A stretch of 64,000 nucleotides of DNA, from NCBI GenBank assembly GCA_964016885.1, contig OZ024741.1, positions 113,212,001 through 113,276,000 on the forward strand, in the 5' to 3' direction. Positions 1 to 64,000 of the stretch are shown here, in pieces; the first letter of the stretch is position 1; each line of letters opens with the position of its first letter. Made by a program: the position numbers and the translations under genes. The notes under the pieces are model-generated. The model saw only the letters and a list, made by a program, of their open reading frames with translations, was not told the DNA's origin and ran no database searches. The DNA is from Eledone cirrhosa. Its lineage: Eukaryota.

Positions 1-65
1 ATATATATATGTATATATATTTATATATATATATATATACGATATTATATTTATAAAACCATATT

Positions 66-131
66 TATTTCGTTATATATATTTCTGGGATATCATATTA
101 AAAATATGGTATGCCTTCCTCAGACAAAATA
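66..131 (-). ncRNA. Hammerhead-like ribozyme motif (inverted copy of 990-1055)
   Basis: Reverse complement of the 990-1055 motif. Confidence 0.55.
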
Positions 132-989
132 CAATACATAAGCTGTTTTATAAATAATTAGTGACATACCTTGTAATAATGCAACTTCCATTTAAAAAGT
201 TGATTTGGTAGTGAAACTGTTATGACAGTTATATAGAAAGAAAAACGAAGGTGAGAAGAAGAAGATGAAGAGATGTATGTAAATAAAAAAAAGAAGAAGA
301 AGAAGAGATGTATGTAAAGAAAAACAACGGAGCGAGATAGAGAGACAAGGAGAGAGAGAAATACATTGAGGAGGTGAAAAAATATAGTAGGCTGCTTTTG
401 GACAGATGATCATCGTATATGTGAGAGGTTAAGGGAAGGGATACAGTTAAACTAGTGTATAGGAGAAAAAGAAAGAAAGATGATATATTTAAAATATATT
501 AAAAATATATTATGTCTCATCCATTTGAATTATCAATTTTTATGAATTAGGTATTATAATGTAAATATCAGTATTCATGAATGAGACACATATCCATAAT
601 GTGTGAAAAAATGACCACATGCTCAGTTTAAAAATTCTTAGGTCTATAAGCAAAATCTGAGATAAAACTTCAAACATAAGTATATATGCATTCTCGTGAA
701 AAAAAGAGAAAAGAGAAGGTTATCTCAAATTCAAGTTGATAAATATAGACGCACATGTGAACCTACGTGATACTTGTCTCTCTATCTCGCTCCGTTGTTT
801 TTCTTTACATACATCTCTTCATCTTCTTCTTTTTTTATTTACATACATCTCTTCATCTTCTTCTTCTCACCTTCGTTTTTCTTTCTATATAACTGTCATA
901 ACAGTTTCACTACCAAATCAACTTTTTAAATGGAAGTTGCATTATTACAAGGTATGTCACTAATTATTTATAAAACAGCTTATGTATTG

Positions 990-1055
990 TATTTTGTCTG
1001 AGGAAGGCATACCATATTTTTAATATGATATCCCAGAAATATATATAACGAAATA
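990..1055 (+). ncRNA. Type I hammerhead-like ribozyme motif
   Basis: Stem I TATTTTGT/ACGAAATA, core CTGAGGA, imperfect stem II (CATATT/AATATG), GAAAT-ATAT-ATA (minimal stem III, AUA cleavage triplet). Confidence 0.55.
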
Positions 1056-1186
1056 AATATGGTTTTATAAATATAGTTTCCATTTGTTTAGTATCGTAAA
1101 CCTACTCCAGAAACTGTTGAGTGCTTTTATATCAGTTATAAAATATTTACTCGTTGTAACCCAACAATCTTAAATAAAACTTTTGC

Positions 1187-1502
<316 letters not shown>

Positions 1503-1667
1503 TTGTCATACTTTGGGAGGGTCATGTTGCCAATAAGAAACACACACACCAGTTGCTTTCACTTCAATTTATTATATATTTATAAATTTATAAATTTACA
1601 AATCTACAAACTTATAAATTTCTGGTTGGTTGGTTGGTTCCACAACCAGATAGTTCTTTATATATAT

Positions 1668-1712
1668 AGTCATAGTCCTTTCGTCACACACTCTGTGACC
1701 TCTTCAGTGACT
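1668..1712 (-). ncRNA. Minimal type I hammerhead ribozyme in PLE pLTR
   Basis: Minus strand AGTCA-CTGAAGA-G-GTCACA gagtg TGTGAC-GAAAG-GA-CTA-TGACT; stems I and II fully paired. Confidence 0.75.
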
Positions 1713-1928
1713 GGGGATTCCTTTCTTTGTTTCTGTGCCTTTCCTTTCTTCTGTCCTACGCCATTTTGTTTCTGTGTGTGTGTTGTGTGCTCAGTTTGCG
1801 CATGCGCCACATCCGGGTGTCTGTGTGTGTTTGTGTTCATTTATCTATTTGTTTATTTATTTATTTATTTATTTACATGTTGTTGGTTGGTTGTTTGTTC
1901 TATGTCTGTGTGTGTTTTCATTTTGTCC

Positions 1929-2462
1929 TTAATTGTAAGTTGTGATGTTGCTGTTCCGCTCATATTTTCTATTTAATTTTGGTTGTAATTCTTTTATGCT
2001 TACTGCCTCTGTAATTTGCCTAAACATTGCATCTTTTCTGTGTGTGGATTCTATTTTTATTTCTATGTTCTCTAATTTACCCTTGTGTTCTATCTTAGCA
2101 TGTTGGTAGAGCCTAGATGATTTTTTATTATCTTGAAGGTCTCGCCAGTGTTCATTTATTCGTTCCCCTATACTACGAGCTGTCTCACCTATGTACACTA
2201 TATTTTTGTTTCTACATTGTCCTTCAGTACATCTTATGCTATACACTACATTTCTAGTTTTACAGTTAATATGGGGGCTTATTTTACAGGTTATACATTT
2301 CTTATCTATACATGAGGGTCTTTGGAACGGGTATGTCTTGCTAATAAGTGTTTTTACGGAGGTACCTGGTCTTTCTAATATCTTAATATTGAGTTTATGT
2401 TTATTTAGGGCCCTTCTAAATTTGTAGGCTAGTTCGCCTCTAGGGGTTGTATTGATGAACAT
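1929..2462 (-). pseudogene. PLE C-terminal Cys-rich linker and GIY-YIG endonuclease (5'-truncated ORF)
   Basis: CIDKKCITC linker, NVVYSIRC..C...YIGETARSIGERINEH, LYQH...EH, RQITEAVSI...LNRK. Confidence 0.85.
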
Positions 2463-2536
2463 TACACTCCAGAGTGTAATGTTTTTTAGAGTAGTGACAA
2501 ATTCACTTACTTTGATCTCAGCAAACAGGGGAGATA

Positions 2537-2581
2537 AGCCGACAAGGCCTTGTTTCGCTTTTGTTGAAGCTTATCAAGGCT
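2537..2581 (-). ncRNA. Hammerhead variant with TTGATAA core
   Basis: Minus strand AGCC-TTGATAA-GCTT caacaa AAGC-GAAAC-AAGGCCTT-GTC-GGCT; stems I and II paired, palindromic stem III. Confidence 0.65.
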
Positions 2582-2606
2582 AACTACTTTTAATTAAGCA
2601 TAAAGT

Positions 2607-3244
<638 letters not shown>

Positions 3245-3308
3245 GGAACAAGTAAGACCCCGACGGCTGAGCTCAAGCCGTTTCGACGGCTAATTCTGTA
3301 CAGAATTC
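3245..3308 (-). mobile_element. PLE terminal fragment with 3' half of a hammerhead (duplicated at 6062-6125)
   Basis: Minus strand GAAAC-GGCT tgagctc AGCC-GTC-GGGGTC; related copies at ~42570 and ~53950. Confidence 0.55.
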
Positions 3309-5762
3309 TGGGCAGTGTCTGGTCGGCTGACCATGCCTTGCTCATACAGGAACTGATTTGGCTTCATTTCTACAGCTGGATGCCCTTCCTAACACCAACC
3401 TCATTTACAGTGAGTGCTGGGTGCTTTTTCGTGGCGCCTACACGTCCACTTTACAGTGTGGGCTGGGTGCTTTTTTGCCGTGGCACCTCCACGACCACCT
3501 TGCGGTGGGGGATGTGGGGGCATATTGTCTATATGCTTCAGCTTGTACCCATGGGAGGTTGGGTACTCTGTATTACTGCGTGACGCCAGAGGTCACGGTC
3601 ATGTGTCATTGCCTTTGAGAGGTGTAATTGGGTAAAGTCGGCTTTTATCACCTCATCCCAGGTCATCTTGGGTCTCCTCACTCCGCGGTTTCCATCGACT
3701 TCTAGTGCTCTGCACCTTTTTATGCAGCTGTCATCCTTCATACGCATCACATGTCCATACCAGCGCAACCGCCTCTCCTGCACACAGCATTTGATTCCTC
3801 TTATGCTCAGTCTCTCTCTCAATTCATTTATGCTTTGTCGTTCACGTATATTACTGTTACACATCCATCGGAGCATGTAGGCTTCGTTTCTCTCTAATCT
3901 ACGTAAGTCTTCCACCTTCAGTGCCCAGGTCTCACTACCATGCAACATTGCTGTTCGGATACACGCATCATACAGTCTGCCTTTCATTCTGAGGGAGAAG
4001 CCTTTTGCAGCTAGCAGTGGTAGTAGTTCCCTAAACTTCTTCCATCCCGTTCTTACCCTAGTTATTGTACATTCTGAACACCCACCTCCGCTGCTAATTC
4101 GGTCACCTAGGTAGCAGAAGCTGTCTACTGTTTCTACAGAGCCCTCCCAGAGATTGGTGGTACTTGTTTCCTGTGGCTGTTTGCTGCTTGCTGTTTCATC
4201 ACAGCTGCTGCATGTGAAGCCTACATTCTTAATTAAGCTTCCTGAGATCCTGCTACATCTCTTGTGTACCCATTGTTTGCATTTGGGGCAGAGAATGTAG
4301 TTCCTACCTACACCTTTCCTACATACTGAGCAAGGTCATTTCCCTGGGGGGATCTGGGTTCTGTTTTCTTTTCTACTTACAGGGACCTTAGTCTTTGTCA
4401 TGTTGACTTTGAGACCCTTTCTTTCTAGTCCCTGCTTCCAAGTTTGGAATTTATTCTCTAGTTCTATCATAGATTCAGCTATAAGTGCGAGGTCATCAGC
4501 ATACAGGAGTTCCCATGGGCATCCGGTCTTAAACTTTTCAGTTATTGCCTGCAGGACTATGATGAACAGGAGAGGGCTAAGAACAGAACCCTGGTGGACA
4601 CCAACCTGTACGCTAAATTCCTCGCTATACTCATTGCTAACTTTGCTGACTGCTCCCCTATACATGGCTTGTACAGCTTTCACAAGCCATTCATCTACTC
4701 CTAGTTTTCTAAGAGCCCACCAGATTGCAGCACGTGGAACTCTGTCAAAGGCTTTCTCGAGATCGACGAATGCCAAGTAGAGTGGCTTACTTTTAGCTAG
4801 GTACTTTTCCTGTAATTGCCTCACAAGGAAGAGGGCATCAGTGGTGCCTCTTCCTGGTACAAACCCAAATTACATCTCGTCTATTTTCATCCGGTCCCTA
4901 ATCAACTGTGCTATAACTCTTTCTGTTACTTTCATGACCTGGTCCATCAACTTTATACCTCTATAGTTTCCTCTATCTAGTGCATCGCCTTTACCGTTGT
5001 AGCAGTTGACAATGATGCTACTGCACCAATCTTTTTGTATGACACCTTCTAGTATTACCTGGTTAACAATACGTGTGGTTATAGTGTGACCTACAGACCC
5101 AGATGCCTTCATCATCTCGGCAGCTATACCCGATGGACCGGTTGCCTTCCCCATCTTCATATCTTTGATTGCCTTACTTACTACGTTGCTACTGACTTGT
5201 ACTGCTGGCCCCTCTATAGGGTCTACTTGGGGTAGGGTCTCTTCTTCCCATGCATTCTCCTCATTTAGTAATCTATCATAATGACTCTTCCATGCATCTT
5301 TCTTCTCAGCACTTGTGAGGGCAAGCTCACCTTTATCATTCCGGATACACTTCTCTCCAATGACATCACAACTATCTCTGACACACTGCCTCGCAATTTT
5401 GAATACCTCCTGTTTCTGGTCCTCACGTTGCAAAACATGCTTGAATTTTCTATCCTCTGCTTCCCTCCTAGCCAAGTATATTTGTCGCCTAGCTTCCCTC
5501 TTGGTCTCTATGTAATGTACCCTGCTTCCCCCGTTCTTCCATTCTTTCCATGCCTGTCTCTTGGCCTTAACTGCTTCATCTACCTTATTGTTCCACCACC
5601 AAGTCACTCTCCTCCTGCATGAGGTCCTACTCCAGCCACAGACCTCATCCGTCGCCTCTAGTAAATTATTTTTTAGGAACTCCCAGTTCTCTTCTACATT
5701 AAATGTCTCTATCTGTTCTTCTCTAATGTCGTAGGCGTTGAGTAAAATATCTTTAAATCTGT
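3309..5762 (-). mobile_element. RTE-clade LINE, truncated, copy 1 (disrupted RT ORF)
   Basis: NYRGIKL, FVDLEKAFDRV, GVHQGSVLSPLLF, LLYADDL, RRLRWYGHVMR; premature stops at 4870 and 4336. Confidence 0.93.
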
Positions 5763-5771
5763 ATATATATG

Positions 5772-5849
<78 letters not shown>

Positions 5850-5854
5850 CATAC

Positions 5855-5894
<40 letters not shown>

Positions 5895-5916
5895 GTGTAT
5901 ATATATATATATATAC

Positions 5917-6011
<95 letters not shown>

Positions 6012-6012
6012 C

Positions 6013-6060
<48 letters not shown>

Positions 6061-6061
6061 A
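5763..6061. repeat. (TA)n/CATATGTG compound microsatellite
   Basis: The same pattern recurs from 8580. Confidence 0.9.
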
Positions 6062-6125
6062 GGAACAAGTAAGACCCCGACGGCTGAGCTCAAGCCGTTT
6101 CGACGGCTAATTCTGTACAGAATTC

Positions 6126-8579
6126 TGGGCAGTGTCTGGTCGGCTGACCATGCCTTGCTCATACAGGAACTGATTTGGCTTCATTTCTACAGCTGGATGC
6201 CCTTCCTAACACCAACCTCATTTACAGTGAGTGCTGGGTGCTTTTTCGTGGCGCCTACACGTCCACTTTACAGTGTGGGCTGGGTGCTTTTTTGCCGTGG
6301 CACCTCCACGACCACCTTGCGGTGGGGGATGTGGGGGCATATTGTCTATATGCTTCAGCTTGTACCCATGGGAGGTTGGGTACTCTGTATTACTGCGTGA
6401 CGCCAGAGGTCACGGTCATGTGTCATTGCCTTTGAGAGGTGTAATTGGGTAAAGTCGGCTTTTATCACCTCATCCCAGGTCATCTTGGGTCTCCTCACTC
6501 CGCGGTTTCCATCGACTTCTAGTGCTCTGCACCTTTTTATGCAGCTGTCATCCTTCATACGCATCACATGTCCATACCAGCGCAACCGCCTCTCCTGCAC
6601 ACAGCATTTGATTCCTCTTATGCTCAGTCTCTCTCTCAATTCATTTATGCTTTGTCGTTCACGTATATTACTGTTACACATCCATCGGAGCATGTAGGCT
6701 TCGTTTCTCTCTAATCTACGTAAGTCTTCCACCTTCAGTGCCCAGGTCTCACTACCATGCAACATTGCTGTTCGGATACACGCATCATACAGTCTGCCTT
6801 TCATTCTGAGGGAGAAGCCTTTTGCAGCTAGCAGTGGTAGTAGTTCCCTAAACTTCTTCCATCCCGTTCTTACCCTAGTTATTGTACATTCTGAACACCC
6901 ACCTCCGCTGCTAATTCGGTCACCTAGGTAGCAGAAGCTGTCTACTGTTTCTACAGAGCCCTCCCAGAGATTGGTGGTACTTGTTTCCTGTGGCTGTTTG
7001 CTGCTTGCTGTTTCATCACAGCTGCTGCATGTGAAGCCTACATTCTTAATTAAGCTTCCTGAGATCCTGCTACATCTCTTGTGTACCCATTGTTTGCATT
7101 TGGGGCAGAGAATGTAGTTCCTACCTACACCTTTCCTACATACTGAGCAAGGTCATTTCCCTGGGGGGATCTGGGTTCTGTTTTCTTTTCTACTTACAGG
7201 GACCTTAGTCTTTGTCATGTTGACTTTGAGACCCTTTCTTTCTAGTCCCTGCTTCCAAGTTTGGAATTTATTCTCTAGTTCTATCATAGATTCAGCTATA
7301 AGTGCGAGGTCATCAGCATACAGGAGTTCCCATGGGCATCCGGTCTTAAACTTTTCAGTTATTGCCTGCAGGACTATGATGAACAGGAGAGGGCTAAGAA
7401 CAGAACCCTGGTGGACACCAACCTGTACGCTAAATTCCTCGCTATACTCATTGCTAACTTTGCTGACTGCTCCCCTATACATGGCTTGTACAGCTTTCAC
7501 AAGCCATTCATCTACTCCTAGTTTTCTAAGAGCCCACCAGATTACAGCACGTGGAACTCTGTCAAAGGCTTTCTCGAGATCGACAAATGCCAAGTAGAGT
7601 GGCTTACTTTTAGCTAGGTACTTTTCCTGTAATTGCCTCACAAGGAAGAGGGCATCAGTGGTGCCTCTTCCTGGTACAAACCCAAATTACATCTCGTCTA
7701 TTTTCATCCGGTCCCTAATCAACTGTGCTATAACTCTTTCTGTTACTTTCATGACCTGGTCCATCAACTTTATACCTCTATAGTTTCCTCTATCTAGTGC
7801 ATCGCCTTTACCGTTGTAGCAGTTGACAATGATGCTACTGCACCAATCTTTTTGTATGACACCTTCTAGTATTACCTGGTTAACAATACGTGTGGTTATA
7901 GTGTGACCTACAGACCCAGATGCCTTCATCATCTCGGCAGCTATACCCGATGGACCGGTTGCCTTCCCCATCTTCATATCTTTGATTGCCTTACTTACTA
8001 CGTTGCTACTGACTTGTACTGCTGGCCCCTCTATAGGGTCTACTTGGGGTAGGGTCTCTTCTTCCCATGCATTCTCCTCATTTAGTAATCTATCATAATG
8101 ACTCTTCCATGCATCTTTCTTCTCAGCACTTGTGAGGGCAAGCTCACCTTTATCATTCCGGATACACTTCTCTCCAATGACATCACAACTATCTCTGACA
8201 CACTGCCTCGCAATTTTGAATACCTCCTGTTTCTGGTCCTCACGTTGCAAAACATGCTTGAATTTTCTATCCTCTGCTTCCCTCCTAGCCAAGTATATTT
8301 GTCGCCTAGCTTCCCTCTTGGTCTCTATGTAATGTACCCTGCTTCCCCCGTTCTTCCATTCTTTCCATGCCTGTCTCTTGGCCTTAACTGCTTCATCTAC
8401 CTTATTGTTCCACCACCAAGTCACTCTCCTCCTGCATGAGGTCTTACTCCAGCCACAGACCTCATCCGTCGCCTCTAGTAAATTATTTTTTAGGAACTCC
8501 CAGTTCTCTTCTACATTAAATGTCTCTATCTGTTCTTCTCTAATGTCGTAGGCGTTGAGTAAAATATCTTTAAATCTGT
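6126..8579 (-). mobile_element. RTE-clade LINE, copy 2 (tandem duplicate of copy 1)
   Basis: Offset 2817 bp, same breakpoints, only a few substitutions. Confidence 0.93.
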
Positions 8580-9150
<571 letters not shown>

Positions 9151-9717
9151 TCTATACAAATATGTTGACATATATCCACTAAACATAAGAGAATGGGAAA
9201 TTAAAGATGTTGAAACACAAATATAAAAACAAAGAATCAACATTATCACTTAATACTTTGAGAAACGCTGTCAGTTTTAATATATACAGTTTAGAAAATT
9301 GGATCAATTCATCTCTATTATATTTGGTAAGCAAAATGATGTTTTCTTTTTTTTCTTTTTGTTTTCAACAAAAAAATGCTAGTGTTGATTCTGAGAAAAT
9401 TTGCTCAATAATCTTAAACTCTCACTGTTCATATTGTATGTCTCTCAGCAACTATGTACCAAAATCATGGGGTGTATGTGTCTTTTTTAAATGGTAAGGT
9501 GTGGTTTAAGAGGAATTTGGCATCTGGTTAAAAAACCATGCAAAAATTCCCTTGTTGGCTTACACCGAAATGCTTAACTAATGTCATATCACACATTTCT
9601 ATGCATAATTCAGTATTCTACAAAAATATGTCTCTACTAGAATAATAGTTTTGCTCTATATATTTTTCAATGCTGCCTATTATAAAGTAATTTCTTCTAC
9701 TTGTGTCTCCTGGTGCT

Positions 9718-10300
9718 TTAATAATAATGAAAATATTGTGTACAGTGCTCAGGTGCACTACAACTCATCAAAAGTGTATGTATAGTACATAGGGTAATGT
9801 ACAAACGTCAGGAAAATGAACAGTGCATGAGTCATGATATACACATGTGTGCATGTGTATGGAAGGGGGACATCAGGTGTAGTTTTGGCGAATTTCGGAA
9901 AGCATGAGGGTTTTAAAGGATGCAGTGTCTCAGCAGGTAACAGCTGACGCAGGCAACTTTAAGCATGCTTCAGCATGCTTCAGCAACTTTAAGCATGAAA
10001 ACATGTTTCCGAAAGTCATGGGAGCTGTGCTGTTTTCTGACTTTGTAGGTATGTCCACGTTTGTTAGACACATGGAGATCGAAAAGGTGCTCAGGGTTGT
10101 TGTTGGCGAGATGGTTAATAACTTTGTGGGTGTTTACCAAGTCCATTGCCAGACGTCGGAGCTTCAATGAATCCATGCCCAGGGAAGCAAAGCGTTCAGA
10201 TTATGGTAGGTGTCTGATGGAGGGTATGCACTTGGTTGCACATCTCTGAACAGTTTCCAGGAGGTCAATGTTCTGAGCAAGATAGGGGTTCCAGACTGAC
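9718..10300 (-). mobile_element. CR1/L2-type LINE 3' fragment
   Basis: SLKLRRLAMDLVNTHKVI...RGHTYKV...RKHVF..KV C-terminal CR1 motifs; ends in a (TTA)n tail. Confidence 0.75.
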
Positions 10301-10627
10301 TTTGATATTATCTCTATTGTATTGCTTATACTTCTTTATTCATATATTATTATCATTATTATTATTATTAACAGAATTACATCCAATGGCTTAATATTAG
10401 CTTTACTGGTATCACAAAAGCTTTTATATAATAGATTAACTTTCCCATATTTCTTCTACAAATATATATTTGTGTATGTATGCATGCATATATGTATGTA
10501 AATATGTATTGTAATATATGTACATATGTATGCTCAATTTGTTAAACTATTTTCATAGTAGAAAAAAAAATGTGCATTGAAGCTTTTAACTCTAGGTTAA
10601 TTTCAAGATTTAATATATATATATAGT

Positions 10628-10800
10628 AATGCTTTGGGAGCATCATACTGCCAATAAAAATACATGCACCAGTTGAATTTCCCTTAATTTAATTACTATA
10701 ATTTTAATCATTTACTTTAATAAGTGTATAGTTCTTTAGTTGTTGTCAGAGCTCTTTTGTCACACATTCTGTAATCTCTTCAGTGACTACTTTTGTTATT
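10628..10800 (-). mobile_element. Degenerate copy of the PLE pLTR at 1503-1715, with decayed hammerhead
   Basis: Shares CTTTGGGAG..GCCAATAA..CACCAGTTG and GTCACACA..CTCTTCAGTGACT; the GAAA core is mutated to AAAA. Confidence 0.6.
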
Positions 10801-10850
10801 TTATGTCTCCTCTTTGTTCTGTTTTCACCATCTCTCTCTCTCTCTCCCTA

Positions 10851-10940
<90 letters not shown>

Positions 10941-11348
10941 CCCAAAGGGTCAGCCCATGCTACCCATGCTAGCATGGAAATATGGATTATATATATATGG
11001 GTTACACAGAGGAGGGGGAATCAGGAATGAGAATAGGTGGAGAGGGGTACCAAGTAAGTGAGGAGGGGTGATGGAAGGGAGCAACTTAAATGTCATTACA
11101 TCTTTCAGCTTTTTACTATTTACTAGCATGTAATAATTGTCAAGCAGGTCTTCTCTGAAGTTATCCCTAGCTGAGGGCTCTTTTGGTTTCCATATCTTTT
11201 TCCTTCAAATTCATTTGGCTCTAACCCTAAAGGTTATGTTGGGTGGTACATTCATCACTAGAGACTAACTTTGTATTTGCAACCACCAGTCTGTCATGAT
11301 GTCTGATGAAGATCATTTCTATCTATTTATTTATTTATATATATATAT

Positions 11349-11727
11349 GACCGGATGCTGTGTTGTTTCCTTGAGCAAGACACTTTATTTCACATTGCTC
11401 CAGTTTACTCAGCTGTAGAAATAAGATGATAGGACTGGGGTCCATATCATTCCACTGCAAAGTGGTCGTGGAGGTGCCATGGCAAAAAAGCACCCAGCCC
11501 ACACTGTAAAGTGGACGTCTAGGCGCAACGGAAAAAAAGCACCCAGCACTCACTGTAAATGAGGTTGGTGTTAGGAAGCACATCCAGCTGTAGAAATCAA
11601 GCCAGAATGAGTTCCCGTATGAGCAACATAAGGTCAGCTGACTGGCTACTGCCCACAAGAGGACAACCCGTCTAACCCATGGTAGCGTGGAAGAACAGAC
11701 TAAAACGGTGATGAGAATGATGATGAT
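11349..11727 (+). mobile_element. 5'-truncated CORE-type SINE with RTE-derived 3' tail
   Basis: CORE-like TGTTGTTTCCTTGAGCAAGACACTT; the last ~270 bp match the RTE 3' UTR at 61470-61745; (GAT)n tail. Confidence 0.8.
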
Positions 11728-11949
11728 ATATATATAGATATATATATATCAAAGAGTCAGCCCATCCTCCCCATGCTAGCATGGAAAATTGATGTTAAAC
11801 AATGTTGATGATAATGATATATATATGTATATGTGTGTATACATATGACTTTTCTACTATTTCAAGCATTAAACTAATATATTTCTTCTATGTACTGTGC
11901 CATTTGTTTTGTTCATTTCTGTTTTCCTTTTATATATATATTGAAGTAA

Positions 11950-12225
11950 GCTCATGAATCTTGAGTAATGACTAAAAGATATGGTTGCAAATACAGGCAG
12001 CCAAAATGGGGTTCCTTTGAAGGGTATATGGAGTAACATGTTACTCAATAGAATGTGTAGCTCAGAGATAAGAGAGTCACTTCATGTACAGCCACTATTT
12101 CTTTGAATTGAGATCACAAATCCGAATGTCTCAGGAAAGAATTGCTGGACAGATTTTAGATGCAAAATTGACTAGCTGGAAACCCAAGATGGTTAGATAA
12201 CATCCATGAGCTTGGTTAGTCTCAA
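11950..12225 (+). mobile_element. Degenerate Rex3/Expander-like LINE fragment
   Basis: Similar to 41380-41690 (ATACAGGCAGCCAAAATGGG, GTAGCTCAGAGATAAGAGAGTCACT). Confidence 0.6.
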
Positions 12226-12536
12226 TTCCAGCACTTTTTCCCATTTATTCTCCAATTGATCTGGCTGGATACCTAAGCAAGACTAGATCTCTTTCTCTTG
12301 GGTGTCAATGGTCAATGGTACAAAGTGTGCTTGTAGCATTTCTAACACACTTTTCCACAACAACATTCCAATTTACACACTGCTTTACAATGCAGAAAAC
12401 CTCATACCTATTGTCTAGCTAGCACCAACAGTTTTGCAAGAGATGTCAACATGAATGGACCTGTTATTTTTATCTAAAGACATTTTTTCCAATTCCAACC
12501 CGCCCGTCCCCTCAATCTATTTTATTTCTCATTCTT

Positions 12537-12572
12537 TCTTCTGACGAAGGACTAGCGTCCGAAACGTTAAGA
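12537..12572 (+). ncRNA. Minimal type I hammerhead ribozyme (isolated PLE end)
   Basis: TCTT-CTGACGA-A-GGAC tagc GTCC-GAAAC-GTT-AAGA; stem III is only the AACGTT palindrome. Confidence 0.75.
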
Positions 12573-12712
12573 CCCTCTTCCTGCTATATCAAGTGTTAAC
12601 CTAATATAAACCTTCCATATACTGTACCGACTGTGTTGTTATTTCTGTTTACCTTTTACATGCATATATATATATATACATATGTATACACACGCACGCA
12701 CACACACACACA

Positions 12713-12812
<100 letters not shown>

Positions 12813-13009
12813 TATATATAGGGGGCAGAAATAGAAGAGAGAGAAATGTAAAGAGGAGACAGACATGAAAAAAACTGTGAGGGAAGGATGAAGGGAACAC
12901 ATGGGTAGTGAAGAGATGTGAATGTTTCCTTTCTTCATTAATTTTATCCTTTTTTTCCTCAAGTGTATATTGTTGTGCCAAACATGTATGATGGATTTAA
13001 AAAATTATC

Positions 13010-13800
13010 TACACCTTGTGTTCATGTGTGATTTTAGTTGGTACTATTGTAGTCACATGAATTAAGTTACAGCTTTATCATGCCAATGTTCTTGTTACTG
13101 TTACAGTGTAAACATGGCCACCTTGCTAGCAGTTTGCATCAAGGAGGAACAAAGGACAGTGATCTGATTTTTCTTGTTGGAAGGTGTGTCAGGGGCTGAA
13201 ATTCATCAGAAACTTTTAACACAATATGATGACAGTGCACAATCATGTAGAAGTGTGTGAGTGGATCAAGAAGTTTAAAAGAGGACAAGGTTGAGGCATA
13301 AAGAAGGAGTAGGATGCCCATCAACCACCACCACTGATGAGATGATTCAGCATGTTCGTGAGATAGTAATGGCAAACTGGTGAGTTATCATCGATGAGGT
13401 AACATGTTCTCTGCAGATTAGTCATGGTTCCGCTTATCAAGTCATCCATGATGAGCTCAGCTTCCATAAAGTCTGTGTGAGATGGATGCTAAGAAAGCTT
13501 GCTGCAGAGCACAAGCGCAAATGTGTTGAGGCCTGCCAACGTTTACTTGACCACAACAACATTGAAGGCGAAGAATTTTTTAGCAAAATTGTCAAGATGT
13601 AATGTGGGTCGATCCCTATCAGCCAGAATCCAAAAGACATAGTAGGGAGTGGAAAAATCCTGGTGCACACTGCTAACAGAGTGGCCATGCTTACACTGTA
13701 ACAGCAGCAAGAAAACTAATGCAATCAAGCTTAAACTTCAATAATATGACCACAGTAGTGCCAACTATAAGCACGCATGAGCATAAGACAGTGTGACAAA
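13010..13800 (+). mobile_element. Internally deleted mariner-type transposon with inverted 5' duplication
   Basis: Degenerate N-terminal transposase from 13114 (EEQRTVI.FF..EG..GAEIH, EWIKKFKRG, ISHGSAYQVIHDEL.FHKVCVRW); ~13660-13790 is the reverse complement of ~13015-13145. Confidence 0.7.
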
Positions 13801-14080
13801 CCTAATATGTTATAGAGAAAATGCTAATAATTTTTTACTTACCCTCATATATATGTAGATACATACATACCTGCATATCTTTATCTGCATGTAGATTTTT
13901 CAAGTGTAAATATTATACACACATATTGCTCACTCACACACATAGACATACTCTTCACACACACACGCGCGCGCGCACACACACACACAGACACGCACAT
14001 GCGTGTGTATGTGTGTCTCACTCTATACTTTTTACAAACACACACATATTTATATATGCATACATAGGTACATAAATATA

Positions 14081-14510
<430 letters not shown>

Positions 14511-14751
14511 AAAGATGTTTGTGTGTATGCTTCAAAAAATGCCCTCATGGCTAAGTCTTTAGAATATGAATTCAAAATAGTGGGTGCTCTGTAGAAAGAC
14601 AAAGGAAAAAAACAACAGAAAAATGGACAGTCTCATCTCTTCAGGAAGTCTCTGGATATCACTACAGTTTCGATGATTTAAGGTTGATACCTTATGTAGT
14701 TCAGGGACGAGAAAAGAGTACTCAATATCGATGTAGAGTTTAAATATTCAT

Positions 14752-14874
14752 TTTATTAAGGTTAAATAGTGAGTCTTGTTATTCTGAGTTTCACCTGCTT
14801 GTTCACAATCTTATGATCCCGTGAGCAAGCAAGTGAAACTCCAGAGTCACACGACTCACTATTTAGCTTTAATA
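14752..14874. repeat. Imperfect palindrome (MITE-like hairpin)
   Basis: TTATTAAGGTTAAATAGTGAGTC...GAGTTTCAC / GTGAAACTC...GACTCACTATTTAGCTTTAATAA. Confidence 0.7.
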
Positions 14875-15257
14875 AAATTAGTTATGTCTATGTGTGTACG
14901 TATGTAAATATATATATGTATTTTTACAGATATAGCTTTTTCATTCATGCACTTTGGCTACTAGCACTCTTCCTAATGTATATTTATCTATCTATATATA
15001 TATGTATATATATATATATAGATAGATAGATAGATAGATATATTTCTTTATTTACCATAAAGGCATAAAAAGAAGGGACAAATACAAAGGGGGAGTTTAC
15101 ATACAATCGAGTAAAAATGGTATAAAATGAAAATAATCGAAAATAACCTCAAAAGGGAGGGGACGTGATGGGGGTTGCACACACCTCCGAAAAAGTGTGC
15201 AATCCTTTGCCCGGGGAGCACATGGAGAAGGTGCTCCCCTCTCCTTCACTTCTTTAC

Positions 15258-18200
15258 CTACAGGATGGTATACAGAGAAGGCCCATTTACACGAGCCATT
15301 CTCGCCACTATCACCCACCTTTCATAAAACTGCCTGTGGCCAAGCACCTCTCTCTCCATTCTTATCCTTCTTCCGAAGTGATATCGGAAGAAGTAGACCA
15401 GACTATGGCCAGAGAGGAAGTTGCCTGACCTCAGACCTTTCAATCGTGTCCACCAAACAACCTCTTTCAACATGGCTATTACGCACAGAAAAACCACCTT
15501 TGCTTCCTTTGTGAAGAGGGGGGGGGGGCGGTTTGATTGTCATCACGGACTCGGCGGTCAATTGAATCGGCGCCACCCGCGACAGCAGTCGTTCGGCGTA
15601 GCCCCACAGATCAGCCACGCTCGGACATTCCACCAATGCGTGCGCAACGGTTTCTTCGTGACGCACGCATCTAGGGCAAATCTTTTTCGAGGGATCCCTG
15701 CCCGGGCGCCCGTGTCTGTAGAGCCTCTCTCGAACGGGTAGAGCCCCCCGGTAGCACTGCCAGGCTAGTGACTTCTGGAAGTTGTCCATTGGTCCCGGGC
15801 CGAAAGTCCTACCGAACAGGCTGGCCAGTTCGTCCTCTTCCATGTCCAGCGACTCTCCAAGGGTGTCATCGCCCCTGCTAGCCACCAGCCCTTTATAGAA
15901 TGATGAGGTGGATTCTACACCGATGGCCTGGTCCGCTTGCCAGAGAGCCCTGAGCGCCTGAGCACACCCAGTGTGCCAGTCTCCCAGTTTTCCGGATCTT
16001 TGCTTGACCCAGGACTGCAGCTCGGTGAGCGAGACGAGTCTCGGAAAGGCTCGTTTCACGAACGGAGCCCACACCAGTTGACCGGTGAGGAATACCTGTA
16101 GGTGCCGTAACCTTAATGCGTGCCTACGCATCATCAACCACAGCATCCCCAGCTCTCCTTTTGAAGGTTGTTGGCAGCAGATGGATCTTCTCACCATAAG
16201 AGGGCGCTTCTTCCAAAGAAATTGGAAGAGCATGCATTCCATGGTGGTGAGTGTTTCCTTAGGGCAAGGCACGACAGTCAGGCGGTAGTAAGTGACGGAC
16301 GCTATGTAAATGTTCGCCACCTCCGCCCGGCCTTTTAGGGACAGCTTACACTTGGCCCATTTCTGGGTTAGTGCAAACACCTTGTTCGTAACCTCGTCCC
16401 AGTTCTTTTCCACCTGGAGGTCCGGTCCAAACCAGACCCCAAGCAACTTTACTGGGCCCTCCGTCCAGTGTCTGACGACACCGTCGGGAGGCATCGGTCT
16501 CCCTCTCCACGTTCCGAGTTGCAGCCCGATGGATTTTTCCCGGTTCAGTTTCGCTCCTGACAACCTTTCGTAATCCTCCAATAAGGTACCGATCGCCTCG
16601 ATTTCCGAGTCGGTCGATACCATTACTGTTACGTCATCGGCGTAGGCCGACACCGCTTTGCTCAATCCTGGTTCCAGGGGAATACCCTGCGACAACTCTA
16701 ACTTCCTCAGTAAAGGCTCGAGAGTCAATACGTACAGAAGGGAGGAGAGAGGGCACCCCTGTCGAATGGATCGTGTGATTTCGAACGGCTTCGAAAGGTA
16801 GCCGTTCACCTTGATCCTAGAACAGATGTGATTGCTATGTAAGGCAGTGATCCAGCCTCTGAAAACAGGACCAAACCCAGCCGCCACTAGCACCGCATCC
16901 AGGTAACCATGGTCGACCCTATCGAAGGCCTTAGACTGATCCAAGTTGATCAGCGCCCCACCGAAGCCGGGTTTGTTGCCAACCCTCTCTATGATGTATC
17001 GCATGAGGTGGAGGTTATCGTGAATGGACCTGGATGGGATAGCACATGTCTGCGCATCTCCCACCAGGCTACCCACGACAAGCGCCAACCTCTTTGCTAA
17101 CACCTTGGCCAAAATCTTTAACTCTGTGTTTAGCAGGGTTATGGGCCGAAAATTATTTATACTATCCCCCTTGTTCTCGTCCTTCCTCACCAGTGAGACT
17201 ACGCCCTTGGCTACAGAACAAGGAATTCTCCCGTTCTGCTGCCAATTGCAGTAGACCGCTTTGAGGAGTTCGGAGAAGAAGACCGGCATTGCTAAATAAA
17301 GTTCATAAGGTATACCATCGAGACCTGGAGATTTGTGTCTGCTGCATTGGCTCAGCGCATCTCCGATCTCATCAGCCGAGATTGGTCCCTCGCAGGACTC
17401 TGCCTCTTCGCTCGAGAGACGCGGCAGGCCGTCGAGGTATGGACCGAAATCCACGTCGCCGCCCGGACCCTCGCCTCCCCCGAATAATCGGGCAAAGTGC
17501 CTTTGAAAGGCCTCGCACATCTGCTTAGGCTCCCGGATCACCCGTCCATCCTCGTCTTGCAACGACCGGATGGTGGATCGATTTCCACTCTTAGCTTCTG
17601 TCACGCGGGCCCAGCCAACGGCTTTGGCCCCCTCATTACCTAGAGCACGTATTTTACTTCGAATGACGCAGCCTTCGTGCTTTGCATCAAAAAACTGGTT
17701 CAAGGCCGTCCTCGATGCCAGCACTCTGGCCACATCTTCGCTCTTGATTGCCTCTTCTAATTTACCTGTTAATTCTTTCTCGTTTCTATTCCTATCGGCA
17801 GCTAACATCTTGCTATAACTTATTGATTCTGTTCTAATCTCTCTTTTGAGAGATGCCCACCATCGGTTGTTGACGATTGCACCCGTCAACCTCTCCTTAA
17901 CTAATCTGCTAATCTGATTTCTGTAAGTCTCTTTTGCCGGTAAAGACAAATTAAGTTTCCAGTAACCGGGACCCTGTTTATGTGTTTTCTCGAGATTGAC
18001 TACGCAGGTCACTAATTTGTGATCCGTATAGCCAACCGTGCGCATTTCTGGACAGCTTAATATGTCCCTATCCTTACTTCTAACTAAGAATCTATCTAAG
18101 TACGATCTAGATTGACCACTGTGGTTTCTCCAAGTCCAGGTAGGCACAGTTGGAAAATCTAGTCGATATCTATCGACCAAGTTAAAACGGTCGAGTAACC

Positions 18201-18699
18201 CCTTGAGGCTGTTACACCCCCCTCTATTAGGACATGCTCCTGCATAGTCCCAACGTGCATCTAGGATGTCATTCCAATCCCCCGCTAGAAGCAGGGAACG
18301 CGACGGTCCCAGAAAAGTCTCCAAACGCTGGAAGAAGTCGGGCCGTTCAGCTCCGAAAGGGGAGTAGACGGCGACCAGTCTCAAGGCCGCACTTTCACTA
18401 CTGCCAACGTCTAGCACCAACAAACGACCCTCTGGGTCCGAGTGAACAACCTGTATGGCAAGACCCAGGTATTTTTGCAGCAGTACGACAACCCCACCCC
18501 CACCTCCAGGTTGACAGAGAGATGCATGCACCTCAAAGTCATTGAAGGTAGGGGCCAGCTGCCGCACGACGCTGATCCGAGTCTCACAGATAACCATTAC
18601 ATTTATACCACATGACCTGAGGTCATTTAGAAGCTTTGCTTGCTTCCAAGTTGAGCCCAGGCCATGTGCATTCAAACATCCTACTCTTAACACATCCAT
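15258..18699 (-). CDS. Tx1 A ORF2: APE endonuclease, reverse transcriptase, C-terminal Zn finger (one frameshift in the G-run near 15520)
   Basis: LNAHGL, ETR, AGDWN, LDRF, YTDH; FRPITLLN, DQSKAFDRV, RQGCPLS, AYADD; CPRC..ETVAHALVEC. The C-terminus continues in ORF 15258-15497 and matches element B. Confidence 0.9.
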
Positions 18700-18823
18700 G
18701 TGGGCGGCAGAGCCAAAGGAGAGTGTAGAGACCTACCTTTCTGCTTCCCGGGGTTCGGGTCGCATGAATTCCATGGGGACGGGAGTGTTGGGTGAAGGGG
18801 TGTCTTGTGGTGGTGTGGGGTCG

Positions 18824-20638
18824 TCAGTGTGTGGTGGGGTTGGGGTGTTTGGAGTTGTGTTGGGGAGGGGGAGGGGGAAAGCTTTTTAGTAGGACGCGGT
18901 TTATGGGTTTGACAGAGGGTAGTCCTACGTCCTCCTTAAAATCCTTTTTTAGTTTTTGGTAGAGGTTCATTGGGATCTTTATTAATTTTAAATGTGGGTA
19001 GTTTTCTGAAGAAACAAAGTTTACACCTTCGGTTTGTACCGAAGGATTATTGTTTATGAGTTCATTTAATTTATTATTGTTTCTGTTGATGTAAGTATAG
19101 TGTAATGTCTTTTTTTCGGATGGTGTGAGTGTTTCGAAGAGGGGAGGGGCAGGTTTGGTTTTGTTTGTTGCTGGAGGGGTGTTTTGTGTTTTGTTGGATT
19201 GTGTTGACATTTGGGTGGGGATTGTTTGGCCTTGTGTGTTTTGCACATGTTTTCTTTTTTTCCTTTTAATCTGTCTGAAGGACTCCGTTTCTTCCTCCGA
19301 ATTCGTTTTATTATCTTCAGTGTTGGAGGGAAGAGGTATGTTTGCTGGTAATGTTTCCGTGTTGGTTTTCTTTGTGGGGGAGATGGATGTCACTATGTTA
19401 GACTGTGTTGTGTGTTGTGGCTGCGGTGGTTGTGTTGTTTTATTGAGTGAGGGGTTGGGTGGGCCTGTATTTTGTTTTGGGGTAATGTGTTGTGACTGTT
19501 TGTGTTGTGGTGGTGGTGTAGTTTTACTGAGGGACGGGTTGGGTGGGACTGAGTTTTGTTGTTTGTTTATCTGTTGTGGTGGTGGTGGTGGAGTTGGTGT
19601 TGGTAGCAGGGTTTTCTTTTTGTTGAGTTGGGGACAAGCCACCTTCAGGTGCCCTCTGCCTGCACAGATATGACAGGACGGTCTTCTCCCCTCCACGCTA
19701 ATGTTTATATACCCGTGGCCCTCTAATAGGATTCTGTTGGGTATCTGGGCGATGCGTTCAGGCTTCATTTGCACTACAAGCTCTATACCTGTTCCACTGA
19801 ACGCATTGCCTGTGGTTTTCCCAATGGAAATCACGTTGTCATTCGCTGGATCGATGAAGCCAGCTATGAGCCAGCAGTAGTCCACATCTGGCATCATTGC
19901 ATCCAGCCATATGCGTTGAGTTCTTTTACCCATATAAGATGGATAAAAGGTAAAATTTTTCGAACGAATCGGTGACAAAGCACATTTTTTTGCCGCCGAT
20001 TCGTTCTTCATAATAATCGCTAGGCTTCCATACAGTCTGTCTTTTCTTATGAAAGTGGTTTCATTAAGTACTTCTGTGAGTACTGTTTTGATTTGTGTTT
20101 GAGTTGGCTGTTCAGGTTTTTTAGAGGTGTTGTTGATGGTGCGGAAAACGACCGTTCGACTTTCAATGTCTTTGGTGAGTTCTTGAGGCATTTTTACCGA
20201 TAAAATACCATTCTCTCCTTCAGTTATATATTGTTTGGCGTCTGCAATTCTTTGTGCCACATCTGAAATATTTTCAGGTATATATGTCAAAGATTTCTTT
20301 GTTGTTTGTGCAAATGAAATCTTATTGGTGTTGACTTTGTCGTCTGCTTTGCTTTCTGTTATGATGTTGTTTTCAAATGTTATTTTTGTGTTTGTTGTGT
20401 CTTTGTTTGTGGTATTAATATTGTCATGCAATTTTTCAAATTTTTTTTTTTCGTTGTTGGAATCCATGTCCAAATTTGTGTTTTCGTCATTTTTCTCCGC
20501 AGATTCGTCTGTTTTTATTTTATTTTTTCCTTCCTTCTCTATGACGTTAGTTGGGAAGGAAGGGGGGACTAAAGCGTGCGAGCTTACAACTCTTACCGCT
20601 GTCCCCCCACCACTATTTTCGTTAGCTTCGTTTAACAT
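18824..20638 (-). CDS. Tx1 A ORF1 (gag-like nucleic-acid-binding protein); probable true stop at 18733 after a C-run frameshift
   Basis: 604-aa ORF upstream of ORF2; CHICAGRGHLKVAC zinc knuckle; similar to element B ORF1 (RTV.FRT, PSY.G, ISVEG.RP.C). Confidence 0.85.
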   Translation of the reverse strand: MLNEANENSGGGTAVRVVSSHALVPPSFPTNVIEKEGKNKIKTDESAEKNDENTNLDMDSNNEKKKFEKLHDNINTTNKDTTNTKITFENNIITESKADDKVNTNKISFAQTTKKSLTYIPENISDVAQRIADAKQYITEGENGILSVKMPQELTKDIESRTVVFRTINNTSKKPEQPTQTQIKTVLTEVLNETTFIRKDRLYGSLAIIMKNESAAKKCALSPIRSKNFTFYPSYMGKRTQRIWLDAMMPDVDYCWLIAGFIDPANDNVISIGKTTGNAFSGTGIELVVQMKPERIAQIPNRILLEGHGYINISVEGRRPSCHICAGRGHLKVACPQLNKKKTLLPTPTPPPPPQQINKQQNSVPPNPSLSKTTPPPQHKQSQHITPKQNTGPPNPSLNKTTQPPQPQHTTQSNIVTSISPTKKTNTETLPANIPLPSNTEDNKTNSEEETESFRQIKRKKRKHVQNTQGQTIPTQMSTQSNKTQNTPPATNKTKPAPPLFETLTPSEKKTLHYTYINRNNNKLNELINNNPSVQTEGVNFVSSENYPHLKLIKIPMNLYQKLKKDFKEDVGLPSVKPINRVLLKSFPPPPPQHNSKHPNPTTH

Positions 20639-20959
20639 TTCTGTCAGACGATTGAAATTTTTTATGCCACAAAATTTTTAAAAACACGTTTTTCACCCCT
20701 AGGAGGGGTAAAGATGAGCTGACCCACCGCCTGACAGTTCAGACGGGGGGTCAAGCTACACAATAGTATCAAAATTAAAATTGAACTTACAAAATTTCCG
20801 CAATAAATTTGAACAAAACTTCTGCGCGAAGTGAATTACATCTACGCTGTAGAACAGACGACAGCTAGGTTAGATAGATAGATAGATAGATAGAGATGGG
20901 CTATCATGTACTGATGCTAAACTAATCAGGTGACTAAATCTTATTTGTAAACTCAGTTT

Positions 20960-21320
20960 TTGTCTAGGTGTTTATGGATCAGTGCCTTTCCTTTCACCAC
21001 TCACTTTACAGCATGTCCTGGAAGCATTTTATGAAGACTCTGGTATTAACATCTTATAGGAGGAACTGGGTCCTGTTTTGTCTTGGCATCAGCACTACTA
21101 CCTCTTTCGAACTGAGTAATTTTCATTATGGCATCAGCACTACTACCTCATGATGTACTGGATGCTTTTTAATTGTGGCATCTGCACTACTACTACAGTA
21201 CAAAGTACTTTCCTTTGTGGCATCAGCACTACCATATCACCAGGTGGACTGGGGGCTTTATATCACACCAGCACTACCTCACAGTGCAGACTATGTACTT
21301 TGCATTGTGGGTCAGCACTA
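20960..21320 (-). repeat. Degenerate ~35-50 bp tandem repeats related to the RTE 3' UTR
   Basis: Recurrent TGGCATCAGCACTAC units resembling the GTGGCACCTCCACGACC repeats of the RTE tail. Confidence 0.5.
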
Positions 21321-21789
21321 CTAAAACAGCTCTATAAGTGAGAAATGGAATTATTTAAACTCACTTAAAATAACTTCGCAGATGTATAATTGTAATTTAT
21401 TGTCTCCTTTTGTGAGTAGATTTCTCACTTTTGGCTTCTTTTGACAGACTTAGTTACCAGGAAAACCTAAAAAATATATATTCAGTACTTATGTGAGAAG
21501 TGCCCCAAGAAGGTGCTTTAGAAGATTATGGAAATGCTGATAAATCATCAGAGATCCATTTCTTCTTCATGAATAACACTCTTAAATTGTTCTTAGACAT
21601 TATTGAAGCACAAGAAGCCAAGTCATTTAATATAATTTCAGTATTTAAGCTAATGGCTGAAATGAAAACCAAACTTAAGAGTACAGTAGAAAATTGTTGT
21701 TTTGTTTTTATTGTTATTTGGAAGGGACCTTTGCCATTAGTATGAAAACTTAACCAGTTTATCAATGGTATATCAAAGAAATGTAATGG

Positions 21790-22000
21790 TAATGTTGGCA
21801 CTTTTGTTGCTTAGCGTTAGGTCCATTTTGATTGAGCAGACAATGATCAAAGATTTTGCGACCATGTCTCTTCTGATTTTGGGGGGGGGGGGGGGGGGGG
21901 GCAATAATATCTAGAACTGCATTGTATAATGGTGTTCTTACTTTTTTAAAGATGACAAGGCATCATATGATGGGCATTTTGCCACAAGTTTTAGTTGGTA
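21790..22000. repeat. Dispersed degenerate repeat (also ~22248-22330, ~9470-9560, ~54170-54230)
   Basis: Recurrent ATATCTAGAACT.CATT.T.TAATGG and GGGAGATTT..C..CTATTTCTA motifs. Confidence 0.4.
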
Positions 22001-22977
22001 TTGCAGCCATGATCCATCTGTCCTTTCAAGGTCTATAAAAACGTACCAGTCCAATACTGGTTTCAACTTTTCGATATATCTCTTTCTCACTTCCTCTCTC
22101 CCACTCTCCTTCTCTGGAAGAATCAGCTGTGTTCAAACCTGGAAAGGGGATGGCCTCCATCAGGTTTAATATCCCCAAGACATGCTGCATGTTACTACTG
22201 TGCCCCTATGACTACACCACGAGTTATGGACACATATATACACATGATATCTAGAACTACATTATCTAATGGCATTCTTGATGGAGATTTCACCACTATT
22301 TCTATTAGGTAGACTGAACATGCCTAAACTCCCATATTAGGATCAAGGTGAGGGTGGTGGTAATATGGAGGGGGGGGAGTGATGGTGTGGGTGATGGCAA
22401 TAATGATCATGATGAGTTGTTAATTTATTTGTTAGGGGACATCGAGGTGTATTCTGCATGTGTGAGAAATGTCATAATTTATGTGAGTAAAACATGGATG
22501 AAAAATGTGGAGCAGCAGAGAAAACTGGGAAGAATAGAAATGGGAATAGTCTAGTGGATGAGCAGTGTATTGCTGAGGGAGAGGAAAACAAACAATAAAT
22601 TGCTGAAGTTAGTGGGAATAGATTCAGTGATTAATGTTGTGAAGAGAAATGGAATGAGCTAGCTGGGTCAGATGGTAAAGGAAGATGAAAGTGATAGGGT
22701 GAGAGGAGTGATGAAAATGAAGGAGGAAGGAAATAGAGGAAGAAGAAAACCACATAAGGTGAGGTGAAAAATCATATAACAAGGTAATGAAAGCCAGGTA
22801 TTTGGCGAAAAAGGTGCATAAGATAGAATAACATTTATGAGGGAGCTCCATAAGGCTTTAGCAGGGAAAATTACATTAACACTTTTGTTGATGTTCAGAT
22901 GGTAGAGTGGTAATGTTTAATTTGAATTTACAAGTTTAACCAAGACTTGGTGGTAGTGATGATGATGAAATAAAAAT

Positions 22978-23868
22978 AATAATGGTTTCTAATTTAGGCA
23001 CAAGACAATTTGTTGGGAGGGAAGTACATCATATAAACCTCAGTACTTGACTGGTAATTTGTTTTATTGATCTTAGAAGGATGAAAAGCAAAGTTGACCG
23101 TAGCAGGATTTGAACTCAGAATGGTAAGGCCCGTAACTCTACGTATCAAAGCATAGCATCCGACCCTCTACTGATACTGCCAATCCACCGCCCTTCTAAT
23201 TCCCATCTAATAATAATAATTTCTAATGTAGAGGCAAAGCAGAAATCTTTATAGCAGAGGGGTTAGTTGATTAAATTATTTCCAGTACTGGATTGGTACT
23301 TTATTATATCAATCTCAGAAGAATAAAATAGTAGGATTTGAATATATAACTAATATGTAACTAATTACCACAAAGATGAGAGAAAAAGTTGACCTTTGTA
23401 GGATGTGAAGTGCTATAAGTCACTGTAAGGTATTTTGATAATAGTTTCTTCTATTGGTACAAAGTAAATAATTTTGGGGAAGGTAAAGACGATTAAATTG
23501 ACCCCACTGGTACTATATTTTATTGAGCCTAGATGGATGAAAGGCAAAGTGGACCTTTGCAGGATTTGAACTCAGAATGTAGAGTGCTGAAACAAATTCT
23601 GAAATGCATTTTGTCTGATGCTCTCATGATTCTACCAATCCAACAGTCTTTGATGATGATGATAATGATGGTTTCTGATTTAGGCTCAAGACCAACGATT
23701 TTGGCGAACGTTGATTAAATCAAGACCAGGGCATTACTGGTGCTTTATTTCATCAACCCTAAAAGGATGAAAGGCAAATCTAGCCACTACGGGAGATGAA
23801 CTTAGAATGTAAAGGGCCATAACCCTATGCTGCAAAATATGTTGTCGACACGCAACCAATACTGCCAA
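22978..23868 (-). mobile_element. Head-to-tail array of ~4 tRNA-derived SINE copies
   Basis: Each ~200-bp unit reads (minus strand) GGCGG..TGGCAG...GAGTTCAAATCC..GGTCAACTTTGCCTTTCATCC..ATAAAGTACCAG...CCTTGTGCC..AGAAA + (TTA/TCA)n. Confidence 0.8.
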
Positions 23869-24372
23869 TTTGAGAAGTGGTATGAGCATAAGCCAGAGTC
23901 GGTGATAGAAAACGATCAAGTGAAGGTGCTATGAGATTTCAGGATACACATGTACAAGAAATTAGAACACAATAGGCTTGACCTGGTGGTTTTTGACAAG
24001 GAAAAAGATCATTCCTGATTGTAGATGTAGCCTGCCCCTTTGACACGAGTGTGCAAGAAAAGGAGTAGGAGAAAATTAACCAATACCAGGATTTAAAGTG
24101 GGAGGTAAAAAGAGGATTTGGAACTGTCATAAGATCAAGTTCATCCCAATTGTCATAGGAGCACTAGGTATTATCTCAAAGAGTTTCCAAGGATGGTTAA
24201 AGAACATTAGTCTAGCCCCCTTTCTTGGAACACTTCAAAAGGCTTGCTTGCTGGGAACAGCAAGAACCCTCCAATACATCCTGAATATCTGAGGCTGCAG
24301 GTAGCGGCTTGATATGCATTTGAACAAACTTTCCAGTTAAATAACATCAATGACTGCAACTCAAAGAATGAT
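23869..24372 (+). mobile_element. R4/Dong-clade 3' fragment (same family as 30497-31833)
   Basis: Highly similar to 31305-31800; restriction-like endonuclease end, IPIVIGALG. Confidence 0.85.
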
Positions 24373-24698
24373 AATTGTTTCTACTTTAGGCACAAGGCCA
24401 GCAATTACCCAGTGCATTACTGGTACTTTATTTTAATGATAATAATAATGATTTCTTTATTAACCACAAGGGTTTACATAAAGTAGACATTAAGGACAGT
24501 GCAGGACAATACAGGACGGTACTAATGGGCATTTCTGGGTGTAAAAAACAAAAACAGAAGATGTAACAAAAATAACAATGAAAAATTCCCCAATAGGGGG
24601 GAGACTTCGGAGGGACATTTGTGGAGAAAGCCCAGTAAAAGGCCACAGTGACCCTGACCACCAAGGCAAGTGCCCTCTCCCAGTTTTCCACCTTTAAT

Positions 24699-27600
24699 TT
24701 ACATATACGTACTCAGAGTAGGCCCATTCACTCGGGCCATTCTTGCTTCTCTCACCCATCTTTCAACAAAATGCTGCTAAGAGAGCACTTCCCTCTCTAC
24801 TCTGATTTTCCTTTTCAAATGAAACTTGAAAAAGTCAATCAGGGCATCACCGAAGAGGTATGTGCTCGTCTTCAGCCCTTTCAAACGTGTCCACCATACT
24901 ATCTCTTTCGCCATGGCCACCAGACAGATAAATACTGCCTGCCCTTCCCAGCTAAAGGAAGAGGGCAGGGCAATCCTCACGATGGACTCAGATGATAGCC
25001 GGATCCGTCCTACACGCGATAGCAGGTGTTCGACATAAACCAACAAGTCAGCAATTTTCGGACACTGGACGAGTGCGTGCAGGACGGTTTCGTCGCCCTG
25101 CGCGCATCTCCGACATGCCCGGCTGACGGCACCTCCATGCCTGTAGAGTTTATCCCGAACTGGCAAGGCTCCTCGGTAGCACTGCCAGGCCAGAGATTTC
25201 TGGAAGTTGTCCATAGGTCCTGGCCCGAAAGTTCTTCCGAAGAGATTGGCTAGTTGATTTTCGTCGACGCCTAGAGTACGTCGTCGCTCTTCCCCTCCAC
25301 TAATCCTCTATAGAACGCCAAGGTGGGGTTTCCACTGATCACATTGCCCGATTGGTCGAGGGCTGTGAGCGCCTGAAGACATTCCAGTCTCCAGGCGCTC
25401 CCTCTCGATCTTCGCTTGACCCAGGACTGCAGCTCCGTCAAGGAAACGAGCTGGGGAAATACGTGTCTAGCAAACGGCGACCACACCTGATCACCGTCGA
25501 GGAAGAGGTGGAGATGTCGTAGCCTGAGCGCGTGTCTGTGCATCATCAGCCACGGCATGCTCAGCCCTCCACGTAGCGGGTGTTGACAGCAGATGGACCG
25601 CCTAAACCATCGGAGCGCGTCCCTTCCACAAAGAGCGAAAGAGCAAACGCTCCAGCACAGTCAGGCGGGGCTTAGGACAAGGTACGACGGTCAGGCGGTA
25701 GCAGATGACAGACGCGATGTACGCGTTAGCCACCTCCGCTTGACCTTTCAGGGATAGCTTCCTCTCCACCCATTTCTGGGTGAGAGAAGCCACCCTGCTC
25801 ATCACCTCGTCCCAGTTTTTGTCCATCTGGAGGTCCGAACCGAACCAGACTCCTAGCAATTTAACCGGTCCGTCCGTCCAGCGTCCGACGACGCTGTTGG
25901 ATGGCATGGACCTGTCTCTCCAGGTGTCGAGCTGCAGGCCCACTGACTTTTCCTGGTTGATCATTGCTCCTGTCACCGCTTCATATTCTCTTAGTGTAGT
26001 GCCGATCGCCTCGATGTGTTTGGCGTTCGACACCACTATGGTGACATCGTCCGCATATGCTGACATGGATCTTCCGCATCCTAGTTCATGCGGGACGCCC
26101 CTCAACGTCTCCAGTTTGTGCAGTAATGGCTCGAGAGTCAATACGTACAAGAGGGACGAGAGGGGACATCCTTGGCGGACCGAGCGCATGATGTTGAACG
26201 GTTCCGAAAGGTGACCGTTCACTCTCACAAAAGAGCAGATGTCGCTGTGCATGGCAGCGATCCAGCCTCTGAAGATGGGCCCAAAGCCAGCCGCCCTCAG
26301 GACTGCCGCTAGGTAACGATGGTCGACCCAATCGAAAGCTTTCGACTGATCTAAATTGATCAAGGACCTACCCGTGCCAGGTTCCCTAGCTACCCTCTCT
26401 ACGATGTATCGCATTAGGTGGAGGTTGTCGTGGATGGATCTGTCGGGAATGGCGCATGTCTGCGCCTCTCCCATGAGACCACCAACGACAAGCGCCAACC
26501 TCTTTGCTAGCACCTTGGCCAAAATCTTGAACTCTGTGTTTAGCAGAGTTATGGGCCTGAAATTATCTATGTTATCCCCCTTGTTCGGATCCTTTCTCAG
26601 CAGTGCCACCGCTCCTCGGCTCACAGAGCTGGGAATTCTCCCGTTCTGTTGCCAGTTGCAGTAGACGTCCGCCAAGAGATCTCCGAACAAGTCTGGCATC
26701 TGTACGTAAAGTTCATAGGGCAGACCATCCAAACCAGGTGATTTACCCCTTGTGCAGCCAGTAATTGCCTCCCGTACTTCAGCAGCTATTATCGGCTTTT
26801 CGCAACACTCCGCCTCAGTGACCGAGATCCGCGGCAGTCTGTCGAGGTAGACACTAAAGTCCATCCCTCGACCCGGCCCACCGCTGCCCCCGAACAGCTG
26901 CGCGAAGTGTCGCTGAAAAGCTTCACACATTTGCGCGGGATCGAGTAGCATGCGCCCGTCGTGGTCCACCAAAGACCGGATCGTGGATTTGTTGCCACGA
27001 CGCGCCTCCGCCACTCGGGCCCATTGAACGGCTTTCATCCCCTCGTGCCTGAGAGCACGCACCCTAGCTCTGACAACGCAGCCTTCGTGCTTTGCATTGA
27101 AGAATTGGTCAAGGGCCAATTTCGCTGCAAGCACGTCGGTCGCGATGCCTTTGCTAAGCGCCTCGTCTAATTTTCTAACTAGTTCTCCCTCTGCTCTATT
27201 TTTCTCTATTGCTAAAGCCTTATATAAACCTAATGGATTCTATTCTAATTGCTCTTTTCAGAGCAAACCACCACTTGTTGTTGATGATGGCCCCGTCAAC
27301 GCCCGCTTAACTAGTTCGCTAATCCGGTCTCTGTAGGCCTTGCGCGCTGGTAAGGACGCGTTTAGCTTCCAGTAGCCGGGTCCTCGTCTATGAAGCCTAT
27401 CTAAGTCAACCACACAGATCACGAATTTGTGGTCCGTGTAGCTGACTATCTTGAATTGTGGACAGCCTATGCTAGACCTATCTATTTCCCTACAAAATAC
27501 TCTATCTAGATATAATCTGGATGACCCTATGCGATTTGTCCAAGTCCACATTGGCACATTCGGAAAATCCAATCGGTACCTGTCAGACAGTTCAAAACGC

Positions 27601-28109
27601 CTTAGCAGGTTGGTGAGGCTCTTGCACCCTCCACCCCTATTCGCTAATCCCACACAGTCCCAGCGTGCATCTAAGATCCCGTTCCAGTCGCCCACTAACA
27701 CTAAAGAGCGGGACGTTCCAAGAAAGGTCTCCAGACGCCTGAAGAAATCAGGCCGCCCTGCTCCTGTCGGGGCATAGACGGCCACTAGCCTGAAAGCTTG
27801 CCCGTCTCCGCTAGTCACGTCCAGCACCACCAACTTACCCTCTGGGTCTAGGAAGATGGCCCGTATGGCAAGATCCAAACCTCTCCGAAAAAGCACAGCA
27901 ACTCCTCCCCCCGATCCAGGACGGCTGGGAGATGCGTACACATCGTAGCCACCGAAGATAGGTACAAAGGCCCATGCTTCGGAGATTCTGGTCTCGCTGA
28001 TGGCCACTACATCTATGTTTAGTGACCTGAGGTCGTTGAGCAGGTGACCCTGCTTCCATGACGACCCCAAGCCACGCGCATTTATGCTGCCTATTCTGAG
28101 TGAGGTCAT
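24699..28109 (-). pseudogene. Tx1 B ORF2 (APE-RT-Zn), disrupted by several stops and frameshifts
   Basis: Segments 27258-28109, 25602-27134, 25271-25558, 24777-25214; VGDWN, YTDH, RQGCPLS, AYADD, CRRC..ETVLHALVQC. Confidence 0.9.
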
Positions 28110-28143
28110 GTTTAAAGGGAGTGGAAAAGATGGGAAAGACCAC

Positions 28144-30257
28144 TTACCGTACTTTTCGTAGAGGAAGAATGGTTTCTCCATCCCTTTTCACTTGATCGTC
28201 TGGTGAAGGGACCGTTGAATCGTCCCTTCGGCTGGTCGTCGGCTCTTCTATGAGTATGTCCGAATATACTCTCCGGTTGAGAGTCCCTCCTAGGTCTCTG
28301 AAATCACCAACTGCGTTGGGGAATTTCGTTTTAATGTTTGTGTATTGTTTCTGTGCTATTTTTACCAGTCTTATGTTCGCTGGCGTTTTGATTGGTACTG
28401 GTATTATGTAGTCATACTGTGAAATGTCTGTGTGTTCAATTATGTAAGTCATTAGTTTCTTGTTGTTTGTATTTATTGCCGTGCATTTGTTTTTCTGGGG
28501 GTGGGGTGTGGTTCTGCTATTTTCTTGTCGTTGTTGCTGGGTGTGTGTGTTTTGTTGTTGTGTTTGCGATGTTGGTGCTTGTGGTGGTGGTGTTGAAGGT
28601 GTTGTTGTTGTTGGCGGTGGGGTTGTCGCCGGTGGTGATGGTGGTGCTAGTGTGGGTGGTGATGATGTTGGTGGTGTTGCTGCTGTGAGTCTCTTTGCAG
28701 TAGCCTTTACCCTTTTTTCATTTCTTTCCTCCCTTTTCGAAGGCGACGATGCGCTGCTTCTGCGTTTGTGCCTTCTTACGACCTTTGGCCATCCCTCTCC
28801 CACCTCACACTCCATGTCTGATTCTGTGAGGTCGGGTAGGGGTACCAGCTCCACTCTTTCACTTGTTGTTGTTGGTGATGTTTGCAGTGGAGTCTCTGTT
28901 GGAGCTGCAGTTGGTATTACTGTTGTTGTTGTTAATACTTCCACTGCTGCTGCTGTTCTTGATTTCCGTGGCATGGGTATGGGTGCCACCGACCTATCGT
29001 TCCTGGTTGCCGCTTGTCCTGTTGCTGGTAGCCGTGGAGCCGGTTTCGGAAGGAGGGGGGTTTTCTCCTTTCTCAGGATCTTCTCGTTGCAGAAAGCCCT
29101 GAGGTGAGTCTTCGATCCACAGCGAAAGCATTTCGGGCGTTTGCCCTCAACACTTATGGGCAGTTGAGTGCCGTTATCGAAGTCTATCACATCCGGGATG
29201 GCTTCGATGCACTCTTGGTTGGTTTGGATTAACATCTCAATGGAGGTGCCGACCCATTCTTCTCTTACTTTTTTCTGTACTTGCAGTACAGTTGTTTTGT
29301 CCTCGATTCCGACGAGGACAGACGCGGCCAGCCAAGAAGGGGGAGGACGTGTGTCAGTTTGACCCTCACAATTTTTTGCCCGCAGTAGGAGGGCACCAAC
29401 ACCATTTCCTCGCTCCTTAGGGTCACTAAAGATTGAGCCTTTGCTTCCCGGGGTGTGGCAAAAAGCACGTCTACGGTGGCATATTTCTTGCCTCGGGTGA
29501 TATGCGTTTTCCGCTGCCACACAGACCCTAAGGCTTTTTGTATTTGAGCCTCTGTGGCTCTTTCAACCCTACGGGATTTTGTGCTTACTGTACGGTACGT
29601 GACCGTACAGTGCTGTTGCGTTTCGAAAAATTTTTCGGCTGCCTTGCAGATTGCTCGGTGTTCAGTTTTTGTCACCATCTTCTTTGCTTCCTGTAATTCC
29701 TCATTTGTTTTAAGAATGGTTTCCAGGTTCTTTGCGATACCTGCAAACGAGATTGGTTTTTCTTTGTTGTTGTTGTTGTTGTTGTGATCGTCAGAGCTGC
29801 TGTTACTTTTGTTGTTGCTGCTGTTACTTTTGTTGTTGCTGCTGGTACTACGACTGCCGCCGCCGCTGTTGCTGTGGTTGTTGTTGTTGTTGTTGCTGCT
29901 GCTGTTGCTGCTGCTGTTGCTGTTGCTGCTTATGCTGTTGTTGTTTATGCTGCTGCTGTTGTTTTCCTTGTCACTGTTGCTGCTGCTGCTGTTATTACGG
30001 CTGCTACTGCTATTATTCATGAAGTCAGACGAATGAAATGGGTTTTCGTATTTACCGCACACCTTTTTCGTCGTTGTCGTCGTCGTGGGGAAATGTTCCA
30101 CGTTTTGCACGTGATTTTGGAAACTATTTTTCTTTACTGGCATCGCTTGCGAAAGAGAAGGGAGGGAGAGAGACGATCTTCTCTCTGGTGTAGTGACGGT
30201 TGAGGAAGAAGACGGAATGAGTGGGAATGACTTGTGAAAATTCTTTTTTGTAGCCAT
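28144..30257 (-). pseudogene. Tx1 B ORF1, frameshifted near 29345; poly-Asn/Ser tract and CCHC knuckle
   Basis: Overlapping ORFs 29265-30290 and 28144-29520; CFRCGSKTHLRAFC. Confidence 0.82.
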
Positions 30258-30496
30258 GTTTTTTTTTGGTTTAAAATAAATATTGGGCACAAAACCCCAA
30301 TAAGCGGTTATTTAACCCCGAAGGGCCAAATAACGGGAAGAAAGAGCCCTCTCACGAGGAGGAGGGTGTTTTTGTCAGCAATTTGGTTAAAGTTTTAAAC
30401 AATTTACAATTGTTATAGCGGTTAAAATTTACAATACCTTACAGAGCCGAGTCTCCGTCAAACATGGCATTCAATAATAATAATAATAATAATAAT

Positions 30497-31833
30497 AATT
30501 GACATTGAAGAAGGATACAAGTATTTGGGTATTCTGGAGGCTGATGACATCAAGAACAAAAAAATGAAGGAATTGATAAGATCTGAATACATTCGGAGAG
30601 TAAGGAGCGTATTAAAGTCACATCTGAACAGTAGGAATGCCATAAGTGCAGTAAATTCCCGAGCTGTGTTTATTATTAGGTACAGTGTGGGAATTCTGAG
30701 ATGGAATGTTGCTGAACAAAAAGAAATGGATAGGAAGACTAGGAAACTATTGACTATCTACAACATGTTCCACAAGAGGAGTGATGTCGATAGACTCTAC
30801 TTAAGGAGATCTGAAGGCGGAAGAGGTCTTATCAGCATAGAGGACTGTATTCAGATGGAGAAAAACAACCTACACAAATACGTGACCGATAGTAAGGAGC
30901 CAATGCTCAGAATTGTACTGAAGGAGAGGACAATAGACCAGGGGATGTCTAAGGAGGAAATAACAACGAGGAGAAAGAGCAGCCTTCATGAAAAATCCCT
31001 TCATAGTACCTTCTTTGAGAAAACTGAATTCAGTGATCCACAGACATGGAACTGGTTGAGAAGAGGAGACCTTAAAAAGGCTACAGAAGGAATGCTAATG
31101 GCTGCGCAAGAGCAGGCCCTCAAAACGAAGTGGCTGAAACACCATATTTACAGTGCAGGATCTGTGGAAAGAGAGAGGAGACTGTGGCTCACATTGTATC
31201 CGAGTGTAAACACCTAGCCCAGACTCACTATAAGGGCTGGAGACATGATGTGATGGGCTGGATGATCCACTGGCACCTATGGAAAGTAAACAATTTACCA
31301 CATTCTGAGAAATGGTATGAACATAAGCCAGAGTCGGTGATAGAAAACGATCAGGTGAAGGTGCTGTGGGATTTTAGTATACAGACGGACAAGAAACTGG
31401 AACACAATAGACCTGACCTGGTGGTTTTGGACAAAGAAAAAAGATTGTGCCTGATTGTGGATGTGGCCTGCCCATTCGACACGAGAGTGCAAGAGAAGGA
31501 GAGGGAGAAAATTAACCGATACCAGGACTTAAAGTGGGAGGTAAAAAGGATTTGGAACTGCCATGAAGTCAAAGTGGTCCCGATTGTCATAGGCGTACTA
31601 GGTACTATCTCAAGGAGTTTCCAGGGATGGTTAAAGAAGATTAGTCCAGCCCCACTTTTTGGAACACTTCAAAAGGCATGCTTGCTTGGAACAGCAAGAA
31701 CCCTCCGATACGTCCTGAATATTTGAGGCTGCAGGTAGCAGCTTGATATTCATTTCAACAAACATTCCAGTTAAATAACAACAATGACTGAGACTCAAAG
31801 AACAGTAATAATAATAATAATAATAATAATAAT
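30497..31833 (+). mobile_element. R4/Dong-clade retrotransposon, family A, 5'-truncated, (TAA)n tail
   Basis: YKYLG, RLYLRRSEGGRGL, AAQEQAL, CRIC...ETVAHIVSEC, RHD, RPDLV...DVACP, EKINRYQDL. Confidence 0.9.
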
Positions 31834-33577
31834 ATGACAAAACCATTAATCTCTTGTTCTACATGGATGACCTGAAACTATTTGCAAAAATCATGAACAA
31901 TTGCAAGGGCTATTATCCACTGTGGAGCAGTTCAGTGATGACATTAAAATGGAGTTTGGACTAAATAAATGCGCCAAAGAAACGTTCACCAGAGGAAAGC
32001 TGCTGAAAAGTTCAGACATTAATCTTGATCGGGGGGAATGTGATAAGAGAACTTGATCAAGAGGAAACTTACAAATATCTAGGTGTTTGTGAAGGAGACG
32101 GAATCAAGCACTCGACAATGAGGGAAAGGATAAGGAAGGAATGTTACCGCAGAGTAAGAGCAATCTTAAGAACGGAATTGAATGCAAGGAATAGGATCGA
32201 TGCCATAAACACGCTTGCCATACCAGTAGTAACCTACAGTTACAATGTCATCAACTGGTCAAGCACAGATATCCGTAGGCTTGATACAAAAATTAGAAAA
32301 TTCTTAACCATGCACAGAATGCATCACCCTAAGGCAGATACAGATAGAATATATCTCCCTAGGAAAGAAGGAGGACGTGGGTTAATCCAATTAGATATTG
32401 CGTTGAAAACTGCAACAATTGGATTATCTACATATCTAAGGGAATTACATGATTGGATGATCAAACTCGTTTTGAAACACGAAAGCATCAAAAGATCATA
32501 TTCCATTACAAAAGATGCACAAAGATACAGTAATGGACTACAAATTTCAGAAGTCCCATTTACTGCTGAAATGGAAAACACAGAAAAAGCAAAGCAGGTA
32601 AAAGTAACTGCAAAGAAAGAACGGCTACAGAAACTGGCTAAGAAATGGCAAGAAAAGCCTCTGTATGGAAGATACCCAGAAAGAGCTAACAATCCTGATG
32701 TTGACAAAACTTTAACCCATCAGTGGTTGGCATCCTCTGGACTGAAATCGGAGACTCAAGGACTAATTATATCAGCACATGATCAGTGTCTGCCAACAAA
32801 AAATTACCAAGCCAACATAATAAAAAATGGATGCAACCCATAATGCTGTGTATGTAAAAAACAACCAGAGACCATTAATCATATAATTTCAATGTGCAGT
32901 CCTATAGCTCCAACCGAATACCTAAACAGGCATAACAGAGCTGCACAAGACATACATTGTATAATGTGTAAGCATTTTGACCTGCCCCATTAAAAGAATT
33001 GGTGGGAGCATCAACCACTTTCCATACTTGAAAAAGATCACATCTCAATCTTGTGGAACTTTAGCATCTAAACAGACTGAAAAATAGATGCAAATAGACC
33101 TGATATAATACTGAAGGACTTTAAAAAGAGGGTATGCCTGCTAATTGATATGTCCGTTCCAATAGACAAGAATGTATCTATAAAAACATTTGAAAAATTG
33201 AGCAAGTATAAGGACCTGGAGATAGAAATTGGAAAAATGTGGAAATTGAGAACTAAAACAATACCAGTGGTTGTAGGCGCTCTAGGAATGATACCTAAGG
33301 GGTCTTATGATTACTTATCACAAATCCCAGGAAACCCACATATAGGAGAAATACAAAAGATAGTACTAATGGGAACTGCCCATATACTAAGGAAGATTCT
33401 GTCAATATAAGTACATCACAAGTCTAAACACCTAAAGATGCATGTGTGTGTATGTATGTTCTTTCTTGAACATGGCGGACCTTGTTGTCTCTTGAGGTTA
33501 CTGGTTGTGACTTGGTGATAACACGTATGAACATAAAGCAAGATAAATGGAACTATAATAATAATAATAATAATAAT
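31834..33577 (+). mobile_element. R4/Dong-clade retrotransposon, family B, 5'-truncated and decayed, (TAA)n tail
   Basis: FYMDDLKL, YKYLG, RIYLPRKEGGRGL, RPDI, EKLSKYKDL, PVVVGALG. Confidence 0.9.
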
Positions 33578-34455
33578 GATTTCTAGTATAGGCACAAGGC
33601 CAGTAATTTGGAGGGAAGGGAAAGTCAATTAAATCGACCCCTGTACGTTACTGGTGCTTTATTTTATCAACCACGTAAGGATGAAAGGCAAAGTTAACCT
33701 CGGCGTGATTTGAACCCAGACCGTAAAGGGCCGTAACTCTATTCTTAAAAGCATAGTGTCTGACTCTCTATTGATACTGCCAAATCACCGCCCTTAATAA
33801 TAATAATTGTTTCTACTTTTGGCACAAGGCCAGCAATTACCCAGTGCATTACTGGTACTTTATTTTATCGACCCTGTAAGGATGAAAGGCAAAGTTAACC
33901 TCAGCGGGATTTGAACTCATACCATAAAGTGCCGTAACTCTTTGCTGCAAAGCATGGCGTCCGACCCTCTACTGATACTGCCAATCCACCGTTTCTACTT
34001 GTGGCACAAGGCCAGCAATTATTCCAACGCATTACTGGTACTTTATTTTATCAACCCCCATAAGGATGAAATGTATAGTTAACCTTGGCAGGATTTGAAC
34101 TCAGAACGTAAAGGGCCATAGCTCAATGCCACAAAGCATGTTGTCCGATCCTCTACCGATACTGACAATCAAATAATTGTTTCTACTTTTGGCACAAGCC
34201 AGCAAATACCCAGTACATTACTGGTACTTTATTTTATCGACCCCGGAAGGATGAAAAGCAAAGTTAACCTCGCCGGGATTTGAACTCAGACCGAAAAGGG
34301 ATGTAAGCTGCAAAGTCACAATGGCACATCTGATTTAGGCTCAATGGCACAAGGCCAGAAAATTGATCTCAGTGCATTACAGGTACTTTAATTTATCAAC
34401 CTCATAAAGATGAAAGGCAAAGCTAACCTCGGCATGATTTCAACTCAGAACGTAA
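33578..34455 (-). mobile_element. Head-to-tail array of ~5 tRNA-derived SINE copies (same family as 22978-23868)
   Basis: Repeated GGCACAAGGCCAG..ACTGGTACTTTATTTTATC..GGATGAAAGGCAAAGTTAACCT..GATTTGAACTC units. Confidence 0.85.
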
Positions 34456-34514
34456 AAAGCTGTAAATGGTATATGTGTATTTGTTGTTTTAAAGCAACTT
34501 TGATGGTATATCTG

Positions 34515-34945
34515 ATTATGATGGTAAACAGTTGATACTGATGATGATGATGATGATGATTGGTTGTGATAATGATGATGATGGTGATGATGGTGGAGAT
34601 GGTTATGGTGATCAGGATGATGATGATATTGATGGTTATGATGATTGTGATGAGGATGGTGTTGATGATGAGGATAATGGTGATGATGGAGATAATGGTG
34701 ATGATGATGATGATGATCATCATCATCATCATGATCATCATCTTTATAATGTTGACAATGGTGATGATATTTTTAGACAGCAAACCACAGTCAATAAACA
34801 ACTATGGTGATAATGCTACTGATATGATGATATCGATATTCCTGACTACTATAGCTAATAGCTGTCAATAAGCAGTTATGATAATGTTGATAATGATAAT
34901 GTTGATGATAATGATAATGGGGGGTGATAATGTGATGATGGGTCA
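34515..34945. repeat. Degenerate (GAT)n low-complexity tract
   Basis: Direct reading. Confidence 0.85.
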
Positions 34946-35019
34946 CCATGAAAGCAATCTCTACAGGTGATCAGATATATTTAAATTCTTCCTCAAACCC
35001 AGCAGTTGCTAACCCAATT

Positions 35020-35750
35020 GTCACGCCATACACTTTATATCAATCTCACTATCTCTTTATCTCTCTACCTATATACACACAACTGCACTATGACATCTAC
35101 CCACGTGTATACTACCACGCACACTCATGCTACCACCACTATATGTCTCTACCTAGATACACACAACTGCACTAAGACAAACACCCACATGCACACAGCT
35201 AAACACACAAATAGACACCACCACCACTGCCACTTTATTTCTCTACATATATATACTCAGCTGCACTATGGCAACTTCTCACATATATACAGCCCCCTTT
35301 CCACCCATAGAGATACACACACTTCACACACACAACCGCAAATTCACACTACCCTACATGCGCGTACTCACAGCCACTCAAACATTACCACACACAAAGA
35401 TGCACACTGCCACACATATACATAAACAACCCATACACCTTTATACACATAATCACACAGTAGAAACTACACCTGTATAGTCACACACACACATAAATAT
35501 GCTACCAGAAACACAACTACAGATATATTACCACACATACACAATTACAAACACACCTACACACAACCATGTGCACATACACAGATGTACATTACTACAC
35601 ATACATATACACCAACACACAACCATGTCCACACATACACAGTACTGTGCATTCATGACAACATATACAGAAATATGCACATACACACATATATACACAC
35701 TACTACAACAGCTATACTGACAAACACACAACTACTCACACACAACCACT
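35020..35750. repeat. CA-rich low-complexity or minisatellite tract
   Basis: Recurrent CACACAACTGCACTA-like units. Confidence 0.7.
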
Positions 35751-38700
35751 ATGACTCTGTGGATTTCATTTCAATGTAAGCTTATCAAGAGTATCTCCTT
35801 CCTAGATGACACCACCAACACCACTAACATATAACCACTTTAACTTCTCCCAAATCTAACATCCACTTCCATTTACCATTCCCCACTATCTTCTTAGATT
35901 TTCAGAGTACACATTTCTTATTGTTATCTCTGCATCAAGCTGTATAGCATTAAAACCGATTTTCATAAGGCGGGTGATATGGTGGTAGTGTTTGTTGTAT
36001 TAGACGAACACCAGACCAAACGCAAACTAATTTGATCTGATGTCAGTCAGCCTTAAATCTTAGATTGCGTATAATGAGGGAGATATTTGCCGATTCGTGA
36101 CCAAACAGTTTCTGGCTGGCAGTTAATGATTTAATGTTGCTTTTAGTTTTTATGTTTCATGTTATCTTCCAACACAGGTCTCTCTCTTGAAAGTTAGGTC
36201 AATATTGTTGCAGCAGCAAAGTACTTCGGCACTCTGCCATTAATACCACACCGACCATTGTTGTTGTTGTTATTTATTACCGACACTATTGTTGTTCAAT
36301 ATGATGTCATGGCAACAAAGTTAACAGGATATTACATGATAGCTTACAAAACATTTGGGCAATACACACATACACGAATACATACATACATGCATACATA
36401 CATACACACACACATATATATATATATATATTATGATATGTGTATATATATATATATATATATCTTATTCTATATTAAAAGTATTCAACGACTGTCTTGA
36501 CTTACTCCCATTTGTACAAGTCATGTGAGGAAGAAAACTGATGTCATTTCTACCCTGAAATAGCAGATAAATATACACATAATACTTACATAATTTGATA
36601 GTGAGATGAGTTGCATATCGCATACAGAAATGTTTCTTTTTTATTCGTTCATTTAATATATTGATAGTACTTCTACACGGTTAAGGGAAAAATGAATTGG
36701 CAAAGTCATTAGATGATCAGATTAAATCCCACTGAGGTCAGCTTCCCTTTTATCTTTTTGGGGTCAATAAATAAAGTATCATTCCGTGGATGATGGATTG
36801 ACAAAATTGTTAAAGTATCAGATGGGTTGCTTTGTTGTATCTCTTCCAGCTCTGTGCATTCTGATTTCAAATCTCACCTCCTCCTATCACTGAAAAAGCA
36901 ATGATGTGTCTGCCAAGAATTGTGACTGTCAGATAGTATCAGCAATGGAAAGACCAAATGAAAACATAATTTTCTTGATTCAATCAGACAATCGACTCCT
37001 TTCCTTTTCTAGACCTAACATAATTCATTATAGAAATGTTCATGAAAGCCAGAGAGATGCATGTTTTTTTATGAAATTGAAAGAGAAGAAAATGGATAGA
37101 TACAACTGAGCATTGAGACATCATGGCAATACAAAGAGAGAAAGACAGATTGCTACATCTGAGCACTGTTACATCCTGGCAATGTGACATCTCAAATGAT
37201 ATGGTTTCATGGCACCAGAGATGATATTTACACCAGTTTTTTTCAAGTGAAATGCCACCTGTTTGAGAATTGGTTGTCACTCTCTCTCTCTCTTTCTCTT
37301 TGTAACAAACCTATACTAAGTACTCACTCTTGAAATATACCATCTTTACACCTCAATTTACTTGTTCTCTCACTATCTTTCTAAATCTCTCTCTCTCCCC
37401 TTCCCTCTCACTATCTTTCTAAATCTCTCTCTCTCTCTCTCTCTCTCTCAAGCTTGATATTTCTATCGAATGTTTGTGTTTGAGTGTGTCACCAGATGTG
37501 AAATGGTGTAAAGTATAAATAAAGATATACATAGTCAAAAATAAATATCATGCATCTTTTGATCCATATATGTTGAAATGCTATGTATCTTCAAGGCTAG
37601 AAATCAATGAATAAAAAGATGTTTTGAACAAATAATGATATATATTTACTGGAATTTCTTTTTTCAAAAAAATTTACCACTATTATCGATTCCTGTAGAA
37701 AGTATCATTTTCAATATATTTGTATTTTTCCCTTACAACAGTTTTTAAAAAAATGAATAAAGAAAGTGTTAAAGATTTGCATTTTTTTCTGTTGTACTAG
37801 TTAGAAGTAAATAATATGAGTATATAGCTTTCTGTAAATACAATTAAAAACATCAGTTTTATTTAATATAGCTGTGGGGAAACTGAGTGTTTAATCTATT
37901 ATTTCACATTTAGTATCTATAGTTATATTTTAACCCTTTTGAAACCATGTTTCTAAAGTATGACACTCTTTTACATGTTCCAGCCAGCAGGCTAAGGTCA
38001 TGCTTGGGTACCACCATTGAATGTTCCTTTGGAGTGATTTTGAAAATAATCAAGAATTTTCGGGGATTAGTAATATAAACTTTCTCATTACTTAATTGGT
38101 GTTTGGAGTATACTTTAAAGATTCTCATGCAAATATATGATGGAAGTTTTTCTTTTCTTCAGATACATAGAAAACCTTCAAAATAAGCAGAACTAGGGGC
38201 GGTTTCAGGTGGGTTGGTATCAATGCCTTGTCAGTTAAACAAAGGAAGGATCAAAAGGAGATCCATTGTTGGGCTGTGCTTAGGACATTAGTTGTTCTTA
38301 ATCTGACTTTGCTTATATTAATATTGACAGTAAAAAAACCTGCTAAAAATAGCTCCATTTCTGAAAAAGATACACCATGCTTAATAAAATATGAGATTAT
38401 CATCTGAAGTATTGTTGATCATATGTTCATTATATTGGCTCTGACAGAAAAAGAAAAAGAATCCAATCGCCACTCTGTGCCTATCACTTCTGTTTGCACT
38501 TGCAGAGAGAGAGGGGAGAGGGACAAGCTTCTTTACAGTTTCTGTCTAGGAAATTCACTCACAAGGAATTCGTTATTCATGATAATTTTATGTAAAAAAT
38601 CTTTATGAAATAACCATTGTTATATAAGAACCTTTGTTATTTCCAAAACATCAACAATGAACTCATTAAGAGTCTATCTTCGGCTATTGTTTTATTAACA

Positions 38701-39029
38701 TTGTTCAATACACATACATAAATGACTCTTGTAAATTAAGTAGAATCTTCAAGTGAACCTTATGCGATGAGAGCCTTCAACAAAAACTATAGCACTCACC
38801 ACCTAATCTCATTGAAACTATCTCTTCAAGGCCACAATGATTTCTAACAATATTATTGACCTTGCCATAAACAGGTAGATATCAATATATATACATGCAC
38901 TCAGTTCAACAATGCTTTGTCATTCATACACATAAATATTGGACATTCATCAAAGCATGATCACTTCATTTCCTGTAGAGTTTTTCCTTCCTCCTTCTCT
39001 ATATATCATGCATGACCTCTTCCCTAACA

Positions 39030-39290
39030 AGATCAGGGTCTGCTCTGTTTTCTTTCTTGATAAAACTTTGGTTTTTACTCTGAACCTTTTTTATTCTAAT
39101 TTCTGTTCCCTCAACTGAAATTTCTTCACTAATTCTTCACCAGTTTCAGCTATAAAACCCAAATCACCAGCATACAGAACCTTCCTTGGGCAACCATTAT
39201 CATATTTCTCTATCATGGCATGGAGAACTATAATAAACAGAAGTAAAGTACTCCTTTGAACACTTTTTTGTGTCTTCAAGGTACTTTACT
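39030..39290 (-). mobile_element. Old RTE RT fragment
   Basis: LLFIIVL.AM.EKY..GCP.KVLYAGDL..IAE aligns with the young RTE copies. Confidence 0.7.
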
Positions 39291-39479
39291 CAATTTTCTC
39301 AACTATCATTTATCATGTTCAAATAGTCTTTTACGTTGGGACAACCAGATTTCAAATAAGTTAGAATTATCATTTGACGTCCATTTTTTATGCTTGAACA
39401 ACAAGGCCAAGAGTTAATCCTAGTTTCTTGGCCCTTATGCAACAGAGAGTGTTAGATGCATGTCTGTCACAGAGATAAG

Positions 39480-39610
39480 CCCCAGTATTGGAGCAATGTG
39501 AAATAAAGTCCATTGCTCAAGCACACAATGTGTCATCCAATCTGGAAATTAAACCCATTACTCTATAATAATGAACCCAACACCTTAACCACTAGGTCAC
39601 ACACCTTCAG
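39480..39610 (-). mobile_element. Degenerate CORE-SINE 5' part
   Basis: Reverse complement of the tRNA head and CORE seen at 52972-53100. Confidence 0.55.
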
Positions 39611-40817
39611 GGATAAAATAAATATTGTTCAGTGACTTTTTAAGCACCAGCTTATGAAGGGATCTTTAACTTTGTTTTGTTTGTAGAGTATTATTCCGTT
39701 AGAAAGAAATACTATTTATACTTAAAACCTCATGTTTATAAATAAAATTAACAATGTCCAAAATATATCTCTTATTAACATAAAAATAAAAGAAAATATG
39801 AAATATAATATCAGAAATGTGAAGAAATTTATCTCTTGTAAATATGTTGACAAACAAATAGAGAAAATAAGAAAGAAACAGGCAAAAGTTCTTCTGAATG
39901 AAAAAATCCCCCAACAAAACTTTCAAGAAATTTTTTATGGAATATTATCTTTATTATTAAAAAAAGGTATTTTTTAAAAATGACAAATGGATAGTTTGTT
40001 GATATGTTGAAAACAAGTTGTATGAAAGGGCTGTAAGAAGTTGTGAAAAGTTGATGCTGGAATAGTTAATTGTATTATCTGCATTGAATATGACATTTAA
40101 CAGCCAGAGGCTGTTTTCTCATTACAAGATCTGGCATGTCTCTGTGTTACTATATAATCTTAACAAGCGAATTATATATTACATTTTCACTATATAAATA
40201 GCTGACTGACTGGATTTTCTATTAAAGTGTCATGGCTTGCTTCTATATAGCATACAATGCATTCTTTCATAAATGATATAAATATAGTGGGAGTGTTATC
40301 TTGCTATGAGCATTGTAGTACTAGAGTACATTTAATATCTTACAATAAAAAGGAAAGAAGCCTATCATCAGATCAGACCAAGGAACCATCGATATTTCCA
40401 TTGCAGATACTATCAGCCAGTTACAACTCCTGGTAGAATAAAGTAGGAATTCAAGTCAACAGAACCTACAAAGCATCTTGTCCGACAGATTAACAATTCT
40501 AGGAATCCATCACCCCTGGACTCTGGACTGGTACTCAAAATGATGAAAGGCAAAGTTGATGTTGTTGGGATTTTAACTTAGAGTACAATGAGGCAAAACA
40601 AATACAAAGACATTTAATCCATTATCATCTATCATTAATTTATTTGCTATTTTCTTTGTCTCCCTATTTATTTCATAAAAGTTTGGCCTAGCTTTCATGT
40701 AGTAGCATGATGTTGGTTTTTAGCATATGATTGCATGTGCCTCTATCTAGCTTGGATATATATATATATATAATTCAAAATTCAATAAGACCAAGGATTA
40801 GTATTAATATTATTTAT

Positions 40818-40926
40818 TTATACATCTACAGTTGTTTCAATGCGGCTAGAGTATTTCCTCAATTGTGGAGAAAAAAGGGATATTATAGGTGCTCTACTCA
40901 AAGCCACATCTCTTCAGGAAATATAA
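40818..40926 (-). ncRNA. Type I hammerhead motif with extended stem II (PLE terminus)
   Basis: TTATATTTC-CTGAAGA-GATGTGGCT...AGCCGCATT-GAAAC-AACT-GTA-GATGTATAA; a decayed 3' half recurs at ~42235-42297 (+). Confidence 0.65.
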
Positions 40927-41044
40927 TAAAAAATAACAATAAATTGATTAAAATCATAAGACACTTTTACATGAACATGATTGACATGTGCACCCGGGTT
41001 GGAAGTGGTATCGTGACGGAGGGGGGGGGGGGGGGGTAAAACCA

Positions 41045-41800
41045 GCCAGCTGGAATTTACAGATGACATGGTGTTATTCAACTCAACAGAAGGTGATCTT
41101 CAACTAGCATTTCATAGGTTTGATGCTCAGTGCTGCATGGCTGGAATGAAAATTAGTGCGGCAAAAACTGAGACACTCGTCCTTATCAAGGAAGCCTGCA
41201 CAGTACATGCTACATGTGAATGGAGTTCCACTGAAGCAGATGGAGAAGTTCAAGTATCTCAGGGCTATGTTCCTGAGTAATGGAAGGCAAGAAGCAGCAC
41301 TCAGTAATCAGAAGATGGAAGGTAGGCGTAAAAGCCAAGCTCGTCTTCAATTCGGTTTTTGTGCCAACCCTTATCTATGATCTTGAATCTTAGGTAATGA
41401 CTGAAAGAATATGCTCATGAATACAAGCAGCCAAAATGGGATTCTTCTGTAGGGTCTTTGGATCAACATTACTCGATAAAGTGCGTAGCTCGGAGATCAG
41501 AGAGTCACTCCAGGTAGAGCCACTACTTCTCTGAATTGAGAGATCACAGCTCCGTTACTATGAGCATGTGGTTAGAATGTCTAAGGAAAGAATCGCTGAA
41601 CAGATTTTACAGGCAAAACCAACTGGTAGGAGACCTAGGGGTAGACCCCAAGCAAGATCGTTGGATAACATCCATGAGCTTGACTGGTGTCACTTAGGGA
41701 TCCAGCCAGATCAGTTGGAGACGGTTGCTTCTGACAAGACCCACTGGATGGAGTGTTTGAGGACTGCCTCCACAACCCTCCCAGGAATAGATGGGTGAAA
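41045..41800 (+). mobile_element. Rex3/Expander-like (RTE group) LINE 3' fragment
   Basis: FTDD..., GMKIS..KTE, EKFKYL, IERSQLR..HVVRM..ER, GRRPRGRP. Confidence 0.75.
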
Positions 41801-42477
41801 AAGAAGAGACAAATTATCAAGAATAATACAGGATTCAAAGTACTGTGCATTCAAATGGCAATCACAACAAAAAAAGCATAAGCTTGTGTATATAATTTTT
41901 AGACATGCAAAAATAAAGAATTATGAGTGTTTTGCACAAATATGTTAAAATACATTAAAGCTGTTTGTTGGTATAGCAGGAGTTGTTAGAAAGGATGTTA
42001 AGAGATAAAATTGCAGTGCTTATTAGTTTTCTGAAAGTTTTTACCATAGAAAGATTTGAAAATGTTTCGAAGATATCTTGTTCATTAGAGACTCATACAA
42101 ATGTGAAATAATATTGAATTAATGCAGTAAAAACATTTTTCCTGAGATATATATCGCTGAAAGCATATATAGACATTTACCTATTATTTTTCTAGTCATG
42201 TTTTACAAAGGAGTAACTTAACTGATAATATCTCTTTTTTTCTCCACAATTGATGAAATACTCTAGGCATGTTGAAACAACCATAGATGTATAAATAGTT
42301 GATAATAATAATAATCCTTAGTCTTGATGAAATTTGAATTATAACTGCTCAGCAACTATAACTGTTCACTCCTGAATAACAAAGGGAAAAAAGTTGCATT
42401 GGGCTTATCTCATCTTACCAATGAAAATAGTGAACTATTACACTATAACCTCATGTATATATATATATATATATATA

Positions 42478-42610
42478 ATGAAGGAGTTGTGGTAAGGAAC
42501 CAGATGGACCATAATGCACCAGAGTACTCAATACTTAGGGTAGTAGAGTGGGTAATAGGAGTAAATATGACCCTGACGGCAGAGCTCAAGCCGTTTCTGG
42601 ACTAAAGTAA
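42478..42610 (-). mobile_element. PLE terminal fragment (hammerhead 3' half plus tail)
   Basis: GAAAC-GGC...GCC-GTC motif; the tail matches 53607-53690. Confidence 0.55.
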
Positions 42611-42760
42611 GAGTTTTTTTAAGGATGAAAGCAGTGATTCTTTGCTTAAACTTTAATGTTATTTTAATAAATATTTGCTCTATGGTTCTTATATATCTGA
42701 TATATATTTATCCTTATCGAGCCCTCTTTGGATTTTAGTCTTCAAATTTATTATTATTAC

Positions 42761-42797
<37 letters not shown>

Positions 42798-43269
42798 ATA
42801 ATAAATAAGACCATTGATGATTGACTTAACCCATCAACAAAGCAATCAGAAAATATTGTAAACCAAGGGATGACCTACACTTATAATTTCCATTATTATT
42901 AACACTTTTCCTTATACACACATACATGATATATATATTCATATTGTAGTCAAGAATTAGAAGGTTATATCCAAAGTTGGTAGAACACTCAGTCCAAAGG
43001 ACGAGTTGGATATAGAGTTAATTCCACAACAATTACCAAACCATACTTGAAAACATGTATTTCACCTAAAAAGAATTTTCAATTTGTGTATGGTTAGGGT
43101 GTGGATGGAAGTATTTTTAAACTGGGTGGATTCTGTGCAGAAGAAGTCAGTTTTCTTTAACGTAATAGGGGAGGTAGCTTTAAATTGACTGTTGTAGGAC
43201 AGATAACCTTTGAAGAATGATTGTTTATAATAGTTTAGTCTGGCATATCATCACTTCTCTGGTTATCCT

Positions 43270-43570
43270 GGGTCCTCAAATCTTTCTTCTAACAAGGTCA
43301 TCTTCAACAGAGTGGAACCACACTACAACACTGCATTAGCCAACAGCGGATTCTCTGAAAAAATGTCTTACTCCTGCAACCAGCATCACACTAGCAGCAG
43401 GAAGAAAAATAAAACAAAAAAAATATTTGGTTCTACCCACCTTTCTCACAAGTAAGAAATGTAAGAAAGAAATCCTCAGCACTCTTAGATAAGCACTTAT
43501 CTAAAGGGCTTAAATACAGATCCATTTTCAACAGGCACAGGGTGAACCTCTGATATTCCTGCATTAAAAA
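43270..43570 (+). pseudogene. Decayed Hydra-type PLE ORF fragment
   Basis: SNLSSNKVIFN...HYNTALANSGFSE, IWFYPPFS, LLDKHL.KG.KY.SIFNR; parallels 48600-48900. Confidence 0.7.
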
Positions 43571-44651
43571 TATGAAAACCTAAATTCCCACCAACTCTAA
43601 GAGTGCTCCCTGATGCGGATACTCTTGTAGAAAGCAACAATTATGCCCTCTAGTGCAACACACCTGCAGTCATCTATGAGGCTGAAGTTACATCTACCCA
43701 GCAGAACCAATAGAAAGAAGTCAGGACATATGTGGGTATGTTGCAAGGCATGTTTATAGAACCCTAACCCTAAAACGATATTATCAATTTTCACAAGTAA
43801 ATATTTAATACTATTTTACTTATTTACCTTCCTTTAGTACTATTTATCTCCCTTTGGTAACCTTCTGTTTACATTCTCCTATTAGTTTCTGCCATCTTTA
43901 TTTATAAGTTAAATTGTTTGCTCCATAAACACCTTTCCAAAATGAGGTCCATATCTATCCAAGTATCGCTTTTATTGTAGAATCCTCTCCACGATGATAT
44001 GAATTTACTTCATTGAATTAATAGGTTTATAAATTTCTTTTTGGCTCCAATATTAATTTTCACTGTATCGTTATCGATTTTCAAATCGGTAACCAGTTAC
44101 TCCACGTGTATATTGAACATTCAACCTCCGAAACAACTTGTCAGCCAGTAAATTAACTTATTCAAAGAATTATTGTTGTTTTCTCTGATATTTAATGCAT
44201 GCTATATATATATATATATATATACTCAAAAGTAAGTTTAATTTAATATGTCCTACATAGGTAAAAATATAGGAAAAACAAGTTGAATATGCAATTGTTA
44301 AGAAGGTTTATTTGTTTATTTACAATAACTTATAACTTTACCAGTTTCACAAGTTTCATAATTTTCAAAAATTAAGTTGACAGGTTGAGGGAGATCACAT
44401 GATTAGACATTGAATTCTGTGGAAATGTTGTGCCAAAAGTCAGGAGTGTCATGATTCTTTCAGTTTTATGCAAAAAGTTGGCTTGAATTTTTATGTTTAG
44501 ATTATAATTTGATAGGCTGGAGATTATCACGTGAGTAGGCACCAAATTTGGTGGTACTTTCGCACCCCAAAAAAAACAGCAGTATTATGGTTCAGTGAAT
44601 ATGGTTAGTGGCAATTCATGTCTCATTTTCATGTGTTCTGTAGTCAAGGGA

Positions 44652-44847
44652 AGTTTTTATTAATGTTCATACACTTAATATCTATACACTACCTTAGGTT
44701 TCAAGGTCCAGTTATAGCCACCACTGTATACTGAAGTAGCAGTTCAAAAACTGGTCTCTCCTCCACTATACAGTGGTGGCCATAATTGGATCCTGAAACC
44801 TAAGGTAGCGCATACTTGTAAAATGTGTATGAACGTTAATAAAAACT
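44652..44847. repeat. Long imperfect palindrome (MITE-like, ~80-bp arms)
   Basis: AGTTTTTATTAA.GTTCATACAC..CTACCTTAGGTTTCA..GCCACCACTGTATA / TATACAGTGGTGGC..TGAAACCTAAGGTAG..GTGTATGAAC.TTAATAAAAACT. Confidence 0.8.
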
Positions 44848-44949
44848 AAATAAGCTCTCATGTACTAGGTTGAGCACTTTTTCTTCTGCCTTATATCTAC
44901 AGATATTCTACAGACACAAACACTCACACACACATATATATATACATAC

Positions 44950-45160
44950 ACAAGGGGCGGGGGTGGGTGGGGTGAAGTCACTTCCTATTAAAAAAAATTA
45001 ATATTTTTATTAGTAAAATTTATTTTTCTTTCAGATTAAAGTTGAATAAAAACAAAATCCAATTATGAAATTTTATTTAAAAATAAAAAAATAGTTTTTA
45101 GTTAATTTGTAATGTTTTATTAATAAAATAGATCAGAAGTGACTTTTGGTCTACCCTATA
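44950..45160. mobile_element. Possible degenerate Tc1-type MITE
   Basis: AAGTCACTTC / GAAGTGACTT inverted ends, AT-rich interior, TA-rich flanks. Confidence 0.4.
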
Positions 45161-46511
45161 CGTATATAGTGTATTATATTTCTTTGGTAGAACACTCTTT
45201 TCCTGATTATTAAATCAATAAATTCGGTGTGCACATTATACATGAGAACTAAATGTTACATTTTTTAGTCAAGTACATGGCCATATTGAAGATGGTATGA
45301 CTGGAAGTAAGTCATATCTACCCTCCGAGCAAACTGATGTGTAACAAACAATCTACATTACTACAATAACATTTCACTTTTTTATGATAGTGATAATATA
45401 ATAAATGTTCATTAAATTTCATAAGTCTGCATTAAAGAGGTAAATTCTATGTTGCTGGTGCCAAAATTGGCACCTGCTGCATCATGTTTACAAACGGTGA
45501 TCAGCATATACACCTTCCCTCGTAAAAGATTGTATCAAGCTGTGTCTGACTAAATATAGCAATATTTTGCTTATGTATCATTCATATGGAATATTCACAA
45601 AATAAATGTGGCATCAGTAACAATGAAAAATTGATCGGAGTGTCATTTATGCTCCATCAAAGCTTTAGACACATCCTTGTCCAATAACCATCTCCTTAAC
45701 CAAAAATTTGAAATCAGTATATGTTACTCATATAAGATTCTATGTTCACGATCTCAGGTGTTTTTTTTTTATCTAACAGCAAAGAGTGCCTCATATGCCA
45801 GATAGCAGATATATTTTTCTAGCCCTTAAGGATTTATTTAATTATATTTAAGAGAATGTAAGCACTCAGCCCCTATTTAAAATGTCAGTTCAAAAATATC
45901 AGGAAATTTAAGCAGCTTGTAAGCAGGTCTCAAACACCATTTATTCTCTTAATACATTTTTTTTATATTTCTTGCTTTGCATTCACATGGTGTATACTTT
46001 TCTTCGTATATATTTTTAGATATTTGTTTCATCTGTGTTATCATGAGTATGATGCTAAATTATGATTTTCCTTGCCTTTATTGCTCCCTAGCCAATAGGA
46101 TTTTGTTTATATAATTTTATTTTTATTATATTCTCTTATATTTGTGCTTTATTGTTTTATGCCTTTGACTTGTGTCATTCCTCTTAATAGTATATACCAG
46201 GGCTATCAGGATGGTCTACTTAATGACCAGTGCTGCTATTACTAAAGTCATTTGTAAAATATGCTAGAAGAAATGAGCATGCTTTGAGTTACATGATATA
46301 TTATACCATAATTGCAATTATGCAATTCAGCATGACTTCTATGAAATTGAAGAGAGCCAGTATAACCACCGAAACATGTGTAGGAGAAATAAAATTATGT
46401 AACTTAATCTCTATTTTTTACATCATTATGTTAATTTCACAAGTAGGATGTTTCATTGATAGAACCAACTAGAACACACATCATCAGAATAAGCAGCATT
46501 CCAGATTTATA

Positions 46512-46555
<44 letters not shown>

Positions 46556-46659
46556 TATTGAAATTTCCGTTGAAAACAGAAAAGGTCATAGAAGTGAAGA
46601 GTGCTCTATGTAAGTACCAGAGCAAAATTTAATGCATAAAAATCAATACAATATAATTA

Positions 46660-46729
46660 CCTCATTACCAGAGGTTTCCCGAATGAGGCGAATACGAAAG
46701 AAACGTCTTCATTCGTTCGTCAGACGAGG
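46660..46729 (-). ncRNA. Type I hammerhead ribozyme in the 3' pLTR
   Basis: CCTCGT-CTGACGA-A-CGAATGA...TCATTCG-G-GAAACC tct GGTA-ATGAGG. Confidence 0.8.
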
Positions 46730-48062
46730 CAATATAAAACATGGCTAAATACTTGGAAAGTCTCAAGAAAAGCAAAAAAATTATATAAATATAGACAAAT
46801 GAATTACAATAGCCATATGAAATATAAAAAAATCTTTCAAGAAATATAGTTAGGTGTGTGTATATGTATGTATATACGCTCACAGATGTACATATATGTG
46901 TATGTACAAATGTATACGTATAGTGAAAAAGTGTGCATAAATATATATGTTAGGGCAAATGTATCTGTGTATCTGTAAATTACAGACAGACATGATGTGG
47001 TTTTCTGTTTGGCAGGTACACAGAAAAAATAGGGTAATAGATACATTATAAGAATATGAAGGCACGCGTATAAACACACGCACATACACTTATATGCGGA
47101 AGTAAAAGAGGTAAGGGTGTGTAATAATTAAAAGAAAGTATCAATCTCGATATATTTATAAAAATGGAACAATAATTTAGAAAGAAAAAATTAAAGAAAA
47201 GAAGACAAACAAGGTACACGCATACACACACACACGTATATCTACAAGAAACGTATATCTATAAGAAATATATATATATACACGCAAAAAAACGTGCAGA
47301 CAAAAGCGTATGCAAGCACATCTACACACACAGGATACACATATATACGCATATACGCCTCGCCCCATGTATATCTATTCACGCGCACGCACGCGACTGT
47401 ATACGCACACACACACACACACACACACACAAAAAACACAAAAATATACATGCTTATATACACACGCACACTTACAGATCCATACATTCGATACGTACAC
47501 ACACACACATACTTACACTCACGCATATTGACCTGTTTGCATGCACACGCATGAAAATGAGGATGTAAAAAAAGGAAGAAAAAAAAACAAAAAAAAAAAC
47601 ATGTAAAAACACGGATATAAAGACACATATACATACACATATATATATATATATATATACACACGCACATACGTAGGCGCTCGTGTACATATATAGAAAG
47701 TATACACACATTAAGGCGTTCAGACACATAGATACAGGTTGTAAAAAACTTGTGGATAAGTGAGTACAAATATAAAATTATAAGATTGGCTGCGAAAAAA
47801 TAAAAAATAAAACTAAAAAATATCTGGGGTGGAAAACACAAGTGAACTCTGTAATCAGTTAGTGAAGAAAATAGGGAAGTAAAAAGTGGAAAGTGAAGAT
47901 ATTAGGTAAGTGAATCGGAGAATAAAGGGGGGGGGGGGTTATTAGTGGATGTGAAGAAAAATAAAAAAATAAAAAAATATATAAAAATAAAAATGAAATT
48001 AATAATAAGGATAAAAATGAAAGTAAATCAGAAAGGGTAGTTATAAAGAGAATAATAAGAGT

Positions 48063-50199
48063 TTATGGAGGATAAGTATCTGAAAGTGTGTTAAGTTTAT
48101 ATGAGCTGGAAAGCAGGTGTGCTTTCATGTGTGGGCAACTGGTGAAATTTTCCGTCTTTGTGTTCAGGCAGGTCTTTGGTGATTTAAGATTTTGCAAGAT
48201 CCAATATTTTTCATTTATGCAGAGCATGCATTTTCTTGTTCCTCTTGCATATTCTTTAGATTGGTTCAAAATTGGTTCAAATTTATATTGGATACCTTGG
48301 TCTTTCAAATCCCATATTCTGCTAGCCAGAGCTGTTGTAAATCTTTTTTCTGGATGTTGAAAGGATGTGACATGTGAGTAATAACGCGTTTTGAATTTGT
48401 CTTGCGTCATACCCACATATCGTTCACTGGTGGCTGGATGGTTGTTGCTGATGGTTGTCACTTTAGCCGCATATACAATGGCTTTGGTGTTGCATTAATC
48501 TTGTAATGGGCATTCACTTTTGATTCTACAGGAGCAAGTTTGATGTTCTCTAGGTGATTTTTTTGTTGATGATATAGGACTTAATAGGGGGACCGCAGGA
48601 ATAGCTAATTTTGACACAGTTTCTGTTAAAGATCTTATAGTATCTATGTGTTCTAGGGAAGTGTTTATCTAGGAGCTCTAGGAATGTTTTGCCTACATTA
48701 GTTTTAACAGCTAGAGAGTAGGGGGGTGTGAACCAGATTATTTTTCTTTTCCTGTTTTTATGTTTAATAGAGTTAGTATAGTTGGGTATGTATTTAATTG
48801 GTTCGCTAAAACCGCTATTTTGGAGGGCTTTATTATAGTAGGGGGATGCCTTATTAAAAATAGCTTCTGAGGAAGAGAGGGTGGAGATCCTACGGCTAAT
48901 ATTAGGGATAAGGATTTTAAAAACTATAGGAGTATGGCAAGAGCCTTTATTTATATATTTTAAGTTTTCATTAGGTTTATGGTATGGTTTATAAGAAGCA
49001 GTAGGCAAATCTAGGTTTATATCTAGGAAATCTACATTGGAAAGGTTAGTGTCAATAGTAATTTTAAGATTAAAACTAGCGAAGGTTTTTATTAAGTCTT
49101 TCCTTAATCTATCTAAGTTATGGCCTATGGTGGTATGGGAAAGTATTAGACCATCGTCGCGATAAAGCCCAAAAATATGGTTAGGAAATTTTTCTTTAAG
49201 TGTGTGTAGGAGGAATAGGCCGACCAAATCACAAACATCAGCACTGTCATAAGAGCCCATTGAGACATCGAATGGGCTCTCTGGGTTAGATATTTTTATC
49301 CAAGTGTCATTATCAGTAAAGAGTAGAGTGTTTCTAGCGTGCAAGATGACATTCTCTTCAATATCGGAGATATTAGTAAACCTTCTAGCGAAATTTAAAG
49401 CTTTCGCCAAAAGGGTCTGAGTGATAGATGGGTAGAAATCTACAATGTCAAATTGGGTGAATCTAGAACTATTTTTGTTTTTAATATTATTAAACCAATG
49501 TACTACGGAAGAGCTATTTATCCATTGGAGTAATTTAGACTTACTTCTAATGTGTGTATTTATATTATTTAAAATTTTTTTGCTGGCAAGACCAATATCA
49601 GTCTTAGCAGGATTGATTAATCTACAACTAGGACGATTAATAAAGTCGGGTTTGTGATCTTTAAGGGTGATGTACGCATTAGGTTTAGCAAGTTTTTCTG
49701 TCCTATTATCTATTTTTAAAGAAACAGCTAATTCTTTAGCTTCCTTATTTATATTATGATACGTGTTTATATTAGCTATTTGGTATTTAGAGGTGATATT
49801 ATCTATTAATAGTTGGTCGTGTAAATTATTGTTAACTTCATATAGGTTTTTAGTTTTATCGGAGAAGATGAACTTATTATTAGAAGATTTGAATGTTGAA
49901 ATATCATTAGATAGTTTAGATTGAAAAGGGTTAGAGTACTTATGAAAATTGATATTGTTGATTAGGTTAACTAGGTCTAATTCAAAAGCGGTCATATCTT
50001 TTACTCTTTGCGGGTATTTATGAGTTTTGATGTCAAAATATTCCGTAGAATCCGTGTTAAAGTGTCCATCGAGAATCAAAGCTTTCCATCTCATTCTTTT
50101 AACAACCTTCTCTACTTTGTCTATCAGTATTTTCGTGTGGAGAGTGTTAGAAGGTGTTGGGATATTCTTTACAGAGTAATCCAAAGGGTATCTATCCAT
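48063..50199 (-). pseudogene. PLE reverse transcriptase plus GIY-YIG endonuclease; 1-bp frameshift in an A7 run (~48560) and an in-frame TAA (~48496)
   Basis: SDKT, RLINP, FDIVDFYPSI, MGSYDSA, YRDDG, FLDI, RKRKIIWFTPPYS, CSC....CPL linker, IVY...YVGMT..KFKTRY..H, CMLC..EK. Confidence 0.9.
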
Positions 50200-50422
50200 G
50201 TTCAGTATTGGTTTAAAATCCTATGACTGAAGAGTGCTCGACTTTAAAAGGGCTGGAAGGTGCCAATCTCATAAAGATGTAGAATATGCTGCGATCATTC
50301 CCTTGGGAGCTGTATAAGTATTGAAATTTCCGTTGAAAACAGAAAAGGTCATAGAAGTGAAGAGTGCTCTATGTAAGTACCAGAGCAAAATTTAATGTAT
50401 AAAAGTCAATACAATATAATTA

Positions 50423-50492
50423 CCTCATTACCAGAGGTTTCCCGAATGAGGCGAATACGAAAGAAACGTCTTCATTCGTTCGTCAGACGAGG
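50423..50492 (-). ncRNA. Type I hammerhead ribozyme in the 5' pLTR
   Basis: Identical to 46660-46729. Confidence 0.8.
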
Positions 50493-51087
50493 CAATATAA
50501 AACATGGCTAAATACTTGGAAAGTCTCATCAAGAAAAGCAAAAAAATTATATAAATATAGACAAATGAATTACAATAGCCATATGAAATATAAAAAAATC
50601 TTTCAAGAAATATAGTTAGGTGTGTGTATATGTATGTATATACACTCACAGATGTACATATATGTGTATGTACAAATGTATACGTATAGTGAAAAAGTGT
50701 GCGTAAATATATATGTTAGGGCAAATGTATCTGTGTATCTGTAAATTACAGACAGACATGATGTGGTTTTCTGTTTGGCAGGTACACAGAAAAAATAGGG
50801 TAATAGATACATTATAAGAATATGAAGGCACGCGTATAAACACACCCACACGCACATACACTTATATGCGGAAGTAAAAGAGGTAAGGGTGTGTAATAAT
50901 TAAAAGAAAGTATCAATCTCGATATATTTATAAAAATGGAACAATAATTTAGAAAGAAAAAATTAAAGAAAAGAAGACAAACAAGGTACACGCATACACA
51001 CACACACGTATATCTACAAGAAACGTATATCTATAAGAAATATATATATATACACGCAAAAAAACGTGCAGACAAAAGCGTATGCAA

Positions 51088-51900
51088 CATCGATCTTCGA
51101 TCAGGCACGAGAAAATGTGCTCTGTAACAACCCTCGCCGATAAAGCCTGGCAGCTCCGGAGGAACAATCAAGCATTCTCCCTTGATTGGCAAATTATTGC
51201 AGCTGCGCCTGCATATAAGCAAAATCATCGATTCTGCAAATTATGCAATTTGGAGATATACTGCATTTTAACGTCGGTAAACAAACTTTTGAACAGCAAA
51301 ATTGAACGTTCACTATACTGTAACCATCGTTTGAAAACGACTTCTTTTTTTAAATGCATATGATGTTACCTTTTTACACCACCGTTTGCAAATTTCTGTT
51401 TTATATGTTTATACACAAGATATGGCTTTCTATAATAATAGTACTAAACACTGTTTTCTGGACCCCTTTAGAAATAACCTGCTACTATAATAGCCCCAAT
51501 AACTTGTCTGTAACTCTGTACCACTTTGACCCCTTTAACTAAATTTTGTCTGAACAACACGCCTCATTAAGCTAACTGCTGCCAAAACATTCTCTCCTTA
51601 CAATCTCTACTAGTCTGACAGTCTTAAATCCTAGAACTCCCTCCACCTTACTCACTTCCCTCTTCCCCTTCTCTTCCTACCTCCTTCTTTCTCTTTTATC
51701 TAGTGTATAAAATATTTTCATATCATTCCAATACAAAGGTCTGACGATATGGTGTGTTTGCTTACAGTGTACCTTCGGTTTATGATAATATTTTTATATT
51801 ATTCAAATAGCGAGGTATAGGTAACCCATACACTATAGAAACAATTGTTACCTAATAAATTCTTTATACCCGCATTTCCATTTCATAAACTTCTTCTCCA
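51088..51900 (+). mobile_element. 3' fragment of a second Hydra-type PLE family (end of EN plus pLTR)
   Basis: TTLADKAWQLR...W.I...AY......CKLCNLE.Y.I....LLNSK.E....C.H, homologous to 48063-48461; hammerhead downstream; ends at (TA)n. Confidence 0.8.
51737..51853 (+). ncRNA. Type I hammerhead with ~90-nt extended stem II
   Basis: AGGT-CTGACGA-TATGGTGT...ACACTATA-GAAAC-AATT-GTT-ACCT. Confidence 0.72.
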
Positions 51901-51967
51901 TATATATATATATATGTTTTATGTATATATATATATGTTTTATATGTGTATATATATGTATATATTA

Positions 51968-52076
51968 TGAGCAAGACATGGTCACTTGACCTGGCATTGC
52001 TCACAACAGGACAACTCATCTAATCCATGCCAGCGTGGAAAAACAGACGTTAAACGGTGATGATAATGATGATGAT
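51968..52076 (+). mobile_element. RTE or RTE-SINE 3' tail
   Basis: CCATGCCAGCGTGGAAAAACAGACGTTAAAC followed by (GAT)n. Confidence 0.65.
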
Positions 52077-52454
52077 ATATTTGCATGTGTGTGTGTATGC
52101 CTATTCATACCTCACCTGAAGAAGGGAGAAATATTTCTAATTTAATATTGCATACAACTTAGAACTAATTCTGTTATTGGATTCACTTGAAGAAATATCT
52201 ACAAAAATATTTATGCTGCACCATCTAGATGCACACACATGTATGGGTGTGTAGGTGTGTGTATATATATAATCACATTATGTTGCACTAATGTGATGAA
52301 GGAAAATCACCTGCGTTAATTGCCAAAAATATCTGATATACTGTAGTAAAAGAAATGAGAGGGACAAAAAAAAACATATACACCTATACATACATGCATA
52401 CACACGCATATATACACATGCTGCATATATATATATATATATATACATATATAT

Positions 52455-52710
52455 ATCATCATCATCATCATCAACGTTTAACGTCCGTGTTCCACGCTTG
52501 CATGGGTTTGGACGGGGGTAGTCCCACTTGAGGCAAGAGTGATTGTCTTGCTCGCATAGGACTGTCTGGCAGGTTTTCTACAGTTGGATGCCCTTCCTAA
52601 CACCAACCACATTTACAGTGTGGGTCTGGGAGGTTTTTACCGTGTTGCCTACACGGCCACATTACAGCGTGGACTGTGTGTTTTTTTGTCGTGACACCTA
52701 CACGATCTCA
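52455..52710 (-). mobile_element. RTE-related 3' tail
   Basis: (CAT)n, TTTAACGTCCG..TTCCACGCTTGCATGGG, GGATGCCCTTCCTAACACCAAC. Confidence 0.65.
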
Positions 52711-52971
52711 TTTGTTTCGGCCTCGATGGCGCGGCACCAACATAACTTTACATAGAACGGGGTGGTGTGGATCGGGTGGGGGTGGGGGTGGTGGGACGGG
52801 GTGTATTTTGTTATATACATATATATATATATACATATATATATATACACATATATATATATATACACATATATATATATATACACATATACACATATAT
52901 ATATATATACACATATACATATATATACATATATATATATATAATATATATATACATATATATATATATGT

Positions 52972-53315
52972 GGAGGCACATGGCTTAGTGGTTAGAGCAT
53001 TGGCCTTGCAATCGAAAGGTTGTGAGTTCAATTCTCAGACCGGGTGATGTGTTGTTTCCTTGAGCAAGACACTTTATTTCACATTGCTCCAGTTTACTCA
53101 GCTGTAGAAATGAGATGATAGGGACTGGGGTCCCTATCATTCCACTGCAAAGTGGTTGTGGAGGTGCCATGGCAAAAAAAGCACCCACCACTCAATGTAA
53201 ATGAGGTTGGTGTTAGGAAGCGCATCCAGCTGTAGAAACCAAGCCAGAATCAGTTCCCGTCCCACCCTTGCAAGCAGGGAAAAAGCGGACGTAAAATGAA
53301 ATGAATGAAATGAAT
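52972..53315 (+). mobile_element. Full-length tRNA-derived CORE-SINE with RTE-type tail
   Basis: A box TGGCTTAGTGG, B box GAGTTCAATTC, CORE TGTTGTTTCCTTGAGCAAGACACTT, tail GCGGACGTAAAATG(AATG)n. Confidence 0.85.
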
Positions 53316-53606
53316 AGAAGTATGTTGAAGTAAGTGTTTAGATGTAGCATTGTTACTTATATATATATATAAGAAACATTTCTACATCTACATCTAAACT
53401 CTTACTTCAGCATACTTCTATATATTTTTTCCATCCCACTGATTGAAGTCAATTGTCTGCAGAAATTCTGCTGAAGACAAAACACTGCACATAATGAAGA
53501 AAGCAATAATGTTTTCTAGGTATATATTCAAACAAGGAAAATGTCCTTGAGACATCCCAATCATTATAGCCATCAGCCATATATATATATATATATCCAT
53601 ATATAC

Positions 53607-53704
53607 AACGAAGGAAGTGTGGTAAGGAACCAGGTGGACCATAATGCACCAGAGTACTCAATACTTAGGGTAGTAGAGTGAGTAATAGGAAAATACTTTT
53701 TTCC

Positions 53705-53770
<66 letters not shown>

Positions 53771-53890
53771 TATGTGTGTGTGGGTGTTTGAGTCCCAGGT
53801 TCTATCGAGGGTAACCACAGTAAGTAAGGTACTCGATACAATGTTTCCAACAAATTTAATACACCATTTCTATATTAAATTTGTTGTATA

Positions 53891-53940
<50 letters not shown>

Positions 53941-53995
53941 AAAAAGTATGACCCCGACGGCAGAGCTCAAGCCGTTTCGATGGCTATTTCTGGAT
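53607..53995 (-). mobile_element. Three short PLE-terminus fragments interleaved with (TA)n
   Basis: 53607-53700 matches 42478-42560; ~53790-53870 has GAAAC-ATT-GTA; 53938-53995 matches 3245-3295. Confidence 0.5.
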
Positions 53996-54874
53996 ATATA
54001 TATACATATAATTATATATATATATATACATATATATATATACATATACATATATATATATATATATATATAAGGTATAAACCTGACCATGGTGCCTAGC
54101 AGTTTTAACTTGTATTTGGCAATCTTGGAAAAATGAACATAAAATAATAGCTCTAAATAAACTCATGCATGATTTTAGGGAAATTTAAGAGATATTTTTA
54201 GCAATTCAAGTGACCACATAGAGGTATCATCATGTTCATTTGGCTTGTGTCTCTATATGTGATTGCACCTTGTGGCCTCTTCAAGAATAGTGCAAACTGT
54301 TACACCTACATTACATATATTAGATAAACATTTCAGTAATAAGTAAATGCATTACTTACACACTTTCCTGCCAATAGTTTTGTCATTTGATTTGATTCTT
54401 TTTTCCATTTCATTTCATCAATAATAATAGACATTTTTTTGGATTCGGCAAACAGCACTGCCTCTTGTTATGTATGCAGCATGTTGTAATATCTTATTTT
54501 TTCTGATTATTATCTATTGTCATTATTTTTTTAAGAAACCATGCTAGCATGGAAAAGTAAGATGATGACGATAATGATAATAACAACAAAGATACAGTTG
54601 ATTCCATTAATAAAGAGATGCATCAGTATCATCCTTATTTCCAAGCCATACCATTTTCACTTTGATTTTCATTATAATCAGTGTTTCTATAATAACTATC
54701 AATACCATTTACAGAGAAGTAAATAAATGTGTTTATTGTCTATTCTTTGTCATGATAGAATTTTACTTGCATTACCCCTATGCCAGGCCTTTCTTACCTG
54801 AATTGTTGGCTTTCAGGAATTCTTAATCAACAGCTTGCAACTTTCAAGAGAAACACAAACCATAGTAATATGTA

Positions 54875-55225
54875 CAAGGATTAGAAAGAAGTGAGGTTAG
54901 CATGCTATCTTAGATGTGTAATAATTGTGTGCAGCGAGGGCTAAAAAAAAAACGTGAACAGACTACCCTAGATGTATAATGTTTGAATGCAACAAGAGTT
55001 AAAAAGAATAGAGGTGAGTATACTATCCTGGATATGTAATATTAGTATACAATGAAGATTAAAAAGAAAAGAGCTGAGCAGACTAGACTAGATGCATCAT
55101 TTTAGTGTGCAGTAAGAGATAGAAAGAAGTGAGGCTAGTATGCTATCCTAGGTATGTAATGTTTGTGTGCAGTGAGGGTTAAAAAGAAATGAGGCTAGCA
55201 TACTACCATGGATGTGTAGTGTTAT
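54875..55225 (+). repeat. ~60-bp degenerate minisatellite (about 6 units) derived from RTE coding sequence
   Basis: Units AAAGAA.TGAGG.TAG.AT.CTA.C.T.GAT.TGTAAT correspond to the RTE ERNEA.M.RWMCN segment. Confidence 0.65.
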
Positions 55226-55540
55226 TGTGAATGTACATCAAAGCACAAATGAGTTGAAGAAAAAAATGTGTCTAAGAGGAATCAAATGTACTGTGAAAGA
55301 GAAAATATTACATTGGTTTGAATACATTGTTCATATGGATGTTGATCATTGAATGAAGAACTATCATGAATTCCAGCTTAAAGGAAGTTCTAGAAGTTTA
55401 ATACTTAGAAGACTAAAGAAAACCTGGACAGAAGTATTGAGAATTGCTCTGAGAATAAACAAGGCATTTATAGCAAAGCTGTGCTAGAGAAACTTATCCA
55501 ACTCATGCAAGCATGGAAAATTTGAAAATGATGATGATTG
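55226..55540 (+). mobile_element. Old RTE 3' fragment
   Basis: LRGIKC.V.E..L.WF.., ends CATGCAAGCATGGAAAA..(GAT)n. Confidence 0.6.
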
Positions 55541-56694
55541 TCATTCACTCTTTCATAAAACTGCAGCTTCTGATCATATCACTTAATGTTCTTATAATTC
55601 CATATGGCTATTTTGGCTGTTATTAATTTGTCGCCATTCTGTCATATAATTATGGGTAGTTTTCATTGAAATGATATCATGCAACAATGATATGAAAATA
55701 TCACATCAATTTCTTTAATGGAAATTCAGCTCTCCACTAACAGTTTTGTCTTCATGTAGCATTTTGAGGGTAAAACTCTTTTGCAGAACCCATCTTTATC
55801 TCTCTCTAGGATATTGTCTATTTCCAGATATTGCTGGTTTGTGGAATAAATAAAGTGACATTTCCCACCTGAAAAGCTCTATTTGAGAGTGGTTGCAATG
55901 AAGAATTGCTAATTGGTGACTCACAAACACAAGCTACATTGTGTTATGTTGTCATGCCAACTCATGTGTAATAGTGTACATCCATATAGTGATTCTCATA
56001 AAGTTAGTCTTGCTAGTATGGAAAAATCTATGCTTCCCTAAAGAGGACAACAATGAGGAAGCTTAAAACTACTGTCTCTATACATGATATATTTCTTCTC
56101 TTCTATCTATCATCCTATTCCATATTATATTCCCTGCAATCATGGGTGTTTCTATGTTTAGAAACTTGAAAAAATGCACAGCAATGAATCTTTCCCACTT
56201 TTTTCTATATTTAATGGTTTATATGACCACATTTTCTAACTGTTTTTCATAGTCATAAACCTGAGTCGTGTCAGTTTATTATAAGCCAACCTACTTTCAA
56301 ATTCAAAATTCACTTAATGCTTCGTAATATTGTTTCCTTGTTTCCTTGTTTACATCTACTGGCCAAAAAATAAGGCTTAATATTTAGAGTAAGTGGTCAG
56401 TTTTGTTTTGGTATAATGATAGTATAGTCGACTGGTATATGGCAGCTGTCTGTTTAAATCCTACAGATGACACTCTTCACTCCCCCCCCCCCCCAATAGT
56501 TTATATGCCCAAATTGCTTGACTATTTTTTATAGTCAAAACTTGCATTCTAGGAGCTTACTAAATGTGAACATACTTTCAAACTACTATGTCTACTATTT
56601 TGTTTAATTTTCTATCTATATTTCATAGTTTATTTTCTGTAAGCATGGGATAATATTCCAACCACCATTTCTCAAACTGGATGCCATGCCTAAT

Positions 56695-59600
56695 CAAGGG
56701 CGGATTGGGACTTAAAATCGGCCCTGGCAAATCCGAAGCAACCGGCCCTATAAATAAAATTAAATAAATGTTTTTTTTAAAAGAAAACAATTTACACAAA
56801 GCAGTTAAAAAGTCAAGTTTTTCTTAAGTAGGTCACTGTTTTCAGCGACTTTGTCAATAACATCCTGGCAATCCACCTGACTAAGCACATCTTTTTCTAC
56901 ACACATGAGCATGAGAGCATCCAAATGCTTTTCAGTTAGTGTACTTCTTAGACGGTTCTTCACAAACTTCAAAGTTGAGAAGGAACATTCACAGGCAACT
57001 TGCGTCATTGATAGAGTCAGCATCAATTTATAAGCTAATCCTATTAGTCCATATGCATCAGTCAAAAGGTTGTAAGCCTGCAGAGTCTGATAAACGCACA
57101 CTGCACAATTTTTACAATGCTTACAAACCGTTGAAACCACTTGCTCACTTTCATCTTCATCCTCATCTTGTCTGGCAGTGGCAGCGGCATATTCTTCAGG
57201 AAGTCCTTTGCGAAGGCTGCTCCAATTTTTTGCAAGATTAATCAGTTCAAGTTGTAAGTTCTCTTTCGTTGCACTCGGTTCAAAATGAAGAAGTAGGCTA
57301 CTTAATGTTTCCAATGCACCCTGAGGCAGACAGGTGGCTATATCACTGAAATTCAGTGGCGATAAACATGCCATATCTCTGTAAATTGAACCATTCGATT
57401 CAAATCTCGATTTCAAGCTTTGGACTACTTGATCTGTGATCTTATTATGTACAATCACAGTAAAATCTTCCATTGCGTCGGCTATAGGTTCATCTTTTCC
57501 ATTTTCTCCTGGCATTCTCTTTTTTCTTCTCACTCTTTTTTCTGGAAAGGAGTCTTGAGGTATCAAAACAGTTTCAATGCCATCAGCTTCACAACGTTCT
57601 TCCAGTTTTTTGGAAGTCCAGTCAATAAATTCTGACACAGCACGATGAACCCCTTCTACATCTCTCTGTATGTTTTGCACTTCAGTTATCGTGCTCATTA
57701 CAAACTGATGTGCTTTAAGAACATCCATGCCCCTAGCCTGGAGATACTTTGACAATGGTGTGGTCAATTCAAATATTCTAAGATACGTAAAAGCTGTCAT
57801 AACAGTTTCATACTTCAATAGTGAATCGTTGAGGGATCTGGCCTTTGCTCTTATATCTGGCTGGGCTTGTTCATTCTCTTCGATAGACAAAAGTGCTAGC
57901 ACTACGTCCACGTAAAGATTATTATCAGGGTTAGCGTTTGTGAAACAGCCAAATATTTTAGAAATAGCAGCATGTTTAGCCCACCACCTTGTTTCTCCGA
58001 TCATCTGAAGACGCTTCTTTCTGGGATTTTTGCTGATGTTCTCCCAAATATCCATGCGTTTGTACGATTCTCGGAAAAAAGACAGCAACTTGATTCATCA
58101 GTGAAAATAGTGATAACAAAGCCAGAATATTCTGAGTAGCATCATGTATGACCAAATTTAGTATATGTGTGTAGCACCGTGTATGAATCTGTCCAGGAGC
58201 TTCTTTCGTCAACCAAGCTGTAAAACCATTATATATGCCTTGCATGTTTGACGCTCCATCAATATTATTCTCCCCCAGTGACTTTTTCAGTAGTTCGCAC
58301 ATCCCTTTTCCGGTGGAATCTGAGGTGTTCACAACTGCGATTAGTCTTTCATAAATCTGATTTTCAAAGCTGTATCGAAGAATTATGGAGCATTGGTCTT
58401 TCACTGAAACATGTTGGGTTGTATCCAGTTGAACTGAAAACATGCCAGCTTGTCGAACATCATCAACAATAACACTTTTAATCAGGGAAGAAATGGCCAT
58501 AATGACAAGATTAACTGTTGTCTTTGAAATCAGAGTCAAAGAACTACCACGACCTTTACTGCCTGCGTCGTGCTTTCTTACTCTGTTTGATCACCTTTTC
58601 CAGATGATCTTTTAGGAGGATGTCATACTTACTGAGAAGCAAAACAAGTTCTAAGAAGGTGCCGTGATCAAGAATAGGATTATCTAACCCATATGATGAC
58701 TCAGATTCAGAAGATAATCCACGGTAGCTAAGACCCCGTTTTCCAATTACTTTAACAATGTCAACTACACGTTGCATTACTTCCCTGTTGTTCTGAATTT
58801 TTTCTTTACGCAGGCTTCTCTCTTTAGCAAATAATTGAGCCCCGACATCCTTCTCATTGACAGTGATAAAATAAGTTTCTGCACAGTCATTGTGGTACCT
58901 GCATTTTTCATGTTCCTCAATTCTCTGATGAACATGTCTCCAGTCTTTCATTCTATTTATGAAGGAACTGTGTTCAGTATCCTTGGAATAAGCTAAGCAC
59001 ACAGTGCAGAAAAGAGCCTCCTCTCTTTGCCGAACAGTGCCATTTTGTCGCACAAAGACATTAGCTTTTGTCTTTGAAATTTTTCTTGGCTGAACTGGAT
59101 GGTAAGTAAAAAACCGTTTCACTGGCAGTTTTTGGCACCGCAAAGTAATCCACAGTTGCAACCGAACGCTCATCAAGAGACTGTTCTCTTTCCTCACTCG
59201 CAGCAGTATTTTCAACTACGGATTGAGTATCATTCACACTAATTCCAACTTGAGTTTGAGTATTAATTACAGTGTCAGTAATTTGAGCTCCGAATTGGGT
59301 ATCGCTCACCATAATCTCAGCTCCAGTTTTGGTAGCACTGACAGCTCCAGGTTGGGTATTAGTATCACTCGTAATTCCAGCTACAGATTGGCTATCAATT
59401 TCTGACCCTGCAGCTCCGGTTTGTGCTTCACTCAAAAAAAACTTAGAAATTTTTGCTGAAGTTGCAGCCGCGCTTACCAAAGCTTTTCTTTTCTTCTCCC
59501 GCTCCTTTTCAGCGCCTCCTTTTTGTTTTTTCATATTCTGAAATGGAATACCTTTCACATTTACGCATTATGAAGTTAGTATTTCGGCCTACATACATTA

Positions 59601-59782
59601 TTGTCAAGACAAAAACTCAAGACTAAAAATCACGTTGATAGCCAGCGGCTGTGTTTATATTATATGAAAACAAGCGACAAGCAGACAGGCAGATGAGGGT
59701 AGTGAGAATAAAATCGATTAACAATAACAAGCCGACAGGCAGGCAAAGCTTGCTTCACTTCATCAATGACCTGACCAATGAC
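56695..59782 (-). mobile_element. hAT (Tip100/ZMYM1-like) DNA transposon 1; 5' end displaced by hAT 2
   Basis: TIR-like CAAGGGCGGATT at 56695; transposase remnant inside. Confidence 0.85.
56805..59558 (-). pseudogene. hAT transposase 1 (frameshifted)
   Basis: FC.VC zinc finger, GLSYRG, FSVQLDTT, DGASNMQG, CYTHILNL, ETRW, CECSFSTLKFVKNRLRSTL dimerisation motif; split over four ORFs. Confidence 0.88.
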
Positions 59783-60017
59783 CAGGGCCGGCGCAAGCTA
59801 TTATTTCACTATAGGCATAGACACAAATTTGCGCCCCTAATATTAAGTTTAAATAAAAATTTAATAAACCTGGTAATTAAAACGAAATTTATTTTTAAAA
59901 TTAAATATAAAGAAAAAACTAATTGAATTTAATGTGAACTTTGCGTGCTTTTAATTTTGAAAACAGATATAATATCTTACATGTTGAGTTGATGAGCTAT
60001 TTCATTTTCTATTGATA

Positions 60018-61741
60018 GAGGAAACTATAGAGGTATAAAGCTGATGGACCAGGTCATGAACAGAAAGAATTATAGCACAGTTGATTAGGGACCGGGTGAA
60101 ACTAGATGAGATGCAATTTGGGTTTGTACCAGGAAGAGACACCACTGATGCCCTCTTCCTTGTGAGGCAGATACAGGAAAAGTACCTAGCTAAAAGTAAG
60201 CCACTCTACCTGGCATTCGTCGATCTCGAGAAAGCCTTTGACAGAGTTCCACGTGCTGTAATCTGGTGGGCTCTTAGAAAACTAGGAGTAGATGAATGGC
60301 TTGTGAAAGCTGTACAAGCCATGTATAGGGGAGCAGTCAGCAAAGTTAGCAATGAGTATAGCGAGGAATTTAGCGTACAGGCTGGTGTCTACCAGGGCTC
60401 TGTTCTTAGCCCTCTCCTGTTCATCATAGTCCTGCAGGCAATAACGGAAAAGTTTAAGACCGGATGCCCATGGGAACTCCTGTATGCTGATGACCTCGCA
60501 CTTATAGCTGAATCTATGATAGAACTAGAGAATAAATTCCAAACTTGGAAGCAGGAACTAGAAAGAAAGGGTCTCAAAGTCAACATGACCAAGACTAAGG
60601 TCCTTGTAAGTAGACGAGAAAACAGAACCCAGATCCCCTCAGGGAAATGACCTTGCTCAGTATGTAGGAAAGGTGTAGGTAGGAACTCCATTCTCTGCCC
60701 CAAATGCAAACAATGAGTACACAAGAGATGTAGTGGGATCTCAGGAAACTTAATTAAGAATGTAGGCTTCACATGCAGCAGCTGTGATGAAACAGCAAGC
60801 AGCAAACAGCCACAGGAAACAAGTACCACCAATCTCTGGGAGGGCTCTGTAGAAACAGTAGACAGCTTCTGCTACCTAGGTGACTGAATTAGCAGCAGAG
60901 GTGGGTGTTCAGAAAGTACAATAACTAGGGAAGAATGGGATGGAAGAAGTTCAGGGAACTACTGCCACTGCTAGCTGCAAAAGGCTTCTCCCTCAAAATG
61001 AAAGGCAGACTGTATGATGCGTGTATCCGAACAGCAATGTTACATGGTAGTGAGACCTGGGCGCTGAAGGTGGAAGACTTACGTAGATTAGAGAGAAACG
61101 AAGCCTGCATGTTCCGATGGATGTGTAACAGTAATATACGCGAACGACAAAGCATAAATGAATTGAGAGAGAGACTGAGCATAAGAGGAATCAAATTCTG
61201 TGTGCAGGAGAGGCGGTTGCGCTGGTATGAACATGTGATGCGTATGAAGGATGACAGCTGCATAAAAAGGTTCAGAGCACTAGAAGTCAATGGGGAGTGG
61301 GGAGACCCAAGACCTGGGATGAGGTGATAAAAGCCGACCTTACCCAATTACACCTCTCAAAGGCGATGACACACGACCGTGACCTCTGGCGTCACGCAGT
61401 AATACAGAGTACCCGACCTCCCATGGGTACAAGCTGAAGCATATAGACAATATGCCCCTACACCCTCCCACTGCAAGGTGGTCGTGGAGGTGCCACGGCA
61501 AAAAAGCACCCATCCCACACTGTAAAGTGGACGTGTAGGCGCCACGAAAAAGCACCCAGCACTCACTGTAAATGAGGTTGGTGTTAGGAAGGGCATCCAG
61601 CTGTAGAAATCAAGCCAAATCCGTTCCTGTATGAGCAAGGCATGGTCAGCCGACCAGACACTGCCCACAACAGGACAACCCGTCTAACCCATGCTAGCGT
61701 GGAAGAACGGACGTAAAATGGTGATGATGATGATGATGATG
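60018..61741 (+). mobile_element. RTE-clade LINE, copy 3, 5'-truncated, intact 3' end with (GAT)n tail
   Basis: Same family as 3309-5762; target-site duplication ATTGATA at 60011-60017 and 61742-61748. Confidence 0.93.
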
Positions 61742-63900
61742 ATTGATATTAATGCCAGTCCTGTAAGTCTGGTTTGTACCATAGAGGATCGTAAATACGT
61801 CTTAATCAGCTTAAGCTTAGAGAAGCTGCGCTCAACACTGGCCACTGTTACTGGCAATGTTAACAGTATTTTCAAGAAAACCACTTTATTAGGCACACTA
61901 TCAACAAGTTTTTGCTCACAAATATACTGAAACAAAGCTTGTGGATTCACATTCTTTGGTATACGACGTGCAATGGCTTGGAATTCATTACATAGATCTA
62001 TTGCATCTATATCTTTTGATTCACCCGATTTCAATGCAGACTCAAGCTTCAAGCAATAACTCATTATATTTTCTGTTGTCTTATTTTGCAGTCCCTTCAA
62101 ATCATAAAGGAATCCAAAAAGTTCACTGATTAAATTCATCTGCTCAAATCTTTCTTTAATAGATTGAATTGTTGTGTCCAATATAGTAAAATAAAACTCT
62201 ATCTTGAACTTTTCCTTCGGATCCTGAATTGGTTCATCCATTCTTTCATATTGAAACCGTCTTTTTTTCTTCTAATTATTTGTTTTTCATTTTCGAATTC
62301 CGATGGAACTTCAAGTTCTCTTGCAATCTCTGAAGCATCAACCAAATTTCTTTGAAATGCTTCATCTGTTCTGCTATTTTCAAGAAATGATTTTGTTTGT
62401 TTTAACTGCTGAAGTGCAGCCTGAATATCAAAGTCTTTTTCTTGCAGTAATTTACTTGTTATATTAATTTCAAATAAAATATTGTACCAAACAAGGCAAG
62501 CAATAAATTTATAATTTGATATAACATTTACTAGGGCTTCAGCATCACATTGTGTTGTATTACCAGATGATCCAGTGAGATTAGTATTATCAGCTAGTTC
62601 AGTTAGTGCATCATACACAGGGCCAAGCTGGTAACGCAGAGGCTTCAATGCGTCAATACGACTCTCCCATCGTGTATCACTCAAACGTTTTACTGTTAGA
62701 GTTGGCACATGTTTCATCAAAACTTCCCAGTGATAGGTTGCGCTTGAAAAAAACACATAAATACGTTGCAATATATCAAAGAAACGAGTGGCCTCTAGAC
62801 ATTTTGCTGCATCATTCACAACTAAATTTAGTGAATGGCTACTGCAAGGAACAAAGAAGGCACCAGGATTAAGGTCTAGAATTCTTTTTTGAACTCCACT
62901 ATGTTTGCCTTTCATGTTGCTCCTGTTATCATAGCCTTGTCCACGTATATTTACCATAGGTAACCCGAGTTTTTCCAATTTTTGTAGAAGACATTCAGAC
63001 ATAAATGCACCAGTAGTTTCCTTCAGTTTAATAAATGTAAAAAAATGTTCACGAATCTTGACTTCATCCATTCGCATATCAATGAATCTTATTACCAATG
63101 TCATTTGTTCTGTGTGACTTACATCTGGAGTACAGTCCAGTATAATTGAAAAATATTTAGCTGATTGACAGGACTTTACTATTTCATGTATAATAGCATT
63201 TGACACTAGCTGTATCAGTTCTTTTTGCATTTATTTACCAAGGTAATGTATATGGGTTTCATTATCTCTAATTCTTCTCAAGTGTTCTTTCATTATTGGA
63301 TCAAACAGAGCAAGATATTCTACAAACTTAAGAAAGTTTCCATTTCCAGCAGTAAACAGTTTATCAACAGATCCTCTGAAGGCTAAATTTTGTCCACCAA
63401 GTGTCCGAACTAAAGCTAATAAACGTTCTAATATATGTCTCCAATATTGTTCTTCTTGTTTTATTAGACGAGCATTTTCCTCATCAATTGTTGCATTTCT
63501 GTTTAATCGCAAATCCAATTCTTTCCAGTTATTAAAGTTTTCAAAATGTTCAGTTGATTTTTCATGAGATGATAGTATAGCTGACATATTTTTCCAATCT
63601 GCAGATCCATGTATTGCAAGAGTTGATAGACTAGCTATTTTTTTTACTAAACAATTTACAGCAAAAGCAGAACACACAGTCTTGTAATACTGAATATTGT
63701 AACCAATTACGATTAATTTCTTCACCATTAATTAACTTTCTAGTATAATGAATGTTTGAAAGTTTTCTCCTATTCTTATCTTTAGGAAACTTTATATTTT
63801 TAACTTGTTCCGGTCCATGTTGAACTAGTAGCCTTCTAATATTATCATTACACTTTTTTTGCCAGGTGGCAGGATCACTGTAACTTAGATTTAAAACTTC
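61742..63900 (-). pseudogene. hAT transposase 2 (stop and frameshifts); last codons lie at ~59925-60017
   Basis: NLAFRG, GNFL, FSIILDCTPDVSH.EQ, GQGYDN, PCSSHSLNLV, TRWESR, ERSFSKLKLIKTYLRSSM; LALISI continues as ENEIA across the RTE. Confidence 0.88.
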
Positions 63901-64000
63901 ATTTTCGATTGATCCATCATCCTTACACTCTGTTTCTGAATGTTCATGTCTTTCATCAAAGATATCTTCATTTCCTGGCTGTATGATACTTACATCATAG

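What the first reader, a model, noticed from the sequence alone, without database searches (positions are those of the whole stretch)
22978..34455. tRNA-SINE whose 3' end mimics a Tx1 LINE, building head-to-tail arrays in a (TAA)n landing pad
Seen: about ten copies (one partial) of one tRNA-SINE lie head-to-tail on the minus strand, most ending in (TTA/TCA)n, with Tx1 B inserted among them in the same orientation. The SINE copy at 33578 ends CCTTGTG-cctatact-AGAAATCATTATT and Tx1 B ends CCTTGTG-gttaataa-AGAAATCATTATT: same motifs, same 8-nt spacing. Known: SINEs borrow the 3' end of their partner LINE. Inference: this SINE is mobilised by a Tx1-family enzyme and inherits its (TTA)n targeting, so each insertion regenerates a target. 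I do not know of a described microsatellite-targeting SINE/Tx1 pair, but could not search.
Basis: partly seen in the sequence, partly recalled or inferred. Interest (0 to 1): 0.75.

Follow-up and report, generated by a model that had tools for sequence, protein, structure and literature searches.

The report
SINE likely riding Tx1-type LINEs
A very common short jumping repeat in this animal genome ends in the same short motif, lands at the same ATT-type sites and leaves target duplications of similar length as a group of long jumping elements that sit in TTA repeats, so it likely borrows their copying enzyme, though it is far less choosy about repeats than they are.

Summary
Mostly real, with corrections. 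Tx1 B is (ATT)n-specific (26 of 30 5' ends follow at least 4 pure units). The SINE is not microsatellite-specific: in 1 Mb of evenly spaced samples it inserts at Y|ATTAT(T) with 9-22 nt duplications (50 of 97), and only 4 of 50 targets hold 4 or more ATT units. It chains head-to-tail genome-wide (25 same-strand neighbours, 0 opposite, 2.6 expected) by re-using its duplicated target, not by DNA duplication. Its tail shares a C-CTTGT-G hairpin with base-pair swaps, and its spacing, with four Tx1-type families. Two Tx1 copies show 18-nt duplications starting T|ATTA. The CR1 rival fails on tail and leaves no duplication. A Tx1-type partner is likely; Tx1 B itself is not singled out. Mobilisation is untested. 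This scan noted the same pairing at least seven times elsewhere in this genome.

The parts
22970..23195 (-). SINE copy, full length, long subfamily, three ATT units
23208..23326 (-). SINE 3' part, old and diverged, four ATT units
23436..23645 (-). SINE copy, old
23655..23869 (-). SINE copy, old, (ATC/ATT)n tail
23871..24368 (+). 3' fragment of Dong-like (restriction-like endonuclease) LINE, tail to tail with the next SINE
   Evidence: 87% identical to 31306-31802
24365..24435 (-). 5'-truncated SINE of the short subfamily, flanked on both sides by the same 9 nt (likely target duplication)
   Evidence: sequence
24451..30472 (-). Tx1 B: full-length L1/Tx1-type LINE, about 6.0 kb, frames interrupted; ORF1 with one CCHC knuckle, ORF2 with APE endonuclease (27258-28187), RT (25602-27239) and zf-RVT (24777-25307)
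24451..24476 (-). Tx1 B 3' signal: predicted 4-bp stem with CTTGT loop, then 16 nt to the (ATT)n run
30473..30499 (.). (AAT)9 tract between the Tx1 B 5' end and a Dong-like fragment
30500..31805 (+). 5'-truncated Dong-like LINE, family A
   Evidence: weak R2 endonuclease matches, E 0.005-0.008; ends at (TAA)n
31806..31834 (.). (TAA)9.7 tract
31835..33555 (+). 5'-truncated Dong-like LINE, family B
33556..33579 (.). (TAA)n tract shared tail to tail by Dong-like B (+) and the SINE (-)
33578..33795 (-).
33795..33991 (-). SINE copy, short subfamily, four ATT units
33992..34168 (-). SINE copy, short subfamily, no ATT tail
34172..34306 (-). 5'-truncated SINE, short subfamily
34342..34466 (-). 5'-truncated SINE, no ATT tail
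34539..34735 (.). degenerate (TGA)n tract upstream of the second cluster

Best explanation
The SINE is likely copied by the ORF2 protein of this genome's ATT-targeting L1/Tx1-type LINEs (a group that includes Tx1 B), which is predicted to recognise a small 3' hairpin that both carry. Shown: shared C-CTTGT-G motif and spacing; SINE target Y|ATTAT(T) with 9-22 nt duplications; Tx1 copies inside (ATT)n, two with 18-nt duplications; head-to-tail chains made of unlike copies. Inferred: ORF2 binds the hairpin, nicks the bottom strand at 5'-ATAAT/R-3' (a T-purine step, as recalled for L1), and primes on the AUU end of the RNA about 16 nt past the loop. The second nick about 15-18 nt away duplicates the ATTAT-led site on both sides, so later copies land beside earlier ones in the same orientation. 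The window is a pile-up where Tx1-type LINEs and the SINE (minus) and Dong-like LINEs (plus) used the same TAA/TTA tracts. Which Tx1 family carries the SINE is unresolved.
For: Tail: last 25 nt of the 33578 copy match Tx1 B 16, C 17, D 14, A-type 17, CR1 2. Stem pair 2 is C-G in all four Tx1 families and G-C in 44 of 53 SINE tails; pair 3 is A-T in B and G-C in A, C, D and the SINE; loop CTTGT in 47 of 53. Footprint: duplications in 50 of 97 SINE copies against 4.4% of 2000 mismatched pairs, median 15, mode 18; pyrimidine before ATTAT in 43 of 45 non-chain sites against 58% background, p 1.5e-8. Two Tx1 D copies in imperfect repeats have 18-nt duplications starting T|ATTA; one has a 107-nt 5' inversion. 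Ten of 30 Tx1 B 3' ends are followed directly by a same-strand SINE. CR1 with (ATT)n tail: no duplication of 8 nt or more in 26 junctions. Ages overlap: short SINE subfamily 6.9% from its majority; Tx1 B pieces 88.5-94.9% identical to the window copy.
Against: The shared tail is only about 25 nt at 56-68% identity, with a weak predicted stem (-2.3 to -5.4 kcal/mol). No LINE carrying the SINE's own G-C stem was found: two exact-pattern searches gave 8 hits, 7 in SINE bodies and 1 with no clear body upstream. Target stringency differs: 26 of 30 Tx1 B 5' ends follow 4 or more ATT units, against 4 of 50 SINE targets. Tx1 duplications were measurable in only 2 of 121 tail matches scanned, none of family B. 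LINE families were sampled from about 1 Mb plus targeted loci, so a rarer or extinct partner is not excluded. No mobilisation assay.
Confidence: 0.78

Rival explanations
2. The partner is an unsampled or extinct LINE (an older Tx1/L1 lineage with relaxed targeting, or another clade); today's TTA-specific families are only relatives.
For: No exact tail donor found; SINE targeting is looser than that of any Tx1 family sampled; older SINE copies are 25-35% diverged; a divergent Tx1-type copy lacked its 3' end and could not be checked.
Against: Young SINE copies (3% from majority) keep the hairpin and overlap in age with B and D; Tx1 D duplications equal the SINE's modal length. If the donor is an older Tx1 lineage this differs from the best explanation only in detail.
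Confidence: 0.2
3. The CR1 family with an (ATT)n tail, or an RTE family, mobilises the SINE; the Tx1 likeness is convergence.
For: CR1 ends in (ATT)n with a similar short run; RTE is abundant here; CR1 and RTE supply most known SINE tails (PMC3747384, passages).
Against: CR1 tail 2 of 25 identity and no duplications in 26 junctions. RTE, RTE-X-like, I-like and Dong-like tails show no match (the last read by eye for RTE-X-like and I-like). The RTE signature (duplication starting with T, T stretch 10 nt upstream; PMC6007223 abstract) is absent.
Confidence: 0.06
4. The arrays are DNA-level tandem duplicates (SINE-derived satellite).
For: TRF reports a 184-nt period at 33802-34300.
Against: Neighbouring full copies are 67-83% alike, as dispersed copies are (mean 80%); they belong to different subfamilies and scatter in the tree; genome-wide neighbours 0.80 against 0.78 for random pairs; 5'-truncated units and repeated target duplications between units.
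Confidence: 0.03

Closest known systems
SINEU / Tx1-Mar of crocodilians (PMC4494074; passages and section 14 read)
   Same: SINE inferred to be moved by a Tx1 family from shared target preference; tandem copies sandwiching a target duplication; SINE preference often weaker than the LINE's.
   Different: SINEU has snRNA heads and poly(A) tails and targets a Mariner transposon; here the head has Pol III A/B-box motifs, the tail shares a hairpin with the LINE, and the target is ATT-based.
Kibi, Koshi and crocodilian (TTCC)n/(TTTC)n Tx1 families (PMC4494074, PMC3812793; passages)
   Same: APE-type Tx1 LINEs confined to one microsatellite.
   Different: Repeat unit here is (TTA)n for families B, C, D and (TATC)n for family A; in those passages TAA is listed only for Dong.
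Stringent L1-clade pairs: maize LINE1-1_ZM with ZmSINE2/3, Chlamydomonas L1-1_CR with SINEX-3_CR (PMC3747384; passages)
   Same: [quoted passage not shown]
   Different: Plant and algal, poly(A)-ended, 50-80 nt shared; here animal, ATT-ended, about 25 nt shared.
Dong (R4 clade), TAA-targeting (PMC3812793; passage)
   Same: Plus-strand fragments end in (TAA)n and carry a restriction-like endonuclease-type region; Dong-R4 is listed as recently active in Octopus vulgaris (PMC13282606).
   Different: Clade assignment here rests on weak R2 matches and the tail; not tested by tree.
MetaSINEs (PMC4824008; passages) and octopus OR1/OR2 SINEs (cited there and in PMC4758252; original paper not read)
   Same: tRNA-type head, central body, variable tail, mollusc host; partner LINEs of MetaSINEs stated as unknown.
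   Different: Domain identity not tested; the published alignments are figures I could not read.

Membership tests
SINE (tRNA-derived) | Short, non-coding, dispersed, high copy | tested here: met
   190-230 nt; 163 hits of 45 bits or more in 100 x 10 kb
SINE (tRNA-derived) | Target duplications and 5' truncations of retrotransposition | tested here: met
   50 of 97 with 9-22 nt duplications; truncated copies with duplications
SINE (tRNA-derived) | tRNA-derived head with Pol III boxes | tested here: inconclusive
   A- and B-box-like motifs seen in the sequence; no ARAGORN or Rfam tRNA hit
SINE (tRNA-derived) | Pol III transcription | not tested
   no RNA data examined
L1 group LINE | Two ORFs; ORF2 with APE endonuclease then RT; closest to L1 | tested here: met
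   a D-family ORF2 hits human L1 ORF2p at E 1e-56, R2 at 1e-21; B and D RT regions 73% identical
L1 group LINE | Long target duplications, 5' truncation and inversion (features recalled) | tested here: met
   family D only: two 18-nt duplications, one 107-nt inversion
Tx1 clade | RT tree groups with Tx1, Kibi, Koshi rather than L1 | not testable with these tools
no named Tx1 references available; one search gave no informative names.
Tx1 clade | Target sequence specificity | tested here: met
   26 of 30 B 5' ends after 4 or more ATT units, the other four after interrupted runs; 14 of 14 3' ends found in 20 loci chosen by 5' end run into ATT
Stringent SINE/LINE pair | Shared 3' tail sequence and stem-loop | tested here: met
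   short and weak but with pair swaps
Stringent SINE/LINE pair | Same insertion footprint | tested here: met
   Y|ATTA start and 18-nt mode in SINE and two Tx1 D copies; n = 2 for the LINE
Stringent SINE/LINE pair | Mobilisation in trans depends on the tail | not testable with these tools
   needs a cell assay
Microsatellite-specific element (SINE) | Most insertions inside the repeat | tested here: not met
   4 of 50 targets with 4 or more ATT units, 11 of 50 with 3 or more
CR1-dependent SINE | Tail and footprint like the CR1 | tested here: not met
RTE-dependent SINE | Duplication starts with T, T stretch about 10 nt upstream | tested here: not met
   48 of 50 start with A; no T peak near -10 in 45 sites
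MetaSINE | 66-bp Meta domain | not tested
   consensus is in figures; supplement file 1 not searchable

The most novel reading that the evidence does not exclude
An animal Tx1-type lineage has kept stringent, hairpin-based RNA choice while radiating onto different microsatellites ((TTA)n, (TATC)n), and a SINE of roughly 300,000 copies captured that hairpin and spread with relaxed aim. It would be the first tail-sharing SINE partner of an animal L1-group LINE, and a natural system in which RNA recognition and DNA target choice can be pulled apart.
Probability: 0.5. Interest if true: 0.65.

Novelty: new variant of a known kind. Interest (0 to 1): 0.5.

Why it matters
Animal L1-group LINEs are taken to choose RNA loosely by poly(A); the review read counts only three tail-sharing SINEs for the clade, in plants and an alga. 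A tail-sharing animal case would extend stringent recognition to Tx1-type elements and name the engine behind a major repeat of this genome (98 tails per Mb sampled, roughly 290,000 copies by extrapolation). The TTA-specific families, some with naturally open ORF2 frames, offer a test of how APE endonucleases pick microsatellites. It is mobile-element biology with clear precedents, not a new class of system.

Tried and rejected
ARAGORN and Rfam found no tRNA match for the head. The ORF at 48550-50220 was searched in the genome and is unrelated. Two exact patterns for a LINE with the SINE's stem found none. A homologue search gave no useful names; the protein atlas gave no result. In one search the Tx1 B row and the 33578 row, and the 33807 row, were off register by one base and are not used. 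In one search the automatic 5'-neighbour labels mistook two Tx1 C tails for SINE tails; read by eye the counts are 6 SINE tails and 9 Tx1 tails in 30 loci (three of these loci look like duplicates). The 3' tail count (30 of 30) is biased because the query held part of the repeat, so carry the targeting claim. Two or three of the 25 same-strand neighbours are split hits of one copy. Of 16 candidate duplications, 14 were low-complexity, chance or SINE matches and were dropped. A divergent Tx1-type copy lacked its 3' half. Rejected: DNA tandem duplication, CR1 partner, RTE partner, strict microsatellite targeting of the SINE.
Full report
Setting. The window lies in a 3.0-Gb animal genome; 'octopus-like' is my recall of the repeat content, not a tool result.

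What is there. An HMM search with the 33578 copy gives ten minus-strand hits between 22970 and 34466, four of them partial. They form two clusters. Between and within them lie Tx1 B (24451-30472, minus) and three plus-strand LINE fragments ending in (TAA)n, with weak matches to R2 restriction-like endonuclease regions; I call them Dong-like because TAA targeting is described for Dong (PMC3812793, passage). Eight of ten copies end in at least two ATT/ATC units.

Tx1 B is a repeat-specific LINE. It has an APE endonuclease, RT and zf-RVT and one CCHC knuckle in ORF1. A sister ORF2 matches human L1 ORF2p far better than R2. The Tx1 clade label could not be tested by tree. A search with its 5' end, holding only two bases of repeat, gave 1635 candidates, 40 scored, 30 fetched (one is the window's copy, three look like duplicates): 26 of 30 follow at least four pure ATT units and the other four follow interrupted runs. 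In 20 of these loci extended downstream, 14 3' ends were found and all run into ATT. Two more TTA-type families (C, D) and a (TATC)n family (A) turned up; several D copies have open ORF2 frames of 1073-1150 aa.

The SINE's target. I took 100 evenly spaced 10-kb stretches, weighted to the large chromosomes. Of 214 hits, 163 scored 45 bits or more, 98 had a recognisable tail and 97 had usable flanks. Fifty of 97 have a 9-22 nt target duplication (median 15, mode 18), against 4.4% for mismatched flank pairs. Duplications begin ATTAT(T); the base before is C or T in 43 of 45 sites not preceded by another SINE tail, against 58% for ATTAT at large (p 1.5e-8). Only 4 of 50 targets hold four or more ATT units, 11 hold three or more. 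So the SINE prefers a short, degenerate version of the Tx1 target. It is not microsatellite-specific.

Chains. Among 188 hits, 25 neighbours within 40 bases are on the same strand and none on the opposite strand; random placement gives 2.6 (two or three are split hits). Neighbours are no more alike than random pairs, 0.80 against 0.78. In the window, units come from different subfamilies and scatter in a tree with 57 dispersed copies. Locus L300 shows the mechanism: one 18-nt non-repeat target appears three times around two SINE copies that are 87% alike. This mirrors tandem SINEU-3 copies sandwiching a duplication (PMC4494074, section 14).

The tail. All four Tx1-type families and the SINE have a 5-nt loop closed by C-G, with the ATT run 16 nt downstream (17 in D). 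The second pair is C-G in the LINEs and G-C in the SINE; the third is A-T in B and G-C in the rest. Over the last 25 nt the 33578 copy matches B at 16, C 17, D 14, A-type 17 and CR1 2. The stem is short and weak, and no LINE with the SINE's exact stem was found. Tx1 B is not favoured over its sisters.

Footprints of candidate partners. The CR1 with an (ATT)n tail, present in the window at 9729-9910, left no duplication of 8 nt or more at 26 junctions (30 loci, one misoriented and three not truncated within the locus). RTE, RTE-X-like, I-like and Dong-like tails do not match, and the RTE signature (PMC6007223, abstract only) is absent. Tx1 duplications are hidden in pure repeats, but of 121 tail matches scanned two D copies in imperfect repeats show 18-nt duplications beginning T|ATTA. 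One sits in a SINE tail and has a 107-nt 5' inversion, a feature I recall as typical of L1. Ten of 30 Tx1 B 3' ends are followed by a same-strand SINE, four by another Tx1 and seven by a Dong-like 3' end on the other strand.

Mechanism. Shown: shared motif, spacing, target start, duplication length, orientation bias. Inferred: ORF2 binds the hairpin, nicks at ATAAT/purine on the bottom strand, primes on the RNA's AUU end and duplicates the site, so each insertion leaves two new targets. Why the SINE is less strict than the LINEs is unexplained; an older, looser relative may have made most copies.

Literature. Read: PMC13282606 (part 1 of 3 and passages), PMC4758252, PMC3812793, PMC3747384, PMC5786205 (passages), PMC4494074 (passages and section 14), PMC4824008 (passages; one supplement searched, file 1 not available and may bear on SINE identity), PMC6007223 (abstract). 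Eight searches showed no paper describing this pair or a TTA-specific Tx1; Repbase, Dfam and most subscription papers were not searchable, and the 1994 octopus SINE paper was not read. The scan's own notes report the same pairing in seven other places of this genome and the TTA-specific LINE in an eighth; they are unchecked notes and are not counted as evidence.

Verdict. New variant of a known kind; interest 0.5.

Noticed in passing
window about 15050-20900 (-): Tx1 A: second L1/Tx1-type LINE with an open 1109-aa ORF2 frame, flanked on both sides by (TATC)n; same hairpin-type tail, different microsatellite.
   Followed up: partly
window 9729-9910 (-) and upstream: CR1-type LINE 3' end with an (ATT)n tail; the family leaves no target duplication.
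   Followed up: yes
window 23871-24368, 30500-31805, 31835-33555 (+); loci L012, L018, L021, L023, L025, L028, L029: Dong-like LINEs and TTA-type Tx1 families use the same tracts in opposite orientation, often tail to tail: two endonuclease classes converging on one microsatellite.
   Followed up: partly
L246 (minus strand), about 107 nt at the 5' junction: 5'-inverted Tx1 D copy with an 18-nt duplication, inserted in a SINE tail.
   Followed up: yes
L300:3387-3860 (-): One 18-nt target repeated three times around two different SINE copies, with a third SINE 3' piece beyond.
   Followed up: yes
G000:C4:350731457-350774156: Five Tx1 B 5'-end hits spaced about 6 or 12 kb apart on one strand: a head-to-tail LINE stack or a segmental repeat.
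   Followed up: no
window 2923-8888: Tandem duplication of about 2.8 kb (98% identical) holding an RTE-type LINE fragment; another copy at 60014-61670.
   Followed up: no
window 46550-51087: Penelope-like element by my reading of the translation (556-aa frame at 48550-50220, many copies at about 95% identity) between 770-nt direct repeats.
   Followed up: partly
window 56805-63731 (-): hAT-type transposase fragments (Dimer_Tnp_hAT, DUF4371).
   Followed up: no
L107 near 5055 (-): A further CTTGT-loop tail with a 6-bp stem after an RTE (TGA)n run; parent element not identified.
   Followed up: no
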